Below, piece after piece: positions 1-64,000 of a stretch of 64,000 bases of DNA. A program made the translations under genes and the position numbers. Source of the stretch: a virus (Duplodnaviria > Caudoviricetes); IMG/VR virus record IMGVR_UViG_3300014203_000001, positions 32,001-96,000 of that record; one strand, 5' to 3'. Within the stretch, counting starts at the first letter, position 1. Each line of letters opens with the position of its first letter. The notes beneath the pieces are model-generated. The model saw only the letters and a program-made list of their open reading frames with translations, had not been told where the DNA came from and ran no database searches.

Positions 1-284
1 GGAGTAGTAATCACTGGTTCTTGCGTGGGTGGAACTACAGGTGGGGTAGCTTCAGTTTTCTCTTCTGGAACTTTAACTTCTTCTTTTTCATGATTATCTT
101 TATCATAGTTGATGAAATCTAAAGGAATAGTTCTACTTCCAATAACCTCTTCAACTTTAGCTTTTTCATGGATGCAGATTAAAATCTCCTCTACATCAAG
201 AACAATACCTTTAACGTTTCCAACGATAGGATGTTTAATACCAACCACTGGGACTGATGCTTTTACATTTACTTTCTTTTGCAT
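1..284 (-). CDS. hypothetical protein, runs off window start
   Basis: Hand translation MQKKVNVKASVPVVGIKHPIVG...PPVVPPTQEPVITT, open to position 1; GGAGG RBS upstream. Confidence 0.7.
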   Translation of the reverse strand, partial: MQKKVNVKASVPVVGIKHPIVGNVKGIVLDVEEILICIHEKAKVEEVIGSRTIPLDFINYDKDNHEKEEVKVPEEKTEATPPVVPPTQEPVITT

Positions 285-305
285 TTTTATTTTCCTCCTA
301 ATATT

Positions 306-494
306 TTATAAATCTTCTTCACCGCAGTCATCATAATCGTCACCGAGAAGAACAGCATCAACTGCGTCACTATCTCCATCACCATCTGTGAGTAAATCTT
401 CTTCTGCATCTTCGATGTCATCAATTTCGTCATCTACTATAGACAAAACGATATCATCGTCATACATTTCTTCATTTATAATATCTTCTACCAT
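306..494 (-). CDS. very acidic small late protein
   Basis: 62 aa, 29 D/E and no K/R; RBS GGAGGT inside upstream gene. Confidence 0.7.
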   Translation of the reverse strand: MVEDIINEEMYDDDIVLSIVDDEIDDIEDAEEDLLTDGDGDSDAVDAVLLGDDYDDCGEEDL

Positions 495-495
495 T

Positions 496-678
496 CTAGT
501 TTACCTCCACATATTTTTCTTCTGCTGGAAATAATTCTGATAGTTCTTCATTTACAGATTTGGATTCCATTAGTGAATCTAATATATCTCCATCATCCGT
601 ATCCAGATCGAACGTAGCATCATAATTATCATTATCAACCATTTCTTGTAGTAAAAATTTATCAATAGCTTTAGACAA
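496..678 (-). CDS. acidic small late protein
   Basis: TTG start with AAAGGAG RBS; late promoter at 705-716; LQE/LMES/VNEE motifs. Confidence 0.7.
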   Translation of the reverse strand: MSKAIDKFLLQEMVDNDNYDATFDLDTDDGDILDSLMESKSVNEELSELFPAEEKYVEVN

Positions 679-704
679 TTCAATCGCTCCTTTCTAAGCA
701 ATTT

Positions 705-716
705 TAATTATATGTT
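705..716 (-). promoter_or_regulatory. late promoter AACA-N6-TA
   Basis: AACA TATAAT TA on minus strand. Confidence 0.7.
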
Positions 717-1933
717 CAGGCAAGGGTTTTAAGATCAGTTTTTAATATGTCTTTAGCAAAATGCTCTAGTATAAATACTACAATTGGTATATTGTAGTAT
801 AATTCTATACTGGGGCTGTACTCTATTTTCTCTAAAGCATTTATCATATCCTGTGTTACTGGTCTATTATGGAAGTAGCATCCTATAATATTATAATACT
901 CCTTAGAATGACCAGGTTCTAATATCTTTCCTTCTAATACCACTTCTATAAAATCAGTATCAAATAAATCTATAGGATCTGCTAACATTCCTAGTTTAGT
1001 GTTGTACTCTATCATAAAGTAGTCTTCCATTCTAGTAGTCAATAAAGAACAAGGATCAGTTACCATTACTCCATATACTCTCTGGAAATCTATTTTATTA
1101 TCCATAGTCTCTAGATGTTTGAATATTGTCTTGTTATATTCTATACAGAATGTATATGGTAAGAATACCTGTTGGGTTACAAATATATACCTATCTGGAG
1201 TGCTTAGAATATTATTCCTCATTGCAAACTCTACCATATAAGGATCATAGAAAAAACAATCATTAAATGGAAAGATATACGTTTGCACTCTATTCTTAAA
1301 GAATAGACTGTTATAGTATTCTATTAGAGTATCAGTAACGTCTTCGATGCTACTTATAAAATCATATTCGTTATTACTAATAACGGTTTTGAAACTGGTT
1401 CCAATATTGCCTATAATCATCTTAAAATCACCGACAACCTGCTTATCTATTTTAAGATCAAAGTTGTCTAGTTTATAAGTTAACTTGTAGAAGTTAGCAC
1501 CATTCTCTATAGTGTCCAATCCTACTGCTAGTATTCTAAAAAAGATATTCTTTCCTACATGGTTAATAACAAAATAACCCTCAGTATATGGAACAAATGT
1601 TTCTGGAGGGAGATATGCTTCTCCTTCAACTGGGTCAGATTCGGTGCCCCATTCCCCTATATCTATATTTAGAAGAATCTTCTCTATATTATATAGGATA
1701 GTATTTTCTATCTTATTGAATCTTAGTCCACTCTGAGGTCCAACTGATTCGTATATTTGCTTAGTCCCATCGTCTAAAGTAGATAGCTTGGGATCTGGAT
1801 TATAAAAAGTAACCATCGTTGGTTTCTTATCATTAAAAGTATAGAAAGCATTGTTCGCTATCTTTTCTTTTACACCATCCGCTAAGCTATTTATTACATT
1901 CATCATTTCTACATTTAGAAATTTTCCACTCAT
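716..1933 (-). CDS. virion structural protein (possibly neck-like)
   Basis: True start probably MSGKF at 1933 (GGGGG RBS, late promoter 1951-1962); function inferred from context. Confidence 0.5.
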   Translation of the reverse strand: MSGKFLNVEMMNVINSLADGVKEKIANNAFYTFNDKKPTMVTFYNPDPKLSTLDDGTKQIYESVGPQSGLRFNKIENTILYNIEKILLNIDIGEWGTESDPVEGEAYLPPETFVPYTEGYFVINHVGKNIFFRILAVGLDTIENGANFYKLTYKLDNFDLKIDKQVVGDFKMIIGNIGTSFKTVISNNEYDFISSIEDVTDTLIEYYNSLFFKNRVQTYIFPFNDCFFYDPYMVEFAMRNNILSTPDRYIFVTQQVFLPYTFCIEYNKTIFKHLETMDNKIDFQRVYGVMVTDPCSLLTTRMEDYFMIEYNTKLGMLADPIDLFDTDFIEVVLEGKILEPGHSKEYYNIIGCYFHNRPVTQDMINALEKIEYSPSIELYYNIPIVVFILEHFAKDILKTDLKTLA

Positions 1934-1950
1934 GTTTACGCCCCCTTTAT

Positions 1951-1962
1951 TACTCCAATGTT
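1951..1962 (-). promoter_or_regulatory. late promoter
   Basis: AACA TTGGAG TA just upstream of RBS. Confidence 0.7.
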
Positions 1963-1996
1963 TAGAAAAAATAAAGCACATCGTGTTACAATGTGC

Positions 1997-3049
1997 TTAT
2001 ATACGAGTGATCTGGTCTTTTATATTTTCTAATTTAACACCAAAGTCTTTTTCGTTAGGGAATACATTGCGATGTAAATAAACCTTTATTCCTATAGGAG
2101 TTACTAGATCTGCAACTGCCTTTATCTGTTCTTCAGGAACGTCGTTATCCATATACAAATGGAGTTCACAATTAATTATTCCCATCCCAGATAATATAAG
2201 ATTTATTACATTAAGATACGATCTACCACCTATAGACATATAAATATTTTGTTCTCTATTTCCATTATTAAGATTATAGAAGATTGATAAGATATCAAAT
2301 GGACCCTCTGCAATATGAATCTTAATCGGAACCAAAGACATAAGATTACATTTTGTTGGTATAGAGTAAAATCTTCTAGAGTTGTTTAAAGAATCTTTGA
2401 ATATACTGTAGTTAGTATATCTACGATCTATGAACTTACTAACACAGCCTTTCTTCCTTAGATTCTTTAGATTAATGAATCCATTATCCATAGATAAGAA
2501 TCCCAAAAAGCTATCGTCTAGTTCTTTCACTATATTATCATACATCGTATACTCTTTTATCTTATTAGAGTTTAATAGATCTAATAAATTAAGAACAATC
2601 TTATTCTCTAACAGATCACTATAAGTAAGATCTAAACCAAGTCTTTTATTTATATAGAATAGTTTAGCCTCACTTAACTTATCTTTCCTTATATAATTAT
2701 TATATACTTTATAAGTCTTATTTTTCCTCATTCGGTTCTTAGAGAGCTTAACTGTTTTTGTATTATTGTCTCTAAGATCACATATCATTTCTCCGTCTTT
2801 ACTACAGTCTACAAGGCTCATCAATACATCGGGAGTTAGAATTCCTTTAGTACTACACTTAAAACAATAGTACATTGGAGGTACATTATTTACTTCATCG
2901 CCTAATGATATATACAGATGCCGTGCATTATGATCTGATTGGCTATCTCCACAAAATCTACATCTAATAGCAACTTCTGCCTGCCCTGATGCGGTTCGTC
3001 CATCGTTAAATTTTCTTAATAAAAAATCTCTTAGTTTGTCTGCAAACAT
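1997..3049 (-). CDS. DNA primase (Zn-finger + TOPRIM)
   Basis: CRFC...CFKC zinc finger; IAEGPFDILS and YMDND TOPRIM motifs; C-terminal KDFG. Confidence 0.85.
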   Translation of the reverse strand: MFADKLRDFLLRKFNDGRTASGQAEVAIRCRFCGDSQSDHNARHLYISLGDEVNNVPPMYYCFKCSTKGILTPDVLMSLVDCSKDGEMICDLRDNNTKTVKLSKNRMRKNKTYKVYNNYIRKDKLSEAKLFYINKRLGLDLTYSDLLENKIVLNLLDLLNSNKIKEYTMYDNIVKELDDSFLGFLSMDNGFINLKNLRKKGCVSKFIDRRYTNYSIFKDSLNNSRRFYSIPTKCNLMSLVPIKIHIAEGPFDILSIFYNLNNGNREQNIYMSIGGRSYLNVINLILSGMGIINCELHLYMDNDVPEEQIKAVADLVTPIGIKVYLHRNVFPNEKDFGVKLENIKDQITRI

Positions 3050-3057
3050 ATCAAGAC

Positions 3058-3165
3058 CTACTTTCTAAATCCACATATCATTTCTAATAGACGGATCGCA
3101 CCTATAATAATAAAAAGTAATCCCAATTCTATTGTCAATGCCCTTGCTAAAATCTTTCCAAACAT
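3058..3165 (-). CDS. 35-aa membrane peptide
   Basis: MFGKILARALTIELGLLFIIIGAIRLLEMICGFRK; GGGAGG RBS; absent from ORF track. Confidence 0.55.
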   Translation of the reverse strand: MFGKILARALTIELGLLFIIIGAIRLLEMICGFRK

Positions 3166-3191
3166 TTTATCCTCCCTTTTATTAGTAAAAT

Positions 3192-3223
3192 TATGAGAGT
3201 ATGCTTGTATGCATACTCTCATA
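3192..3223. terminator. intrinsic terminator hairpin
   Basis: tatgagagtatgc/gcatactctcata arms. Confidence 0.7.
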
Positions 3224-3231
3224 TCTTATAT

Positions 3232-4833
3232 TTAAATCATTAATGAAAACATTAATATCTCTTCACATATAATCTCTGGAACAGCTGGAGCTGGAACTAC
3301 CACTCCGTGTAATTCTGAGTTATAGAAATCGATATTTTTGAATTCTGACGCTAAAATCTGAGCTATTATCTTGGATAGATTTTGCTCATATATTTTAGGA
3401 TTGCGATACTTATTTACTACTTTAGGATAATTATCAGACAACATTGTTCGTTGCATGATCTTCTTATTGACGGTCTTTCTTGTTACGAATCTGCTTATCT
3501 TACCACCGATTACAAATGGTAGTAATTTTTGACCCTCTAAAATTAATTTTCGTTTAGCAGATATCATAAGAATTATATACTCATCATCATTTACCATTCT
3601 CACAGCCTGAGTATCATAGAAATATCTCTGAAACAAATATGCTACAAGATTTTCTTGAAAGTCGTTTCTCAATGCTTTCCCATCAGCAGTTAGTTCCTTT
3701 CGATAGAAATCTATTTCTTCTTTAGAGAAAGGTCCATACTCTTCTATGATTCGACGCATTGTTGTTGTAGCATTGACGTTAACTTGAAGAAGCATTGCTT
3801 CATCTTGTTTAGTCATATGAGCTTCAAACTTATCAATCTCACTATTGTTATCGTCATCTCTGTTAGATGAGGATACTGTGGTTAATGCATACTCATATGG
3901 AATATCAACAACTTTATATTTGATATCCCTATTAATAGCATCTAGGTTAAAACATATTACACTTTTAGAATATATATATTTAGGAATGATTTGGACTATT
4001 ATATCCTCTACTGTAGCTATAGAATGTATGGTTGGGTTTCTCGCTCTAATATCTTGCATTCCCCATAATCCACTATCCGAAATAGTAGATTGGTTTACTT
4101 TAGTCCGAGTAGTTTCTAATAGCTTAGAATACATATTTACCCTATACTTGTTTAGAACCATGATAAAAATCCTATCAAATACTCTCAAGAGAACTCTTTT
4201 GATATCTATAGGATTGTACTTCCTGGTATAAATAAAATGGGCTAATAATGGTATGATCATATTTTGTAATAATGAGATCTCCATAAATATAGTAGCATGA
4301 TGCTTACTATATTCTAAACAAGGATTATTCTTATTCTTATAATCAAATTCGATATAATAATTTACATCATTCATACACGATATTTGATAGTGAATAATAG
4401 GAGAAGACTTATAATCAATTATATATCGCACTAGATCATTAAGTAAGTTATCTTCACTATAGTTTTCTCTATAGTCGATCAGATACTTGATCTGTGCCAT
4501 TAACCCTAGTAATACATGCCCCCTATCAAAGAATTTCTCGAAATAATTTAGATACGTTGTATTATGCTCTCGAAATCCAATTGTTAGGTTTCCCTCTTTG
4601 TTAATTTTGGTTTCGCTATTATAGCAACGTTTTGATGACATCATAAAATAATTTATATCGCTATTATCTGGCATACCGTATAAGGGAGCTATATTCGCAT
4701 ATATAATTCCCTTACTGTGTTTGAATATTAGGTCGTCTGGGCTGGGAACCCAATTATCCACTAGTATTTTCTCTGGGACTGGAACTCGTTCGACTATTTG
4801 TACAAGCTTTTCTTTACTCTCTGCATTTATCAA
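3232..4833 (-). CDS. sigma-like promoter-specificity subunit of non-virion RNAP (AR9 gp226-like)
   Basis: Blocks match AR9 gp226 as recalled: SKRCYN, LQNMIIPLL, SDSGLW, IIPK...SVI, DDDNNSEIDKFE, C-terminal EEILMFSLMI; early promoter upstream; close to the chaperonin gene as in AR9; likely TTG start at 4833 after GGGGAGG. Confidence 0.8.
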   Translation of the reverse strand: MINAESKEKLVQIVERVPVPEKILVDNWVPSPDDLIFKHSKGIIYANIAPLYGMPDNSDINYFMMSSKRCYNSETKINKEGNLTIGFREHNTTYLNYFEKFFDRGHVLLGLMAQIKYLIDYRENYSEDNLLNDLVRYIIDYKSSPIIHYQISCMNDVNYYIEFDYKNKNNPCLEYSKHHATIFMEISLLQNMIIPLLAHFIYTRKYNPIDIKRVLLRVFDRIFIMVLNKYRVNMYSKLLETTRTKVNQSTISDSGLWGMQDIRARNPTIHSIATVEDIIVQIIPKYIYSKSVICFNLDAINRDIKYKVVDIPYEYALTTVSSSNRDDDNNSEIDKFEAHMTKQDEAMLLQVNVNATTTMRRIIEEYGPFSKEEIDFYRKELTADGKALRNDFQENLVAYLFQRYFYDTQAVRMVNDDEYIILMISAKRKLILEGQKLLPFVIGGKISRFVTRKTVNKKIMQRTMLSDNYPKVVNKYRNPKIYEQNLSKIIAQILASEFKNIDFYNSELHGVVVPAPAVPEIICEEILMFSLMI

Positions 4834-4890
4834 GTAATCTTCCTCCCCTTTATAATAAAACATATGTTATTTCATATACGTGAATCACCT

Positions 4891-4911
4891 CCACATATAT
4901 AATATATAACC
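4891..4911 (-). promoter_or_regulatory. early promoter
   Basis: GGTTATATATTATATATGTGG. Confidence 0.7.
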
Positions 4912-5685
4912 TTATTTTCTTTTTGTTGTTTTAGTATACTTGGTTGCTTTGGTAGATTTTACATTGCTTTTTGCCTTTGCTTTGATAGCATACATCGTAC
5001 TCTTAGCTACTAAAGTGCTACCAGTGTTCTTTGGACCTCTACTCTTCTTTATTTCTGGTAATGGTTTCTTTTTACTTAGATTCTCACCCGCAGCTTGTCT
5101 AGCTGCCACCTTTTGATCTGCATGGTCTATCTCGAATAGAAGAGCTTCTTTAGAATATGTTTTAGTTTCCCCTAGCCAAGCTACTTTCTTATCCAATCCT
5201 TTTAGTTTGATATATAGGTATGCAAAGTAAATTTGTTTTACGTATCCTATTACATCCTTAGGGTTCTTAATAACCGCTTTATCAGTCAAAGCTTTACTAC
5301 TCATTTTCTCTTTAAGATCTTCAATAAACATCTTATTCTTATTGAATGCATGAGCATGGGTAAATACAAATGCTGGATCGTTAGAGAAGAATTTAGTCTC
5401 ATAACTGTTTAGATTATTCTCAGCAGCTACTGCTGTATTGGAAGTAATATACTCAATTACCACATCATAGTAAAATTTACCAATTAATTCCGACGGGATT
5501 TTAAGATGGATAAGATATCTCTTATCGCTATCTTTATATAGAGTATACATTATTCTACCAGCATCTCGCACTAATACAGTATCGAACTTCTGCGTATAAA
5601 GATCTTTATATACTCCCCGTTGGCTATATACTGCATTGTTCTTACCCATAGGGTTCTTTATGTATTCATCGAAAGTCATAATCAT
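4912..5685 (-). CDS. hypothetical protein with Lys/Thr-rich basic C-terminus
   Basis: 257-aa ORF with RBS. Confidence 0.6.
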   Translation of the reverse strand: MIMTFDEYIKNPMGKNNAVYSQRGVYKDLYTQKFDTVLVRDAGRIMYTLYKDSDKRYLIHLKIPSELIGKFYYDVVIEYITSNTAVAAENNLNSYETKFFSNDPAFVFTHAHAFNKNKMFIEDLKEKMSSKALTDKAVIKNPKDVIGYVKQIYFAYLYIKLKGLDKKVAWLGETKTYSKEALLFEIDHADQKVAARQAAGENLSKKKPLPEIKKSRGPKNTGSTLVAKSTMYAIKAKAKSNVKSTKATKYTKTTKRK

Positions 5686-5693
5686 ATTATAAC

Positions 5694-5843
5694 CTACCTT
5701 TTAGCTTTCTTCTTATCCATAATCAAGTTGTTCTTGATATTTTCATCTTCTCTCTCATATGTAGCGAGTCCAATATCAGTTTGTACAATCCACATACCAA
5801 ACATAAATACTGCAAGTCCTAAGATAAATCTTTTACTAAACAT
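5694..5843 (-). CDS. 49-aa membrane protein
   Basis: MFSKRFILGLAVFMFGMWIVQTDIG...KKKAKR; AAAGGAGG RBS. Confidence 0.6.
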   Translation of the reverse strand: MFSKRFILGLAVFMFGMWIVQTDIGLATYEREDENIKNNLIMDKKKAKR

Positions 5844-5869
5844 AATATTCCTCCTTTACCAAATAAATA

Positions 5870-5896
5870 CAAGGTTACGGATAATCCGTAACCTTG
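5870..5896. terminator. hairpin
   Basis: caaggttacggat-a-atccgtaaccttg. Confidence 0.65.
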
Positions 5897-5937
5897 ATAT
5901 ACACTTTTTAATAAGATGTAATGGGTAATATAATTTT

Positions 5938-7674
5938 CTACTCTGGGTCGATATATACATTGTATTCTGGAGCTTCACATAAATATTGGTTCGTACTGAT
6001 AACAAGACCAATGATTTTACTAATAGCATCTAGAATAACTTGGTCTGATTTGATAGTAGAAAGTACAGTATTATCAAATTTCTCAGTTCTAATATTTAAA
6101 GGACACCCATTAGCTAAACACTCCAACGCTGTCAGAATAGACTGTGTTTTGTCTTCTCCACAATGAATGAAGTATAAAGAAGATACTAATTCAAGATACA
6201 CTTTGTTTAGAGTAGTATAGATGCTAAATGCTTCTTCATTTTGTATTTTAGTATGCTCTTCTTCGCTTAGTGATTCCATTTCTAATTTTTCTAATTCATT
6301 AAATGCACGGAAAGCTTCAAAGTTAGCGCCAAATCCAGTACCATCTTTAGCGGCACTACGGCAATTCAATACAGCATCTTCTACTAGATCTCTAAGAGCA
6401 TCTCTATCGTTCATAGAAATACCACCTACCAGATAATCTACCATATTAGCTTTCAATGAATTGATACGACGTTTTAGTGTACCCACTTTAACGATATCTT
6501 CTTTAGCTTCTTCATACTTCTCAAGCATCATTTGAAGCCCATCAATTAAACCATTATATGTATCAGACTTCTCTCCATCCTCATTGAACATCAACTTTGG
6601 ATTGATAATCTTTGTCTTTAGATTATCTGCTTCTACAAGATCAGCATATCCTGCGAAGTTATGTACAGTGTCTGGAGTTGCAGCTAATCCATTATCAATA
6701 TCCATCTGCTGTAGAGTAGGATCGATGTATTTCTTAATAGGTTTAGCCCCACTAATAATAGCCAAATCTGATAAAACATCACCATCAAAGATATTTGGAA
6801 TTACTAATAAAGGTGGACGCATCATAGGTTTAATATTAGTAAGCTGGGTTACAATATTATCCATCATGGCGTTCATATCTACTGAGATTTTAGGGCAAAA
6901 GATAACAGTAGGAACGATATTAGTTTTATCGGCAAAGATATTATCATACATGATCTTATCTAAGAATACACTCATCTCTGGAGTATCGATAGGATCTTCA
7001 AATACATAGATATTAGCTCCTCTAATAGATGCCACTTTTCGTTCGGTATTATTAATGAAAGCTGGATCACAATATCCTTCTTCGATAGTAAAACCATCAT
7101 ATACTTTCTTTACATTGTTAGGAGAATTAGAGATACCAACATCGATGAATACTTCCATACCATTTTCTTTATAGATATCTGAAAGATTCTGTGCTACTTC
7201 TTCATTACCATTGGTAGAAATCATAGCAATCTTATAGATATCATCTACAGTAGTTTCCTTTTTATTAGAGTCGATAATCTTAATAGCTTTTTCAATAGCT
7301 TTCTTAAATTGTTTTACTAACTCCAATTCAGAAATACCATATTTCTCGTGAGCTGTTTTAAGAGCATCGAAGATTAGATAAGATGCTTTAATAGCAGACG
7401 TTGTTCCGTCACCAATCGTACTAACAATACGAACAGTAATATCTCTAAGATCATCGCGCATAGTTTGCTCAATAGGTTTATTGAACTTGATATCACATAA
7501 GATAGTATGACCATCTTTAGTATATCTAGCAACATCATTCTTCTTACGAATAGCTGTTGTAGATCCGTTAGGACCGTAGGAATTAGTCAAAGCTGCATCT
7601 AAAATCTTTAATGCATTTAATTGTGCTTCTCTTGTTTGTTTCTTAGGAATAATGTTAGTATATACTTGTGTCAT
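5938..7674 (-). CDS. phage GroEL-like chaperonin
   Basis: SYGPNG, YTKDGHTIL, GDGTTSA, LVEDAV motifs; 578 aa. Confidence 0.92.
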   Translation of the reverse strand: MTQVYTNIIPKKQTREAQLNALKILDAALTNSYGPNGSTTAIRKKNDVARYTKDGHTILCDIKFNKPIEQTMRDDLRDITVRIVSTIGDGTTSAIKASYLIFDALKTAHEKYGISELELVKQFKKAIEKAIKIIDSNKKETTVDDIYKIAMISTNGNEEVAQNLSDIYKENGMEVFIDVGISNSPNNVKKVYDGFTIEEGYCDPAFINNTERKVASIRGANIYVFEDPIDTPEMSVFLDKIMYDNIFADKTNIVPTVIFCPKISVDMNAMMDNIVTQLTNIKPMMRPPLLVIPNIFDGDVLSDLAIISGAKPIKKYIDPTLQQMDIDNGLAATPDTVHNFAGYADLVEADNLKTKIINPKLMFNEDGEKSDTYNGLIDGLQMMLEKYEEAKEDIVKVGTLKRRINSLKANMVDYLVGGISMNDRDALRDLVEDAVLNCRSAAKDGTGFGANFEAFRAFNELEKLEMESLSEEEHTKIQNEEAFSIYTTLNKVYLELVSSLYFIHCGEDKTQSILTALECLANGCPLNIRTEKFDNTVLSTIKSDQVILDAISKIIGLVISTNQYLCEAPEYNVYIDPE

Positions 7675-7678
7675 GATA

Positions 7679-8341
7679 TCATTCTCCCTCTTCTTCTTTT
7701 GTAATAGGTGCTAAAGTCAATCCAACATATGGATCTATTGTACGGATCTTATTTGTATCTGAAGCTACTAGAATAATCTTCTTAGGTAAACCATCAGCTT
7801 TATCGATATTATGCATATAATTCGATAAGAAGATATATTTACCATTTAGATTTTTATATTTAACCACATCTTCAACATACTTTAAGAATAGACAATCATA
7901 CCCATCCATATTATCTTGATTGAGTACTGTAGTTAAAGTACTATCTAAATTCTTAATATATTGCTCTTGCAGAGAGTTTTTACAATTAATGACACACTTA
8001 ATAACTCCATCATATTCTTGTAGAGTTTTAGCATATCTAAGAATATCAGTAGGTTGGCAGAACTTTAATACTTCTTCCAGATATTTATCTGCAATATCTT
8101 TTAGCATATCTGGAAGGCTGGCTTTGAACTTATCCTTTAGTAGAATACTGATAGGATTCTTATCTTCTCTGGCTAATAGAAAGTTTTTCTTTACATCTTC
8201 ACTAGATGCATTTACTATGTACTGGTTAAAATACACTGACTTTTTATACTTATCAATCATGAAGTTTATAATACCTAGATCAATATCTACCACAGATTCA
8301 AAAGTTAATAAATTTGAGCAAGAGTATTTTACATTTGTCAC
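7679..8341 (-). CDS. hypothetical protein
   Basis: 220 aa, GTG start, GGGGAG RBS. Confidence 0.6.
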   Translation of the reverse strand: MTNVKYSCSNLLTFESVVDIDLGIINFMIDKYKKSVYFNQYIVNASSEDVKKNFLLAREDKNPISILLKDKFKASLPDMLKDIADKYLEEVLKFCQPTDILRYAKTLQEYDGVIKCVINCKNSLQEQYIKNLDSTLTTVLNQDNMDGYDCLFLKYVEDVVKYKNLNGKYIFLSNYMHNIDKADGLPKKIILVASDTNKIRTIDPYVGLTLAPITKEEEGE

Positions 8342-8371
8342 TTATAACTCCCCTTTTCTATTTAAATTATA

Positions 8372-8397
8372 GGACGTATCTAAAAATAGATACGTCC
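8372..8397. terminator. hairpin
   Basis: ggacgtatcta-aaaa-tagatacgtcc. Confidence 0.65.
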
Positions 8398-8413
8398 ATA
8401 TGAAACACTAAAC

Positions 8414-9187
8414 TTAATCGTCTCCCATAATATCATCGATAGTAGAAGTACTTCTGTTGTTACTAGCGCTTTTATTATTGGAGAAGTAACTACCTTTACT
8501 GCTAGATGCTTTCTGAGCATACAACTCAACTCCTACGCCTGACGCGATCTTAGCTAAACTCTTATCAGTTCTATCTTGAGAATACGCTAAATTATCTACT
8601 ACACTAAACGCAAAACTTCCAGTCATAGCTTCAGCATATGTTTCAAGCTGAGCAATAGCTTCGATAATATCTAAAGTATCAAATGATTCATAATCCTTAT
8701 CAAAATCTCCAGTCTTTTCGCTAAAGTCTTTGATTGAGCAATGGTAATTGCGTTTGAATTCGTATGCATATGAACTCTCTACTTGTCCATTCTCGCCAAT
8801 CTTTCTGATAATTAATACTGGAGTATTTGGTTTATCAAACTCTTCTCCATTAGAAATTGTAAGTAAACCTTGACCTGCAAATACACCTTGGTTATTATAT
8901 GATTCTGGATCTTTAAGAAATCCCCGTAAGATTTTTGCCATGATGCGAGCTTTAGTATGGTTTAAATAGATAACAGCTGCATTCTTTCTATCCCAATTAG
9001 GATTCTCCTCTTTACCACTATTGTCAATCTTTGGCGCGATTGCAATCTTAAGCGTACTTTTCCACATTGAAAAACTCAAGTTTGTTACATCAATCTCACT
9101 CTCTGTATTGCTCATTGCGTAACCATATACGGTTGGACGATACACCTGTTTTTCCTCGTTATTATTATAATTTTCTCCTAATGCCAT
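8414..9187 (-). CDS. putative single-stranded DNA-binding protein
   Basis: Beta-rich core, Ser/Asn linker and acidic tail IDDIMGDD as in SSBs (inference). Confidence 0.4.
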   Translation of the reverse strand: MALGENYNNNEEKQVYRPTVYGYAMSNTESEIDVTNLSFSMWKSTLKIAIAPKIDNSGKEENPNWDRKNAAVIYLNHTKARIMAKILRGFLKDPESYNNQGVFAGQGLLTISNGEEFDKPNTPVLIIRKIGENGQVESSYAYEFKRNYHCSIKDFSEKTGDFDKDYESFDTLDIIEAIAQLETYAEAMTGSFAFSVVDNLAYSQDRTDKSLAKIASGVGVELYAQKASSSKGSYFSNNKSASNNRSTSTIDDIMGDD

Positions 9188-9214
9188 TATAATAGCCTCC
9201 CTTTAATTTATAAT

Positions 9215-9655
9215 TTATTCAACTACAACGTGTAGCATTACCGCTTTAAGCTCATCATTATTAGAAAAGAGTATAAATTTCTTGTTTGCAATACCACCAG
9301 CTAGACAAATATTAACAGCTCTTAAATGCTTCATATCTCCTGTAGTTACTGAAAAGATTGAGTTGATAGAACGCTCAAAACTACCAAATGAAGGAGTAAA
9401 TAAAATTGTATTCGGAATTCGTATAAGTTTAATACCTTCTTCTCCATCTTTACAAATTTCACATTTACCAGTTTCAATATCATAGTACTCGCTTCCAATA
9501 TCAACATATCCGTTTATAAATATATCAGTAATACAAGTGCTAATGTTTATTTCTACATCATCAGAATTCCCAAATAATTCTTTAATAATATCTCTTGTTC
9601 CTTTTTCTGGTAGATGAATAAATACATCCTTTTCTCTCTTCTCCCCTAATACCAT
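9215..9655 (-). CDS. hypothetical protein
   Basis: Start MVLGEK at 9655 after AAAGGAGG. Confidence 0.6.
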   Translation of the reverse strand: MVLGEKREKDVFIHLPEKGTRDIIKELFGNSDDVEINISTCITDIFINGYVDIGSEYYDIETGKCEICKDGEEGIKLIRIPNTILFTPSFGSFERSINSIFSVTTGDMKHLRAVNICLAGGIANKKFILFSNNDELKAVMLHVVVE

Positions 9656-9713
9656 ATAAATAGCCTCCTTTGTAATCATTAAATAAATGTATGTGTTTGT
9701 ATAAAAACATATA

Positions 9714-9741
9714 AAGAGGTATAGCAATTGCTATACCTCTT
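9714..9741. terminator. perfect 28-bp palindrome
   Basis: AAGAGGTATAGCAATTGCTATACCTCTT. Confidence 0.7.
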
Positions 9742-9747
9742 ATATTA

Positions 9748-10911
9748 TTAATCATTTCCACCATAGTTTACATAAAGTCTAGTCTTATTCTGGTATATCT
9801 TATTCTTAGCAATATCTCCACGGAGTTTATTATATTTACTATATAAGTCACTCCACTTTTTATAATTAGCCTTATCTAATTCTTCCGAAGTTAAGAAATC
9901 ATCAATAACAGACATTCTAGAATTTATCTTATGAAGTAGCAAAACCGCATCATCTTGTGTTTCCATATTATTCACATTGAATTCGATTTCATAATAATCA
10001 TCTTCATATGATTGAATTCCTTTTAGTTTCATAGACTTAGAAGTTCTACTAAATCCTTGAATAATATCATCCATGAAACCTTCTAAAAGAACATCGTCAT
10101 CTATTCTTTCTAATCGTCTAATGATATTATCCATCTCTTTCTTCTCTAGCTTAGATGCGCTCATCTCTATTCCGTCTTTAAGAGTACGGATGGCATCTAT
10201 ACGATTACATAATACGTCTTTATATAAACGCATTACCCAAGTTAAGAAGATAAGTTTGTTATCGATATCGCTATTCCAGTTATATCCATTACCTGCAATT
10301 TTATTCATTGCACTAGTAAGAACTCTATCTATCATACATCCGATATCGAACTCGGTAATTATCTTACCTTCTTCAGCTTCAAATACAGAAGTTACTTTTC
10401 TGATAGCGTCTCTAATACCATAAGAAAGAATCTCTATATAATGAACCGACTCAGTAAGTTTGATAGTATCATTTTGTTTAAGAAGATAATCATCGATATT
10501 GCGTTTTACCTCTTCAATTGGAGTGGCATCTGTTACGACTCGTCCTACATCGTGTGTTACTATAGCACCAATCTCTTCAAATGTCAATCCAAGTCCAGTA
10601 TCAAACATTTTAGAATCTAGTTCTACATAATACTCAGAGATGATATATCTATCATCACCTTTGAGAATATTAATAATTTCTTTTGCTGGTATGATTGGCA
10701 TTACACAGATACCAAAGAACATCTTATCTGTATTCTCTGTATATAATACCTGTTTGCAATTAGCATCTGGTCCGAATAGATCATTTAGTGCTATCTGTAT
10801 ATCATTAAGGGTAGAAGAAGCTTCGCTCGGATTTACAGCAAGTGCTCGTATCGAAGCGTTTAGATCTATGACGCCTTGTTCTACCATATTATACGTTTTT
10901 ACTAATCCCAA
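9748..10911 (-). CDS. virion head-associated protein
   Basis: Directly downstream of the putative capsid gene; LTES/LLEG processing-like motifs. Confidence 0.45.
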   Translation of the reverse strand: MGLVKTYNMVEQGVIDLNASIRALAVNPSEASSTLNDIQIALNDLFGPDANCKQVLYTENTDKMFFGICVMPIIPAKEIINILKGDDRYIISEYYVELDSKMFDTGLGLTFEEIGAIVTHDVGRVVTDATPIEEVKRNIDDYLLKQNDTIKLTESVHYIEILSYGIRDAIRKVTSVFEAEEGKIITEFDIGCMIDRVLTSAMNKIAGNGYNWNSDIDNKLIFLTWVMRLYKDVLCNRIDAIRTLKDGIEMSASKLEKKEMDNIIRRLERIDDDVLLEGFMDDIIQGFSRTSKSMKLKGIQSYEDDYYEIEFNVNNMETQDDAVLLLHKINSRMSVIDDFLTSEELDKANYKKWSDLYSKYNKLRGDIAKNKIYQNKTRLYVNYGGND

Positions 10912-10937
10912 ATTAATACACCTCCATTATATAAATA

Positions 10938-10973
10938 AAATATAGACCTACAGATATCTGTAGGTCTATATTT
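10938..10973. terminator. perfect 36-bp palindrome
   Basis: aaatatagacctacagat|atctgtaggtctatattt. Confidence 0.75.
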
Positions 10974-10982
10974 AAAGTTTTA

Positions 10983-12827
10983 TTATTGAGCGTTGTTAAC
11001 TGCACTTTTATGGGTAATCCCATTAGCTGTGTAATCGTTAGCAGCGTTAACTCCGATAGGATCAGGGTTAGCGATGTCTTCACGAAGACCAGTTGGGTTC
11101 ATGATTTGGATACGACCTTGAATAGGTTGGAATTGTAGGAATCTCCAACGTTCGAAGCAAGTAATACCAGGTAATTGATATTGCTCAGTATCACGAATCT
11201 CGTTAGAAATGTATAATTGATAATCAACAACTTTGTAGATTACACGTTGCGTATTACGTGGGCAAAGAATAATAATCAAGTTGTTGTTATTACGCATTTT
11301 CGAGCTTGAGATGAATTGATAGATACGTTTATCACTAGTCACAACAGTTTTCTTGAATTCAAGTTCTACCGGACCAATGTTGGAAGGAGTGCTATACGTA
11401 TAATCTTTAGGGGTAAGTTTACGGATAAGTTCAGGACGACCAAATACAGTAATAGTCATATTTTCATCGTTAAGAACTTGTAATAAATTAGTTACCTGAG
11501 TTTCTAAGTAATCCATGAAGGTTTCTTGTCTCCATGAGATATGAGAACCCATGTAAGATCCTTGTGGTGGAATGAAATCAAATGCACCACTAACTTTTTG
11601 AGTTTCAGCCAATCCTAAGAAGGATTTATCTAATTCATCATGAATCATATCATCTTTATAATGTAACAATGCTAAACGCATTTGAGACATAAGTTTAGTA
11701 ATTTGGTTTACACTGAACAATGCTTGAATATCTTTTACTTCTTCTGGAGATACAGTAGTAGTAATGTGTGGAGCTTCTGGAATTTCGAAGATATCCGTAC
11801 GTTGGCTCCATTTAGTTATGCAAGTTTTGAAAGCAGCAGAAGATACATCAGCTACGGCGTGCATTCTTAATGCTTTAACATCCGAAGTATTCAGTACGTT
11901 GAGCATGAATTTCTTGCTTTTCTTAACATAACCACCAATAATACCCTTAACTACTTTAGTATTACCAAGAGCATCAAGTTTAGCAACTACAGTGAAAGAA
12001 GCCATGATCGAACGATCAAATTCGCCATATGATGGACTAAAGAATAATTCAGCTGTATCGAACATAACAGGTTTAACTCCAGCTCCACCAGCAGCAACTA
12101 CTTCATATGCTTTAGTAGTAGTATTGTAGAAGGTCTCACCCACCGCAACATAGCTATCTACAAGAACGCCAGTAATAGCAGTTTTGATACTCAATGCGGC
12201 ATTAGTTGAATTGATACCCAACTCATCTTTAAGAATATCTAAGCTTTCGTTTTCAGGAAGAGTAATAACTACATCTTTTGTAGGTACGCTATTTTTAATA
12301 GCATCTTTAATTTTATACTGTTCTAAGAACATATCAATCTCGTTACCTTGTGTATCCACTAAAATACGAGTTTCCATTGATAATGTGAACTTAGGAGAAA
12401 CCGATACATCTTTCTGCATTGATTGATCAAACACTGCATTCGTCAACAGGTTTTTATGCATAGGGAAAGTAGTTGCGATCATAGGATTCGAATCACCAGT
12501 GTAACAGTTTTCACGTACACCAACTAAATCGTTTTTAAATAATTCACCAAGATCAGCTTCTAAAGCAGCTACAGCTTCTGGGTTGCCTGCATATCTAGGA
12601 TCTTCAGGATCGTAAGCCTCGCTAACAAACAATTTCTTCATAGCATCAACAGTACTATTCTTACTGAAGAACATATCTGGTTGACGATATACATCAATAC
12701 CCTCGTTAACTGCACTTCTAGCAATACTCAAAAAGCTTTCAGCTAATTTAGTCATTTCATTTTTTTCATATCCTCTTGCCTTAGCATTAGGATTTTGTCT
12801 TTCTCCAACAACTGGCATTGTATTCAC
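10983..12827 (-). CDS. probable major capsid protein precursor
   Basis: 614 aa; own late promoter and strong terminator; N-terminal region with LAES/VNE/VRE sites; downstream of acidic scaffold-like gene. Confidence 0.6.
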   Translation of the reverse strand: MNTMPVVGERQNPNAKARGYEKNEMTKLAESFLSIARSAVNEGIDVYRQPDMFFSKNSTVDAMKKLFVSEAYDPEDPRYAGNPEAVAALEADLGELFKNDLVGVRENCYTGDSNPMIATTFPMHKNLLTNAVFDQSMQKDVSVSPKFTLSMETRILVDTQGNEIDMFLEQYKIKDAIKNSVPTKDVVITLPENESLDILKDELGINSTNAALSIKTAITGVLVDSYVAVGETFYNTTTKAYEVVAAGGAGVKPVMFDTAELFFSPSYGEFDRSIMASFTVVAKLDALGNTKVVKGIIGGYVKKSKKFMLNVLNTSDVKALRMHAVADVSSAAFKTCITKWSQRTDIFEIPEAPHITTTVSPEEVKDIQALFSVNQITKLMSQMRLALLHYKDDMIHDELDKSFLGLAETQKVSGAFDFIPPQGSYMGSHISWRQETFMDYLETQVTNLLQVLNDENMTITVFGRPELIRKLTPKDYTYSTPSNIGPVELEFKKTVVTSDKRIYQFISSSKMRNNNNLIIILCPRNTQRVIYKVVDYQLYISNEIRDTEQYQLPGITCFERWRFLQFQPIQGRIQIMNPTGLREDIANPDPIGVNAANDYTANGITHKSAVNNAQ

Positions 12828-12891
12828 TCCTTATTCAAATATAATATATTTTTCGATTTATTATATTTCAACCCAATTAGGTTTAAATATT

Positions 12892-12903
12892 TACTATATT
12901 GTT
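12892..12903 (-). promoter_or_regulatory. late promoter
   Basis: AACA ATATAG TA. Confidence 0.7.
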
Positions 12904-12932
12904 ATATATACCAAATACTATTCAATGCAAAA

Positions 12933-13934
12933 CTAGGCTTTTTCTTTAGCTAATTCGTCAATTACATCTGTTAATGCAGAAAATATAGCCATATGTCTCT
13001 GAAGAAGTACTTGGTTCTCAACATAACTTCTAGTATCATAAGATTCTATCAAAGAATCTCTAACCAAAGTCTTTAATTCTAACAGCCTTCTAGTTACAAA
13101 TTCAATAGGTTTTATATTATCTTCTACTCTATTTATCTTAGAAAGACGCTCTATTACTTTTTCTATATTAGTATATAGCATAATGAAGTTTTCTTTTAAC
13201 TCCAATTGTTTAATAGCTATTTGTTCTGGCGATAAGCTAGCAAATACATCATCTTCTAATTGCTTTATCGCATCATTAGATCCGTCATTACTGCTATCTG
13301 TATCAGTGCTATCATCTGTAACCCCGTTAGAATCATCTTCCCCGTCAGGTGAGTCTTGTGTATAGTCTGGTGTTCCTTCCGCATCTGTAGATGCATCTGA
13401 ATTGTCTTCTCCATTTGCGTCATCTTTAGTACCATCCCCATCATTATTTGTATCGTCTTCACCATCAGGAGAATCTTGTGTATAATCTGGTGGTCCATCA
13501 TCTGCATTGCTGTCCAACCCAGCATCTGGCGTTTCGCTATCTTCTGGATTCTCCTGATCGTCACCTTTGGGAGTATCATCTTCTTCCTCATCAGGAGAGT
13601 CTTGTGTATAATCTGGAGGTCCATCATCTTCAGTATCATCCACAGGAGGATCTTCGGCAGGCGGATTCGTATCAGCGGTATCTGTATTATCATCTGCTGG
13701 TGGTTCCTCATCTTCTTCCTCATCAGGAGAGTCTTGTGTATAATCGGGAGGTCCATCATCTTCAGTATCATCCACAGGAGGATCTTCTACTGGAGCTGGG
13801 TCTTCTTTAGGTGTATCGTCATCTTCTGGTTTGTCTTGTGTATAATCAACTTTATTCTTTTTATCGTCTTCTTCATCTAAAGATTTACCATTAGCAATGA
13901 TCTCTTCATTTAATATAAACGTAGCAAAATTCAT
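12933..13934 (-). CDS. acidic repeat protein (scaffold/prohead core-like)
   Basis: Five DYTQD repeats in D/E/P-rich region, helical C-terminal domain, upstream of capsid gene. Confidence 0.55.
   Translation of the reverse strand: MNFATFILNEEIIANGKSLDEEDDKKNKVDYTQDKPEDDDTPKEDPAPVEDPPVDDTEDDGPPDYTQDSPDEEEDEEPPADDNTDTADTNPPAEDPPVDDTEDDGPPDYTQDSPDEEEDDTPKGDDQENPEDSETPDAGLDSNADDGPPDYTQDSPDGEDDTNNDGDGTKDDANGEDNSDASTDAEGTPDYTQDSPDGEDDSNGVTDDSTDTDSSNDGSNDAIKQLEDDVFASLSPEQIAIKQLELKENFIMLYTNIEKVIERLSKINRVEDNIKPIEFVTRRLLELKTLVRDSLIESYDTRSYVENQVLLQRHMAIFSALTDVIDELAKEKA
13345..13850 (-). repeat. coding repeats (G)PPDYTQDSPD
   Basis: tcttgtgtata core in five copies; two copies share about 70 nt of near identity. 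Confidence 0.85.
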
Positions 13935-13949
13935 TTTTATTCCTCCTTT

Positions 13950-16202
13950 CTAATCTTCTTTAGCTTTTGCATCTGTAGATCTAACTGTCTTATCGTCCCA
14001 TTCAATCTTAATTTTATATTTCAATCTAGATTCTTGGGCTTCTAATTTCTTTTTAATAAGAAGAAGTTCTCTAACCCGTTTAAGATCTTTCTTATCTTCA
14101 GCTTGAGCAATATACTTATCTACCATTTGAAGTTCTACTTCTAATTCATTCAATACCAACTGTCGTTCTTTTGTTCTTATCTTAGAACTCATAGCAAATT
14201 TACCAAGAAGAATAATTACAGCCACGGCAGGATGTATTAACCAAGCAGCTCCAACCGTTACAACAGCCATTTTAATAACCTTAGATGCAGATGGAAGAAT
14301 ATCTCCTCTAATAACGGCTTCTCTATTCTCGGTAGTCATTGATTTTTCTACACTTCTAGATAAGCTATCACATGTAGCATCTACTGTTCTAGACATAATC
14401 TTTTCTTTATCTGAAAGATCTGATGCTATATTAGCTAGCTTTTGTGTTGCCATATGTAAACCACTAGTAATGCTTAATTCATTAATGGCTCTCACATATG
14501 AATTTATAACATGAGTAGATTCTTGTAATTCAATGATATCTGAGAATACATTGCTTCCGTCAATAGATTCTTTAATACCATCGATTTCGAGGGATTTAAG
14601 TTTGGTTAGATTTTCAGCATAGCAGTTTATCTTATTATAGTTCATTATATTCTTAGATGCTTCTCTATCGGCAAACTCTAATGCTTCAATAAGTTTATCT
14701 TTATCTAGCATATCAGGATGCTTCATTGCAAACCCAGTAATATAATCCACATTATCCAATTCTAGATTCGTAATATTATCAGTTGCAAATAGAATTCTTT
14801 CATTGGTAGCCTTATCCCATTCAATAGAATTTACAGCAGATTCTATAACTCTAATATCTATAGCAGAGTTGATAGTTTCTTCGTCAAAGTTCATATCAAA
14901 ATTAAACCCATCATCTTTACCAGGTCTATTATTATTTTCCCAGCTTTTCTTTTCATCATCACCTTGCATAGAATCAGAATGTGCTTCTAAAGCGTCTATG
15001 CTTTTATCCATTTGCTTTAGATATTCTTCTAATTTTTCTTTCTTCTTATGATCAGTACATTTCTCTATTTTCTTAGCAACAGATTCTCTATCCCTATACC
15101 ATACTCGTAGGACTTCTTTCATATACTTGCGTTCCATTACCATATTTATAGTTTTAGAAACTATAATAGCAAACAATCCAGCGAATACTCCTAGAGAAAA
15201 AGCCCCTACAACTACACAAAAATAAAATGCAACTGATAGTAAATTAGTGGTTCCTTCTGCTATATCTTTATCTTTGTTTACAACTAGTATATTTACCATT
15301 AGTTGTTTGAATAGCTCTGGAGATTTAGAAGGTAAAGTTTTAAACTTATCAATCAATTCTCTAGTTTTATCCTTCATAGCTTCTTGTAATATAAAATCAA
15401 TAGATGCATCTTCTGTTACTGGGACGGTGGATTCTTGAAGTTCAGTAAGATATTTAAAATCATCTTCTTTAAAGAATCTATTTTGCTTAGCAGTTTCAGA
15501 TAAAATATGTAATAGTTCTCTAGACGAATCTTGTGGATTCATACTATTAGAAAGAAAGTAATCTGTTACGGATTCTACTATATCTTTAGTATCGAATCTA
15601 ACATTGTTCTCACTAAAAGCGAATAAAGTTTCCTCTAGGGCTAGACTATATTTAGCATTAACTCCAACTTTATACGTATCAACAAAAGAACATAGTTCGT
15701 AGATAGTATCTTTAATACTATCACCATATGCATTTTCTCTTACATAGTTATCGATATTAAATCTTCTCGAAATAAGATCGTGATTCTTAATAGCTCTATC
15801 ACAGTGAACCGCTTCATTGATTCTATCTAGAATAGAACTTAGATATTTAATCTTACTCGGCTCCTCAGCTTCTTTAATTCTACACATAATACCTTCTCTG
15901 AGAAAGGATGGACTTTCTAGAGAAAAAATAATACTCTCGTTAATCCTATCAGTAATCGTCTTTAAATTATTCTCCGTTCCGTTCTCTGATACTATGTCGA
16001 ATAACTCTAAAACTTTTCTTACAGACATATCTGTATTTGCTGAATAACTTGTCCACTTCTCTACAGATTCTTTGATATTCTCAAAATTATAATTCTCCTT
16101 ACAAGATTGGAACAATGGATAGATAGTATCCCCTTTGAATGGTTTTGTACGATGATAGCGTTTACTCAAATCTACAGTGGAAATATGTTGCTTCATATAC
16201 AA
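13950..16202 (-). CDS. virion protein with hydrophobic segments (possible ejection protein)
   Basis: 750 aa; many xxE-S/A motifs; two hydrophobic stretches; late promoter at 16224-16235. Confidence 0.5.
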   Translation of the reverse strand: MYMKQHISTVDLSKRYHRTKPFKGDTIYPLFQSCKENYNFENIKESVEKWTSYSANTDMSVRKVLELFDIVSENGTENNLKTITDRINESIIFSLESPSFLREGIMCRIKEAEEPSKIKYLSSILDRINEAVHCDRAIKNHDLISRRFNIDNYVRENAYGDSIKDTIYELCSFVDTYKVGVNAKYSLALEETLFAFSENNVRFDTKDIVESVTDYFLSNSMNPQDSSRELLHILSETAKQNRFFKEDDFKYLTELQESTVPVTEDASIDFILQEAMKDKTRELIDKFKTLPSKSPELFKQLMVNILVVNKDKDIAEGTTNLLSVAFYFCVVVGAFSLGVFAGLFAIIVSKTINMVMERKYMKEVLRVWYRDRESVAKKIEKCTDHKKKEKLEEYLKQMDKSIDALEAHSDSMQGDDEKKSWENNNRPGKDDGFNFDMNFDEETINSAIDIRVIESAVNSIEWDKATNERILFATDNITNLELDNVDYITGFAMKHPDMLDKDKLIEALEFADREASKNIMNYNKINCYAENLTKLKSLEIDGIKESIDGSNVFSDIIELQESTHVINSYVRAINELSITSGLHMATQKLANIASDLSDKEKIMSRTVDATCDSLSRSVEKSMTTENREAVIRGDILPSASKVIKMAVVTVGAAWLIHPAVAVIILLGKFAMSSKIRTKERQLVLNELEVELQMVDKYIAQAEDKKDLKRVRELLLIKKKLEAQESRLKYKIKIEWDDKTVRSTDAKAKED

Positions 16203-16223
16203 TCCTCTCCTTATATATTCATT

Positions 16224-16235
16224 TAATTATAAGTT
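16224..16235 (-). promoter_or_regulatory. late promoter variant
   Basis: AACT TATAAT TA. Confidence 0.55.
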
Positions 16236-16276
16236 CGCTAATTTCTTTATTGCATTGGCTACAATACAAAAAATAA

Positions 16277-16301
16277 AAGGCTACTCATTACGAGTAGCCT
16301 T
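16277..16301. terminator. hairpin + T tract (minus)
   Basis: aaggctactc-attac-gagtagcctt. Confidence 0.7.
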
Positions 16302-16307
16302 ATGTAT

Positions 16308-16799
16308 TTATTCATCACTCACTTTCAAACCAAATGGGACTTTTCCATCCACAATAGATTGCCAATGTTCTACAACTCTGATACTAGTATAATCATCAAT
16401 AGATTCTAAATTCTTTTTAGCTTCATCTTGCGCCCATTTCCAAGTATCATTAGAGATAGTGGTAAAGCTGTCTTCGTATTGTGGATAGAGTAGATTATTA
16501 TAGTCAGTAATCTTGAATGGGCTATTAATATTTTTCCAGCATTTAATGAATTCTAACATTACTGCGCTAGCTTGAAATACAGTGATGCCTCCAGTAGGAG
16601 AGCTATCTACCGCATATGCTGCTGCAATAGCAGAAGCCGCCATTGCATGACAAATAGTTCCGTAATCGTGACCATATTCATTTACAAGTTTATTAACAAA
16701 CTCACCTAAATTTTCAGTGGTCACATTCTTAGCTTCTTTATACCACTCTTGATGTACATTATCTTTCTCTGTAATACGCATCTTTTTATTCTCAGTCAT
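16308..16799 (-). CDS. hypothetical protein with C-terminal W-x2-IV-x-G-x-[VI]P domain
   Basis: 163 aa; domain shared with neighbours. Confidence 0.65.
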   Translation of the reverse strand: MTENKKMRITEKDNVHQEWYKEAKNVTTENLGEFVNKLVNEYGHDYGTICHAMAASAIAAAYAVDSSPTGGITVFQASAVMLEFIKCWKNINSPFKITDYNNLLYPQYEDSFTTISNDTWKWAQDEAKKNLESIDDYTSIRVVEHWQSIVDGKVPFGLKVSDE

Positions 16800-16800
16800 T

Positions 16801-18090
16801 TTATTTGCCTCCTAATTTAGAATAATTCTCTAATAATTTAGAATACAGTTCTACTGTATCCTTCATCAATAAATCATTTTTGTCCCATTCTCCCATGTGT
16901 TTTAAACTAAGCAATAATTTAGAACGTAAGCTAGACAATACAAATGCTAAATTATCTTCTACATCTTTAATTAGCTTATCCCCTTCCTCATTTTCAAAAG
17001 GAATAGCTTTAGGTTTTACCGCATCGAAGTTATCATTAATAACTTCTAACCCGAATGGAACTTCTCCATTAACTATATCATACCAGTGTACAAGAATCTT
17101 TTTACAAACAGGTCCAGATGTATTTTCTATTTGATCTTTAGCTGTGTCTTGTAAGTATTTCCATTCCTCTTCGGTTAAATATTCTAGCTTTGACTGGCGA
17201 TCTGGGTATAATAGAGAATATACATCTTCCAAGCTATTAGGTTTTGGTTTGATACCGATATTTAATTCAATAGTGTTAATCGCATCGTCTTTTCTATTCT
17301 CTTCTTTTTCAGAAGAGTAAGATGTATCCGCTACCTCCTCAAAACTATCATTAATAACTTCTAAGGAAAAAGGAATAATTCCATCAACTATATTGCACCA
17401 ATAATAAAGTAGTTTTTTATTAACACCATCTGTCACATTTTCTATTCTCTTCTTCGCAGATAATTGTATATTTTTCCATTCCTCTTCGGTTAAATATTTT
17501 AATTTAGTTGTATGAGTCGGGTACAATAGAGAATATACATCGTCTGGATTGTTGGGCTTTACTTTAAAGTTATTACTCATGTCAACACCGAATTTGATAG
17601 CACTAATCGTATCATCTTTTCGATTCTCTTCTTTTTCAGAGGTTTCTTCTTGATCATTATTTTTAACTCTTCGAAAAGTAACAGGCGGAATTACAGGATT
17701 GATAATGGTATCAATCCTGTCAGCTAGAGCTTCAGATGCTTCAGTATATCCCAATGCCTCAATGAAATAGACTACGTTGTATATATCTACTTGGATAAGA
17801 TCGGCTATAAATTTCTTGTCGGTGTGTTTTAATACTATTTTAGAATGATGATCTCCATTATCCACGATTACAATTTCATTATCAGTTATTGATACGAAAT
17901 CATCTTCTTCAATAGCAGTACAACCTTTTGGTCCGAATATATTTATTTTATTAGTCAAGAATTCTGTATTAGTTATATGATAAGAAAACCCATCATTCTC
18001 TATTAAAATAAAGCTTTTAGATAATATCCTTTCAATTTCTTCATTAATTTCTAAAATATTTTGTTCTGATACTAGATATCGTTTGTTCAT
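16801..18090 (-). CDS. hypothetical protein with tandemly duplicated domain
   Basis: Likely start MNKRY at 18090 (AAGGAG RBS); two SEKEENRKDD...LLYP...W..IV.G..PF copies. Confidence 0.65.
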   Translation of the reverse strand: MNKRYLVSEQNILEINEEIERILSKSFILIENDGFSYHITNTEFLTNKINIFGPKGCTAIEEDDFVSITDNEIVIVDNGDHHSKIVLKHTDKKFIADLIQVDIYNVVYFIEALGYTEASEALADRIDTIINPVIPPVTFRRVKNNDQEETSEKEENRKDDTISAIKFGVDMSNNFKVKPNNPDDVYSLLYPTHTTKLKYLTEEEWKNIQLSAKKRIENVTDGVNKKLLYYWCNIVDGIIPFSLEVINDSFEEVADTSYSSEKEENRKDDAINTIELNIGIKPKPNSLEDVYSLLYPDRQSKLEYLTEEEWKYLQDTAKDQIENTSGPVCKKILVHWYDIVNGEVPFGLEVINDNFDAVKPKAIPFENEEGDKLIKDVEDNLAFVLSSLRSKLLLSLKHMGEWDKNDLLMKDTVELYSKLLENYSKLGGK

Positions 18091-18154
18091 CTTTGCATCT
18101 CTCCTTAAAATTAAAATAAAAGGATACGTTACAAAAGCATCCTTTAGGTATAAA

Positions 18155-18439
18155 CTATTCTCTATGAATAGGAGTTCCAAAATCAGATAATAAATCTAAG
18201 AAGTCTTTTAACGATTCGATCCCAGACGAATCTCCAAGTAATACATCAAATGCTAATTTAACTTCAGTATCATTATTTCTAATACGTTCAAATATAAAAT
18301 TCTCATCTACTGTGGCTGTTAGGATAGAGCTATTTGCACATAACTTTTCAAACTCTTCTTTCCGACTCTCATTAACACAAATCCTCACTTTAAAATATGC
18401 TTTACCATTTTCTCCAATATAATTTTTGATAGTTCTCAT
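18155..18439 (-). CDS. hypothetical early protein
   Basis: 94 aa, first gene after early promoter. Confidence 0.6.
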   Translation of the reverse strand: MRTIKNYIGENGKAYFKVRICVNESRKEEFEKLCANSSILTATVDENFIFERIRNNDTEVKLAFDVLLGDSSGIESLKDFLDLLSDFGTPIHRE

Positions 18440-18466
18440 TTTACATCTCTCCTTACTATAATTTGC

Positions 18467-18504
18467 GATGCAATATATTATTGCTCATCTATATAATATA
18501 TAAC
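18467..18504 (-). promoter_or_regulatory. early promoter + leader hairpin
   Basis: GTTATATATTATATAGATGAGCAAT-aatat-ATTGCATC. Confidence 0.75.
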
Positions 18505-18513
18505 TATAAAAAA

Positions 18514-18541
18514 TAAAGACTACTCATATGAGTAGCCTTTA
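18514..18541. terminator. hairpin
   Basis: taaagactactcatatgagtagccttta. Confidence 0.65.
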
Positions 18542-18547
18542 TTAGAC

Positions 18548-19111
18548 TTATAAATCTTTACATACAAGTTTATATTCTATAGGAACTATACCAGCAACAA
18601 TATTTTTCCAATACCCATATAAAATATGAGTAGGTTTATTAAGTTTTAAATTATTTGCAGCTTCTTCTTTTACGTAATTCCATGTCTCTATATTAATTAA
18701 TTTATTTAAAACACATTTCGGAGATATAAGGTCTTCTGCAATATCGTAATCGATTTTATCAATAATATTTAAAACTTCTTCTTGTAATTCTTTTTCTAAT
18801 ATATTCCCACCATTGCCATTGCCAACAAATGCAATCTGATCTTTTAATGTAAGAAATGCAATTCTAAACCAAGCCTCAGGGCAAGTCTCATCAATATATT
18901 TTAACGCAATATCTTTTACATTCGCTAAAATAATATTCATTATAGGAGCTTGTCCATAATCAGAAGGTTTATCATTCCATCTTCCTACCATTTCATTATG
19001 AGCATAATACTCTGAAGCTAATTTAAATACATCCTCTACTTGATTTGGAAACATTCCCCGATCAGATAGGAATTTCTTTACTTCTTCAGCAATCGTTAAT
19101 TCTTGATTCAT
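18548..19111 (-). CDS. hypothetical protein with C-terminal W-x2-IV-x-G-x-[VI]P domain
   Basis: 187 aa; YWKNIVAGIVP. Confidence 0.6.
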   Translation of the reverse strand: MNQELTIAEEVKKFLSDRGMFPNQVEDVFKLASEYYAHNEMVGRWNDKPSDYGQAPIMNIILANVKDIALKYIDETCPEAWFRIAFLTLKDQIAFVGNGNGGNILEKELQEEVLNIIDKIDYDIAEDLISPKCVLNKLINIETWNYVKEEAANNLKLNKPTHILYGYWKNIVAGIVPIEYKLVCKDL

Positions 19112-19695
19112 TATAATTTTCCTCCCAATTCTTTTAATTTAGCGATACCCTCATCGGTTAGCCATCCAGTTCTTATCGAAACTCCGTATTCCACATAACC
19201 TTTTTTATTCAATTTAATATATTTGGCATATATCACATTTATAGGAAATCCCATATCTGTAAGGATTTCATATGCAAAGGGAGTGTCACGATTAATTCTA
19301 TGAGCATAAATTAATTGTAATATTAGTGTAAGATCAATATCTTTACATTGAAGCTTCCTTTCTTCTTTTATTGGCTCTTGTGAAACTTCTTTGTTTTTAA
19401 TAGGCAATGCAACTTCATACCCTTCTGCGATATCTTTCTCTCTAGATGGTAAATGTTTACGTAGTATTTCTACTTTATTATATATACCACGTTCTATGCT
19501 CTCAATATTTTCACTCAGTATAGAATCTACCGTTATACAATAATCTATAAAAACATCGTTATCGTAGCTCATCTTAATTACGATTATATTATCATAATAT
19601 ACAAACTTCTTATGAGGAGCTACCCCATTAAAGTTATTACCATCCTCCATATAATTTACTATATGGAGGAGTGTTTTTATAATTTCTTCATTCAT
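19111..19695 (-). CDS. hypothetical protein, possible C-terminal winged helix
   Basis: Start MNEE at 19695; LNKKGYVEYG...GWLTDEGIAKL resembles a wHTH wing. Confidence 0.55.
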   Translation of the reverse strand: MNEEIIKTLLHIVNYMEDGNNFNGVAPHKKFVYYDNIIVIKMSYDNDVFIDYCITVDSILSENIESIERGIYNKVEILRKHLPSREKDIAEGYEVALPIKNKEVSQEPIKEERKLQCKDIDLTLILQLIYAHRINRDTPFAYEILTDMGFPINVIYAKYIKLNKKGYVEYGVSIRTGWLTDEGIAKLKELGGKL

Positions 19696-19714
19696 TTTAT
19701 TACCTCCTAAAATC
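19685..19714. repeat. 30-bp direct repeat copy 1 (RBS + start)
   Basis: tcttcattcattttattacctcctaaaatc identical to 20140-20169. Confidence 0.9.
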
Positions 19715-20150
19715 ATGCATTCGTTATACTATTCTTATCGACAATTTTATACTCTGTTGAGCCATCCCAATAGGTTATCAGCGCCTTAATCTTACCTTCT
19801 TTTGCTAATTCATCACAATATTGTACGTCTTTGGTGAACTCATCAATTTCAGCTAACCCATATCCGAATAATAATCCTTGTAATGCCTGTCTTAGACGAT
19901 CTCTCTTATTTAAAGTTATAACGAATTCAATTATATCTTTCATGAAATCGTATTTGTATATAAAGATTTCATCAAGCTTATCGTCTAATGGAATTACATA
20001 TAACTTTACCAATCTATACTCTCCTGTCTTTAGGATTCCTTTTTCATAATCCATACAATGGCATGGTTTTACTCCTTTAATTACATTATAGCAAGCTTCT
20101 TCAAATTCAATAGCATGCTCTTCCACACCCAAAGTTCCATCTTCATTCAT
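19713..20150 (-). CDS. hypothetical protein
   Basis: 145 aa; bracketed by 30-bp direct repeats. Confidence 0.6.
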   Translation of the reverse strand: MNEDGTLGVEEHAIEFEEACYNVIKGVKPCHCMDYEKGILKTGEYRLVKLYVIPLDDKLDEIFIYKYDFMKDIIEFVITLNKRDRLRQALQGLLFGYGLAEIDEFTKDVQYCDELAKEGKIKALITYWDGSTEYKIVDKNSITNA

Positions 20151-20169
20151 TTTATTACCTCCTAAAATC
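20140..20169. repeat. 30-bp direct repeat copy 2
   Basis: identical to 19685-19714. Confidence 0.9.
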
Positions 20170-22171
20170 CCATTTTTCTTTTATCCATAGATTTGTTCAT
20201 TGTAGATATATCTTCACTTTGAATAGTAGTAATATCTTTAGTCTCCATATCCATATATAGATTATCTTTAGATATTCTAGTTGCTTGTTTCATCATAGCC
20301 TGTTCTACTAAAGTACGAATAAATCTTCCATTACCAAAGTCTTTAGTTCCAATAGCATTTTCGATTTGTTTTCTTGCTGTGGCTAAAGCCTCTTCTGTAA
20401 AGGTGAACTTTTCTTTCTTTGCTGTATGTAATAAGATTTCCATTAGTTCATCCTTAGAATAGTTATCAAATTTAACATGGAATCCTATTCTACTTCTAAT
20501 ACCAGGATTGGTATCCATAAATTGTTCCATCTTATCAGGGTATCCTGCAAAGATAATGATCGTATCGTCTCTGACCTTATCCATTTCTTGCACTAGAGTA
20601 TTGATAGCTTCATCTCCGAATGAACCGCTCTTATCTGCCAGAGAATATGCTTCATCTATAAATAAAATACCTCCCTTTGCAGATCTAATCTTCTTTATAG
20701 TTTTGATAGCGGTGTGCCCAACATACATCCCGACCAAACCATTCCTGCCAGTTTCTATAAATTTTCCAGTCTTTAAAATATCCTCTTGCTTTAAGATAAC
20801 ACCAAGAAGTCTAGCTATGGTAGTTTTAGCTGTTCCTGGATTACCATAAAACACCATATGTCTACAAGGATTGGATGTTGTAATGCCTTTTTCTAGATAA
20901 ACCTTTTGCATCTTGAAATACGATACAATTTGATTGACTGTTTCTTTTATATTAGCTAAACCAATCATATCATTCAACTTCTTCATTGGATCGTAGTTAA
21001 TTGCCTTCTTAACACCTATGTCTATATTAGCATACCCCATTGCAGTAATAAGATGATTAGATTTCCATGAGTAGTATGCTCTATCCAAATCAGATGGAGT
21101 ATATACCGACTCTACTAGTTCTCCTGTAAATGCTCTAAATCCATCTCGTTTTGCTAGCTTATTAAGATATGCTACTCCAATAGTAGATGTAACATTAGTT
21201 GGTATTAATGGAACAAATACCGTATTGTTATCTTTAGCGAAATCCATAACTATATCTTTATCTGAAAGATTTAATAAAGCAATGATAGTCAATACTGAAT
21301 CAGAAAACTCTTTACTCATTTCTATTATTTTATTAATCATGGACTGAGTAATAGATCTTTGTCTTCTAGATAGCATATCGTCGTCTGTTTTTTCGATAGT
21401 ATCTATTTCAAAGACAATAGTATTGCCAATAGCAGTTTCATACATAGATTCTATTGATCTATTATCTGATTCGGAAAGATTATCAACGTGTATTACACAT
21501 GGAGATACAGCTCTATTGTTTTCATATAATTCGTTAATAAGTATATCAGTTAATAGATTTCTATCTTCATATCTAACAAGATAGTTTACTGGATAGCCAT
21601 GAAAAGTTTTATATTTATTCTTTTTAATTCTAGCCAGTTCAGCTTTAAACGAATCCATAAGATCGATATGTAATATATCGTCAATGTCATTTTCATATCT
21701 TGCTCTTATTAAACTTGAAGTTATACACGATCTTCTACTACCACCACGCATGTTTCTAATCAATTGATCTATTTCGTCAGGAATGTCTGCCGATAAATGA
21801 CGCGAATACCTAGCTGTAGCTATATTTGTAAAATAGAATGTTACTGGGCAGATTCCTAGATTATAATGAAACAATGCTCCACATGCATCCATTATTAGAC
21901 TGGTTATTACTTTTTCACTAGATATAACTATATTATCTAGATTCGCTACTACTAAAAGATGTACTTTGTCGTCGAATATATTATCACATATAGGAAGTAT
22001 TACTCTTCCTGATTTGCGATATATCGATTCAGAAAGTGATGAATTGATATCATAAGAAATCTCCTGTGTACGGGTCAAATCAACTGGGGTTGGATTAATA
22101 TTTTTGTACTTTTCTACAAATTTTACCAACTCCTCTGGCTCGAATTTTACTGTAACGTCAAACATTAACAT
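20162..22171 (-). CDS. CbbX/SpoVK-family AAA+ ATPase
   Basis: HMVFYGNPGTAKTT, ILFIDEAYSL, NPGIRSRI, FGNGRFIR, C-terminal KMGF. Confidence 0.85.
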   Translation of the reverse strand: MLMFDVTVKFEPEELVKFVEKYKNINPTPVDLTRTQEISYDINSSLSESIYRKSGRVILPICDNIFDDKVHLLVVANLDNIVISSEKVITSLIMDACGALFHYNLGICPVTFYFTNIATARYSRHLSADIPDEIDQLIRNMRGGSRRSCITSSLIRARYENDIDDILHIDLMDSFKAELARIKKNKYKTFHGYPVNYLVRYEDRNLLTDILINELYENNRAVSPCVIHVDNLSESDNRSIESMYETAIGNTIVFEIDTIEKTDDDMLSRRQRSITQSMINKIIEMSKEFSDSVLTIIALLNLSDKDIVMDFAKDNNTVFVPLIPTNVTSTIGVAYLNKLAKRDGFRAFTGELVESVYTPSDLDRAYYSWKSNHLITAMGYANIDIGVKKAINYDPMKKLNDMIGLANIKETVNQIVSYFKMQKVYLEKGITTSNPCRHMVFYGNPGTAKTTIARLLGVILKQEDILKTGKFIETGRNGLVGMYVGHTAIKTIKKIRSAKGGILFIDEAYSLADKSGSFGDEAINTLVQEMDKVRDDTIIIFAGYPDKMEQFMDTNPGIRSRIGFHVKFDNYSKDELMEILLHTAKKEKFTFTEEALATARKQIENAIGTKDFGNGRFIRTLVEQAMMKQATRISKDNLYMDMETKDITTIQSEDISTMNKSMDKRKMGF

Positions 22172-22208
22172 AATTTTCTCTCTCCCTTTTATATATTATT
22201 TACTAGTT

Positions 22209-22230
22209 CTCATCTATATAATATATAACC
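22209..22230 (-). promoter_or_regulatory. early promoter
   Basis: GGTTATATATTATATAGATGAG. Confidence 0.75.
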
Positions 22231-22263
22231 AAATGGACAAATGCTCCTCTAGAAAAGACAGTT

Positions 22264-22298
22264 TATATAAGGGATAGCAAATTGCTATCCCTTATATA
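22264..22298. terminator. hairpin
   Basis: tatataagggatagcaa-a-ttgctatcccttatata. Confidence 0.7.
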
Positions 22299-22299
22299 T

Positions 22300-22734
22300 T
22301 TATTCACTAAATGCTTCGTCCCATGCAGATTGACAACCATTGATATAGTTCTCTAGAGTATCACCAAAATATCCACCGTCTTTAAGAGCAGCAGCATACT
22401 CTTCTAGAGTAGTAGCTTTATCGATCCCATTCTCAATGTAGTATCCTAGATATTTTCCGAAATAGATAGCATAATCTTCGGGAGATTCAAATGCTTGATA
22501 GTTATCCCCTTCTGGGCTAGTCATATCTTCAGTAAGCCATGAAGGTTGATCTTTAAATTGTTTTAACCCACCAAAGTTATTAGCATTTTCGGCTAGCCAA
22601 CTAGCGAATCCACCAGTCTCATGATAGAATTGACAATACAAATACCGAGGGTCGATATTTGTTAATCCTTTTTCATCAGCAGCCGTTTGAGCTGCTAATT
22701 GTGCTAATGCCCAATATTTCTCATTTACATTCAT
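22300..22734 (-). CDS. glucosaminidase (GH73-like), candidate endolysin
   Basis: QFYHETG, NNFGGLK, LKDGGYF..YING; late promoter; similar to a domain in the tail protein at 63.2-63.65 kb. Confidence 0.75.
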   Translation of the reverse strand: MNVNEKYWALAQLAAQTAADEKGLTNIDPRYLYCQFYHETGGFASWLAENANNFGGLKQFKDQPSWLTEDMTSPEGDNYQAFESPEDYAIYFGKYLGYYIENGIDKATTLEEYAAALKDGGYFGDTLENYINGCQSAWDEAFSE

Positions 22735-22750
22735 TATTATTCACCTTCCT

Positions 22751-22762
22751 TATAAAAGTGTT
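22751..22762 (-). promoter_or_regulatory. late promoter
   Basis: AACA CTTTTA TA. Confidence 0.7.
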
Positions 22763-22788
22763 AATAATACAAAAAAGAAAGAGGGAGG

Positions 22789-23475
22789 CTATCCCTCTTT
22801 AGATTCTTTTGATTTCTTATCTAGATTAATTATAATATTAGCTAAAGTATCATTGAATTCGCTTCCATTATGCTCAATTATAGCTATTACTGCAGCATAT
22901 CCATTTACAGATAGGTCTGCTCCTAGAGCTATAATATAATCAACGATCTCAGAACTATGCATATAAATAGATGCTTTTACACATAGTTCAAGTAGATATA
23001 ATTTTCTATCAGCAAGGAAATAGTTAAGATCTACTAATCCATTATCCAGAATATATTTCATAGAGAATAAATACTCATCTGATGTGTATCCCATATTATT
23101 CAAAAGATGTGGTAGTTCTTTACCTAAAGAAGTTACACCTCGCTCTTTTAGCAAATAATCAGCTACATCTTTATTGGCATATAGAATAGCATCGTGTAAT
23201 GCGTTTTCATTAGTATAGACTGTTTTATTAAAATGATTAGCAAATTCATAATCTATAAATTTCTTAAAGAATTCTAAAGTGCAATTATTATAAATTATTT
23301 CTCCAATCATTCTAGAATCAGATACAATCTTAATTAACTGTTCGGTCTTATCTAATTGGTCGTTCTCCATTAGATATTCTATTGCCATATTATAATCTGT
23401 GATATTAAATTCTCCTTTTGTCTCTAGTTCTATGTCTTTAACAATTTCATCTGCAGTCGCTAATAAATAATCCAT
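22789..23475 (-). CDS. ankyrin-repeat-like protein
   Basis: ALHDAILYANKDVADYLLKERG; SEIVDYIIALGAD. Confidence 0.6.
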   Translation of the reverse strand: MDYLLATADEIVKDIELETKGEFNITDYNMAIEYLMENDQLDKTEQLIKIVSDSRMIGEIIYNNCTLEFFKKFIDYEFANHFNKTVYTNENALHDAILYANKDVADYLLKERGVTSLGKELPHLLNNMGYTSDEYLFSMKYILDNGLVDLNYFLADRKLYLLELCVKASIYMHSSEIVDYIIALGADLSVNGYAAVIAIIEHNGSEFNDTLANIIINLDKKSKESKEG

Positions 23476-23495
23476 TACGTATCACCTCTTTATAA

Positions 23496-23536
23496 GATAC
23501 AATATTTTACTATTGCTCACTTATATAATATATAAT
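23496..23536 (-). promoter_or_regulatory. early promoter + leader hairpin
   Basis: ATTATATATTATATAAGTGAGCAATA-gtaaaa-TATTGTATC. Confidence 0.7.
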
Positions 23537-23549
23537 CAAAAAAGAAAAG

Positions 23550-23567
23550 GATAGCAATATTGCTATC
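23550..23567. terminator. palindromic hairpin
   Basis: gatagcaatattgctatc with minus-strand T tract. Confidence 0.6.
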
Positions 23568-23598
23568 TCTTATATTTTAGGTCTTAGTTCTGTTTCTA

Positions 23599-23946
23599 TT
23601 ATAATTTATATATGTTTAGTATCTCCAAATCTTTTGCTATATCTACAACTTGTTGTTCTGACAAATTTGTTGTAAATATTATATCTCCCATTAGATATGT
23701 TTCATTATTATCTTGATAGAATTTTAATTCAAAATCATCTTCGATATAAATATTGTTATATAGAAATAGTTTACTTATATGACCAATTCCACCGATTCCA
23801 TTTCCAGGTATAAAATAATTATTTAACTTAACTTCTATACCACCTTCTGTATTAGTAATAATGATAGAATCTCCAGGCATTGTATAGAAGCTCTTCAATA
23901 TCTCATATGTATTATTAAGCTTTACAGTAGCTTTAATTTTTCCCAT
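23599..23946 (-). CDS. hypothetical protein
   Basis: 115 aa, GGAGG RBS. Confidence 0.6.
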   Translation of the reverse strand: MGKIKATVKLNNTYEILKSFYTMPGDSIIITNTEGGIEVKLNNYFIPGNGIGGIGHISKLFLYNNIYIEDDFELKFYQDNNETYLMGDIIFTTNLSEQQVVDIAKDLEILNIYKL

Positions 23947-23970
23947 CTTTAGTTTCCTCCATTTTGTATA

Positions 23971-24132
23971 TTAACAATATCTTTTTCTGTTCTTAAGATA
24001 CATTAATCCTACAGCTCTCCAATAATTAACTTTCCTACGTTCTCCTCCGCAGCGACCAAAGATGAATAATCCTTTTATATCCATTCTCTCACGATAACTG
24101 CCAATGTGTAATGCGTGTATCTTCTTCATCAT
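23971..24132 (-). CDS. 53-aa basic protein
   Basis: MMKKIHALHIGSYRERMDIKG...RKRYC; AAGGAG RBS; start overlaps upstream stop. Confidence 0.5.
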   Translation of the reverse strand: MMKKIHALHIGSYRERMDIKGLFIFGRCGGERRKVNYWRAVGLMYLKNRKRYC

Positions 24133-24323
24133 ATAAGCCACTCCTTATCTTTTCTATCTTTATGTAGTTCTTCATCTATTTTATTTTCGAGCCATTCAGT
24201 CTTTGTTTTTCCTAATTGATCTAGCACAGCTTCGAATTTTTCCATTTTAATTTTATCAATATATACACTAAAATTTTTATTTGTTTCTCTTCTCTTTTTA
24301 AAATAAGATGCTCTACTATTCAT
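24129..24323 (-). CDS. small ribbon-helix-helix DNA-binding protein
   Basis: MNSRASYFKKRRE..NFSVYIDK....KTKTEWLENKIDEEL, typical Firmicute RHH; AAGGAG RBS. Confidence 0.6.
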   Translation of the reverse strand: MNSRASYFKKRRETNKNFSVYIDKIKMEKFEAVLDQLGKTKTEWLENKIDEELHKDRKDKEWLI

Positions 24324-24336
24324 TAAATATATCTCC

Positions 24337-24735
24337 TTATACTTTATATATCTGATAAAATCCATAGTTGCGTGCGATGTAATACCCATCTGTAAGATAC
24401 TTCTCTACATTGTCTACTTTCATAGCAGCTGCTATTTTCCATCCTTCTTTTGGAATAACAACTATTTCCATAGTATTATGTCCTAAAGCTTCTCGTATAT
24501 CCTCTGAGTTACTAGACCATAATCCTCCACCACCAGGTCTACGATTAGGATCATTATTCTCGAATCCGAAGTTCGCTATACCATATGAATTTTCGGCATA
24601 ATAATATGTACCATCTTCTACTTTCTTTACTGGTACTGGAGTTGGTATTGTTTCGCTACATGGTAGGTCGCTATGTATATGTAATACATAGTAATTATTA
24701 GGATTCTTACAAATCTCATATTTCATAGTATTCAT
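24337..24735 (-). CDS. hypothetical protein
   Basis: 132-aa ORF in early operon. Confidence 0.6.
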   Translation of the reverse strand: MNTMKYEICKNPNNYYVLHIHSDLPCSETIPTPVPVKKVEDGTYYYAENSYGIANFGFENNDPNRRPGGGGLWSSNSEDIREALGHNTMEIVVIPKEGWKIAAAMKVDNVEKYLTDGYYIARNYGFYQIYKV

Positions 24736-24738
24736 CTC

Positions 24739-25128
24739 CTATATTTCTTTTAAAGCTTGAATGATATGTAATGCTAAAGTCATATAATCTTTTACTTGAC
24801 TTTCAGTTGGTGGGTTGTCGCTGTAATCTTTGATACCTTCTAATGTATCACATCCAGAACAACTACCATATCCAACTTTAACCATCCAATATCTACTAGG
24901 CTGGTATGTATTCTCTGGAATAAGATATAATAAAGTTCCTTGGTAATCGCCATCGTCTATTTCGTGTACTTTAGAACTATCCATCTTTTTATACAGATCT
25001 CCGTATTTCTCTAATATCATAGCGATATTTGTAACTATTTCGGTATAATCGGATGGGTGTTTTTGTTTAAATATAGCTTCCAATTCTTCTTTTCTTTCAT
25101 CCCAAATTTTAACAAATTCATCAATCAT
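24739..25128 (-). CDS. hypothetical phage protein (YGSCSGCD motif)
   Basis: 129 aa; DYQG and YGSCSGCD motifs. Confidence 0.6.
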   Translation of the reverse strand: MIDEFVKIWDERKEELEAIFKQKHPSDYTEIVTNIAMILEKYGDLYKKMDSSKVHEIDDGDYQGTLLYLIPENTYQPSRYWMVKVGYGSCSGCDTLEGIKDYSDNPPTESQVKDYMTLALHIIQALKEI

Positions 25129-25156
25129 AATATAATCTCTCCCTTAAAATAATTTA

Positions 25157-25195
25157 GATGCAATTTCTCATTGCTCATCTATATAATATATAACC
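25157..25195 (-). promoter_or_regulatory. early promoter + leader hairpin
   Basis: GGTTATATATTATATAGATGAGCAAT-gagaa-ATTGCATC. Confidence 0.75.
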
Positions 25196-25221
25196 AAAAA
25201 ATAATAAAGTAGGCTAATAGC

Positions 25222-25866
25222 TTACTTTATTGGTACTCGTTCGCATATAGGAATAGTCTTACTATTTTTAAATAACACTTCTTCTATAGGAAGACCAACA
25301 TTTAGTCTTTGAGTTATACTACTATGACTAATTCCTAATAGTCTTCCCCATTGAGACGCAGATAATTTCATACCATCATATTCTACCAATACAGTATTTC
25401 TTTTATTAATAGCATGTGATTCTGGATATACCCAGTTACAATTATCTGTGCAATAATCTCCATTTATATCCTTTCTTCCTAAAATCATTGTTTTATCTGG
25501 TCTAGGACCCATATCTTCCATAAAAGTAATAAATGATTCTCTCCATGAATCACTCGTAGCAATTCCTCTTTGCCCATAATATTGATATGAATCATCCTTT
25601 TCTGAATAGCACCTATCAATCATTTTACGCCATATTCCATATTCTCTTGGATATTCATTTGTCAATCCATTAGATGTCTTTTTTACACAGCTGCAGGATG
25701 TAGTCTGCTTTTGAGTTAGATTAAATCCAGATACGATTACAATTGTTTGTTTCTCGCAATTACATTTACACTTCCACATAGCCCTCCCAAATTTATTACT
25801 TCCTGCTCTTTCGATAACAGTTAATTTTCCAAATATAAGTCCAGTTAAGTCATTTCCTCTAGCCAT
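25222..25866 (-). CDS. free-standing HNH-family homing endonuclease-like protein
   Basis: DLTGLIFGKLTV, WKCKCNC, SCSC, YGIWRKMIDRC, YGQRGI, DMGPRP, GDYCTDNCNW. Confidence 0.8.
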   Translation of the reverse strand: MARGNDLTGLIFGKLTVIERAGSNKFGRAMWKCKCNCEKQTIVIVSGFNLTQKQTTSCSCVKKTSNGLTNEYPREYGIWRKMIDRCYSEKDDSYQYYGQRGIATSDSWRESFITFMEDMGPRPDKTMILGRKDINGDYCTDNCNWVYPESHAINKRNTVLVEYDGMKLSASQWGRLLGISHSSITQRLNVGLPIEEVLFKNSKTIPICERVPIK

Positions 25867-25890
25867 AAAATTCCCTCCGATACAAAAATC

Positions 25891-25914
25891 AAGAGAGGGA
25901 ATATTCCCTCTCTT
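25891..25914. terminator. perfect 24-bp palindrome
   Basis: AAGAGAGGGAATATTCCCTCTCTT. Confidence 0.6.
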
Positions 25915-25919
25915 ATATA

Positions 25920-25940
25920 CTCATTACTATAATATATATT
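25920..25940 (-). promoter_or_regulatory. early promoter
   Basis: AATATATATTATAGTAATGAG. Confidence 0.55.
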
Positions 25941-25952
25941 CATAAATGAATT

Positions 25953-27608
25953 TTAAAATTCCGGCTTAGATATTTTCTTCTCATCATCTGGTAATATCAT
26001 AGTAAGAGAATATAATGCCATAGCGCCTTCATTACTGGTAGACATTAAGTTTTCTCCGCTTAGAGATATATAATGTCTCTTTTTATTTATCTGATCAATA
26101 AGTTCTTTATTTGCTTCAGTACTATATAAAGACTTGCATGAGGTCTGATCGCCATCATAATCCGCCCCTATAGAACCTATTCTCAAATTTGAAATCTGTA
26201 GAGTATCGATGAATAGGTTACTTGTATTAGAGCCGATCTGAGACTCTCTTATTTTAGGGTAATTTTTATAAAATACTCCATTAACAACCATAGGCTCAGT
26301 TACTTTAGTAGAACTTACATTTATCTTACTCGGGAACTGATTGAAATACGAGTCGATCGGATATCTAGTTATAAGTACTGCTTTGTCTTTGGTTGATTCT
26401 ATTGCTGCCATGTATATTAAATCTACCCATAGAAATGCTCTATCTTGCATCGGGAACGTAGTAATATCCTTTCCTTCTTTGTAGTCTTTATCTGTTACTG
26501 TCCTACCTTTAAATCTTAGATCTACTTTCATCTTTTCATCTTCTAACGGCAAAGTTATCGGTCTAAATCTATTAGAATATCCGTGAATGAATCTATCTAT
26601 TTCTTCTTTCAATACCGTATCCGAGAAAGCTATTTGGAAGTCTTTCATTTTGAATTGTTTCTCTACTCGTTTGTCTCCTTGTTTTACCCATACTGTTCTT
26701 ATGGGTTCATTAGCAAATTCATTTTCAAAGAATCTTCTCATATAAAATAATATTTGTGTATAATAATTGCTACATAGCGATGCGAGGGGTACAGCCGCGT
26801 GATCTACATCTACTAGTAGATCTTCCATTTTTTCTACTTTTAAATTACTAGCAGATAATACTAGTCTAGAAGAATAGTCTGTTGTTTTACTTAGATTCGC
26901 TCTTCTTAGTGTTCCTCTTTTTCCTGCAATAGATGGTTCTGCTGTAAGCCAATCATATATAGATACTAATATCTCCTGTATTCGTCCCCTAACGGAGTCA
27001 GCTAAATTAAGTCCATACTCTGCAGATTCTCTTAGTGATTTAGTTGCTATTAAGAGAGAGTTATATAGCTTATTAATATCTCCTACTCCCACATATCCTC
27101 CATCACTATTAATATCTCTATAATATGCAGGGATAACTACCATGTTCTCTATGAATAGTCTATCTTTAAATTTCTCTAAGAATTTAATATTATTCTCTCT
27201 CTTAGAAGATTCAGTAGATCTAATCTTGATCTTATTAATATTCTTCTTTAAGAAAGTTAATCCAGTTTCTCCATTCTCGTCTTCTATTAGCTCACCCTTA
27301 TCATCTATTTTAAAATGATTAGTGCCATGTACACATTCACGAATCCTCCTATCCATCTTACACCATACTTTATACATTAATGGATGCATAAATGGCGAAG
27401 ATCCTAGAGATATTTGCCCGAAGGTAGATGCGCGATCAGATTTAGTAATTCCGAATATCTCATTAGATAATAAACCATCTTCTGTAGGATTACCACTAGC
27501 ATTAAAGAAGATAGGGTTAGTAATTTCAGATATGTTATTGACACGTATGAAATTGCTAGTATTGAGAGGTTTTATATTGAAGTACCTTTGCTCTTTTTCT
27601 TCGCTCAT
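25953..27608 (-). CDS. RNA polymerase beta-prime-like catalytic subunit (probably virion RNAP)
   Basis: DGLLSNEIFG, VIPAYYRD, KTTDYSSRLVL, LITRYP, GADYDGDQ; late promoter at 27624-27635. Confidence 0.9.
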   Translation of the reverse strand: MSEEKEQRYFNIKPLNTSNFIRVNNISEITNPIFFNASGNPTEDGLLSNEIFGITKSDRASTFGQISLGSSPFMHPLMYKVWCKMDRRIRECVHGTNHFKIDDKGELIEDENGETGLTFLKKNINKIKIRSTESSKRENNIKFLEKFKDRLFIENMVVIPAYYRDINSDGGYVGVGDINKLYNSLLIATKSLRESAEYGLNLADSVRGRIQEILVSIYDWLTAEPSIAGKRGTLRRANLSKTTDYSSRLVLSASNLKVEKMEDLLVDVDHAAVPLASLCSNYYTQILFYMRRFFENEFANEPIRTVWVKQGDKRVEKQFKMKDFQIAFSDTVLKEEIDRFIHGYSNRFRPITLPLEDEKMKVDLRFKGRTVTDKDYKEGKDITTFPMQDRAFLWVDLIYMAAIESTKDKAVLITRYPIDSYFNQFPSKINVSSTKVTEPMVVNGVFYKNYPKIRESQIGSNTSNLFIDTLQISNLRIGSIGADYDGDQTSCKSLYSTEANKELIDQINKKRHYISLSGENLMSTSNEGAMALYSLTMILPDDEKKISKPEF

Positions 27609-27623
27609 ATATTATCACTCCTT

Positions 27624-27635
27624 TACGTGGATGTT
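27624..27635 (-). promoter_or_regulatory. late promoter
   Basis: AACA TCCACG TA. Confidence 0.7.
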
Positions 27636-27650
27636 TATCAAACAAAATAG

Positions 27651-27678
27651 AAGAGTATAGCTAATTAGCTATACTCTT
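27651..27678. terminator. perfect 28-bp palindrome
   Basis: AAGAGTATAGCTAATTAGCTATACTCTT. Confidence 0.7.
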
Positions 27679-27975
27679 ATCTATAAATCTTATATGGATA
27701 TTACTTCTATGAATTGTGGATTCTACTATAAACTGATGAGAGAAAAAGTCTACTCTGATATTATTATAGAAGCTCTCCATATGTTTAATATCTGCTTCTT
27801 TTGCTGCTCTTAGTATATAATAGCATCCTTGCGTATCTTCTTTTAAATCTATTAATATATCTGCAAATTTATCTTCTAATAAAGAATATAGAGTGAGATG
27901 CTGATCGAAATACTTGCACATCTCACTCTCTTTATTAGAATGGGTCACTAAATTAGAGAACTCCTCTAAGTTCAT
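27661..27975 (-). CDS. hypothetical protein
   Basis: 104-aa ORF. Confidence 0.55.
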   Translation of the reverse strand: MNLEEFSNLVTHSNKESEMCKYFDQHLTLYSLLEDKFADILIDLKEDTQGCYYILRAAKEADIKHMESFYNNIRVDFFSHQFIVESTIHRSNIHIRFIDKSIAN

Positions 27976-27980
27976 TTACC

Positions 27981-28145
27981 TCATTCTCCCATCGCCTCGG
28001 CTATTTCTTCATTTTGTTGCCCTGCCCTGCCAGCATCGGTTCTAGACTCTTTAACGGCAAGATAGTAAAGAGTATGGAGAAAATTCATAGGTTGCTCCAA
28101 TAAATCTCGAAAGCTAACACTATTCTTATAGAATTTTGTTATCAT
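27981..28145 (-). CDS. 54-aa ORF or -1 frameshift extension of upstream gene
   Basis: MITKFYKNSVSFRDLLEQPMNFLHTLYYLAV...; ATGA overlap with upstream stop. Confidence 0.55.
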   Translation of the reverse strand: MITKFYKNSVSFRDLLEQPMNFLHTLYYLAVKESRTDAGRAGQQNEEIAEAMGE

Positions 28146-29746
28146 CCTAGCTCTTTCGAGTAATTGGCGATTGCAACCAATCGATGCCGTGAAAAAAGCA
28201 TTTGCAATGGAGGAGTAGGATTGGAAACAAAGTGATGATTACATTGTAATCCAGTCTTCTTATTCTTAGCGGTACAATCTGCTTCTGGAATCTGATAGAT
28301 GATATTGTTCTTATTAGTAGAAGCAGCGATCTTATTGATCTCGGTACTAATAAGAGCATATTGGTCGGAAGTAAGTTTCTTAATGATATTGTAATAAGCA
28401 ACCACTTTATGGCGCACGGTCTTTCCAATATTACCAGGAACAATTTTACAATCAATAGGTACTAGTGTATTAGTTTCTGCATCGATATAATATACATTAT
28501 CAATGAATGCTAAGATGGTTAAAACATCTCTATATTTCTTAGCGAATTCTTTATCTAATGAACTAGTTTCAAAATACATTCCATATAAGCTAGGCGCTTT
28601 AAACGAGAATGCATAGTTATCTGATACTGGAACTAATTTAGCATCTAATAGAGAAGGATATGACGTATTACCAGATTTCAATAGCTGTTGATATTTAGCT
28701 TTGAATTCATCGTTAGAATATCTAATCATATCATCAATCTTAGTTTCTCTAAGATCTAAATCTTTACAATCGTCACACGCATATGTGATATAATTACTAT
28801 CGCCAAAAGTTGCTTTGTATGCAGTGAAGTATAATTCATCATCATCATAACCACAAATAGATTTCAACCAGCCTTCAAAAGTAGCAGGTTTGTTTGGACT
28901 AATATCATGTGTATATAGAATAGAATATGCGGTTCTAATAGCTTCAATTTCTGTTTCGAAGTTATCTGGGTTTAAATTAATAATCTCATCGCCGTTCAAA
29001 GCAGACATTGTAATTACTTGGTTAGTATTATACAATCCCCATTGTGCTGTTTTCATTTCAACTACTGCTTTGCTAAGAGCATGATTAACAGCAATAGGCT
29101 TAGTAGAGATTCTAAACTCTTTAATATTAATACCGTTTTTGATTGGTTTGATGACTTCTTTGATTTGTGCTTGATATTTATTAAAGATTTCTTCTTGAAT
29201 CTTTTCGTCTGCTTTCTTATCTTCAGCAGCTTTTGCTTTATCTTCTTCAGTTACAATTTCTTCAGTTTCATCATCGTCAAGTAGATCTTTAAGATCTTCA
29301 TCATCGATAGAAAATCTATCTCTATTATCTAATGCTCCGAGATCCATATTATCCACGATATCTTTCTCTACTTGATTTACAGTAACATCTGGGGTTACAA
29401 TTTCAAAAGGATCTTCTGCTTTGTCTGCAGCCTCGGCTTCCGATTCCAATCTAGCCGCAATAACTTTATCCTTTAATGGATTGATTACATTGACATTTAA
29501 ATCTTTTTTAACTCTTTCAATACCTTCATCAATTAGATCCATTTCCTTTTGTTCAAATACTCTTTGGGGTTCTACTACGTCTTCATATGTAGCAACCTCT
29601 CCAATATTAACAGTTTCTGTATTCATACCACCAACTTGATTAGGGGTAATAATACTATTTGCTTTAGCAGTTTCTGTTTCTACTTTAGGAGCTGGTGGTA
29701 ACACCGCACCTAATTCTGATAGGCTTACTTTTTTAACTTGTTCCAT
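28142..29746 (-). CDS. baseplate hub / tail assembly chaperone (T4 gp26-like) with acidic N-terminal extension
   Basis: CDDC and C-terminal Cys pair; adjacent to gp25-like gene. Confidence 0.5.
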   Translation of the reverse strand: MEQVKKVSLSELGAVLPPAPKVETETAKANSIITPNQVGGMNTETVNIGEVATYEDVVEPQRVFEQKEMDLIDEGIERVKKDLNVNVINPLKDKVIAARLESEAEAADKAEDPFEIVTPDVTVNQVEKDIVDNMDLGALDNRDRFSIDDEDLKDLLDDDETEEIVTEEDKAKAAEDKKADEKIQEEIFNKYQAQIKEVIKPIKNGINIKEFRISTKPIAVNHALSKAVVEMKTAQWGLYNTNQVITMSALNGDEIINLNPDNFETEIEAIRTAYSILYTHDISPNKPATFEGWLKSICGYDDDELYFTAYKATFGDSNYITYACDDCKDLDLRETKIDDMIRYSNDEFKAKYQQLLKSGNTSYPSLLDAKLVPVSDNYAFSFKAPSLYGMYFETSSLDKEFAKKYRDVLTILAFIDNVYYIDAETNTLVPIDCKIVPGNIGKTVRHKVVAYYNIIKKLTSDQYALISTEINKIAASTNKNNIIYQIPEADCTAKNKKTGLQCNHHFVSNPTPPLQMLFSRHRLVAIANYSKELG

Positions 29747-29765
29747 TTAATTTCCCTCCATTATT

Positions 29766-30131
29766 TTATAATGATGCTAGTGTTGCAGTATCGCTACTAA
29801 ATACTAATTTATACACAACAGAATCTACGACTATTGCTATATTAATATTCTTATTAAGCATAGTCACTTCGATATCTGTAGCGATTAACTCTGGTAAATA
29901 TGTTTCCATTTGGGTTTGAATATCGCTTTTTAGATATGATGCACTATCGGGAGATGCATACCTATATCTAGATACTATTCCTACACCCATATCTGGTCTG
30001 GTTTGGTATACTCCTTTTTCCAATAGAATTAGTTCCATTATTTTTACACAGGTTGAGTCCTGATTTGATAGAATTTTTGGCTGAGAAAAGTCATTTACCG
30101 AAAGAGTATATTCTCTTATCGTATCGCTCAT
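29766..30131 (-). CDS. baseplate wedge gp25-like protein
   Basis: LILLEKGVYQTRPDMGVGI motif; 121 aa; late promoter at 30154-30165. Confidence 0.7.
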   Translation of the reverse strand: MSDTIREYTLSVNDFSQPKILSNQDSTCVKIMELILLEKGVYQTRPDMGVGIVSRYRYASPDSASYLKSDIQTQMETYLPELIATDIEVTMLNKNINIAIVVDSVVYKLVFSSDTATLASL

Positions 30132-30153
30132 TGCATCTCCTCCTATATAAATT

Positions 30154-30165
30154 TATTATTAAGTT
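30154..30165 (-). promoter_or_regulatory. late promoter variant
   Basis: AACT TAATAA TA. Confidence 0.55.
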
Positions 30166-30198
30166 AACGGTATAAAAATGTATACTATCTAAATTCGG

Positions 30199-30210
30199 AA
30201 CATAGCAATA
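30199..30210 (+). promoter_or_regulatory. late promoter
   Basis: AACA TAGCAA TA before GAGGAGG RBS. Confidence 0.7.
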
Positions 30211-30231
30211 ATCTAAGAGGAGGAATGTAAA

Positions 30232-31452
30232 ATGTCTAAAAAATATAGCTGTTTATACTGTAGTGAAAAGCTTAGTAGAGAAGAGTTAGTTAGTCATATA
30301 GAAAAAGAACACGATGAAATGTTACCAGAGGGATTCTCTGCAAACCGTGTGGTATTTAATCTAGTAAATAAGAAAGCTCCCAATGAAGGTGGATGCTGTG
30401 TAGTATGTAAGAGGGAAACTCCCTTTAATGAGAATAGTGGTAAATATGATAGATTATGCGGCAGAAAGCAATGTTTAGATACATTGAGAAAGAAAGCCAG
30501 CGAAAATATGGTAAAGGTATATGGTAAGACTAGTTTATTAGAAGACCCAGATCATCAAATGAAGATGTTAGCGAATAGAAAAATATCAGGTAAGTATAAG
30601 TTTACAGATAATGGCTACCACGTTTATACGGGCAGTTATGAGAAGAAAGCTTTAGAATTTATAGACCAAGTATTAGGATTCAAGTCTACTGAAATTCTAT
30701 GCCCTGGACCTACTTTAGAGTATGAGTACGAAGGAAATACCAAAAAATGGATAACCGATATCTATATTATTCCTCTGAATCTTATCATAGAAGTAAAAGA
30801 TGGAGGAAGTTCACCTAATAACAGACCAATGGATTCATATAGAGCTAAACAAGTTGCTAAAGAAGAGCTGGTTACATCATTAGGGAAATTTAACTATTTA
30901 AGATTAACAGATAATGATTTCTCTCAATTACTTTACGTTATAGCTCAGCTTAAAATGGAAATGTTAGATGACACTGAGGATAATAGAAAAGTAGTTATTA
31001 ATATCAATGAAGAAGTAGAAGCTTTAAAAGAGGATTTTGATAGGAAGGTTATCGATTTTGTGTTTGGTAAAGAAAAAGAAAATAAAGTAGATATCGCTAA
31101 GGCTAGCAGAATACTAAAATCTACAATAAATTCTAATTCCAATCTATTTGTCGGAGCTAAAATATCTTATGAAATAAAAGGAAATAGATTATGTAATATA
31201 TCCTTTCCAGAAGATGAAAAAAGCCATGACAAATACAAAAAGGCTGTCCATAAATTTCTTATTATTATAAACGAAAAGGTTAAGAATGAAAAGTTTGAGT
31301 ATGATTGGAATGTATCGTGGGGAGATATTAATATTATTTGTAATAGTGGTAAGACTAAATTAGGAGAATCTTTCTCGAATTTTGTATTGAAAGAATCCAC
31401 TAATGAAAAACTAACTTCGACTATATATTATATAAATGAGGGAGATGATTAA
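30232..31452 (+). CDS. Zn-finger + PD-(D/E)XK nuclease with xxE-delimited C-terminal extension
   Basis: CLYC...HIEKEH, CVVC...C...C, WITDIY...IIEVKDG; INEE/LGES/LKES/INEG motifs. Confidence 0.65.
   Translation: MSKKYSCLYCSEKLSREELVSHIEKEHDEMLPEGFSANRVVFNLVNKKAPNEGGCCVVCKRETPFNENSGKYDRLCGRKQCLDTLRKKASENMVKVYGKTSLLEDPDHQMKMLANRKISGKYKFTDNGYHVYTGSYEKKALEFIDQVLGFKSTEILCPGPTLEYEYEGNTKKWITDIYIIPLNLIIEVKDGGSSPNNRPMDSYRAKQVAKEELVTSLGKFNYLRLTDNDFSQLLYVIAQLKMEMLDDTEDNRKVVININEEVEALKEDFDRKVIDFVFGKEKENKVDIAKASRILKSTINSNSNLFVGAKISYEIKGNRLCNISFPEDEKSHDKYKKAVHKFLIIINEKVKNEKFEYDWNVSWGDINIICNSGKTKLGESFSNFVLKESTNEKLTSTIYYINEGDD
31421..31440 (+). promoter_or_regulatory. early promoter inside 3' end of nuclease gene
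   Basis: CTATATATTATATAAATGAG. Confidence 0.7.
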
Positions 31453-31453
31453 T

Positions 31454-31894
31454 ATGAATACTAGGAAAATAAAATGTGACGAAAAGGTTTATTTTAAAGA
31501 TGAAGCTACAATGTTAGCACGCGTAAAAGTAGACGCGTTCGATGCTATGGATAGTAAAGAAAAACTAGAAGCTTTCTGTGATAAATATAAGGAGTATATA
31601 GATATATTAGAAGAAATGGTAACAGAAGAGCGAAAAGAACGCGAAGCCAAATATCAATCTAATCTAGAAGCCAGTATCGTCAAAGAAGAACCAGAAAAAG
31701 ATGATTGGTTGGATATGTCAGTAATTGAAGCTATGACAGAAGATGAATATCAGGAATACTTAGAAATGAAAATAGGTAATCCTAGACCAGATACAGTTAG
31801 AAGCATAATTCAAGAAACGGTTAATGGATATATATTTTTAACAGGTAAACCATTATTAGGTGAAACTAATATAGATGAGGAGGATGAACAATGA
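31454..31894 (+). CDS. acidic protein, paralog A (candidate antitoxin)
   Basis: CDEKVYF...TVNGYIFLTGKPLLGET; start 31454 after GAGGGAG. Confidence 0.6.
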   Translation: MNTRKIKCDEKVYFKDEATMLARVKVDAFDAMDSKEKLEAFCDKYKEYIDILEEMVTEERKEREAKYQSNLEASIVKEEPEKDDWLDMSVIEAMTEDEYQEYLEMKIGNPRPDTVRSIIQETVNGYIFLTGKPLLGETNIDEEDEQ

Positions 31895-32334
31895 ATATAA
31901 AAATAAGAGGAATTGAAACTGAAATTGAATGTGATGAAAAAGTTTACTTTGCAGATGAGGAAATTATGTATCATCAAGTACTGAAAGATTCTCAAGAAGC
32001 TATAACTAATGACGATCTAGAAAAATTAGAAGCATTTTATACAAAATATAAAGCGTATGCTGATGCAATCGAAGTTATAATACTCCAAGATCAAAAAGAG
32101 TTTGAAGAGAATGGTCCTTCTCTAGAAATTGAAAATAAAATAGATATGGAAAATATGACTCATAAAGAAGTTATCCAACACTGTAAAGAGCAATTAGAAG
32201 AGATACCAACTGCAGGTAAGATATATAGAACTATTAGATCTACAGTTAATACATATATGTGTTTTACAGGTCGTCCAATGTTAGGGGAAACACAGGAAGA
32301 ATTTGATGAATGGGGTGAATATAATGAAGATTGA
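31891..32334 (+). CDS. acidic protein, paralog B (candidate antitoxin)
   Basis: CDEKVYF...TVNTYMCFTGRPMLGET. Confidence 0.6.
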   Translation: MNIKIRGIETEIECDEKVYFADEEIMYHQVLKDSQEAITNDDLEKLEAFYTKYKAYADAIEVIILQDQKEFEENGPSLEIENKIDMENMTHKEVIQHCKEQLEEIPTAGKIYRTIRSTVNTYMCFTGRPMLGETQEEFDEWGEYNED

Positions 32335-33862
32335 GATAGGCGATGTATGGTATTTAAAATTTCCATATGATGAGAATGATGGAAGATTTAAGGACAGACC
32401 TGGAGTGGTTGTAGATGAGTTACCAAATGACATATATGTTGTAGTAAAATGTACATCTAAACCTAAAAAAAGAACACCTTTTGATTACACGCTTAAAGAT
32501 CCAGAAATTGCTAATTTAGCTAAAAGTGGTAACATTAGGTGCGATAACGATTTAAAAATAAAAATACGAGATTTTAGAAGAAAAAAAGGAGTTATATCTG
32601 ATATTGATATGCCTGAAATAACCAGACTATATAAGGAAGCGATAGCTCAGGAAGGTCATCAATCTATGGTGCTTGAAGAGTTCTTTAGTAACGATGATGA
32701 TACTTATCCAATTAACGAAGATGACCATATTGTTCCTCTCAACAATATGGTCCAGGAACAAGTTGCTAAACCTGGATATAGCTTCTTGGAAATATTAGAC
32801 GAATCTGTAAACCTACAGAAGGTTTCAGAAAAGGATAAGAAGGATATAATGAATATTTATAATTCTTTATCCGAACAAGAAAAGAAATCTATGGGAGGGA
32901 GATTTGCGAATTCCCCTAATATTGCTTTTAGCAAAGTATATAGAGAAGGATCAGTTCCAATGTCATTTGTTCAAGGATATGATTTTGGTAATGATGAAAT
33001 TGTAGTGGAAGTAGCATCAGCTACATATGCTAGAGGAGAAGGATATGCTTCTAAAGGAGTATATGAATTGACATCTTTTGCTAAAAGCAATGGGTATAAT
33101 AGAATAGTTTATCTAGTAAAAGAAGATAATGAAGCATCTATCACTTTGGCTGAAAGTGCTGGGTTTGAATGTGATGGTAAAGAGCGTAGTCGTTTTATCT
33201 ATGCAATGCAACTAACCAAACCAGTAAAAGAAAATATGGCTATGGGTGGAATGAATCCTATACCATCACCAACTAGAGCAATATGTATTACTCAGTATGG
33301 ATATAGAAATACTAGTTGTAAAGATGAAGTAGAAGGATATGCTATTCATAATGATATCATTACAGATAAGATTCTTACTGTAGACGAGTATGGTGTACTT
33401 AGAATTAGAGAGAATTCTTTTTTAGAAGGAAGAAATATTGCGATATATAAGTACGTAAAAGAAGATCTTAAAGGATATCATAAAATCTTGAAATCTGTAA
33501 ACAAGCAAGTTTATAGAGAATTCATATATGAAACTCTTACTGGTAAACGACTTCTATGCGACGATCAGATTATATGCGATGAATGTTTTACAGAGATATC
33601 TTTCGCTAAGATAGTCGCAGAACAGACATCTGCAATTCAAACTATAATAGATCAGTATAAGGAAATTATAGGCGAGACCGTAATTAGACTTCCTTTATTA
33701 ATCAAAGAAGATATCAATGCAGCGTCTAAATTACTAAAAGGAAATCGTACTATTAAAGTATTTGAAAATTTAAACGGATACTTTGCGGAGAATGCGTTAA
33801 CTAGACAACGAACTGGATACTATAAGAAGGTAAAAGATATTCAAATAGAGGTGATAATGTAG
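32324..33862 (+). CDS. PemK/MazF-like RNase + GNAT + C-terminal domain fusion
   Basis: GDVWYLKFPY...KDRPGVVV...CTSK (PemK); YARGEGYAS...VKEDNEASITLAESAGF (GNAT); xxE-rich linkers. Confidence 0.75.
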   Translation: MKIEIGDVWYLKFPYDENDGRFKDRPGVVVDELPNDIYVVVKCTSKPKKRTPFDYTLKDPEIANLAKSGNIRCDNDLKIKIRDFRRKKGVISDIDMPEITRLYKEAIAQEGHQSMVLEEFFSNDDDTYPINEDDHIVPLNNMVQEQVAKPGYSFLEILDESVNLQKVSEKDKKDIMNIYNSLSEQEKKSMGGRFANSPNIAFSKVYREGSVPMSFVQGYDFGNDEIVVEVASATYARGEGYASKGVYELTSFAKSNGYNRIVYLVKEDNEASITLAESAGFECDGKERSRFIYAMQLTKPVKENMAMGGMNPIPSPTRAICITQYGYRNTSCKDEVEGYAIHNDIITDKILTVDEYGVLRIRENSFLEGRNIAIYKYVKEDLKGYHKILKSVNKQVYREFIYETLTGKRLLCDDQIICDECFTEISFAKIVAEQTSAIQTIIDQYKEIIGETVIRLPLLIKEDINAASKLLKGNRTIKVFENLNGYFAENALTRQRTGYYKKVKDIQIEVIM

Positions 33863-36540
33863 TGAAGAATATAGAGAATGATGTTATAACATTTGATAAT
33901 CTGGATGATAGAGAAACAAAAGACTGGCGAGCAATTCGAGGTATTATTCTTCTATACAGTGGATATAAGACAGAAGGAGAATTACGAAGAGATTTCGAGA
34001 ACTTTATAGGAATGCCATTAGGTGACAGAAGAGAAAGTGATTGGAAATCTATAGATCTGTATGGTAGTAACAACACAGATAGATATAATAAGATGCTATC
34101 AGTGTTCTTAAAGAACGATATAGAAAATGATGATTTATATTCTAATTACTATGCTCCTGTGAGAGAATCTGCAGATGGGAATATTAGAATAGGATTCGTT
34201 GGCTATAGTGATTCAGTATTTGATGTGAACAAAGCTATAACTATTATTGAAAAAATATTTGTAAAAATATCTAAAATGTATGATAAAAATAAAGTAGAGA
34301 TTGTATCTGGATATACTAATTTAGGTATACCTAAATTAGTATATGAAAAAGCCAATGAATTAGGTTTTAAAACTGTTGGCATTGCTTGTAAAAAAGCTAA
34401 TGAATATGATGTATTTCCTTGCGATAAAGTAATTATTAAAGGAGAAGAATGGGGAGACGAATCTGAGACTTTCCTTAATTATATAGATGCGATATATAAA
34501 ATAGGAGGAGGTAAACAATCTGAGAGTGAATTTAAAAGCATGAAAAAAATGTCTAAACCAGCTATAGAATATAGATTAGATCGTATAGGAAAGCCAGTAA
34601 AAGAATCTGCAATGGAGAGAGCAGAAGAATGGAATAATAATAGTCTTAATAAGATCATTACTAAAGCTACTTCTTTAAAAGATCTAGAAACCCAATGGGA
34701 AAGATATCAAGCTATTCCTATTCATGATAGAAATAAGCTAGATACCACATCTACTGAGATATTTGGTATTAATAATACTGATCATTATAATTCTCAGAAG
34801 AGAGATTATGTAAAGAAAGATATAGAGAATCCAAAACCAGATGTATTATATACTATTACTAAAGAAGAAGCACTGTTAGAGTATGCTTCTAATACAGATC
34901 CTATTACTTCAGCTTTAACTTGTATTAGATTACAAGAATCTGCATATCCTAACTCTAAGATATTATGCGAGAAAGCAGAGAAAGAGTTAGATGATAAAAT
35001 AAGTATGGATAATATGATGGCAATGTCTATCACTCCATATTTTACCCCATCTCAAATGGAGAAGTTAGGATTATCTGTATTAGATGTAGGCGGTATGTAT
35101 AGTAATGAACCAGACAATGTTATTATAGGAGATATATCTACTAAAGAATGGTTTCTAGAGTACAAGAACCGATTTAATGGATATGACGATACATCCTATA
35201 CTAGTCAATCCGCATGGGTAGAATCTATGAAAAAACTATACTCTGATTATGAGGATATAAAGGAATCTGGAGACATAAATAAGATAAATAGTAGAAAGCA
35301 ATCTATCTTAGATTTAGGATGGAATCCAGAAATAGATTTTAATGAGGAAACTAGAATATTAGCAACCAATCGTATAAATTCCATACTCAACGAAGAATAC
35401 TCTAGATATAGAATTATAGATATAGAACAAAGTGTTTCTCTTATGAATGAAAACTTTGTATATAACGAATCAGAAAATGGTCCTAAGATCAAACCCATCT
35501 TTGTAGTATTCTTTAATACGAAGAACTTATTCAATAAGATCGCTAGGCTTGTAGATAAATCTGTATATAGCCACGTATCTATATCATTTAATCCTTCTTT
35601 AAAAACTCTATATAGTTTTGATGCTAAGCATGGTGGATTCCATACTGAGTATCTAAAAGACTTTATAGAAGAAGGAAATGTAAAAGCTATACAAGTATTT
35701 TGTACTTTTGTAGATGAAGAAAGATATCATAAGATGAAGAATAGAATTTCTAATTTTCATAAGGATAAAGAACAACGAGGATATTCATTCCTTAATCTAA
35801 TAACTATTCCGCTAAAGATAAACTATATAAACCAATCTAAAATGGTTTGTTCTCAGTTTGTAGATAGTATGCTTAAATTAGCAGATCTGGATACTACTCA
35901 TATGGTATCTAGTATAATATCTCCTGGTAATCTGAATAGACATATTAAGAAGTTTAAAGGGGATATGTATAAGATATTTACAGGCGATCCTAAGAATTAC
36001 AATACTAATAAAGTAGGAGAGTTTATAAATAATCTAACCTCTGTTATACAAACTCATACAGAGTCTTCTGTATTAAATTCTTTTTTATCAGTAAATCCTA
36101 TTAGAGAAGAATTTGGTATTCAGTTTACTGATGATGGGGATTTGTTAATCTCTAAAGGAAAAGATATAGACTTCGAAGGTGAATATTCTAGATGTCATAT
36201 GGCATTAATGGAATATGATAAAGCTAAGAATACAGAAGCTATGAAGTACTGTATATGTAAACTATGGTATCTTAATATTATACTAGAAGAAAGAATCAAT
36301 GAGGAGAATTCTAGTAAAGATAAAGATAGAGAAAAACTAAAATCTTATCATAAAGCTAGAGCTAAGATATTGAATGATATTAAGACCTATATGAAAAGAG
36401 TACAGAGATTAGATAAAGATTTTGATATAATTAAAGAATATAACGATAGCCCATTTAATGATAAGAATATCAGAATAAGAAGATCTACTATACTATATGC
36501 TATAGAGCTAGCTAAAAGACTAATAGGAATAAAGAGGTGA
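33862..36540 (+). CDS. large multidomain virion-like protein with SLOG and permuted papain-like (YiiX/NlpC) domains
   Basis: IGFVGYS...IVSGYTNLG...IGGGKQSESE (SLOG); YSHVSISF...CSQFV (permuted papain); PVRESA/PVKESA/PIREE linkers. Confidence 0.7.
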   Translation: MKNIENDVITFDNLDDRETKDWRAIRGIILLYSGYKTEGELRRDFENFIGMPLGDRRESDWKSIDLYGSNNTDRYNKMLSVFLKNDIENDDLYSNYYAPVRESADGNIRIGFVGYSDSVFDVNKAITIIEKIFVKISKMYDKNKVEIVSGYTNLGIPKLVYEKANELGFKTVGIACKKANEYDVFPCDKVIIKGEEWGDESETFLNYIDAIYKIGGGKQSESEFKSMKKMSKPAIEYRLDRIGKPVKESAMERAEEWNNNSLNKIITKATSLKDLETQWERYQAIPIHDRNKLDTTSTEIFGINNTDHYNSQKRDYVKKDIENPKPDVLYTITKEEALLEYASNTDPITSALTCIRLQESAYPNSKILCEKAEKELDDKISMDNMMAMSITPYFTPSQMEKLGLSVLDVGGMYSNEPDNVIIGDISTKEWFLEYKNRFNGYDDTSYTSQSAWVESMKKLYSDYEDIKESGDINKINSRKQSILDLGWNPEIDFNEETRILATNRINSILNEEYSRYRIIDIEQSVSLMNENFVYNESENGPKIKPIFVVFFNTKNLFNKIARLVDKSVYSHVSISFNPSLKTLYSFDAKHGGFHTEYLKDFIEEGNVKAIQVFCTFVDEERYHKMKNRISNFHKDKEQRGYSFLNLITIPLKINYINQSKMVCSQFVDSMLKLADLDTTHMVSSIISPGNLNRHIKKFKGDMYKIFTGDPKNYNTNKVGEFINNLTSVIQTHTESSVLNSFLSVNPIREEFGIQFTDDGDLLISKGKDIDFEGEYSRCHMALMEYDKAKNTEAMKYCICKLWYLNIILEERINEENSSKDKDREKLKSYHKARAKILNDIKTYMKRVQRLDKDFDIIKEYNDSPFNDKNIRIRRSTILYAIELAKRLIGIKR

Positions 36541-36545
36541 TAAAT

Positions 36546-36620
36546 ATGATTAAGAAGATTAAAGAATGGGTGTTATCATTGTACTTACTTTTTATTTACT
36601 TTAAAAATAGTGGAAGATAA
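36546..36620 (+). CDS. 24-aa hydrophobic peptide
   Basis: MIKKIKEWVLSLYLLFIYFKNSGR; GAGGTG RBS. Confidence 0.4.
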   Translation: MIKKIKEWVLSLYLLFIYFKNSGR

Positions 36621-36626
36621 ATTAAT

Positions 36627-36660
36627 ATATAAGAGGTATCTATTATGATACCTCTTATAT
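36627..36660. terminator. hairpin
   Basis: atataagaggtatc-tattat-gatacctcttatat. Confidence 0.7.
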
Positions 36661-36718
36661 TGATTCTTATAACCGAATATACAATATTGTAAAAGGATGA
36701 GAGAGGGGTTTTAATAAT

Positions 36719-37645
36719 ATGAAGAAGAAAAATAATACTGTTCCTATTGGAACCAAATTTTACAAGTATACTGAGGAAGATGAACTAGAAGTTATAAGAA
36801 TTCTTAAAGTTGGTAATTATCCTATCAATGGTAAAGTTGTGAATAATAGCTATATAGTTTCTATTGAAGGAGCTAATAGCCAAACATATAAATCAGATGA
36901 TGACCTCCATGAATATACTTTATTAAGAGCAGATGCTATATATAACTTTGCTCTTGTAGTTAATGCTGAAGATAATGTAAAGCTATGTGATGTTGTAGTC
37001 CTAATGGCTAAGAAGAATGATAAAGAACCTTATGTTATTTGTAGACAGATGATGAGTAATCTGTTTCACGAGATGTTAAATCCAGACCATGCAGCACTAG
37101 GATTGAGTTTGTCTCAAGATACTTGTCCAGCAGACATAAATATGAAATCGATGCTTATTTGTCATAAGCTAATTAAAACAGTTACGATAAATGGATACTT
37201 AGATGATACTCCAGATACTATTCTACAATTGGCTAATAGATTTACTATCCAAGCAGATAAAGTTCTAGAGAAACAAAAACAACAATTGAAGAATTCATAT
37301 GTAGGATTATGTGGTTCGACAAAAGAACTACTATTCAAGAATGGCTTCTGGGAAGACGTAGATAAAGGTTTAAATATTATTGTACTAAATGATAATATAG
37401 AAAATTGTTCCCTTAGTGGAGAACAATTAATTTATCTAGAGAACCATATCTCCTATATAATGAATGACATTCATGTTATCGAGTATGGTCATGATGTAGA
37501 CTTCACTAAAATTAAGACTGATTATATGCTAATCAGGGATCTGAATCAAAAGTTGTATTTAATAAACTACTTACGTGGTAGTTTTATAAAACAAGAACAT
37601 TTGAGTGAAGAAGAAATGCAAAAATTTACCTCTATAAAAATATAA
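36719..37645 (+). CDS. hypothetical protein
   Basis: 308 aa; TACA-N6-TA variant at 36680-36691. Confidence 0.6.
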   Translation: MKKKNNTVPIGTKFYKYTEEDELEVIRILKVGNYPINGKVVNNSYIVSIEGANSQTYKSDDDLHEYTLLRADAIYNFALVVNAEDNVKLCDVVVLMAKKNDKEPYVICRQMMSNLFHEMLNPDHAALGLSLSQDTCPADINMKSMLICHKLIKTVTINGYLDDTPDTILQLANRFTIQADKVLEKQKQQLKNSYVGLCGSTKELLFKNGFWEDVDKGLNIIVLNDNIENCSLSGEQLIYLENHISYIMNDIHVIEYGHDVDFTKIKTDYMLIRDLNQKLYLINYLRGSFIKQEHLSEEEMQKFTSIKI

Positions 37646-37650
37646 TCAAG

Positions 37651-37669
37651 TATATATTATAGAGATGAA
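37651..37669 (+). promoter_or_regulatory. early promoter
   Basis: TATATATTATAGAGATGAA. Confidence 0.65.
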
Positions 37670-37728
37670 TAAATATGCTGGTAACTTTAATTAGGTAACA
37701 GCAAATAAAAACAAAGGGGAAATTTACA

Positions 37729-38559
37729 ATGGCTAGAAACTTTTACGAAAGAGGAAGACAAAAACAGGAGCGTTATGAAAGCACAACTAATGGAGTTGGG
37801 GTTGGAGTAACGCCTGAAGGTAAACCAGTTGATGAGACTAGAGTACCTTCAAAGATCGCAATCAAATCAATTGAAATGGAAGGAACTTTTACATCTAAGC
37901 TTATCACATCTCAAAAACTTTGTGCTATGATTAATAAAGTAATGAAAGGCGTAAGCCCAGATTATGATGGTTCCAGAATCACAATCAGTGGATTTAAAGT
38001 AATTTGTGAGTTATTCTTTGCAGAAAACCCACATGTTCAACCTCGTGAGAATCAAATCAAAATCATCCAACACCGTGACACAGCTTATGGCTCTGGTAGA
38101 TTGAAAGACTTATCTACAATGATTGATCGTCATAATAATAGAAATAGAAGTCTTTCTATGTATGAACTAACTCAAAGTGGTAAAGAAGCTCTATCTGAAT
38201 TCTTACCATATGAGTATATCATCAATCGTGAAAAAGGAATCTATGATTGGAATAAAGCTGCAGTGCAAGATGTAGAACAAACTAACTTTGCAGGTCAAAA
38301 CAAGATCCTGTTAAAAGTACAATTTGATTTACAGAAATTCTTACAAAAGCTGTATGGATTTAAAGCTAGCGATGGCTCTCGTTATATTTATGAAGTAAAT
38401 GTAATGAAACCATTAGATGCTATCAAACTTCCAAATGGTAATATTGTTGCTACCAAATGGCAGTTAAACGTCCTACAAATGGATGAGCAAAATCTTACTA
38501 CTGCTTATGAAGAAAGCGGTCTAAGCCCATTACAAAATACGTTGAATATTATCCGCTAA
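37729..38559 (+). CDS. hypothetical early protein
   Basis: 276 aa between early promoter and terminator. Confidence 0.65.
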   Translation: MARNFYERGRQKQERYESTTNGVGVGVTPEGKPVDETRVPSKIAIKSIEMEGTFTSKLITSQKLCAMINKVMKGVSPDYDGSRITISGFKVICELFFAENPHVQPRENQIKIIQHRDTAYGSGRLKDLSTMIDRHNNRNRSLSMYELTQSGKEALSEFLPYEYIINREKGIYDWNKAAVQDVEQTNFAGQNKILLKVQFDLQKFLQKLYGFKASDGSRYIYEVNVMKPLDAIKLPNGNIVATKWQLNVLQMDEQNLTTAYEESGLSPLQNTLNIIR

Positions 38560-38566
38560 GAGAACA

Positions 38567-38602
38567 TATATGCAGGAGTAGTTAATTCTACTCCTGCATA
38601 TA
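38567..38602. terminator. hairpin
   Basis: tatatgcaggagtag-ttaatt-ctactcctgcatata. Confidence 0.7.
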
Positions 38603-38630
38603 AATTATTTTTTATGGAGGGTATATAAAT

Positions 38631-39023
38631 ATGGCTAAGGATACTAGTAATTTTAAATATACTGTAAATGAAGAGGTAGATGAGATAGTAGATGAAAAAG
38701 GTAATACTGCTATCTTATTTAGAAAGCTAGCTTGGGGTGAAGGTCAAGAGAAGTTAGAGATAAGAAAATGGTATGTTAATATTGATGGGGAAACTCCATC
38801 TAAAGGCGTTACTTTCTTAACAGAAGATGGTCCTCATAATCTAGTTCATGTATTTGCTAAGAAAGGCTTTGGTGATACAGAAACTATTCTCAATACTCTA
38901 AAAGAAAGAGATGATTTTGAAGAGGCTCTTTCTAATGTAATTGGTAAAAAGAAAGTAAAAGCTATCAAAGAACAGGATTCATCTGAGGTACAATACTATG
39001 ATCCTAAGGAAATGCTGGGGTGA
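38631..39023 (+). CDS. PC4/YdbC-like ssDNA-binding protein
   Basis: LAWG..KLEIRKW...SKGVTFLT motif. Confidence 0.65.
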   Translation: MAKDTSNFKYTVNEEVDEIVDEKGNTAILFRKLAWGEGQEKLEIRKWYVNIDGETPSKGVTFLTEDGPHNLVHVFAKKGFGDTETILNTLKERDDFEEALSNVIGKKKVKAIKEQDSSEVQYYDPKEMLG

Positions 39024-39029
39024 TTATAA

Positions 39030-39437
39030 ATGGCTATAGATAATGCAGACTTTGGTGGGTCTAAAGAAGGACCATTTAACCAATTTGCTTTGTGTCATTA
39101 TACAGAGAATAGCTGTAAGTATAAAGACGTAAATGGATATTGTATATTTGAGAACTGTGTTGTAGATGGAACTAATCCGCCCGCTGTATTGCTACACTAT
39201 TATGAGTGTATTATATGTAAGAATGTGGATTGCTGTACTCCAATGGATCTGAAAGCTCATATATGCACTCATTGTTTAGAAAGAATACAAGCGGCAGAAG
39301 TATTACCTCATACATGTAGATGGTGCGGAGCTTCGGTCGATACCCCACCAACTTGGATGTTCTCTGGTTTATGCGAAGAATGTTTAGGAAGATTAAAAAG
39401 AGCAGCATGGGAGCATGATTTTAATGATTTACGATGA
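39030..39437 (+). CDS. Cys-rich zinc-binding protein
   Basis: CIIC, CTHC, CRWC, CEEC pairs. Confidence 0.6.
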   Translation: MAIDNADFGGSKEGPFNQFALCHYTENSCKYKDVNGYCIFENCVVDGTNPPAVLLHYYECIICKNVDCCTPMDLKAHICTHCLERIQAAEVLPHTCRWCGASVDTPPTWMFSGLCEECLGRLKRAAWEHDFNDLR

Positions 39438-40479
39438 TAAGACTCCAATAGAATATGTATTATATGGACAGTTTATAAAGTATAATGCATTAAAGAATCT
39501 AGTTGGTTTAGAATTTGCAAACTCAGATGCGGACGAAGTAAATATATTCATAGATCTTAATCAGATGCTTTTACCAGCATTTAGATATCTTAAGATCCAA
39601 GATTATAACGTTATAAGTTCTGCTATTATAAACTACTGTGCTCATATGAGATCTTATTTTAGAACCAGGCATAGAGTAGAATCTAATATCATATTAGTAT
39701 ATACTAGAAATATGTCTGTTAATAATACTAAGTTCTGCTCAGAGTACAATAGCCAATACAGACTTAGAATGCAATCCAACGAGAAGATAATGGAAGCGGT
39801 AGATTATAATATAGATATCTTAAAAGTTCTATGCCCATATTTACCTGATATATATCTTAAACTAGGAACAGTAGAACCATCGGTTATAATTCATGATTTA
39901 GTATTGAATGAGTTTAATAATGGCAATCCAAATGTAGTTATATCAGCATCTCAATACGCTTATCAACTACCAGCTTTTACTCCAAATACTGTAGTGTTTA
40001 GGAAGAAGTTTACTAATAAAGAAGATACTTCTTATTCTTATAATCTCATAAACAGTATCAACGCTTATATTTATGAGACAAAGAATACAGTAGTGAATGA
40101 AGTTCTAAATACAAAAGCTATTAGTTTGGTAATGGTATTGAGTGGATTGCCTAAGAGAAATATCAAAAGTTTATTCGATATTAATAAGACTCTAAAGATT
40201 ATTCAAACTATTCCAGATAGTTGTCTTGGGGATATCGACGCAATGTATGGTTATATTAAATCATACTTAGATACAACTAAGTCTAAAGCTAATCTAGATT
40301 ATAATGAATTCTCTTGTAGATTTAAAGCGATAGACTTACAATATCAATATAGTATGTATGGATATCTACCAGAGTCGAAAGAACAATCTTATTTACAAAG
40401 GTTTAGTGACCCACAGACTGTAAGAGATATCAACGATAGATATTTCAGTACTGTACCTTTGGATCTAGAGAGATTATAA
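39415..40479 (+). CDS. 5'-3' exonuclease/T4 RNase H-like PIN-fold protein, possibly degenerate
   Basis: NIFIDLN, VEPSVII, VISASQYAYQL, LSG..RNIKSL. Confidence 0.5.
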   Translation: MILMIYDDKTPIEYVLYGQFIKYNALKNLVGLEFANSDADEVNIFIDLNQMLLPAFRYLKIQDYNVISSAIINYCAHMRSYFRTRHRVESNIILVYTRNMSVNNTKFCSEYNSQYRLRMQSNEKIMEAVDYNIDILKVLCPYLPDIYLKLGTVEPSVIIHDLVLNEFNNGNPNVVISASQYAYQLPAFTPNTVVFRKKFTNKEDTSYSYNLINSINAYIYETKNTVVNEVLNTKAISLVMVLSGLPKRNIKSLFDINKTLKIIQTIPDSCLGDIDAMYGYIKSYLDTTKSKANLDYNEFSCRFKAIDLQYQYSMYGYLPESKEQSYLQRFSDPQTVRDINDRYFSTVPLDLERL

Positions 40480-40485
40480 AAATAT

Positions 40486-40974
40486 ATGGAGGCTAAAATG
40501 ATTGTTAAAGCTTTAGTACTAGACGATATATATTATAAGTATGAAGAATTTGCTAAAAATATATACAAAGCAATGTATAAGAGCGAAAAATATAATAAAC
40601 TCAAATATATTAGACTGAAGATTAACAAAGACATTGGTTGCCCTCATGGTGTTAGTTATAAAAGCACAGTTACACTATTTTTACGCCAGATAATGTTAGA
40701 CAAAGGTAATATAATAGAAGAGGATATGAAAGGGTATATTGCCTTTGTTATAGCTCATGAGTTATCGCATCAATTGCAAGATATAAATATCAATTTGTAC
40801 CATACTGATATAAAGTATCGTAATTTTATCGAAGCTTCAGCTGACGTTGATGCCGCATCGTATTTAAAAGAAAACTACACTTCACTTACTAGAATAAGTA
40901 ATTTCTCTTTAAATATAATGCTAGATCAAGAAACAGCTGCTATAAATTATTTTAAACAATCTGGTAAATTGTAA
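40486..40974 (+). CDS. zinc metallopeptidase-like protein (HExxH)
   Basis: VIAHELSH...IEASAD. Confidence 0.6.
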   Translation: MEAKMIVKALVLDDIYYKYEEFAKNIYKAMYKSEKYNKLKYIRLKINKDIGCPHGVSYKSTVTLFLRQIMLDKGNIIEEDMKGYIAFVIAHELSHQLQDININLYHTDIKYRNFIEASADVDAASYLKENYTSLTRISNFSLNIMLDQETAAINYFKQSGKL

Positions 40975-41013
40975 AGTTTAATTTACAAAATATTATTAGG
41001 TAGGCGTAAGATA

Positions 41014-41217
41014 ATGAACGACGATGAAATACTAGAAGATATAAGAAAAAAGATAATGACAATAATACCACGCAATGCTATTTCTAATAATATTGATTTG
41101 GTAAAATACTATGCAAATGATATTGCTAGCAGATATGGGTTAGAAGTAGCATCTATTGTCGATGGGGGAAACAAAGTATTTAGGATTACTTTAGTTCCAA
41201 AAAGAATAAAAGTATAA
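41014..41217 (+). CDS. hypothetical protein
   Basis: 67 aa. Confidence 0.5.
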   Translation: MNDDEILEDIRKKIMTIIPRNAISNNIDLVKYYANDIASRYGLEVASIVDGGNKVFRITLVPKRIKV

Positions 41218-41229
41218 TTCAAAACATAC

Positions 41230-41255
41230 AAGGTAATAGGGAAACCTATTACCTT
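41230..41255 (+). terminator. GAAA-tetraloop hairpin + T tract
   Basis: aaggtaatagg-gaaa-cctattacctt-tatttttt. Confidence 0.7.
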
Positions 41256-41281
41256 TATTTTTTATAAGGAGGAGATAATCA

Positions 41282-43582
41282 ATGGCTCAATATAAATATA
41301 CTATAGAAATGACATTTGTGTGTGGAGAAACTGCTAAGAAGATCGAAGCAGAAAATATAAAGAGTTTCTTTATAGATAGTGATTATGAAAAGAATATTAT
41401 GCCAGCGATGTACGCAGTATTGAATATAGACAAGAATTTCTATGATGAGATAATAAAGAGTGCTAAGATAGCTATCATAAATACTAATATATATAAGATC
41501 GCAGTTGATGATAAGACTGAAACTAAGACTCTTACTGGGTATAGAGGGGCATGTTATTATTTCGTATCTGGTGATATAAACTACAATAAAGATATTGATT
41601 ATACTGGTCCTAATGCTGGTAGGAAAGATGTATATAAAGAAGTTCATTTAGGACTTATATACAAAGAATGTGTAGAGAATAATAAGCAGACTAATAATAC
41701 TACCATTGTTAATACAACTATGCTAAATTCTGTTATGAAATACATGCAGGATAAACCATTATTATTAGAAAATTTTACATACAATGAAGTTATATCACAG
41801 CTAATTGTTCCACCTAAAGATTCTCTGTATAAAACTATCGTATTTCTAAACTCTATAAAAGTATTTTATGATACCCCTTATAGATTCTTCATAGAGCCTG
41901 GGTGTATTTATCTAATAAGTAGTTCAGGTAAAGCTGTACCTAAAGCTAAAGAAAAGTATAAGAACGTTACATTTAAAATACACGCTATAACAGATAGCAA
42001 ATCTAATAAACTTGGTATGGATGAAGATAGCGATAACAAATTATATTCAGTAGATATAAGTGTATTAGATAGCCATTACACTATAGATAACGATACATGT
42101 AAAACAATAAACACAATCAGTTCTATAGTGAATCCAGCTAAGAGTAATTCTCTAATAGCTGGGAGTTCTATACAAACATCTTTGGCTAAAATCATTAAAG
42201 TAAAGAATGCTACTTTAAATAATATAATTAAGAAAGTAGCAGATATAAAGAAGATGGTATCCTCTACCAATACATGTAAAGTTATATTAAAATCTGATAG
42301 CAAAACAACTGATGTGAATATAGCATCTGTTAATGCTAATATCGATATAGCTATACAAGCTATTAAAGATGCACCAGAACCACCAGTTGCAGGAGAGGAT
42401 GGAGTTGTTCCTCCCCAAGATCCTAATGTAAAGTATATGACTTCTACTGAGAAACAAGCAAAGATAACTGAACTTACTAAAACTAAAAAAGATTTACTAG
42501 ATAAGCAAGCTAAAATGTCAACAATGAATGATGATTTTGTTAAGTCTAGTAATAAATTTATACAAGATTTAGGAAAAACAACCACTAATATACCAGGGAT
42601 GTTAAATTGCATACACCCTATAAATATAGCAGACAATATAGCCCCATTAAAATCATTATCTGGGGTGGTAACGAAATCTGCTTCTATTAATAATAAATTT
42701 ACTATAGATAGTTTATTGCCACATTCTGTTACAGCAAATGATATTAATAGTCTTATTGCCTCTTCTCATTCCACTATATCTGGACTGGGATTGCCAGGAT
42801 TAGAAGATGTAATAACTTCTGTATCGTCTAGTGTATCCGCAATCAATAGTGCGGCTACTAGAATTAATAGTACTATCAAAACATATCAAGCTTTTCCTGC
42901 TAAACTAAGTTCTATAAGTAGCACTATATCTACTCAACTTAAATCTTTTGATAAGATTAATACGAATATCAAATCTCAGTTTATAAATAAGAAAACAGAT
43001 CTTTCTACTACTCCTAATAAAAATAATAAGAGTTCTTCTAATAAGGCAACTTCTATAGCCACTGCTATGGTTGCAGGTAAAGTATTAGGTAGTCTAAAAT
43101 CTAAAGTGTTAAATTCATCAGCTTTAGCTGAGATAACTAAAGATATAACTAAGATAAAAGATATCTCTAGTCTAGGGCAATTAGGAGTTAGTAAATTTAA
43201 TATGAATCTTAATTTAGCAGGTGGGGTTAGCACGGTTACTGGCTCTAAGATAATTAAGATTGATAACGATAATGCCAATCAGCTAAAGAATATAAAAGCT
43301 AATATGGAAAATAAATCCAATAAACTTACTATAAATAAGAATGGATTAGATCTATCAGTGTTTACTATTAATAAAGAATATATAGTAAAGAACTATGATG
43401 CTCATTCTAATAAAGATGGTAAGTTTCTACTAAATAGAAAAGTAGAAATATTCATTAGAGAAGATAAGAAGTTTGTTTTGAATACTATGCTAGAGATGCA
43501 TAAACTAGCAGATGAAAACAAAACAGCTACAAAAGCAACAGAGTTAGGTAAAGATAAAAAGACTACTGATATTAAAAAATAA
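41282..43582 (+). CDS. virion protein, possibly baseplate hub with long S/T/K-rich insert
   Basis: 766 aa; beta-rich termini flank low-complexity helical middle. Confidence 0.4.
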   Translation: MAQYKYTIEMTFVCGETAKKIEAENIKSFFIDSDYEKNIMPAMYAVLNIDKNFYDEIIKSAKIAIINTNIYKIAVDDKTETKTLTGYRGACYYFVSGDINYNKDIDYTGPNAGRKDVYKEVHLGLIYKECVENNKQTNNTTIVNTTMLNSVMKYMQDKPLLLENFTYNEVISQLIVPPKDSLYKTIVFLNSIKVFYDTPYRFFIEPGCIYLISSSGKAVPKAKEKYKNVTFKIHAITDSKSNKLGMDEDSDNKLYSVDISVLDSHYTIDNDTCKTINTISSIVNPAKSNSLIAGSSIQTSLAKIIKVKNATLNNIIKKVADIKKMVSSTNTCKVILKSDSKTTDVNIASVNANIDIAIQAIKDAPEPPVAGEDGVVPPQDPNVKYMTSTEKQAKITELTKTKKDLLDKQAKMSTMNDDFVKSSNKFIQDLGKTTTNIPGMLNCIHPINIADNIAPLKSLSGVVTKSASINNKFTIDSLLPHSVTANDINSLIASSHSTISGLGLPGLEDVITSVSSSVSAINSAATRINSTIKTYQAFPAKLSSISSTISTQLKSFDKINTNIKSQFINKKTDLSTTPNKNNKSSSNKATSIATAMVAGKVLGSLKSKVLNSSALAEITKDITKIKDISSLGQLGVSKFNMNLNLAGGVSTVTGSKIIKIDNDNANQLKNIKANMENKSNKLTINKNGLDLSVFTINKEYIVKNYDAHSNKDGKFLLNRKVEIFIREDKKFVLNTMLEMHKLADENKTATKATELGKDKKTTDIKK

Positions 43583-43585
43583 ATT

Positions 43586-43621
43586 ATATACCACTACTCT
43601 ATATATAGAGTAGTGGTATAT
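43586..43621. terminator. bidirectional terminator, perfect 36-bp palindrome
   Basis: Lies between convergent genes. Confidence 0.8.
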
Positions 43622-43627
43622 TTTGTG

Positions 43628-45028
43628 TTATTTCATAGCTCCAAGAGCTTTCTTAATAGCATCTACTCCACCTGGGAAATTAGGATTAGTTTGTTTAGCT
43701 TTAGCATTGATCTCTCCAATAAGTTTGTTCTTTGCATTAGCATCTTTATTATTAGGATCTTCAATTTGTGCTATAGTTTTAGTATAGTAATCTTTATCTT
43801 TAGGATCTAAGTTTAGTGCAGATCTGTAATCCGATCCCGATTTGGCAACTTGAGTATCTCCATCTTTTCCTACATTAGCACTTACATGCATTCTAATTAG
43901 TTTCATATAATCATCGAATATTACATGAGCTGCAGTAAGCTTAGCTGCAAGAACAGCACCCGCATCTGTGTTATACGTTCTAATCTTCTTATCCAATTCT
44001 TCTAAATCGTCACCTTCTTGTACAGTTGGTTCTTTAGAAGTATGAACAGATTGCATATTAGCAGAAGCTTTCTGATCTCCAGTGGTAGCTGCAGCATTAC
44101 CAGATGTATTAGCAGCGGCTGCAGGGGTTTGTTTCTGAACTATTTGCATTCCATCACCTTCATTGATATATGAACCTATATAATTATCAATAGAAGACTC
44201 GCCTGTATATTCCCATTTATTAGTTGTAGTATTAATTTTCTTTGTTTTCTTTGGACCTGGGTTTCCAATTGGGTCGTTTTCACTACCAGGACCAGAGGTG
44301 GGAACGGCGTTATTGGCAGCGGCTGGAGGTGTTCCTCCTTCTGGTTTTGGTGGTTCGGTCTTTGCAGGTTCTGGATTTTTAGCCTTTTGAATATCTGCAC
44401 TAGCGTCATTGAAAGTTTTAGACAAAGTAACTTTATCTTTTTCAATAGCGGCTTTAGTCTTTTCAAAATCATGACAGTAGTTATACAAATCAGTCATATG
44501 AAGATTCTGCAGATTGGTAGTCTTTTTCTCTTCTCCACCTTCAAAGTATGCAACTGCATATCCTTTGAAGTCTTTATTAGCATCAGTGTAATCTTTTATT
44601 AGAAGAGTTTTAAAACTGATATCCGCAGAGTCTAATGGAATATCTTTCTTTACTGTACTAAATGCAGGAATAGGATTGGATACTAATCTGCGTATACCTT
44701 CATCGTATGGTCGCATTTCTAAATCTACATCTGCAGGTTTTTTATTTAAAATGATTTCTTTATACTTCTCAAGATAATCTTTTTCGCTAGCAATCATCTT
44801 GTTAGTAAACTCAACAAACTTAGCCCAGATTCTATTTAGGAATGCGATAAACTTATCCCATAAGCTTCTAATCTTATCTCCCACTGCTTCATGAATAGAA
44901 TCTAGTTTCTTATAAGAAGCTCCTTCATTAACACCAGTAATAGTTCTAATGAAACCATTCATCTTCTCATTCTCTACTGCACATTCTATTACATATTGAA
45001 AATATCTAGCATCTTCAGTATATCTCAT
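43628..45028 (-). CDS. internal head protein paralog 4
   Basis: HEAVGDKIRSLWDKFIAFLNRIWAKF amphipathic helix after an E site. Confidence 0.6.
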   Translation of the reverse strand: MRYTEDARYFQYVIECAVENEKMNGFIRTITGVNEGASYKKLDSIHEAVGDKIRSLWDKFIAFLNRIWAKFVEFTNKMIASEKDYLEKYKEIILNKKPADVDLEMRPYDEGIRRLVSNPIPAFSTVKKDIPLDSADISFKTLLIKDYTDANKDFKGYAVAYFEGGEEKKTTNLQNLHMTDLYNYCHDFEKTKAAIEKDKVTLSKTFNDASADIQKAKNPEPAKTEPPKPEGGTPPAAANNAVPTSGPGSENDPIGNPGPKKTKKINTTTNKWEYTGESSIDNYIGSYINEGDGMQIVQKQTPAAAANTSGNAAATTGDQKASANMQSVHTSKEPTVQEGDDLEELDKKIRTYNTDAGAVLAAKLTAAHVIFDDYMKLIRMHVSANVGKDGDTQVAKSGSDYRSALNLDPKDKDYYTKTIAQIEDPNNKDANAKNKLIGEINAKAKQTNPNFPGGVDAIKKALGAMK

Positions 45029-45030
45029 GA

Positions 45031-46305
45031 TTATTCTACCTCCGATACATAGTTTGGAATTAATGAAAGATCTATAGATTCGTTATTCAAAGTAGATTTC
45101 AATGCATGATGTAATAGTCTATCTTTACGTTCTTTCATCGCAGGGCTATCATGCGGATCATGAACGTATTGCTTATCTAGATGATGATTCTTATCATGTT
45201 TGTCATCCGTAGGAACTGCATATGGATTATAATTATGACTAATCTCCTCATCTACTACAGCTTCATTCTTAGCAAGGATCTTCTTAAATGCTCCATATAG
45301 AATGCTCTTATCCTGCCCGTAGCAATCTTTTAACGCATCTAATTTAGCTGAAAAAGCCATCAGATGCATATTAGCAATAGTAGTGATCTCCTGAGATTTA
45401 GCTTTCATAAATAGATCATATAGAGCAATCTTATCAGAAGATGTATCACCATCTATAATATCTTCAATAGATACTACTTCTTTACCATCTTGGGTAATCT
45501 TGTTTACGCTATCTAATTTCTTCTGAATCTCATTATATTTCTTTTCTATATTATCAGAATGGCGTTGAGTAGAAGTTTTCATCTTATCATAGTTAGTAAA
45601 GAATGATAATGCCTCTGTAACGATAGCATTTGTTACACTAATCTTACTAGTAGATGAATCACCACTACGATATATCTTAAACAGCTCATCTTTGAAATCG
45701 GTTTCACTAATATTGCTTTTAGCTTTGATACAAGCTTTTCTAATATCATCCATATAAGAATTACCATTCTTTGTATCTAGGAAAGAATCGTATGCTGTTT
45801 TCATAGCATCTTTCCCTTTAGCTTTCCCACTAGCATCTTTAAAATCTGCAATAGAATCGTCTAACTTTTGTAAAGGATTGATAGATGGTACATCTTCTTC
45901 GAATTTGAATGTGTACCCTCTAATATCAAACTCATGAATAGAAGAGAACTTAGCGAGATCCCCTTTGTGTTGTTCAATATACTTATCTCTCATAAACAAT
46001 GAGTTAATTCTAACCCAGAACTTAGCTAGTAGATTCTTAAGAAATTTGATAATGGATTTGATGAACTTCTTAATCCCATCAAAGAAATCAGAGAATGATT
46101 CTCTAATAAGTATAGCATCTCCGCTAGATTCATTAATTCCTTTATATAGAGCGGCATTTAAATAAGTAAACTCTCTATTCTTATTAGACAGAAAGTCTAG
46201 GGTTTCAATAAAATAAGAATCATCATTATATGAATCAGTACTCTCTATAGTAACAATAGAAGTTTGTTCATCTAACAATGATAATGCGCTAAATAGTTTA
46301 GACAT
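45031..46305 (-). CDS. internal head protein paralog 3
   Basis: RESFSDFFDGIKKFIKSIIKFLKNLLAKF. Confidence 0.6.
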   Translation of the reverse strand: MSKLFSALSLLDEQTSIVTIESTDSYNDDSYFIETLDFLSNKNREFTYLNAALYKGINESSGDAILIRESFSDFFDGIKKFIKSIIKFLKNLLAKFWVRINSLFMRDKYIEQHKGDLAKFSSIHEFDIRGYTFKFEEDVPSINPLQKLDDSIADFKDASGKAKGKDAMKTAYDSFLDTKNGNSYMDDIRKACIKAKSNISETDFKDELFKIYRSGDSSTSKISVTNAIVTEALSFFTNYDKMKTSTQRHSDNIEKKYNEIQKKLDSVNKITQDGKEVVSIEDIIDGDTSSDKIALYDLFMKAKSQEITTIANMHLMAFSAKLDALKDCYGQDKSILYGAFKKILAKNEAVVDEEISHNYNPYAVPTDDKHDKNHHLDKQYVHDPHDSPAMKERKDRLLHHALKSTLNNESIDLSLIPNYVSEVE

Positions 46306-46330
46306 TTAATTTCCTCCTTTTATAATATAA

Positions 46331-46356
46331 CAGGGAATACCAATTGGTATTCCCTG
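46331..46356. terminator. perfect 26-bp palindrome
   Basis: CAGGGAATACCAATTGGTATTCCCTG. Confidence 0.7.
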
Positions 46357-46374
46357 CAATGTAGTTTTATTTAA

Positions 46375-47442
46375 TTATCGGAATTCTACAGAACCGAAGA
46401 TATCTTCAGAACTTCCACCGTATGACTGCCAGCTAGCAGATTCTTTAACAGAAGCACGGATTACTTGTGAAGCGAATCCTTTTGCTTGTGAAATTTCGTT
46501 AGAAATAGCAGTTACTTGAGCACCAAGATATGCTTGCTTTGCGGCTAAACAACCTTTGAATGCACTAACGATAACAGGATATGCAGCTGTTCTCTTACCA
46601 GCATCGCCATCTTTTGGATCTTTAGTTTGAGCAGTAATGCTAGTATTTTGGGCTTTTTCAGTTAACTTGATAATTTCATTAATGTCTTTCTCAAGTTGTT
46701 TATAGCTATCAGATGCATCTTTTGCTGCTTTATCGTTTCCTAATACTTTAGCCAAATATGCAAAATCTACACCATCAACTTCAGATTTTGTACTTTGCCC
46801 ATCTCTAAAATGTTCAAAAAGGGCTTTATTATATTCAGATGCGCTGTAAGATCCGCTAGTTTCTCCAAGACATGCAGAACGAAATCCTTCAATCTTATCA
46901 TCTAGTTTTTCTCTACCATCTATAATTTTTTGAGCATCAGTTGCGCTAAAATCTAACGATTGAGCAGAGACACTAAACATAGCTGCCACTGTATTCGCGA
47001 TGCCTTCCTTATTCATACTGTTTTTGCTATCAAGATGGGTAAATTTATAACCGTGGAATTTCACTTTATCTTTATCAATCTTACTGAACTTCTCAGCCAA
47101 TTCTTTCTTGTATTTATCAAAGAATGATTTACCACCTTTGAATTGAGCATCTACGCGGCTCATGAAGCTATTGAAGATACCTTTCAATTTAGCAAGAATA
47201 CTCATGAAGAATTTCTTCACTTTTTCCCAGAAAGATCTAATAGCACCTTCGTTTAATGCACATTCACCTGATTCGCGAAGTGCTTTGTTTTCATGTAGAC
47301 CAATCGTAGTCATAAGAGCATTGAAATTACTTTCAGACTCTGCTACTACAGCAAGTACTGCTTCGTGGTAGTTACTAATATAGCAAGGTACAGCTTGAAC
47401 TTCAACTGATGTACCTAATGTGCTTTCACCAAAAAAACTCAT
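46375..47442 (-). CDS. internal head protein paralog 2
   Basis: MSFFGE; LNEGAIRSFWEKVKKFF. Confidence 0.65.
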   Translation of the reverse strand: MSFFGESTLGTSVEVQAVPCYISNYHEAVLAVVAESESNFNALMTTIGLHENKALRESGECALNEGAIRSFWEKVKKFFMSILAKLKGIFNSFMSRVDAQFKGGKSFFDKYKKELAEKFSKIDKDKVKFHGYKFTHLDSKNSMNKEGIANTVAAMFSVSAQSLDFSATDAQKIIDGREKLDDKIEGFRSACLGETSGSYSASEYNKALFEHFRDGQSTKSEVDGVDFAYLAKVLGNDKAAKDASDSYKQLEKDINEIIKLTEKAQNTSITAQTKDPKDGDAGKRTAAYPVIVSAFKGCLAAKQAYLGAQVTAISNEISQAKGFASQVIRASVKESASWQSYGGSSEDIFGSVEFR

Positions 47443-47457
47443 TATCTTTTCCTCCTC

Positions 47458-48570
47458 TTAATATACTGCTTCTAGAGCAGATAATACTTCATATTCAGCA
47501 GCTTCTTGTTCTACTTCAATCAATGAAGTATCTTCATGTTTCTTAGGATTGAATGCTACAATAGCAGCAGCAATTCTACGAGACTGAGCCACAGCAAATT
47601 TAATTTCAGTTAAAACAGCACTATTAGCAACACCAAGAGCTTCTTGCATAGCCTGAGCCTGCTTTTGTAAACGCGCAGCCAATTTCTGATGATTTTCAGC
47701 TTTACCACTAAATTTACCACCATCTGTTTTATCAGTATCTTTACCACTGAATTTATTACTGTAACCACCATGGGTTACATCTTTTGTACTGTCTACAGCA
47801 TAATCCGTAGCTTTACCTGCAAATTTTTCAATTTGTTTAAGGTAATTATTAAGACCTTTTTCTTGGTCTTCACCTAATTTCTTAAGTGTAGAAACTGGAT
47901 CTTTTTTGCCAGAAATATATTGAACATATTCGGCAATATTACTAGAGCTGACTTCGTGAGTAGCTTCTTCTGAATCGAAGCATTCATCATGGAAATCTTT
48001 ACGGAAAGATCCTTTACTAGCATTATTAACTTTAGGCACTACGATATCACTCAAATATTCATCCACTAAATCACTCTGAGATTTGTCGTCTGATAAATTT
48101 CCGTCTGGGCTGGCACCGTCTACATTTACTTTAATATTAGCAAAGCCAGATGTAGGTTTTGAATATTTCACTTTCAAACCATCAAGATCTTTTCCCGAGA
48201 AGATTTCTTTCTTATATTTATCAAAGAAAGCTCTACCGTCTTTACCCATCCAAGCTTCAAATTTAGCAATGAAGCCTTTAAAGATACCTTTAATTTTAGC
48301 GATAAGTTTTCTAACAAATGCTTTAACTTTTTCCCAGAAGCTAGATAAAGCACCTTCTTGCATTGCACTAACCTCTGATTCGCTAGCACCTTCTTGAACC
48401 ATTCTATGTTCTTGACGGTCAGCCATTAGAGATGCGGAAAACATATCCATATCATTTTGGAAACCTTCTACCATAAGCATTTGAGCACCAATTGTGCCGC
48501 TGTATCCTTCAGCAGCTTCTACACAAATATTGCCAATGCTGCCTATTTCGTTTTCACCGAAAAAACTCAT
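47458..48570 (-). CDS. internal head protein paralog 1
   Basis: Start MSFFGE at 48570; MQEGALSSFWEKVKAFV; late promoter at 48635-48646. Confidence 0.65.
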   Translation of the reverse strand: MSFFGENEIGSIGNICVEAAEGYSGTIGAQMLMVEGFQNDMDMFSASLMADRQEHRMVQEGASESEVSAMQEGALSSFWEKVKAFVRKLIAKIKGIFKGFIAKFEAWMGKDGRAFFDKYKKEIFSGKDLDGLKVKYSKPTSGFANIKVNVDGASPDGNLSDDKSQSDLVDEYLSDIVVPKVNNASKGSFRKDFHDECFDSEEATHEVSSSNIAEYVQYISGKKDPVSTLKKLGEDQEKGLNNYLKQIEKFAGKATDYAVDSTKDVTHGGYSNKFSGKDTDKTDGGKFSGKAENHQKLAARLQKQAQAMQEALGVANSAVLTEIKFAVAQSRRIAAAIVAFNPKKHEDTSLIEVEQEAAEYEVLSALEAVY

Positions 48571-48589
48571 TGTATATTCCTCCTTAATA
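48565..48589. repeat. 25-bp direct repeat copy 1 (RBS + start)
   Basis: actcattgtatattcctccttaata identical to 49008-49032. Confidence 0.85.
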
Positions 48590-48634
48590 AAATTCATAAT
48601 ATTATTATTTATGGAGAATTAACCTCCATAGATT

Positions 48635-48646
48635 TATTATTATGTT
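48635..48646 (-). promoter_or_regulatory. late promoter
   Basis: AACA TAATAA TA. Confidence 0.7.
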
Positions 48647-48695
48647 TATGCAAACAAATAAATCATTGATATTATATTGCTATTTTAAGACAACC

Positions 48696-49013
48696 TTATT
48701 TGAATAATAGTGGGATAAGTACTAAAATGTGAGCAGCCTGGTCAATGTATAGACTCGTTGTAAGAGCTGTTTCTTTGGAAGCGTAGTGACACTTCCAATA
48801 ATCAACCACTGTATGGGATAGTATTAACAATATCAGCTTCCATATAGCAAATAATCCTAATAGATCGAGAATAGCAGATATGATTAGTGAATACATAATT
48901 ACATGGCAAAATAATAAGTAATTATTCTTACCTTTCATTGTAGCTAAAAAATCACTTTGTAGCGGAAAATCTGCCAAGTAGTGTCCTAAAACCAAATATA
49001 AAAATGGACTCAT
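48696..49013 (-). CDS. DUF3307-like membrane protein
   Basis: HYLADFPLQ, H..., SHTVVD..K, DQAAH motifs. Confidence 0.8.
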   Translation of the reverse strand: MSPFLYLVLGHYLADFPLQSDFLATMKGKNNYLLFCHVIMYSLIISAILDLLGLFAIWKLILLILSHTVVDYWKCHYASKETALTTSLYIDQAAHILVLIPLLFK

Positions 49014-49032
49014 TGTATATTCCTCCTTAATA
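49008..49032. repeat. 25-bp direct repeat copy 2
   Basis: identical to 48565-48589. Confidence 0.85.
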
Positions 49033-49053
49033 TTATTACTAAAATAGTTATCG

Positions 49054-51660
49054 CTATGAAATTATATTATACTTAATATCAGGTGAGCTATTTGAAAGGG
49101 TATTGATATTCAAAAACTCTGGAACTGTATTGGATTCTACAAACTCCTCTATATTAGTTTGCTTGTATATACTCTGTTTAATAGGACCATATCCATTAAG
49201 ATCTATGAACTTAATATACACTAATTGAGTTCTATACTTGGTGGTGATATATGTTATAAGATTTGGCATATGAAGATTATCAATTGTATTGATATCTTCT
49301 AGATATGCTTTGATATCTGTACTAATATCATCGGTGATTGTACTATACTGTGGCATAGTAAACTTAATCTCGAATGTAAGACTCATATTTACTCTATTCA
49401 AATAAGAAGCATTGTCTATATTATATAGCTTAGAAGGACCGTATGTATTAAAGAACTTAAAGTCTATTCCAAATGAATCTTCTAAGAATATTAAACATGA
49501 CTCTATCCAAATACGTCGATAGTCTATTAGAGATAAGAATATTTTTATTCGCTCTTCTGTATTTAGATAAGTGAATCTTATTAGTGGCATCTTCTTCATA
49601 AAATAATTATAAGAAGCATCTGTATTCTTCTTAAGAGAAATATATGATGTAATAATATTAGTATAATCATAATACAGATCCAATCCAGAACCTAAAATAC
49701 TATACACATTACATAGAGTATAATCGGTTAGATTAGGAATCATATTATCTACATTCTGTTCTCTACCATACTCTTCGTCTAACTTAGCTAGCATAAACAA
49801 TCTAAGATCTACATTAGCAGGAAGATATGCTTTAGCTTCAGTATCTGTTCCTATCTCTTTCATACCAGTTTCAATTATAATTCTACCACTTCTATCTATA
49901 ATATCATTAGTTGTAAACTCTAGTTGGAAAGTATAGATAAACTCATTATCATCATAACTTATAAGTTTAGCGGTAGTATATCTACAAGCAACCCCATCTA
50001 TATATACAACCCCAAATACTTTAATAAAGCAATCAGTTATAACACCATCATCGTCTGTATTTATCAAACCATAATCAACGTTGATATTTTGCGTCATCTC
50101 TACTGTAACTTTATAAGTATTTCTATCAGTATAGAATAATCTTTTACATTTAAGACTGGTCGCAACAAACTGTAGTTGAGACTTAGTATTGATATAATCA
50201 AACGTAAGTGTTCTGCTATAGTCTAAAATATTTAGATAGTACGATACAAAGAATGGATTCTTGTTTATAATAGTCAAGAACGGATTCATAAATAAGAACC
50301 CACTTGTATCGTACGCTGCAATTTCAGCAGTGCTTAATGTAGCTGGAAGCCCAACTGTGGTATTACTATCATAATAGAATGCAGATCCTGGAGCCATTAT
50401 ATAATTCTCTTTATTTATATTCTTAAACATAGCCCTTCCAACTTCTACATCTAGCGTATTAGTAGGCACTATATTATTATCCGTCTTTAGAAGAAGATAA
50501 GAATAATATAATCTCTCTGACTGATTGTGAACTTTTTCTAAGAAGTGCAGTCTACAATCAGCAGAGTTTAGAGAATTAAAGTAGTTATTGATATCAGTAT
50601 ATGTAGTAACTACTCCTCTCGATAATGCTTCTTTTGGAATAGCTTCTTTCAATTCTTCGATAGTTTGCCGATCAGAGCCAGATTCAGAATCTGAGTTTGG
50701 TTTTGTTACCATAAACATATTGTCATAAGAAAACCTCTCTGAAGTTATATCCTGTATAATATTAGCGGTATAAGAGAAGTTGCATTCCGATCCTTTTGTG
50801 GTATATACATTGATAGTCACTTCACAATTGGATCTAGGTTGATATGAATCTCTATTGAATTTGATTCTTATTGTTTTGGAGTCGATATACATGTAATTAC
50901 AAAACTCATATCCACTAGTATAGTCATATAGTCCATCATATACAGAAGTTAGATAGTGTGTATTATTTCCTTCTTTAACTTCTACTGTGAAATATGCTAA
51001 CTGATCTTCAAATGCGAAATTAATAACTTTATTTTCCAATGGATTAGTAATTATAATCTTCTTATATATAGTACTATGTGTAACCTGTCTGATAGTGGTA
51101 TTTAACATAATGAGATTAGTACCACTCATTGTTACATTACCAAGAGTGGGAAGATATGGATTAGTAATATCAGTAATAGCATTTCTATCATTAAGGTCAT
51201 ACATCGCTGTGTATACATACGTTCCATTAGGAAGAAGAGTTCGTTCTATAACGATATCAAAATCTGTATGGTATTCGTACGTGCCAATTTTAATAGCTAC
51301 CTCTTTATCTAAGACAAATTTATCATCTACCATATTATTTAGAAGATTTTCTTCTGGTATACAGATAAAAACATTCATCTCTGCAGGAGCAGCACATAGT
51401 TTTTTTATACCTAGCGATAAAGCATGGCATATTACATTCCTATCAAACTTAGCTTTAGTAGGTATTGCTTCGTTAGAATATTCAGATGCCATTATAGTTG
51501 CATTTTCTATACTATTACTAAATATCTCAGAAAGATATCCATATATACCCATAGTAAGAGTATCTTCAGGTATATCTATAAATTTAGATTTTACACTATC
51601 TACAAATGTAGCTATTTGATACATGTCGGTGGATGCTATAGTAGAAGTAGTATCTGCCAT
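49054..51660 (-). CDS. baseplate wedge protein (T4 gp6/J-like)
   Basis: NEAIPTKAK..NV..HA..LG, YTTKGSECN, SGSDRQTIEELK...RGVVTT..D. Confidence 0.7.
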   Translation of the reverse strand: MADTTSTIASTDMYQIATFVDSVKSKFIDIPEDTLTMGIYGYLSEIFSNSIENATIMASEYSNEAIPTKAKFDRNVICHALSLGIKKLCAAPAEMNVFICIPEENLLNNMVDDKFVLDKEVAIKIGTYEYHTDFDIVIERTLLPNGTYVYTAMYDLNDRNAITDITNPYLPTLGNVTMSGTNLIMLNTTIRQVTHSTIYKKIIITNPLENKVINFAFEDQLAYFTVEVKEGNNTHYLTSVYDGLYDYTSGYEFCNYMYIDSKTIRIKFNRDSYQPRSNCEVTINVYTTKGSECNFSYTANIIQDITSERFSYDNMFMVTKPNSDSESGSDRQTIEELKEAIPKEALSRGVVTTYTDINNYFNSLNSADCRLHFLEKVHNQSERLYYSYLLLKTDNNIVPTNTLDVEVGRAMFKNINKENYIMAPGSAFYYDSNTTVGLPATLSTAEIAAYDTSGFLFMNPFLTIINKNPFFVSYYLNILDYSRTLTFDYINTKSQLQFVATSLKCKRLFYTDRNTYKVTVEMTQNINVDYGLINTDDDGVITDCFIKVFGVVYIDGVACRYTTAKLISYDDNEFIYTFQLEFTTNDIIDRSGRIIIETGMKEIGTDTEAKAYLPANVDLRLFMLAKLDEEYGREQNVDNMIPNLTDYTLCNVYSILGSGLDLYYDYTNIITSYISLKKNTDASYNYFMKKMPLIRFTYLNTEERIKIFLSLIDYRRIWIESCLIFLEDSFGIDFKFFNTYGPSKLYNIDNASYLNRVNMSLTFEIKFTMPQYSTITDDISTDIKAYLEDINTIDNLHMPNLITYITTKYRTQLVYIKFIDLNGYGPIKQSIYKQTNIEEFVESNTVPEFLNINTLSNSSPDIKYNIIS

Positions 51661-51663
51661 TTA

Positions 51664-52671
51664 TTATACCCTCCATTTCAATTTATATTGTTTATACTTA
51701 CCAAGCCCAGCATTATCCAGAATAATATATGGAACTAATACATTCTCACCACTAATACAATTAGTAGCGATATCATATATAGGAACATCAGTTCCGCCAC
51801 TCTTAGATATACGTGCTAATTCATTAAAATCAGATATTGTATTGGGTATCATATCTTCTTGAAAAGTACACTTCCAATGCGTAGTAAACTTAAGATGCCC
51901 ATCAGACGATAAATCTGAAAAGACTTCTCTTGGGCAATTCAAAGGAAAACACCCGAAGAGCTGGGACCAATGAATAATAGTTTCTCCATCTTCTCCTACA
52001 ATAAACTTATATAAAGTCATCTGATCATGCAATACTTTATTCTGTCTATATAGATCATTAGGAGGAGATATCTTGCCCTCAAACTTTTTCTTATTGTACA
52101 TATCGAATGTCTTAAACCAAAGATAAACGTCTAAATACTTATTATCTTCAAACTCTATAGAAAAGTCTCCTTCTTCATCCGAATGGTCAGATGACTTTCT
52201 ATAAAATAATCTAGTACCATATAGATTAGCGGATGTTTCTACAGCTTCTACGTTTATAGCATTCAGGTCTAGATTAGAAGTTTTTTCGTTAGATAATATT
52301 CTAACAAATGGTGTAGATTTGTCTACACTATATTGCAGATCTCTGAGTACAGTAGTATTGTATCCTCTTCTAAGAAGATCTGCAAAATACGGCATATTTT
52401 CAATCTCTTTATTCAGAGTGCATATATCAGTACTATTAAATAGATGCAAATCTGGTTTGGTAAAGAATACATATTCTCTAGTAGTTCCTAGCATATTGTA
52501 AGGATCTATTCTCGGAAATCTATAAAATACGTTAAACTTATCTAACTCAGCTCTAGTATATATACCATTAGCTCGTATAAGTTTTTTATATTCATTACTA
52601 TCTTCTTTTGCCATTAAAGCAGTTCTAGCATCGTTCCAAGTGGCAGATGTTTTTAATTCATATTCAGCCAA
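51664..52671 (-). CDS. tail tube-fold / baseplate protein
   Basis: Likely TTG start at 52671 after GGAGGGAG; FSIEFED...LFGCFP; late promoter at 52697-52708. Confidence 0.45.
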   Translation of the reverse strand: MAEYELKTSATWNDARTALMAKEDSNEYKKLIRANGIYTRAELDKFNVFYRFPRIDPYNMLGTTREYVFFTKPDLHLFNSTDICTLNKEIENMPYFADLLRRGYNTTVLRDLQYSVDKSTPFVRILSNEKTSNLDLNAINVEAVETSANLYGTRLFYRKSSDHSDEEGDFSIEFEDNKYLDVYLWFKTFDMYNKKKFEGKISPPNDLYRQNKVLHDQMTLYKFIVGEDGETIIHWSQLFGCFPLNCPREVFSDLSSDGHLKFTTHWKCTFQEDMIPNTISDFNELARISKSGGTDVPIYDIATNCISGENVLVPYIILDNAGLGKYKQYKLKWRV

Positions 52672-52696
52672 TATAACTCCCTCCTTGTCTTTCATT

Positions 52697-52708
52697 TAAT
52701 CTGATGTT
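52697..52708 (-). promoter_or_regulatory. late promoter
   Basis: AACA TCAGAT TA. Confidence 0.7.
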
Positions 52709-52744
52709 CCCAATATGCTTTTGTAGGGTAAAATATATTATGCT

Positions 52745-52762
52745 TATATATTATATATGTGA
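52745..52762 (+). promoter_or_regulatory. early promoter
   Basis: TATATATTATATATGTGA. Confidence 0.65.
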
Positions 52763-52924
52763 AAAGAAAAAGGAGGTGATAAAAACAAGCGAGCATTTGA
52801 AGAAATTTAAAAGCTATTGTGTATATCGCAATGCCATACAACAGGTAGATAGAATACTCCCCGACACTTTATAAGGATATACGTTACGGCGTAAACACTA
52901 AAAAATTATTGGGGGTATTTGAAT

Positions 52925-53185
52925 ATGATAACATGGGGTAATCCGAACATGCCAATTATTAGACAGAATCTTGCTAGACAGACTAGAGAGGATATGCTAC
53001 GCGAGTCTCAGATTGATCTGAACCGAAAGCTAAGCTCATCATTGCCTGCGACTCAAGTGAAGGATAATAGGACGGTAGTTCATAACCACTTTAATATCAT
53101 CATCAACGTTGCACCAAATACTAGTGAGGATAAGATAACGTCAATTGTGCAAAAGCTAACAACTATTGCAGAGAGAGTTAACTAA
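52925..53185 (+). CDS. hypothetical early protein with long leader
   Basis: ATG at 52925 after GGGGGT. Confidence 0.55.
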   Translation: MITWGNPNMPIIRQNLARQTREDMLRESQIDLNRKLSSSLPATQVKDNRTVVHNHFNIIINVAPNTSEDKITSIVQKLTTIAERVN

Positions 53186-53243
53186 AACTACTATGTATTT
53201 GATTGTATGCATTGTAATGTATATAATCTTTTTTATTTTTTGG

Positions 53244-53255
53244 GACATAAGAGTA
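53244..53255 (+). promoter_or_regulatory. late promoter variant
   Basis: GACA TAAGAG TA. Confidence 0.55.
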
Positions 53256-53278
53256 AAATATACATGGGAGGTAATGAT

Positions 53279-54538
53279 ATGACGAATAATCCTAGAACAA
53301 TTCATGAAACTGTCATTAGAGATATAGTTTCAGTTATAAGTGATATATCCTCAGAGGCTGAGCCACTGAAGGGTTTATTTGCAAACAACAGTTTTAGAAG
53401 TGTGGCTAAAGCATCTTCTAATTTAACCCTAGTATTTCCTTGTATTGCTACAGAAAATACTCAAATTGAATCTGCAAGAATGATTACCAAGTCGGTAGAA
53501 AGAAAAGCTGTAGCTATGCTACAGATGCTTTTGTCTGCAATATGCATCTCAGATAGCAAAAGTGCTATAGAGCACATTCAAAAGTTCCATAACAATATTG
53601 ATATGGGTGATGATCTAAATGTGGATGAGTTCATTGGTATTATGGATAAAATTGCTACTAGCGAATCATCTGGTATTGAAATTGCAGATAAGAGAATGTA
53701 TGATATGGTCATGGAGGATCTTAGAAATAATACCAGTTATTGCTTAGATGAGAACATGAATCCTAGAAGTATTAATTCTTATAGCGTAGACAGAAGTAGA
53801 GTAGATGGTATTTATATTGAAGCTGATATATATGACGCTGGCGACAAAGAGTTCAAGCAAATGACTGATATAGCCAAAAATCAAGTTATCGACACTGACG
53901 TTAAGAAAGCCAATGAATTGATTCCTTCTCTAATGGTAATCAAATTTATTAGTTCTACTGATGGTGGTTCTATTCCAACTAATGTAGTTATTGGAGTTAA
54001 GGCTAAGTTACAATATGTATCTTCTAGTGATATGATCAATCGTCTTGTTATAAAAAATAAAGATAAGAATGGTCTATTCAACTTTGTAAAAGCATTTACT
54101 AGAGAAACTTCTTTCTGGAAAGATTTTGTTTTTGCTGTAGATAGAGCCAAGATTGATGCTATCTCTACTTCTGGTAGAGGATCTTCATCTAAGATTTGGA
54201 AGTTATTAGAACGTAGAGCACTTAAGAGCAAAATCAAAAGAGGTATTGGTCTTAATAACGATGCTAGTGCTATTACTACCATCATCTTATCTAAAGAAGA
54301 AGCAGAAGTGTTAAAGAAAGACTATCAGATCGATGTTAGACGAGCATCTGTTGCTGCTCAATTAATGGGTGCATATAATTTAATGGGATTTGTAATTTGC
54401 GATCAGGTATTAGAGAAAGTGGACTTCTTATTCGATGATGGATCAAATGAATTTGAAACTGTTTCGTTTACTCATCTTGAAAGAGAAGATGGTGGAAATT
54501 ATAAAAAGGTTATTAACCTTTTAGCTAAATCTAGATAA
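53279..54538 (+). CDS. virion protein
   Basis: Start MTNNP after GGGAGGT; IHE/LDE/YIEA motifs. Confidence 0.55.
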   Translation: MTNNPRTIHETVIRDIVSVISDISSEAEPLKGLFANNSFRSVAKASSNLTLVFPCIATENTQIESARMITKSVERKAVAMLQMLLSAICISDSKSAIEHIQKFHNNIDMGDDLNVDEFIGIMDKIATSESSGIEIADKRMYDMVMEDLRNNTSYCLDENMNPRSINSYSVDRSRVDGIYIEADIYDAGDKEFKQMTDIAKNQVIDTDVKKANELIPSLMVIKFISSTDGGSIPTNVVIGVKAKLQYVSSSDMINRLVIKNKDKNGLFNFVKAFTRETSFWKDFVFAVDRAKIDAISTSGRGSSSKIWKLLERRALKSKIKRGIGLNNDASAITTIILSKEEAEVLKKDYQIDVRRASVAAQLMGAYNLMGFVICDQVLEKVDFLFDDGSNEFETVSFTHLEREDGGNYKKVINLLAKSR

Positions 54539-54552
54539 AGGAGGATATTACA

Positions 54553-55560
54553 TTGAAAGAATATTTTAGAGCTGCTATAACAGAGCATATGGATATACAA
54601 GATGAAAAGACTAGAAATGTTATTCTTAGTCTTAATGAACAAGATCAAGATAGTGTATTATTATCTTTGACTGGCAAATTGTATCAGATGATTGTAGATA
54701 AAGTTGATGATATTGACTTTGGTGATATCCCTGATACTAAAGGAGATATCGAATCTCTTCCTGCTTATGACAAGATTGTATCTAGTATTGAAACCCTTAG
54801 AGCTATATTAGAACAATATAAACAACCAACAGAAAGTATTGATACTATCGACAATGCATTATCCAACTTGGTAAATCATAAAGATTTATTTAAGAGAGGG
54901 TATATGGCTAATATCGAACTTATTCAAGTTACTTATTGTGAAGTGGCATTAGCTATTGTTAATAGTATTTCATATATGATTGCTGCTACTATTGACTTTA
55001 TTAAGAATCCTAGCGATGAAGGTTTTCAACTTTCATTTACTAGAACAGGATTGGCTAGAACTAAAGATTCTCTAGTATATTCTAACTTAGTTAAGTTTAA
55101 TGAAGCATGTAGACACAACCAATTAGAGAATGCTTTTGATCCTCTAATCAAAGCTAGAGTTAAAAACTTTACTGGATTAGAAATTGGAGCTATTGCTGGT
55201 GGTATTGCTGTTGCGGGTATTCTGTTAAACATTTTACCTATTCTACGAGAGCTAACTTTCTTTTTTTATGCTACTCGTACTAGAATTAGCCAATACTTCG
55301 ATCTTCAAGCAGATTTGTTAGAGATGAATGCTACTGCTATTAAGAACAATGATATTAGAACAGTAGATGATAAAGGTAAAGTTGTTAAACGTCAAATGTC
55401 TATTGCATCTGGGTTCCGTACATTATCTAATAAGATTTGTATTACTCATGTTGCGGCTGAGAAGGATACTCCTAAAGCTATTAAAGCGGAGAATAAAAAA
55501 ATGAAAATCGATGATGTTGTTGATACTATGCCAGATTCAGCAGCTCAATCATTGTTTTAG
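54553..55560 (+). CDS. virion protein with hydrophobic segment
   Basis: LNEQ motif; IGAIAGGIAVAGILLNILPIL. Confidence 0.55.
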   Translation: MKEYFRAAITEHMDIQDEKTRNVILSLNEQDQDSVLLSLTGKLYQMIVDKVDDIDFGDIPDTKGDIESLPAYDKIVSSIETLRAILEQYKQPTESIDTIDNALSNLVNHKDLFKRGYMANIELIQVTYCEVALAIVNSISYMIAATIDFIKNPSDEGFQLSFTRTGLARTKDSLVYSNLVKFNEACRHNQLENAFDPLIKARVKNFTGLEIGAIAGGIAVAGILLNILPILRELTFFFYATRTRISQYFDLQADLLEMNATAIKNNDIRTVDDKGKVVKRQMSIASGFRTLSNKICITHVAAEKDTPKAIKAENKKMKIDDVVDTMPDSAAQSLF

Positions 55561-55573
55561 GAGGTGTGATAAA

Positions 55574-56527
55574 ATGGGTATGGATAAAGTTTTAACTTCA
55601 GGTGAGTTTGCTAAGATAACTCTAGAGCAATACGACCAAGGTCTTGTTAATCAAAAGAGTTATCAAGAGCATGTTCAATATGAAGAAGGTAAGAAATTTA
55701 ACGAAGATATGATTACTCTTCAAGAAGGATTAAATAATGTAAGAACTAGACAACAAAAGTTATCTAGCTTCTCAGAACAATTAAAAGAAAATCTTTTACA
55801 AGAATGCTTATGCAGTATCTTCGATGAGGTTATGAAAGCAGAAAGAGCAACTCAACATGAAATGGCTATCGGTCATTCTATGATATCTAAACTTATCAAA
55901 GAAGAAGGTGTAAATAATCTTCTAACTAGATTTGAATATAAGAATATCATTCTATCTGAGTTTGCTAGATGCACTGAAAAGTATCATGCTTTAGTAATGG
56001 AAACAGTTGGGCAAAAAGCATCCGCCGAACCAGATGATGATAGCTGTTATGTATTCGATAAAGAAATTGCAATGAAGTTTATGGATGATGTTAAAGACAT
56101 TACTCCTCAACGTACCATAGATCTTATCCGTGATAGGGTTGGAGACGCTATGCAAACTTTTGTTGATCAGAATACAGAGAACAAATTAGCGATTAAAGAT
56201 ATTTATACTAAAGCCAAAGTATCTACAGAAAAGGCAGAATCTGATACTGTTAAAGAAGAGTATGCTGCTAGGGCTAGATATCTAACCGAACAGGTTTATT
56301 CTAAACCTACTAATGTATTCGGAGCTATGGTAAATATTATTGGCGAATCTGTTGTGCAGAATAAAGATTTACAGCAGCATTACATGGAAGGCACTACACT
56401 TAAAATGAATGCTTTAGCTGACGATGTAAGAGTAATGTATACAGTACTTGAAATGGCTAATACTATCAATGCTATTTCAGTAAATGAAAATTACATCAAA
56501 CAAATCATTCTAGACTTAAAATCATAA
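55574..56527 (+). CDS. helical virion protein
   Basis: Start MGMDK after GGAGGTG; LQEG/VME/VKEE motifs. Confidence 0.55.
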   Translation: MGMDKVLTSGEFAKITLEQYDQGLVNQKSYQEHVQYEEGKKFNEDMITLQEGLNNVRTRQQKLSSFSEQLKENLLQECLCSIFDEVMKAERATQHEMAIGHSMISKLIKEEGVNNLLTRFEYKNIILSEFARCTEKYHALVMETVGQKASAEPDDDSCYVFDKEIAMKFMDDVKDITPQRTIDLIRDRVGDAMQTFVDQNTENKLAIKDIYTKAKVSTEKAESDTVKEEYAARARYLTEQVYSKPTNVFGAMVNIIGESVVQNKDLQQHYMEGTTLKMNALADDVRVMYTVLEMANTINAISVNENYIKQIILDLKS

Positions 56528-56534
56528 AAAATAA

Positions 56535-56560
56535 ACCCGTACTACAATTGTAGTACGGGT
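56535..56560. terminator. bidirectional terminator, perfect 26-bp palindrome
   Basis: ACCCGTACTACAATTGTAGTACGGGT between convergent genes. Confidence 0.8.
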
Positions 56561-56565
56561 ATTTA

Positions 56566-57153
56566 TTATTGAGCGACTGTAATTATATATCCATTTTTAT
56601 CTTCATTAATAATATACATGATATTTCGCATATATGTTTTATCAAATTTAATACAGCTTCCGATATTTATTTTACAATAATCCAGATCTAAAGATGTACA
56701 TGCATTCTTGCTATATACTATATCAATATGATCGTTTTTATTAGATATGTGACCATATAGATATTTACTTGTCTCTTGACATCTATCAAATATTACAGTA
56801 GCGTTAACTATATTAATACCATATATGGGGTGATGTTCAAACGTTATTTTGTTATGAAAGAAATCTTTTATTTTATCAACGCATTCATCTATATTTTTTT
56901 CTGAAACTTTTATAAAACCATTATCTGGTACGTCATTCTCTCCTTTAATATATCTAAAATATTTTTCTACCTCTTCTGCATCGACTTCTATTGGATATGT
57001 GCCAGTATCACATATTGTAGAACCAGTTGGTAATTCTATAGTATTCTCAGCATCATCAGTATCGTAATCTACTATGATTACCTCTACATCCTCAGTATCA
57101 GAAACTATGTTTTGAATAATTCCACCTTCGACTACTACTAAAAGTTTTGCCAT
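56566..57153 (-). CDS. hypothetical protein
   Basis: 195 aa; N-terminal VVVEGG..Q...D...V.IVDYD module. Confidence 0.6.
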   Translation of the reverse strand: MAKLLVVVEGGIIQNIVSDTEDVEVIIVDYDTDDAENTIELPTGSTICDTGTYPIEVDAEEVEKYFRYIKGENDVPDNGFIKVSEKNIDECVDKIKDFFHNKITFEHHPIYGINIVNATVIFDRCQETSKYLYGHISNKNDHIDIVYSKNACTSLDLDYCKINIGSCIKFDKTYMRNIMYIINEDKNGYIITVAQ

Positions 57154-57167
57154 TTTCTATCACTCCT

Positions 57168-57523
57168 TTAGTTAAGTACTTTTGGAACCCAATCTTTAAC
57201 TGTAGTTTCTACACTAATATCATCGAAAGAGATTCCGCTAGCATCGCAAGCATTTTCAATACTTTTAGCTATCATACCACTTGTCATAAGTTTTATGAAA
57301 GCTTCTTTATTTGCATTTTCAGATAGATCTACAATTATATTTAGAGTAATTGCTTTTATGTCTCTGGATTCGTCATCTTTATCGACATTTACCAATACAT
57401 TAGATATCTGATAATCTGGAGCCTCACCAAGGCACCCAAAAAGTTAGGAATACGTATCACACTTAAACTAACCGATTCTGAATTTGATTTTACTATAGTT
57501 TGTACACATAAAACGTCAACCAT
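57168..57523 (-). CDS. early gene interrupted by a -1 frameshift (programmed or mutation)
   Basis: ATG at 57523 with RBS; downstream frame opens at C-TTT-TTG (57437-57443). Confidence 0.45.
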
Positions 57524-57546
57524 CTTTACATCACTCCTAAAAGTTT

Positions 57547-57587
57547 GATGCAATATTTATTATTGCTCATCTATATAATATATAACC
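57547..57587 (-). promoter_or_regulatory. early promoter + leader hairpin
   Basis: GGTTATATATTATATAGATGAGCAATA-ataaa-TATTGCATC. Confidence 0.75.
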
Positions 57588-57590
57588 ATA

Positions 57591-57629
57591 ATAATATAAG
57601 GATACACAATTTGTGTATCCTTATATTAT
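57591..57629. terminator. hairpin
   Basis: 19-bp arms ataatataaggatacacaa/ttgtgtatccttatattat. Confidence 0.7.
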
Positions 57630-57630
57630 C

Positions 57631-58188
57631 TCATTTAAGTGTATATTTATCACCATTACCTAATGTAGCAGTTATCTCAGTACTATCCTCAATAAGATCA
57701 TATAGATCAGCTTTATCAAATAATTTATTCTTTAGTTCTAAAGAATAATGGTTACTTTTGAATTCGCTATATAGTTTTACCAAAAGATTCAATTCAATTC
57801 CACCATTAGTATTATTAGTCCATACAGCTCGGTTATTCTTATCTACGCTAATAACATTTGCCCATTTAACAAATTTATCACCATAAGGTGTGCTAACATT
57901 TACACCTTTTATATTTACTAGTTTAACATATCCAGTTAACTCAGGATTAGATTCATTTTTATATACAACTAAATCTCCAATATTGGTAGTAAATCTGTAA
58001 TCGATCTTAAATTGTTTCTCTTCATATTCTCCCATTTTTGTTACTACCTCTTGTGCATTAACATCCTCGCAATCTACCCTTTCTTTTTCCATATCAGAAA
58101 CCATTTTATTGAACCATTTGTCCATCCCTTCGAAATCTTTACCACATTCTCTCATTTTAGATATTGTATCTTGTAGTGGCTCACTCAT
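57631..58188 (-). CDS. hypothetical protein
   Basis: 185 aa. Confidence 0.6.
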   Translation of the reverse strand: MSEPLQDTISKMRECGKDFEGMDKWFNKMVSDMEKERVDCEDVNAQEVVTKMGEYEEKQFKIDYRFTTNIGDLVVYKNESNPELTGYVKLVNIKGVNVSTPYGDKFVKWANVISVDKNNRAVWTNNTNGGIELNLLVKLYSEFKSNHYSLELKNKLFDKADLYDLIEDSTEITATLGNGDKYTLK

Positions 58189-58201
58189 ATTAATATTCCT
58201 C

Positions 58202-58609
58202 CTATAAGTTTATAAGAATAGTATTTTCTCCAATACGTCCGATATAATAGAATAGGTTAGCTGGTAGGCTAAAGAATTTAATTACATCTTCTACATGCAT
58301 AAGTGAGTAGATAGATGTCTTATACTGGTTATAAAATTTCTTCATAATAGCATCGATAATGCTATAGAAAGTCATAGAGTTGTAAGCATTACCATCAATC
58401 TTTTTCATGAATGCTTTACGGAATTGGATTTGAATGGTTTTGTTTGTATAGTCAATATTATAACTAGAGATGTAATTAGAAACATCTCCTTTTTCAGTTT
58501 TAATGATATCTAATAATGTATCTAGTTTATCAGGAGAGTAGAATTCGTTTTTACATAGTTTATGTCTTACATCTCCTGCGAAAATAATAAGTTCTTCTTG
58601 TGATTTCAT
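58202..58609 (-). CDS. hypothetical protein
   Basis: 135 aa. Confidence 0.6.
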   Translation of the reverse strand: MKSQEELIIFAGDVRHKLCKNEFYSPDKLDTLLDIIKTEKGDVSNYISSYNIDYTNKTIQIQFRKAFMKKIDGNAYNSMTFYSIIDAIMKKFYNQYKTSIYSLMHVEDVIKFFSLPANLFYYIGRIGENTILINL

Positions 58610-58624
58610 GATATATTTCTCCTT

Positions 58625-59320
58625 CTATTTAAAGTATTTAATTTCTCCATCATATCTTTTTGACATTGCTTTGTATTGGTGCTTGTTGTATAACATGTTT
58701 AGATATCTTAATCGTATCTCTACTCTTGGAAGAACAGAATAATATTTCTGTACTCTTCCATCTATAACTAACGAATCGTCTAACCATATATTGCTATTAG
58801 ACATATCGCTATATTTCTTTCCTATATTATCCCAGTCAGGTTTGTTTATATGCCGATCTGCTCCTATCTCTGCTAGATAAGTTTCTACTGCATTGTAATA
58901 ACTGGGAGTTTGAAAATATGTAGTATATACTACATCACATGGAGTATGTATTATAGATTCTAAATTAGAAAAGTCTTGTTCAGTGACAAATCTTTCCATG
59001 AATTTATTATCTTCAGCTCCTGTGATAGAATAGACATGAACAAAACTAGGATTAGCCATTGCCATGTTAGATAAGTTCTTTCTATTTATCAATCTAAATC
59101 TAGGTCGAGGTGATCCCTCTGGTACTTCATATAGAACTATAAATATCTCGGTATAATACATTTCTTCTTGCATTCTACGATACATATCTACTATTTGATC
59201 TGCTTTCTTATCGGTTATCTTCAGCTTATCATATAACCAGTTTAATCTTTCTAGATATTCCCTAGGAATTTCATTGTACTTGTTCTCGTATATTAGTTCT
59301 TTTTCATTTCTTTTCTTCAT
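58625..59320 (-). CDS. rusA: RusA-like Holliday junction resolvase
   Basis: PRPRF, KPDWDNIGK..D, IWLDDSLV, KYYS..PRVEI. Confidence 0.85.
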   Translation of the reverse strand: MKKRNEKELIYENKYNEIPREYLERLNWLYDKLKITDKKADQIVDMYRRMQEEMYYTEIFIVLYEVPEGSPRPRFRLINRKNLSNMAMANPSFVHVYSITGAEDNKFMERFVTEQDFSNLESIIHTPCDVVYTTYFQTPSYYNAVETYLAEIGADRHINKPDWDNIGKKYSDMSNSNIWLDDSLVIDGRVQKYYSVLPRVEIRLRYLNMLYNKHQYKAMSKRYDGEIKYFK

Positions 59321-59337
59321 TTATTCACCGCCAAATT

Positions 59338-59372
59338 ATAAAGCTAAAGCCACGTATGGGCTTTAGCTTTAT
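59338..59372. terminator. hairpin overlapping GACA-N6-TA late-promoter variant
   Basis: ataaagctaaagcc-acgtatg-ggctttagctttat. Confidence 0.6.
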
Positions 59373-59395
59373 GTCTCTATGTATATAATTTCCTA

Positions 59396-61264
59396 TTATT
59401 TTCTAAACAGATTCATCATTTTATTAGTAGCCCACTGGTCCATGCCACCTGCCAAATCTGTATATACTTTATCAGTAAATTTGTTTCTAAAATACTGAGA
59501 ATAGTAGAACATAGCAGTTCTCTGTAGATCAGGTTCGTTGATATTGACACCGCATAGGTTGCCTATATAGTCCATCAAAGTTATATTGCTTAGTACGCCA
59601 TTGGATATATTTTTATTTGTCGTGATAGCCATTGTTCCGTATAGTTCTTTAATGGTGAAATTTACATCTACTATTGTTGGCAATCCACTAGCCGTCCAGC
59701 TACCTTCTTGCCCTTTGGTAATAGACATACTTGATATAATTCCCATATCACAATTAAATAGACCTTTATATGATCCTCTAACTAAGAATGGGGAAACATA
59801 TCCATTTGGTCCTACCGATCTAGGGCATACAAATCCTACTAGATGTAATATAGGAACTATTATATTTAAATATATACTATAGTCATCGCAATCTGGAGAG
59901 ATAAGTTTTAGATGGACACTATAATCTCTTGAGAATTGCGAATCGTTCCATATCTCTGGAAATATTAATTTACCACCAGCTATTACTGTGTTTACTCCAC
60001 TCATTATACCACCAATAAGATTACTAACAGATCCACCACTAGCTCCCAATATCTTACCAGTCATAGAATCTTTATTCTCTTGGCTTCTGCCTAATGCTTT
60101 TTCTTGACCAAATGCATCAAATTGTTGACCAGCCATTGCTGAAGAAGTACCCATTAAGAAATTTATTTCTCTACCCATTTCGGATATACCATTTACTTTT
60201 CCTGCTATTGCAGATTGACCTGTGCTATTAGAGAAAGAATCTCCTATTTGAGTATCTGAATTTATATAGAATGCCATACCGCCTTTGTAATTTAAAATTC
60301 TATGTATTTCTTCGTTATTATTATCTTGCCACGAATAGTTATTTAATTCTTTATCAAAATATTTCCTATCACCTATACCCATAATTTGTGCAGCTGCTCT
60401 ACACATTGGATTTACATGGTTAAAATATTCAGTCCAATTTAACTTTAACCCATAGTATTTTCCTTTACCATTTAATAATTCATCTAGTTCAGACTTGGTT
60501 CCAGTAGCAGATCCAAATAAGTCTATCATATAATTTACTAGCTTTTCCTTTGAATCTTTATCATACCCAGCTAGAAATTCTGGAGTCCCTGGAGTCAGTA
60601 TAAGGAGAGGAATTCTGGCGACTATTTTCTCTGCATATTTTCTGCCAAAAGATGAATATTCATCCCCATCATCTATTCTTCTATCTGCTATTGACATATA
60701 CTGATACGGCATACCAAATATACCCTTAAGTGATTTTACTCTAAGTCCATTCAATTCAGCTGATATTGTTTGTGTATTTGTATTAACAATGCTAGATGTA
60801 GAAGTATTAGAAGTTATCCAAGTTTTATCCTTTTCAGTTGCTGCAGCAGTAGCACTTTCAGATACATCAGAACTAGCTGTAGAATATGCTATAATAGAAG
60901 ACAGTGTAACCCAATATGTTTTTTCTCCACTCTTTATCTGAATCTTCTCAGCTGATTCGACAACAGTCACTATGAATATAGCATCTGTTTCAGCTATAGC
61001 ATCACCATTAATAGTTACTGGATTGGTTAGTTTCACAGTCGTTCCAACTTCTATTTTAGTATCATTATTTCCTATTTTAACTGCTATTAGAGTAGAACTA
61101 TTTGCATATCCATAAGCCCATCCGTTTTGTGTATGATACCAGCCATTTGTTATTTCGCTAACTAGAGTATTAGCATTAGCTGCTAACTCACCCATAATTT
61201 GAGAATCCATTGTGCAATCTGATCTTAACGAAACATCTTTGGTAAATTTATATACATCATTCAT
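59396..61264 (-). CDS. baseplate/tail-tube cap protein (gp48-like) with SH3-like N-terminus
   Basis: SRDYSV..KL, YVSPFLV, GLPTIVDVNFTIKEL; late promoter at 61292-61303. Confidence 0.5.
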   Translation of the reverse strand: MNDVYKFTKDVSLRSDCTMDSQIMGELAANANTLVSEITNGWYHTQNGWAYGYANSSTLIAVKIGNNDTKIEVGTTVKLTNPVTINGDAIAETDAIFIVTVVESAEKIQIKSGEKTYWVTLSSIIAYSTASSDVSESATAAATEKDKTWITSNTSTSSIVNTNTQTISAELNGLRVKSLKGIFGMPYQYMSIADRRIDDGDEYSSFGRKYAEKIVARIPLLILTPGTPEFLAGYDKDSKEKLVNYMIDLFGSATGTKSELDELLNGKGKYYGLKLNWTEYFNHVNPMCRAAAQIMGIGDRKYFDKELNNYSWQDNNNEEIHRILNYKGGMAFYINSDTQIGDSFSNSTGQSAIAGKVNGISEMGREINFLMGTSSAMAGQQFDAFGQEKALGRSQENKDSMTGKILGASGGSVSNLIGGIMSGVNTVIAGGKLIFPEIWNDSQFSRDYSVHLKLISPDCDDYSIYLNIIVPILHLVGFVCPRSVGPNGYVSPFLVRGSYKGLFNCDMGIISSMSITKGQEGSWTASGLPTIVDVNFTIKELYGTMAITTNKNISNGVLSNITLMDYIGNLCGVNINEPDLQRTAMFYYSQYFRNKFTDKVYTDLAGGMDQWATNKMMNLFRK

Positions 61265-61291
61265 TTAGTTCACCTCTTACTTATGTAATTT

Positions 61292-61303
61292 TAATATAGT
61301 GTT
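61292..61303 (-). promoter_or_regulatory. late promoter
   Basis: AACA CTATAT TA. Confidence 0.7.
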
Positions 61304-61327
61304 AGGAAGGTCAATTAAGACCTTCCT
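61304..61327. terminator. hairpin
   Basis: aggaaggtc-aattaa-gaccttcct. Confidence 0.65.
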
Positions 61328-61333
61328 TGTATA

Positions 61334-64000
61334 TCACCTTGCAATGATAGCCTGCATAGAATTTATGATACTTTGAGTATCTTTACCAGCCATTAGATCA
61401 CCTGTTCCATTAGTACTTCCATTTCCAGCTGTAGATAATTTACTCATTATAGAAGCCGCTGGGTTGGTAGCATTCTGCTGGGTAGTACTATTAGCAGTAG
61501 CTGGTTTAGTTTGAGCACCAAGAGCTGTTGCTATTGAAGTTAATAGAGCAATCATAGTATCGAACTTAGCTCCATAATCTGCTCCACCAATACTAGCAGC
61601 AGAAGTGGCAACCTTAGCTAATTGTTGTTGTGTTTGAACTAGACTTTGGGCTGCTTGGGTTACGGCTTGAGTTGACTGTGTAGGTTTGTTAATATCAATA
61701 ACATTCTTCTCTACTTTATTAACAATGGAATTTGGTTTAGGAGTATCTTTTTTATTGTTATTAACTAGAGAATTCTTATCATTTAATAGATTATTCACGA
61801 TAGAAAGTTTATCTTTGTTTGGGTTTGTTACAGAGTTATCCGTTGGCTTATCCGATACAGGAACGGATTTAGCTAGTTCTGCATTTTTAGCATTCTTAGC
61901 AGCAATAACATCATTGGAATCTCCAGGCTGTATTGCATTGTAATCAGCTGTGTCATCAGTACTATAATTAGAATCCGTAATGGCTCTGGATTTTTCAATA
62001 ATAGCTTGATATTGATCTGGATCTTCAGTTGCCAGTTGAGCTAATGCGTCTGCCATTTCTCCTGCTTTGGAAGTATTATCATATTCGCGGTTCATATATG
62101 ATGCTACCTCTTCAGCACTATATGCAAATGCACCTTTACCATATTTCTTAGATCTGCCATACTTGCCTTTAGCATTTTTGGCTTTCTTATTAGCTCCAGG
62201 TAAGTAATTACCGATACCGAATTTGCCTAATCCGTACTTACCCGCGCCAGTTTGACTACCAGGTCCTGCTTCTGCTGCTACGTCTATTCCGTTTGTTTTC
62301 GCGCCACTAACAACATTAGCATTACCAGCACCAGTAGAAACGTAACCCCAGATCTTATCTGCTCCCCATGTATCTGCCATTGGACCATGTTTTACTTTTA
62401 GAGTACTAGATGAATTACCGAAGAACCCACCTTGACCATCTGCAATAACTGCATGATCTGGACCGTCAGCTTCAGTCATATTATTATTAGTATCTACTAA
62501 AGCTATATCTCCTTCAGCGCCACCCTGTGATGCTTCTTTCCATAGACCAGATGATTTAGCCTGATCTTTAAGAGTAGGACAATATAGATCCATTTGATCA
62601 GCGAATGGATTTCCTGCATGTTGCAGATAGTCTTTAGCAAATGCGGTACAGCCATTAGGACCGTATCCTTGCGGTTGATCGCTAGATACTAATTGATTAG
62701 CCCAATCCGAAGCCTTTTTAATTCCTTCGTTTGTGCTACTAGAAGTGAATGATCCATTGCTAGAACTAGAATTATTTTTGGAACCATCAGTTTTCTTTTT
62801 GGAACCGAATATACTAGAGAATGGATTATCGTCGCCGAATATAGTTTTTATAGTACTGTCTCCGAACATTTTACTAGCCGAACTCATGATGTTACCTGCT
62901 AGTGGTTTAAATGCTCCCTGTACACTTCCTGCTAATTGTTTAGCTTGAGCTATAGCTCCATCTAAGAAACTACCAGAACTGGCAGTAGTTGCTGCGGCAG
63001 GTGTAGTCGCTGGAGTCGCTGCAGCGGGGGTTGGTGTGGTTGCAGGAGGAGTTGTAGTATCGGCAGGAGCAGAAGATGTTAATCCGTCTGGACCTCTTCC
63101 CCATTTACCTTTACCCCCACTAAGATCTAAAGCACCACTCATTACACTAGATAATTCAGCCAGCTTACCAAATAATCCAGTATTCTTTGGTTTGTTAGAT
63201 CCAGAAGATGCAGTACCACTAGTTCTTTTACCAAATTTAGAACTATCAACTAGAGAGGTATCATACTTTCCTGGTATTTGTGCTATACCTGCTGATACGC
63301 CATTTATATATTCATCTACACTAGCTCCATAATATCCATTATCTTTAAGAGCCTGTGCAAATTCTGGTACAGAATTGGTTCCTATTACACCGTCACATTT
63401 TTTAATATATCCAGCATAATATTCAGCCCATTCCTCTGGAGCGCCAAAGTGCATATAATAACAAGTTCCATCTGGTTGTTTGTCAGCTGGATCTCCTGTA
63501 GGTTGACTTTGTGTCATTCCACCGAAATTATAATTTTCTTTAGCTAATCGACTAGAAAATCCTCCACTCTCATGATACCATTGACCATATACAAACTCAG
63601 GCTTGAGTCCTATCTTTTCACTAACCCAGTTAGCTAAAGCCCACATATGTTCTGGGTTTAAATCTCCACCTCTTCCCCATTTACCTTTACCTGATTTGGT
63701 TTTAACAGGGTCATTTTTGGAGGCGATATGAATATCATGGCTATACCCCATACCATATTTACCTTTACCACTCTTTTTCTTATTGGCTCCAGGTAAGTAA
63801 TTACCGAGACCGAATTTGCCTAATCCTTTACCAGCAGCTATAGCCATAGAGGATTTATTTAGAACATCACTAGCTTTATACACTTGATCTGGTGTTGTAG
63901 ATTCTGGATCTTGTACTGTTATATTACCTTTTCCATCCATTCCAGTTCCTACTACATAGTGATTGTATTCACCGTATGGATTTTTAGAATTAACACCTTT
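61334..64000 (-). CDS. C-terminal part of a large tail / tape-measure lysin (end of C39-like peptidase, GH73 glucosaminidase, CHAP/NlpC-like amidase)
   Basis: Frame open to window edge (NHYVVGTGMD..G.I.VQDP); QWYHESG..NFGGM..LKDNGYY; NGCTAFA...GDI...DHAVI. Confidence 0.75.
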   Translation of the reverse strand, partial: KGVNSKNPYGEYNHYVVGTGMDGKGNITVQDPESTTPDQVYKASDVLNKSSMAIAAGKGLGKFGLGNYLPGANKKKSGKGKYGMGYSHDIHIASKNDPVKTKSGKGKWGRGGDLNPEHMWALANWVSEKIGLKPEFVYGQWYHESGGFSSRLAKENYNFGGMTQSQPTGDPADKQPDGTCYYMHFGAPEEWAEYYAGYIKKCDGVIGTNSVPEFAQALKDNGYYGASVDEYINGVSAGIAQIPGKYDTSLVDSSKFGKRTSGTASSGSNKPKNTGLFGKLAELSSVMSGALDLSGGKGKWGRGPDGLTSSAPADTTTPPATTPTPAAATPATTPAAATTASSGSFLDGAIAQAKQLAGSVQGAFKPLAGNIMSSASKMFGDSTIKTIFGDDNPFSSIFGSKKKTDGSKNNSSSSNGSFTSSSTNEGIKKASDWANQLVSSDQPQGYGPNGCTAFAKDYLQHAGNPFADQMDLYCPTLKDQAKSSGLWKEASQGGAEGDIALVDTNNNMTEADGPDHAVIADGQGGFFGNSSSTLKVKHGPMADTWGADKIWGYVSTGAGNANVVSGAKTNGIDVAAEAGPGSQTGAGKYGLGKFGIGNYLPGANKKAKNAKGKYGRSKKYGKGAFAYSAEEVASYMNREYDNTSKAGEMADALAQLATEDPDQYQAIIEKSRAITDSNYSTDDTADYNAIQPGDSNDVIAAKNAKNAELAKSVPVSDKPTDNSVTNPNKDKLSIVNNLLNDKNSLVNNNKKDTPKPNSIVNKVEKNVIDINKPTQSTQAVTQAAQSLVQTQQQLAKVATSAASIGGADYGAKFDTMIALLTSIATALGAQTKPATANSTTQQNATNPAASIMSKLSTAGNGSTNGTGDLMAGKDTQSIINSMQAIIAR

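Follow-up and report, generated by a model that had tools for sequence, protein, structure and literature searches.

A gp226-type RNA polymerase subunit with glycine at the AR9 V206 position in a jumbo phage that very probably has thymine DNA

The non-virion RNA polymerase (nvRNAP) of phage AR9 is the textbook case of promoter recognition through template-strand deoxyuridines. In AR9 gp226, 3.9 Å separates C5 of the -10 uracil from the V206 C-beta, V206 is absolutely conserved among close gp226 homologues from dU-DNA phages, and a V206G mutant accepts -10U and -10T equally, while the requirement at -11, imposed by the DNA backbone, stays in place (PMC9209446). Reviews up to 2026 describe uracil as the way in which non-nucleus jumbo phages avoid transcription of host DNA (PMC7598289, PMC13282480). 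What a uracil-DNA phage can be expected to encode follows from the biosynthesis genes known in PBS1, phiR1-37, and DSS3_VP1: Dcd, Ugi, and either Dtm or Dtt (Li et al. 2025, PMC12697855).

We analyzed in silico, for all results given here, a 64,000-nucleotide stretch (the window) of a 245.7-kb phage genome, G000; a window coordinate is the G000 coordinate minus 32000. The window holds a gp226-like gene and the neighbors that accompany it in AR9, as follows.

3232..4863, minus strand: gene for a putative sigma-like promoter-specificity subunit, homologue of AR9 gp226 (PHROG, tblastn, BLASTP, AF2, Foldseek, VIA-align)
4896..4910, minus strand: early (virion-RNAP type) promoter-like motif GTTATATATTATATA, directly upstream of the gp226-like gene (sequence; AR9 annotation)
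4912..5685, minus strand: 257-aa AR9 g227 homologue, between the chaperonin and the gp226-like gene (blastp E 3e-30)
5938..7674, minus strand: GroEL-like chaperonin, syntenic with AR9 g228 (PF00118, 65 bits; blastp to AR9 g228, E 2e-37)
1997..3049, minus strand: DNA primase, AR9 g225 homologue, downstream of the gp226-like gene (blastp E 1e-23; AR9 annotation)

The gene order GroEL/g227/gp226/primase is common to G000 and AR9. The motif GTTATATATTATATA resembles the annotated early promoter ahead of AR9 g226, and an early promoter-like motif precedes about 50 G000 genes. The minus-strand open reading frame at 3232-4863 encodes 543 amino acids counted from the ATG at 4863 and includes STISDSGLWGMQDIR. 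The real start is probably the TTG at 4833, since a GGAGG box precedes it and the resulting length matches that of the 533-aa database representative P0003; the glycine discussed below would then be residue 255 of a 533-aa protein. We use the 543-aa numbering throughout.

Neither Pfam, in which no family covers the protein, nor phmmer against PDB sequences, which returned nothing relevant, revealed its kinship, so tblastn, PHROGs, and fold comparison were needed. PHROG 25005 ("RNA polymerase") matches at E 1e-11, the tblastn matches of the window protein are AR9/PBS1-type gp226 genes only, and BLASTP against AR9 gp226 gives E 4e-13 with 23% identity across ∼85% of the length. The AF2 model (pLDDT 83.8) has the two-domain helical fold of gp226, with 7s01_A (E 4e-13) and 7um0_A as best Foldseek matches. 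VIA-align superposes 428 residues on AR9 gp226 (Z 26.9); the global rmsd is 18.8 Å because the orientation of the domains differs. Sequence and model together support an AR9 gp226-type factor. Elsewhere in G000, at 232220-233995, lies a homologue of the beta-N subunit (AR9 gp105; 30% identity, E 7e-47) that conserves the base-stacking R363. A split beta/beta' nvRNAP core is judged to be present from beta-N, the subunit searched for, and its assembly is predicted. K375 of beta-N is not conserved in the alignment and R363 is Ala in a related genome, G011, which may mean an entirely different construction of the pocket.

Two features within the gp226-like gene bear on base recognition:

4069..4071, minus strand: codon of Gly265, the counterpart of AR9 gp226 V206 (four alignments)
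4045..4074, minus strand: predicted helix of residues 264-273 (SGLWGMQDIR), equivalent of AR9 helix 2.1bis (DSSP on the AF2 model, column statistics)

The first-pass annotation had read SDSGLW here, with the Gly codon at 4069-4071, and had given SDVVIW for AR9, with a V206 that excludes the thymine methyl at -10 and a V206G mutant that accepts T. All of this was confirmed. SDSGLW occupies residues 262-267 (window 4063-4080) of the minus-strand frame; the AR9 sequence (from KU878088) has SDVVIW at 203-208, V206 being the second Val; and the published clash distance and mutant behavior agree with that account. G265 pairs with V206 in the pairwise BLASTP alignment (E 4e-13), in a MAFFT alignment of 122 sequences, in an L-INS-i alignment of 16 sequences, and in the family-HMM alignment, and all four are anchored by an invariant Trp two residues downstream (W208/W267).

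The helix around this position has been rebuilt across a large uncultured clade. The pattern Y-x-D-x-V-I-W-x-[YF] becomes N-N-x-X-L-W-[DE]-M-Q-x-I-R, with the changes D204N, I207L, and Y210M and a new M-Q-x-I-R motif relative to AR9. The helix 2.1bis signature of the uracil-specific subgroup (AR9, BpSp, LPJP1, S6, and phiR1-37) is not found in G000, which has I-S-D-S-G-L-W-G-M. Column statistics show W267, M269, Q270, I272, and R273, and likewise L266, to be near-invariant in the clade, whereas residue 265 is variable. Among 120 homologues, column 265 holds V in 45, I in 33, T in 20, K in 6, Q in 4, M in 3, P in 3, R in 2, D in 2, G in 1, and S in 1, so that V, I, or T (98 of the 120) places a beta-branched residue there in 82% of sequences. 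In the family-HMM alignment, Gly recurs elsewhere in the wider clade (L034, L037, L054-57, L058/59, and L083). The nearest relatives of G000, L006 and L028, carry I and V at this position, and the sister grouping has an SH-aLRT of 100. In the same tree (a quick IQ-TREE with SH-aLRT only, long branches flagged, and LPJP1 absent from the rows), a 99% branch splits 51 metagenomic rows from four cultured dU phages (AR9, BpSp, S6, and phiR1-37). G265 is thus a recent, lineage-specific, tip-level replacement of the usual V or I at a tolerant position. The thymine-type clade is widespread and uncultured; its protein clusters number in the hundreds and its complete genomes, of 200 to 340 kb, in the dozens.

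Gene content separates G000 from the cultured phages. G000 encodes ThyX (90 bits), a trimeric dUTPase (TIGR00576, 103.8 bits, just over the cut-off of 102.55 bits), and a Tmk homologue (44 bits) whose gene has the orientation of thyX and lies upstream of it by two genes. The dUTPase retains its C-terminal motif V (RMGGLGSTGK) and a GIIDSDYYG motif. In its ThyX, RHF replaces the canonical RHR of relatives, and the Tmk P-loop is degenerate (EGLDCSFKET), so either enzyme could be impaired or repurposed in this phage. A dCTP/dCMP deaminase (Dcd, PF00383 family), present in all five cultured gp226 phages (AR9, phiR1-37, S6, BpSp, and LPJP1), has no match in G000; the Ham1-type Dtt of phiR1-37 (PF01725) is absent as well, a ThyA-type hydroxymethylase was not found, and tblastn with AR9 Ugi gave a best E of 1.6, Ugi being small and fast-evolving and only one of several inhibitor families. 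Conversely, ThyA, ThyX, and dUTPase are absent from all five cultured phages, and Tmk has no match in AR9, phiR1-37, or S6. Two further markers were set aside: PF06941 (NT5C), which along with PF12917 represents Dtm, has no match even in AR9 and so fails as an indicator of a PBS1-type dTMP phosphatase, and a UDG gene, as a direct argument against uracil DNA, is uninformative, there being none in any of the five genomes searched. Across 41 large related records, ThyX occurs in 29, ThyA in 10 more, and dUTPase in 25. The V-bearing records G002-G008, G032, G037, and G038 all have a thymidylate synthase. Because U and T cannot be told apart in a sequence, the base composition of G000 has to be inferred; on its genes, the phage very probably has thymine DNA, and for its clade thymine DNA is the most likely state because the clade makes dTTP (ThyX, Tmk homologue, and dUTPase).

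The AR9-type late-promoter core is enriched where promoters would be expected. Intergenic AACA-N6-TA, 5 to 60 nt upstream of same-strand starts, occurs at 27 sites in G000, compared with 4 to 8 for the same core at other spacings and 3 to 12 for other cores; genome-wide, the motif is depleted relative to other spacings. The same search finds 49 sites in AR9 (positive control), 22 in G003, and 18 in G011. These late-promoter-like sites lie in the window:

22751..22762 (G000 54751-54762), minus strand: AACA-N6-TA, 17 nt upstream of a start codon
G000 59624-59635, minus strand: AACA-N6-TA (motif search)
G000 62199-62210, plus strand: AACA-N6-TA (motif search)
G000 80635-80646, minus strand: AACA-N6-TA (motif search)
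G000 93292-93303, minus strand: AACA-N6-TA (motif search)

The strict A (template U) at -11 that is typical of AR9 late promoters is not found in G000. In that genome, as in G003 and G011, the counts for T, C, and G at -11 also exceed those at control spacings; in AR9 they do not. Residue 265 does not covary with the -10 base: whether a phage carries G, V, or K, that base is A (template T). The late promoters of G000 are predictions drawn from motif statistics.

What, then, would account for the reading of thymine? The first-pass annotation had proposed the glycine as a natural specificity switch by which an AR9-type system would read thymine promoters, possibly on T-DNA. The gene set found in G000 (ThyX, Tmk homologue, and dUTPase, with no match to Dcd, Ugi, or Ham1) fits the part of that proposal which concerns thymine; the role given to glycine is not supported. 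As a functional switch, an ancestral V or I would exclude the thymine methyl and its replacement by G would open thymine promoters, in keeping with the pairing of G265 with V206, with the effect of V206G alone in AR9, with the thymine-type appearance of the genome, and with the recurrence of Gly in the lineages named above. However, thymine-type relatives mostly keep valine, so that glycine alone is not the switch: 98 of the 120 thymine-type homologues have V, I, or T and one has Gly, the closest sisters have I or V, and these sisters and many V, I, T, and K phages share the ThyX/dUTPase set, without Dcd, and use the same AACA-N6-TA motif. G003 (V) and G011 (K), for instance, both have ThyX and dUTPase along with that motif. 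Moreover, V206G in AR9 leaves the -11 requirement untouched. We therefore consider a switch at G265 quite unlikely.

A second unlikely reading is that recognition in this clade falls on the purine-rich non-template AACA, bound in N-terminal-domain pockets, or on duplex DNA; U or T in the template would then be irrelevant, and residue 265 would contact no base. The N-terminal domain of AR9 gp226 does also bind a complementary, AACA-like non-template segment (PMC9209446), K, Q, R, D, and P are all accepted at residue 265, and an invariant Met takes the place of AR9 Y210, the residue that stacks on -9G. Yet L266, W267, M269, Q270, and R273 are almost invariant, as expected of a functional recognition helix, most sequences keep a beta-branched residue at 265, and the motif shares its core and spacing with that of AR9. 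Less probable still is that G000 has uracil DNA or a thymine-derived hypermodified base, with ThyX, Tmk, and dUTPase serving otherwise and a polymerase that still needs an unmethylated C5 at -10. In favor of this, every AR9-type promoter described to date comes from a dU-DNA phage (PMC7598289), and the ThyX and Tmk P-loop of G000 are non-canonical; against this, a dUTPase with the two motifs noted above would destroy the dUTP pool, the ThyX of relatives is canonical, Dcd, Ugi, Ham1, and a ThyA-type hydroxymethylase were not found in G000, and the thymine-pathway genes are missing from all five cultured gp226 phages.

The account that we favor, and think probable as a whole, is a gp226-type subunit with thymine acceptance at the level of the clade, for which G265 is not required. 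The gene product would be the fifth, sigma-like subunit of an AR9-type nvRNAP, its gene itself early and preceded by a promoter of the virion-RNAP type. Together with the split beta/beta' subunits, the factor would most likely direct late transcription from (A/N)ACA-N6-TA, and by the AR9 model the template-strand 3'-(T)TGT-5' would be read by helix 264-273 plus the beta-N subunit. The phage would fall in a large clade, uncultured and sister to the dU-DNA phages, whose members make dTTP and hence most likely have thymine DNA. The whole clade would share the ability to accept thymine at -10, arising from the remodeled recognition helix (D204N, I207L, Y210M, and M-Q-x-I-R) and the relaxed -11; beyond that, G265 may enlarge the pocket in the manner of V206G in AR9. 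A specificity change, if one exists, would thus lie in the whole helix and the relaxed -11 of the clade and not in one residue. The clash in AR9 involves the C-beta of V206, an atom present in every non-Gly residue, so the V, I, and T siblings should reject thymine if the geometry were strictly conserved; the clade-level account needs a change of pocket geometry. A favorable contact with the thymine methyl might even come from the residue at the V206 position, which is mostly beta-branched. We give roughly even chances to the broader proposition that an AR9-like jumbo clade keeps the template-strand -10 code and a gp226-type factor on thymine DNA, uracil dependence being a lineage-specific add-on or thymine acceptance a single clade-level change.

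AR9-type promoters that are apparently read on thymine DNA across a clade are of more interest than G265. The residue at the V206 position is by itself no predictor of uracil or thymine DNA; Dcd versus ThyX/ThyA/dUTPase content separates the two groups much better. The clade supplies a natural panel of variants at that position (G, V, I, T, K, Q, R, and P) with which U/T discrimination and the relaxation at -11 can be probed. It also raises the question of what keeps so short a promoter from firing on host DNA. If the account is true, these jumbo phages would encode RNAPs yet lack both described means of telling self from host DNA, uracil and a compartment.

Among known systems, phiKZ gp68 (fifth subunit of its nvRNAP; PDB 8QUE and 9RJS) belongs to the same family (Foldseek E 2e-7; Z 12 for the C-terminal domain) but is much more distant, with no phmmer sequence match to the window protein. 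phiKZ is a nucleus-forming phage with thymine DNA, the state that gene content suggests for G000, and phiKZ late promoters have TATG at the start site without a -10 AACA element (PMC7618050). Searches for phiKZ chimallin gp54 and PhuZ gp39 by phmmer and tblastn were blank in G000, G003, G011, and AR9; phages of the clade appear to lack a phiKZ-type nucleus, a weak indication since the same search, of low sensitivity, missed the link between phiKZ gp68 and the window protein. Compared with the dU-DNA sets of PBS1, phiR1-37, and DSS3_VP1, G000 has none of the detectable markers and carries the opposing pathway. The AR9 V206G laboratory mutant (Fraser et al. 2022) has the same Gly at the homologous position, with -10U and -10T equal, but it carries this one substitution in an otherwise U-specific protein and remains dependent on U at -11, whereas the helix of G265 differs at most other contact positions and relatives with Val appear thymine-type. 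The closest counterpart remains AR9/PBS1 gp226 (PDB 7S01, 7UM0, and 7UM1; Fraser et al. 2022, PMC9209446), which has the same two-domain helical fold and gene neighborhood, an early-type promoter ahead of the gene, the AACA-N6-TA core and spacing, the Trp W208/W267, and beta-N R363. The window protein differs from it in having Gly for V206, a position variable in the clade, Leu for I207, and the invariant Met for Y210, in an M-Q-x-I-R-x-R-N motif, and in being about 70 to 80 residues longer; G000 differs from AR9 in its relaxed -11 and in carrying ThyX, Tmk, and dUTPase in place of Dcd and Ugi, and so probably has thymine DNA.

The IMG/VR virus record (G000), of which the window covers bases 32001 to 96000, is 245,713 bp long, with direct terminal repeats, a completeness rating of 100%, and a G+C content of ∼32%. 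The gene order around the candidate sigma-like factor in the window, all on the minus strand (chaperonin, g227 homologue, gp226-like gene, primase), is like that of phage AR9, whose gp226 is the promoter-specificity subunit of the nonvirion RNA polymerase (nvRNAP).

Features in the window
1997-3049, minus strand: primase
3232-4863, minus strand: gp226-like gene, open frame of 543 codons, containing STISDSGLWGMQDIR
4063-4080, minus strand: SDSGLW, residues 262 to 267, from the ORF translation
4069-4071, minus strand: Gly265 codon, from the ORF translation
4896-4910, minus strand: early-promoter-like GTTATATATTATATA, directly upstream of the gp226-like gene
4912-5685, minus strand: g227 homologue
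5938-7674, minus strand: chaperonin

The protein had no match in Pfam and none by phmmer against PDB sequences. PHROG 25005 ("RNA polymerase") matched residues 60 to 530 (E, 1e-11), tblastn in 50,697 phage records matched gp226 genes alone, those of AR9, PBS1, and near-identical relatives, and pairwise BLASTP aligned 85% of the length with AR9 gp226 at 23% identity (E, 4e-13). For an AlphaFold2 model from 37 homologues (mean pLDDT, 83.8), the top PDB matches were 7S01 and 7UM0, in both cases chain A, which is the gp226 of the AR9 holoenzyme (Foldseek E, 4e-13). VIA-align aligned 428 residues with AR9 gp226 (Z, 26.9); the next structural match was phiKZ gp68, and bacterial sigma region 2-3 reached only Z ∼4. 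The upstream GTTATATATTATATA resembles the annotated early promoter before AR9 g226. From homology, fold, gene order, and early-type promoter, we therefore conclude that the gene is expressed early and encodes the fifth, sigma-like subunit of an nvRNAP.

Translation probably begins at TTG 4833 rather than at ATG 4863 of the longest ORF, because a strong Shine-Dalgarno box, GGGGAGGAAG, lies ahead of it (window 4831-4863, minus strand) and the database representative has 533 aa, in agreement with this start; the TTG sits 7 to 8 nt past AAAGGGGAGGAAG. Residue numbering throughout follows the 543-aa version (from ATG 4863). The GTTATATATTATATA-type motif lies upstream of about 50 G000 genes. It belongs to a composite motif, (G)TTATATATTATATA-(A/G)(A/G)TGAGCAAT...ATTGCATC, found at window 4896-4910 (minus strand) and at about 50 other G000 intergenic sites (for example, G000 3163, 17189, 30280, and 50486), in which a predicted early (virion RNAP) promoter resembling those of AR9 precedes a conserved GCAAT/ATTGC hairpin at the transcript 5' end. 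Many relatives (IMG/VR loci L058 to L083) have their gp226-like gene in two pieces, an N-terminal ORF of ∼300 aa and a C-terminal one of ∼200 aa, 1 to 2 kb apart (for example, L058 at 2947 and 4020; L064 at 2887 and 5156), probably separated by an intron or homing-endonuclease insertion of the kind that interrupts several AR9 genes.

The first-pass annotation had placed a glycine codon within SDSGLW, which the ORF translation matched exactly, and had aligned that glycine with the thymine-rejecting V206 of AR9 gp226 (SDVVIW, residues 203 to 208). The alignment was borne out four times independently, by BLASTP, MAFFT (122 sequences), L-INS-i (16 sequences, including five cultured phages), and a family HMM, each anchored by the invariant Trp (W208 in AR9, W267 here). 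Published work on AR9 agrees with this annotation: the C-beta of V206 is 3.9 Å away from the C5 atom of the -10 uracil, the V206G mutant takes U and T equally well, Val is absolutely conserved in the close gp226 homologues of dU-DNA phages, and Y210 stacks on -9G (PMC9209446).

The family context changes how G265 should be interpreted. Homologues at E ≤ 1e-3 numbered 267 among 90%-identity clusters, all metagenomic and 40 to 67% identical, and IMG/VR added 79 loci, many on 200- to 340-kb contigs. Across 120 aligned homologues, the G265 column contained V45 I33 T20 K6 Q4 M3 P3 R2 D2 G1 S1, with an entropy of 2.43 bits versus 0 to 0.31 bits at L266, W267, M269, Q270, and R273. In the wider set, Gly appeared in several separate lineages (L034, L037, L054-57, L058/59, and L083). 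The recognition helix differs throughout between the five cultured dU phages (Y-[SKN]-D-x-V-I-W-x-[YF] in all five) and the metagenomic clade (N-N-x-X-L-W-[DE]-M-Q-x-I-R), with an invariant Met replacing the -9G-stacking Tyr. In a quick maximum likelihood tree (SH-aLRT without bootstrap, long branches flagged, LPJP1 left out), a branch with 99% SH-aLRT split all 51 metagenomic rows from AR9, BpSp, S6, and phiR1-37, and G000 was sister to L006 (I) and L028 (V) with a support of 100. Gly at the V206 position is real but, on its own, an ordinary tip-level variant.

The gene content of G000 sides with the proposal that this is a T-DNA genome, the base itself not being readable from sequence. G000 encodes a 444-aa ThyX homologue (PF02511, 90 bits), a thymidylate kinase homologue (PF02223, 44 bits) whose gene has the orientation of thyX and is located two genes upstream of it, and a trimeric dUTPase barely over its cutoff (TIGR00576, 103.8 bits; cutoff, 102.55 bits) with the C-terminal motif V RMGGLGSTGK and the motif GIIDSDYYG.

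G000 119088-121531, plus strand, outside the window: gene string of tmk, a 146-aa ORF, and thyX

We did not find ThyA, a dCMP/dCTP-deaminase-family gene, or a Ham1-type pyrophosphatase in G000, nor a Ugi homologue by tblastn (best E, 1.6). Phages with dU-DNA use a PF00383-family dCTP deaminase and a dT-nucleotide hydrolase (Li et al. 2025, PMC12697855). In our controls, the five cultured phages with a gp226 homologue (AR9, phiR1-37, S6, BpSp, and LPJP1), a deaminase gene was found in all five, ThyA, ThyX, and dUTPase in none, and Ham1 in phiR1-37 only. Tmk had no match in AR9, phiR1-37, or S6, and blastp found no AR9 homologues of the G000 thyX, tmk, or dut. The thymine- and dU-pathway gene sets are mutually exclusive across G000 and the five phages, with G000 on the thymine side. 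A uracil or hypermodified genome in spite of this gene content is less probable. The ThyX motif is RHF in G000 versus the canonical RHR in relatives G003 and G011, and the Tmk P-loop is degenerate (EGLDCSFKET in G000, EGMDCSYKET in G003, canonical EGTDGSGKTT in G011). The clade's ThyX proteins span about 390 to 580 aa, and in them a large insertion separates the N-terminal part of the Pfam domain from its C-terminal part.

Among 41 large related records, 29 had a long ThyX as in G000, 10 others had ThyA, and 25 had dUTPase; a thymidylate synthase match (ThyX or ThyA) was missing only in G018 (L035) and G039 (L080), which may rely on a host synthase or differ in base chemistry. Only seven had a deaminase, six of them together with a synthase; the seventh, G018, had dUTPase without a synthase. 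The G018 dUTPase adjoins a 430-aa ORF with a dCMP-deaminase domain. All Val-bearing records (G002 to G008, G032, G037, and G038) carry thymidylate synthase, so within this clade Val does not mark uracil DNA, and a thymine lifestyle does not require Gly.

Candidate late promoters were counted as AACA-N6-TA sites in intergenic DNA 5 to 60 nt upstream of a same-strand start, using a crude gene call.

AACA-N6-TA sites and the residue at the V206 position
G000: G, 27 sites
AR9 (positive control): V, 49 sites
G003: V, 22 sites
G011: K, 18 sites

In G000, other spacings gave 4 to 8 sites and permuted cores 3 to 12. Genome-wide, AACA-N6-TA was rarer than AACA-N4/5/7/8-TA in all four genomes (193 versus 243 to 293 in G000; 125 versus 182 to 235 in G003), as would be expected if spurious late promoters within genes were selected against. 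When one motif position was freed at a time against the control spacings, -10 (A), -9 (C), and -8 (A) were specific in all four genomes, and -11 was strictly A in AR9 only. At -11, G000 had 19 T (control, 10.2), 5 C (1.8), and 4 G (0.8), with a similar non-A excess in G003 and G011. Core and spacing of the AR9 promoter are kept whatever residue 265 is, and -11 is relaxed in the thymine-type clade; in AR9, the -11 uracil is discriminated in another mode, by packing against the DNA backbone (PMC9209446), a need that no side-chain change relieves. The beta-N residue R363, which stacks on the -10 base in AR9, is Arg in G000 and G003 and Ala in G011; K375 is not conserved in the alignment. In G011, Ala in place of R363 goes together with Lys in place of V206 and with the loosest -11 of these genomes.

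G000 232220-233995: beta-N subunit (AR9 gp105 homologue)
G011 161878-163554: beta-N subunit

We suggest that, together with the split beta/beta' core, this factor would direct late transcription from (A/N)ACA-N6-TA promoters, helix 264-273 being the putative counterpart of AR9 helix 2.1bis. Most likely, the pocket of the whole clade is adapted to thymine or was never specialized for uracil, and G265 would be a recent replacement of V or I by G, at a site that tolerates change, which may give the methyl group more room without being the determinant. That Gly265 is a true switch, as first proposed from the AR9 mutant, has a lower probability: the idea that Gly makes the system thymine type is not supported where Val-bearing records all carry thymidylate synthase and the sisters have I and V. 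A model in which the N-terminal domain reads AACA on the non-template strand is also less probable than a clade-wide pocket.

In reviews, RNAP-encoding jumbo phages fall into two groups: nucleus formers, which have thymine DNA and TATG late promoters, and AR9-like phages, which have uracil DNA and AACA-N6-UA promoters (PMC7598289; PMC13282480; PMC7618050). A search of G000 for homologues of chimallin and PhuZ, a weak test, was negative. G000 and its clade join a factor and promoter of the AR9 type to thymine-pathway genes, and we found no paper describing such phages; the AR9-type system is known, and its combination with a thymine gene set is what is new.

Follow-up and report, generated by a model that had tools for sequence, protein, structure and literature searches.

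A two-carrier operon of an AR9-like jumbo phage joins variable enzyme modules at putative head-protease sites

A single operon of five plus-strand ORFs (30232-36540), carried by an uncultured giant phage with a 245.7-kb genome from a landfill metagenome, displays a modular architecture in which enzyme domains are linked to two conserved carriers through short motifs containing Glu. These joints are conserved among related loci, their motif matches motifs in the capsid protein and the prohead protease of the same phage, and promoter motifs of both late and early types are present. The operon would represent a translationally coupled carrier pair of a large clade of uncultured jumbo phages resembling AR9 and Fusobacterium phages, with unrelated enzyme modules fused to the carriers at joints made of hydrophobic-x-Glu followed by Ser, Ala or Asn. 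According to the proposed mechanism, the carriers would bring the fusions into the prohead, an S77 protease would cleave after the Glu of the exposed joints during maturation, as it would in the capsid protein and in itself, and the released enzymes would be ejected along with the DNA, to act at time zero. An early promoter located in the nuclease gene would drive two acidic paralogs silencing the MazF module. We infer the packaging, the cleavage and the ejection, together with the target of each enzyme, and hold with moderate confidence that the carrier fusions are packaged in the prohead, cut by the S77 protease at their joints and their enzymes ejected with the DNA.

Results and discussion

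Organization of the operon

Coordinates refer to the window, the whole stretch of 64,000 nucleotides that was analysed (Table 1). An earlier note on this DNA had described three ORFs between 30232 and 36540, where five are found on the plus strand; the domains that it had recognised are all located where it had placed them. The true start of the fourth ORF is probably the internal ATG, because the database protein is 512 aa long. The anchor and scaffold genes overlap by one base (start/stop TAGTG), and they are adjacent and overlapping in every locus compared.

Table 1. Features of the operon and of the head genes used as references
Feature	Coordinates	Strand	Remarks
Major capsid protein	10983..12827	-	phrog_20655; reference for protease specificity
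Late-type promoter motif AACA-N6-TA	30199..30210	+	33 nt upstream of first ATG
ORF 1	30232-31452	+	406 aa; zinc-finger and nuclease, ININEE joint, C-terminal module of ~150 aa
Joint ININEE	30997-31014	+	ORF 1
AR9-type early promoter motif	31422..31434	+	in 3' end of ORF 1, perfect match
Acidic paralog 1	31436-31894	+	152 aa as called; likely start ATG 31454; candidate MazF antidote
Acidic paralog 2	31891-32334	+	147 aa; candidate MazF antidote
Fourth ORF, anchor-carrier	32303-33862	+	519 aa as called; 512 aa from ATG 32324 (probable start)
PemK/MazF domain	32339-32626	+	Pfam and PHROG matches
Joint PINED	32708	+	anchor-carrier, between MazF and GNAT
Joint ILDES	32792	+	anchor-carrier, between MazF and GNAT
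GNAT domain	32939-33169	+	Pfam match
Joint PVKEN-M	33221-33235	+	between GNAT and anchor
Conserved anchor domain	33236-33859	+	C-terminal, 210 aa
Fifth ORF, scaffold-carrier	33862-36540	+	892 aa
N-domain (SDWKS)	5' part of 33862-36540, ahead of PVRESA 34156	+	scaffold-carrier; N-terminal, helical
Joint PVRESA	34156	+	scaffold-carrier
SLOG insert	34174-34593	+	scaffold-carrier
Joint PVKESA	34594	+	scaffold-carrier; then repeat of N-domain
Joint LQESA	34930	+	scaffold-carrier; then helical middle
Permuted papain-like core	about 35407-36045	+	His 35572, Cys 35848
Motif YNES	35461	+	scaffold-carrier
Motif HTES	36055	+	scaffold-carrier
Joint PIREE	36097	+	scaffold-carrier
C-terminal domain	36112-36537	+	scaffold-carrier; alignments A1, A5
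Terminator-like hairpin	36627..36660	+	14-bp stem; closes operon
S77 prohead protease	G000:C1:31127-31573		just left of window

Residues 5-237 of ORF 1 match phrog_15137, an 'endonuclease' (E 1.2e-41), and contain a D...EVK signature (ITDIY 174, EVKDGG 187); this nuclease is plausibly of the PD-(D/E)XK type. In the fourth ORF, the PemK/MazF domain (residues 13-108) matches PF02452 with 28.2 bits for a gathering cut-off of 23.1, as well as phrog_1936 (E 4.8e-19), and the GNAT domain (residues 213-289) scores over the Pfam cut-offs. The SLOG insert of the scaffold protein, taken alone, falls just under the LSDAT_prok cut-off (24.3 bits vs 25.4) and its part of the AF2 model is poor; it is 53% identical to gp345 of Bacillus phage G, which itself passes the SLOG family LDcluster4 (27.4 vs a cut-off of 26.3). 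The papain-like domain matches phrog_1128 (residues 542-701) and displays His571 ahead of Cys663, both nearly invariant in 44 relatives. Its three top matches in a wide PDB search (3kw0, YiiX 2if6 and TseH 6v98) are all permuted NlpC/P60 proteins, weak though mutually consistent (Z 4.8, 4.7 and 4.6; rmsd 4.4-5.1 over 118-133 residues), and the Foldseek probability is 0.41-0.47. The family of the scaffold C-terminal domain comprises 731 clusters, of which almost all come from uncultured phages. No Pfam family was matched by the anchor domain, the SDWKS N-domain or the C-terminal domain in the scans run.

Modular cargo on conserved carriers

Comparison with related loci revealed two conserved elements, the 210-aa C-terminal anchor and a scaffold composed of the permuted papain-like core and the C-terminal domain. 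The carriers are these anchor and scaffold domains and not paralogs of head proteins, to whose motifs the earlier note had likened the joints; its expectation of a conserved carrier with variable domains at the Glu motifs is borne out by the orthologue alignments in closer relatives, and an invariant architecture was not seen among relatives. The modules of this phage are nuclease, MazF, GNAT and SLOG domains, and those of relatives include transglutaminase-like, P-loop kinase, NUDIX, HD, SET and phosphoesterase domains; 44 long members of the family carry GNAT, DUF6582, Metallophos, AAA/kinase, SET, HD and other domains. In closer relatives, modules are gained or lost at [IVLM]-x-E-[SAN] joints. 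Here SLOG is inserted between two copies of PV[RK]ESA where relatives carry one PVKES, P0007 displays a transglutaminase-like insert after KILES, and GNAT and zinc-finger inserts in P0023 and P0024 have INES, VNEA and VNES at their edges. The polyproteins of L017 and L018 (1802 and 1608 aa) differ by little more than a single kinase cassette, which lies between MLQE/ and IDE/ (the slash marks the predicted cut). The nuclease follows the same pattern: it stands alone in P0029, where it ends right past INIHEE, and in P0027, P0032, P0034 and L017 a joint of this type connects it with further modules and with the anchor.

Six different N-terminal cargos are fused to the anchor among relatives. The Glu and the Met of the anchor joint are invariant and the rest of the linker is variable (anchor alignment A2), and both residues are kept in the cargo-free protein of L016, reduced to the anchor preceded by a six-residue leader (MNTNES-M, 218 aa). 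As regards a short capsid targeting sequence of the T4 type, the cargo-free protein begins with this leader and the fused forms have none in common at their N-terminus; targeting to the capsid may fall to the carrier domains.

The joints and the head protease

The phage encodes a prohead protease of the Peptidase_S77 family (T4 gp21-type; PF03420, 46.6 bits vs a cut-off of 27), matched in four of five related genomes and over the cut-off in three. The protease itself harbours ICE/S at residues 8-11 and ISE/N, VTE/S and LAE/S in its C-terminal part, comparable to T4 gp21, which has LIE-9 near its N-terminus and a processed C-terminus (PMC9026906). In the capsid protein, E103 is invariant in 22 homologues within an [IVLM]-x-E-[SAN]-[AS] context and lies at the propeptide-core boundary, where a variable N-terminal part of about 100 aa gives way to the PLGAFNP core, which is conserved; the predicted maturation site is V-R-E103/N-C. 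The link between joints and head protease put forward in the earlier note is therefore strengthened by the presence of an S77 enzyme, the invariant capsid Glu and the motif near both ends of the protease. The motifs on which it relied (PVKEN, PVRESA, PVKESA and PIREE, as well as INEE, LDES, YNES and HTES) were all recovered, those listed with a position at exactly that position; INEE and LDES are part of ININEE and ILDES.

Such processing has precedents. SPN3US gp245 cleaves after A-x-E with Ser preferred at P1' (PMC10052503), in phiKZ gp175 separates the capsid-binding from the inner-body parts of gp93 and gp162 (PMC11297242), and the T4 internal proteins and Alt carry capsid-targeting propeptides that are removed by gp21 (PMC9026906). 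Because the joints match the sites expected for the protease of capsid maturation, the cargo probably enters the capsid, is cleaved into its parts and is delivered together with the DNA.

Promoters and candidate antidotes

The attribution of the locus to a late operon holds for the promoter found upstream, and is incomplete given the early-type promoter within the nuclease ORF. Across the genome, the motif [AG]ACA-N6-TA is most frequent 30-39 nt ahead of start codons, and one copy stands before the gene for the prohead protease; in the form AACA-N6-TA, it precedes the first gene by 33-36 nt in each of the ten loci considered (the window and nine related ones), matching the AR9 late consensus AACA-(6N)-TA/G (PMC5312081). 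The early motif, TATATATTATATA, lies in the coding sequence of ORF 1, where it encodes ...IYYINEGDD, and such motifs occur 20 times in the window for 3.7 expected; the AR9 early consensus is AAATATATATTAT-(6N)-G, and AR9 genes with both promoter types are continuously expressed (PMC5312081). In the relative L005, the identical motif is found in frame at 495-507, directly before the acidic module. Owing to this internal promoter and to the absence of terminator-like sites on the plus strand between 30232 and 36627, transcription of the MazF-GNAT-anchor and scaffold genes is probably early as well here, rather than late only, as judged from sequence. A new feature of this locus would be that the early promoter within the nuclease gene drives the two acidic paralogs.

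These paralogs are 37.5% identical to each other, and Pfam scans revealed neither a family nor a MazE similarity for them. They are present only in the two MazF-bearing loci, the window and L005, in the latter of which the antidote module is fused in frame into the nuclease protein. The complex model of paralog 2 with a dimer of the MazF domain scored 0.80, the best of three controls reaching 0.41; a score of 0.80 is attained by 51 of 78 solved complexes and by 2 of 108 mismatched pairs. Agreement between the model runs covers at least 58% of the contacts, and the partner pLDDT is at least 71. The model supports binding of paralog 2 to the MazF domain; both acidic paralogs would be antidotes that probably bind and silence this module.

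Early transcription of the carriers would mean that they could act without packaging. It is conceivable, although unlikely, that the proteins are never packaged and function as intracellular polyvalent effectors both early and late, with carriers serving for example in localisation or complex assembly. The internal early promoter with no terminator-like site downstream until 36627 would suit such effectors, as would the annotation of the neighbouring genes, none of the genes flanking the operon being recognisably structural, and the position of the acidic genes upstream of MazF, which is the usual layout of intracellular toxin-antitoxin systems. However, the early motif was not found in the cargo genes of loci without MazF, which keep the late-type motif alone, and purely intracellular effectors would leave unexplained both the Glu motif common to the joints, the predicted capsid site and the protease ends, and the leader ending in Glu-Ser of the cargo-free anchor.

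Predicted cleavage at the joints

The strict motif P[VIM][KRH]E[SAEN] occurs nine times in the 245.7-kb genome, four of them in the anchor and scaffold ORFs. With the broader [IVLM]xE[SAN][ASTVCM], the anchor ORF (4 observed vs 0.57 expected) and the scaffold ORF (3 vs 0.84) rank second and fifth among 262 ORFs, in a ranking that also includes a 750-aa protein encoded beside the capsid gene (8 vs 1.05) and the prohead protease (3 vs 0.29); the motif is short, and two of its four matches in the 519-aa ORF (LAESA 282 and IRENS 368) are inside folded domains, off the joints. In the AF2 model, PVRES, PVKES and PIREE overlap stretches with pLDDT below 50 (86-104, 174-248 and 749-755), and LQES, YNES and HTES are in loops between secondary-structure elements. 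An [IVLMA]xE[SANG] motif is present within the 75 aa following 59 of 87 copies of the N-domain. The Glu of the PIREE joint (E749) is invariant in 44 sequences and [IVL]-x-E stands ahead of KEFPVQF in most of 129; this conserved Glu is contiguous with the fold of the C-terminal domain and could be structural.

It is quite improbable that the proteins are intact multi-domain enzymes that are never cleaved, with Glu-Ser simply reflecting the acidic composition of flexible linkers and domain ends. The degeneracy of the motif and its occurrence within folded domains would fit such enzymes, the C-terminal domain may begin with I-x-E-A-K-E-F-P as its first strand, and the motif was not found flanking the inserts of the most distant members, P0021 and P0026; a crude test placed it at 7 of 18 insert edges for a background of 0.17 (p = 0.02). 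Intact enzymes would nevertheless not account for a Glu invariant amid variable linkers, for a motif doubled on both sides of inserted cassettes, or for a genome-wide excess centred on the protease, the capsid-adjacent protein and the anchor and scaffold ORFs.

Very unlikely is self-processing, in which the papain-like domain of the scaffold would cut the joints in cis and, on the anchor protein, in trans: its nearly invariant His and Cys, its best fold matches to a cysteine peptidase and NlpC/P60-type enzymes, the constant adjacency and overlap of the carrier genes and the proposal that polyvalent proteins are cut by their own peptidase domain, a zincin (PMC5512222), speak for it, but T4 gp21-type head proteases are documented to cleave after Glu when P3 is hydrophobic, the capsid protein and the S77 protease share the motif and nothing known would make a papain-like domain cut them, its weak fold matches (Z 4.6-4.8) are amidases or cell-wall hydrolases and no polyprotein proteases, and the stand-alone 290-aa form found in Fusobacterium phages has no substrate in cis.

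Comparison with known systems

We regard the locus as a variant of T4-type head cargo and of polyvalent proteins. It has in common with T4 IPI, IPII, IPIII and Alt a gp21-type (S77) protease and the hydrophobic-x-Glu rule, and recruitment of diverse proteins into capsids by means of a targeting element is a notion already stated for T4 (PMC9026906). As with T4, the head would carry and eject enzymes and anti-defence proteins. T4 cargos are single proteins with an N-terminal leader of about 10 residues, whereas the present locus and its relatives encode multi-enzyme chains of up to 1802 aa, in which conservation falls on large carrier domains, either C-terminal or internal; sequence homology with the T4 proteins was not seen.

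PhiKZ and SPN3US are likewise jumbo phages with multisubunit RNA polymerases, and contain many head-internal proteins cut after Glu by gp175 or gp245, Ser being favoured at P1', with a capsid-binding piece parted from a released piece as proposed here. Their motif is however S/A/G-x-E or A-x-E instead of [IVLM]-x-E, and most of their proteins have no enzymatic function and are trimmed of N-terminal propeptides, unlike the present carriers. Searches revealed no carrier homologue in phages whose virion proteome is known, nor in cultured phages except for the stand-alone peptidase of Fusobacterium phages.

Polyvalent proteins (Iyer, Burroughs, Anand, de Souza and Aravind 2017, PMC5512222), including P1 DdrB/DarB, combine two to many unrelated conflict-type domains per chain, such as GNAT, nuclease and peptidase, in architectures that vary between relatives as they do here, and their co-delivery with DNA and processing into separate units have been predicted (PMC5512222). 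An embedded zincin-like metallopeptidase was proposed for them; here the chain contains a papain-like domain and the joints match the head protease, and Pfam scans of the window proteins, the 44 family members and the 1802-aa polyprotein revealed no zincin-like metallopeptidase. With MazEF-type pairs the locus shares a PemK/MazF domain and small acidic upstream proteins with their own promoter and predicted toxin binding, but the toxin is fused to GNAT and the anchor, and the candidate antidotes (147-152 aa) have no MazE similarity.

Conclusions

We tentatively suggest, as a possibility going beyond this locus, that the protease motif could be a universal plug-in joint, any enzyme cassette placed between two hydrophobic-x-Glu sites of either dedicated carrier being automatically loaded, released and injected, and toxic cassettes of the MazF type bringing an antidote driven by an early promoter. 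If true, the clade of AR9-like jumbo phages (731 protein clusters) would gain a rapidly evolvable arsenal at the onset of infection, and the promoter of an antidote could be written within a coding sequence.

Gene content and domain architecture of the locus

Five open reading frames lie head to tail on the + strand of the locus (30232-36540), and not three as counted in the earlier note; the two small ones left out of that count encode acidic paralogs sharing 37.5% identity, for which no Pfam family was found. The MazF/PemK and GNAT domains of the 519-aa protein exceed the Pfam cut-offs and the papain-like region of the 892-aa protein matches phrog_1128. The SLOG insert by itself falls slightly under the Pfam cut-offs, and it shares 53% identity with gp345 of phage G, which passes SLOG cluster4. 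The AF2 model of residues 375-745 of the 892-aa protein has a pLDDT of 78, and its three best PDB matches are permuted NlpC/P60 enzymes (3kw0, YiiX and TseH), with weak Z scores of 4.6-4.8. Foldseek with the model of the scaffold middle and papain-like domain gave nothing at E <= 0.001, searching the PDB by sequence yielded no usable match for the SLOG insert, anchor, C-terminal domain or nuclease, and the ESM Atlas neighbours of the C-terminal domain and the anchor were uninformative.

Coordinates of the features of the locus and its surroundings in the window
Feature	Position	Strand	Remarks
Putative partial capsid-protein copy	9215-9727	-	170 aa; 33% identity to capsid protein residues 184-327
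Capsid protein	10983-12827	-	
750-aa protein	13950-16202	-	adjoins capsid gene
144-aa ORF	22300-22734		36% identity to residues 3322-3442 of the 4093-aa ORF
HNH endonuclease	25222-25866	-	phrog_374, E 6e-55; directly adjoins RNA polymerase beta' fragment gene
Late-type motif AACA-N6-TA	33 nt 5' of ATG 30232	+	
Nuclease protein (ORF 1)	30232-31452	+	406 aa; phrog_15137, E 1e-41
Early motif, perfect copy	31422-31434	+	inside nuclease ORF end; translates as IYYINEGDD
Acidic paralog 1	31436-31894	+	152 aa
Acidic paralog 2	31891-32334	+	147 aa
Anchor ORF	ATG at 32324	+	519 aa (512 aa from ATG)
Scaffold ORF	33862-36540	+	892 aa
Terminator-like site	36627-36660	+	first after early motif
Three adjacent paralogous ORFs	45031-48597	-	424, 355 and 379 aa; one matches PHROG 'virion structural protein'
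4093-aa single ORF	61334-64000	-	runs past right window end to about 73615

Two carrier families with variable cargo

Alignment of relatives bore out the proposal of a conserved scaffold with variable inserts, as the carriers are kept and their cargo differs. The 892-aa scaffold protein has 24 word-indexed homologues, and a profile of its C-terminal 150 residues retrieved 731 clusters at 50% identity, nearly all from phages; members range from 124 to 2121 aa and, among the matches listed, the domain is C-terminal in all. None of the scans run matched this carrier family to a Pfam family. In the alignments, the SLOG domain of the window is inserted between PVRESA and PVKESA, at a position occupied in relatives by a single PVKES, a transglutaminase-like insert of the homologue P0007 follows KILES, and the GNAT and zinc-finger inserts of P0023 and P0024 are edged by INES, VNEA and VNES. 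Pfam domains in 44 long members include GNAT (7), DUF6582 (4) and calcineurin-like phosphoesterase (3), together with P-loop kinases and ATPases, SET, HD, DUF5661 and transglutaminase-like domains.

A second carrier family, which includes the 519-aa protein, has as its defining feature a C-terminal anchor of 210 aa and bears a different N-terminal cargo in each relative: MazF and GNAT in the window and P0033, nuclease and GNAT in P0034, nuclease, a module of unknown nature and another GNAT in P0027 and P0032, and 540 aa of unknown sequence in P0028. The related locus L016 encodes the anchor without cargo, as a 218-aa protein with the N-terminus MNTNES-M, and the 1802-aa protein of the contig L017 carries a nuclease, a kinase, at least two transglutaminase-like domains and NUDIX. 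This polyprotein (L017 1255-6663) is near-identical to the 1608-aa one of a second IMG/VR contig (L018 1837-6663), from which it differs by one P-loop kinase cassette of ~190 aa, located between MLQE/ and IDE/ (the slash marking predicted cuts) and absent from L018; the pair is a natural example of one module cleanly gained or lost. Modules also move between ORFs: in the related locus L005, the nuclease protein's C-terminal module and the acidic module are fused in a different order. The anchor and scaffold genes are adjacent in every locus, with overlapping stop and start.

Cultured phages gave few relatives of these proteins. Megablast of the locus and tblastn of the 519-aa ORF against them found no match, tblastn of the 892-aa ORF matched solely via the SLOG insert, and its residues 375-892 retrieved Fusobacterium phage peptidases only; phages JD-Fnp1 and JD-Fnp4 have this homologue as a stand-alone peptidase, gp18. 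Neither the C-terminal-domain profile (A3) nor the anchor profile (A2) detected a member in five cultured phages (Listeria LPJP1, Bacillus Goe21 and BpSp, Staphylococcus S6, Fusobacterium JD-Fnp4), and an IMG/VR scan with the entire 892-aa protein yielded no confirmed locus. Gp17 of a Fusobacterium phage, considered as an anchor relative, showed no relationship by the anchor profile and was rejected.

We consider it highly probable that the locus consists of conserved carriers with variable cargo. This architecture fits an extension of the T4 logic to multi-enzyme fusions, in which the carriers would bring the cargo into the prohead, the gp21-type protease would cut C-terminal to exposed Glu sites and the freed enzymes would exit with the DNA. 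For this full chain of packaging, cleavage by the head protease and ejection, we judge the chances to be about even. The closest concepts are the T4 capsid targeting sequence, internal proteins and Alt, the ejection or inner-body proteins of phiKZ and SPN3US, and the polyvalent proteins of Iyer et al. (PMC5512222). An embedded zincin peptidase was proposed for the last of these; the present proteins showed none.

The phage and its relatives

The window covers positions 32001-96000 of a single-contig virus record of 245,713 bp with direct terminal repeats, and has a GC content of ~32%. One DNA sequencing run, from a landfill metagenome, and no RNA run are listed for it. Its RNA polymerase beta' fragment shares 35% identity with the counterpart of Listeria phage LPJP1 and 30-34% with those of Staphylococcus, Bacillus (Takahashivirus) and Fusobacterium jumbo phages, phiKZ-like phages being more remote, and metagenomic contigs of 220-340 kb encode hundreds of relatives of its capsid protein. 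This uncultured jumbo phage belongs to the AR9-like RNA polymerase lineage. Among GTDB species genomes, the carrier C-terminal domain had a single match, on a 212.7-kb contig binned in a Bacilli MAG (L019, CAADXH010000018.1), which is probably a mis-binned jumbo phage; the binning gives a weak hint of a Firmicute host. The HNH endonuclease beside the polymerase fragment gene may be a homing element.

Promoters, acidic paralogs and MazF

The late-type motif AACA-N6-TA peaks genome-wide 30-39 nt upstream of start codons, is also found 5' of the protease gene, and is identical to the late consensus established by experiment for AR9, AACA-(6N)-TA/G (PMC5312081). In all nine related loci (9/9) it is found at 33-36 nt 5' of the first cargo gene, despite diverged flanks. 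A k-mer, GAGCAATAA, was rejected as late promoter, being the leader that follows early promoters.

The early motif of the genome, TATATATTATATA, occurs 20 times in the window for 3.7 copies expected; the consensus for AR9 early promoters is AAATATATATTAT-(6N)-G (PMC5312081). The exact 13-mer is also present in the cultured phages LPJP1 and JD-Fnp4, in the latter with one copy immediately past the stop of the cysteine peptidase gene, which suggests conservation of the virion RNA polymerase promoter in the whole clade. Besides the perfect copy at the end of the nuclease ORF, L005 has the same promoter embedded in frame directly 5' of its acidic module (495-507); as coding sequence, the promoters of the window (31422-31449) and L005 specify the peptide IYYI(N/K)EGDD. 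Late transcripts of L005 would yield a nuclease-acidic fusion and early ones the acidic module alone. Cargo genes of loci without MazF lack the early motif. Given the early promoter in the window and the lack of any terminator-like site on the + strand before 36627, the acidic paralogs are predicted to be transcribed early as well, and the genes downstream of them probably are too; AR9 genes that have promoters of both types show continuous expression (PMC5312081). The early promoter favours a reading in which the effectors act intracellularly and are never packaged, which we regard as unlikely.

The acidic paralogs are present only where MazF is, in the window and L005, and both loci also have the SLOG insert. 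Modelled as a complex with two MazF domain copies, paralog 2 scored 0.80 vs 0.41 for the best of three controls; 51 of 78 solved complexes attained the mark, as did 2 of 108 mismatched pairs. Runs agreed on at least 58% of contacts and the partner pLDDT was at least 71. This model supports binding of paralog 2 to the MazF domain, the score being a measure of the confidence of the prediction. MazF and candidate antidotes under an early promoter embedded in coding sequence would make an unusual toxin-antitoxin arrangement.

Joints between modules and the head protease

The joint motifs named in the earlier note are all present where it had placed them, and the head-protein paralogs it had in mind are the three adjacent ORFs at 45031-48597. 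The anchor joint has an invariant Glu and an invariant Met in an otherwise variable linker. E749, preceding the scaffold C-terminal domain, is invariant in 44 sequences; [IVL]-x-E-[AVT]-K-E-F-P precedes this domain in most of 129 sequences, and a second x-E-S frequently lies a few residues N-terminal to it. An [IVLMA]-x-E-[SANG] motif lies within 75 residues downstream of 59 of the 87 copies of the SDWKS N-domain, and the GNAT-B module has its own upstream site at a fixed distance (ILDES/V, PIQED/V or ALEES/V, then ..VS). In the full-length AF2 scaffold model, PVRES, PVKES and PIREE overlap stretches with pLDDT <50, and LQES, YNES and HTES fall in loops between elements. Insert edges lie within 10 residues of a motif in 7 of 18 cases against a background of 0.17 (p = 0.02), in a crude test on all alignment inserts, the misses all lying in the most divergent members or in doubtful inserts.

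A Peptidase_S77 (T4 gp21-type) prohead protease (46.6 bits) is encoded just left of the window, on the minus strand at about 30809-31654 of the record, and also in four of five related genomes. E103 of the capsid protein, invariant in 22 homologues within [IVLM]-x-E-[SAN]-[AS], falls at the exact border of the variable N-terminal ~100 residues and the conserved capsid core, and is the expected capsid maturation cleavage site; phiKZ gp120 is cut between Glu163 and Asn164 (PMC11297242). The protease itself carries ICE/S at residues 8-11, and ISE/N, VTE/S and LAE/S C-terminal to its catalytic domain, a motif near both ends as in T4 gp21, which has LIE-9 close to its N-terminus and undergoes C-terminal processing (PMC9026906).

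When all 262 ORFs were ranked by excess of the capsid-derived motif over shuffled sequence, the 750-aa protein came first (8 observed vs 1.05 expected), followed by the anchor ORF (4 vs 0.57) and the prohead protease (3 vs 0.29), with the scaffold ORF fifth (3 vs 0.84). Two of the four hits in the anchor ORF are within folded domains. A complete absence of cleavage seems to us improbable. Self-processing of the joints by the papain-like domain, in which His571 and Cys663 are conserved almost without exception across 44 relatives, is an equally improbable alternative to cleavage by the head protease.

The 750-aa protein, which has neither a PHROG nor a tblastn match, may be a scaffold or the main internal head protein. 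Three proteins of the neighbourhood or head region (766, 534 and 750 aa) had no tblastn match, so the gene context yields no structural annotation. The 170-aa ORF is, judging from its identity to the capsid protein, a likely free-standing partial copy of a segment of it.

Conclusions

If the model of packaging, cleavage and ejection is right, the locus shows how giant phages diversify their injected proteins: new enzymes would need no new targeting signal, being spliced between the protease sites of a standing carrier. It would provide a rule to predict the virion cargo of uncultured phages and a natural template to load foreign proteins into capsids. The opening seconds of infection, with host shut-off and anti-defence, would then be an arena of cassette swapping that can be read from metagenomes.
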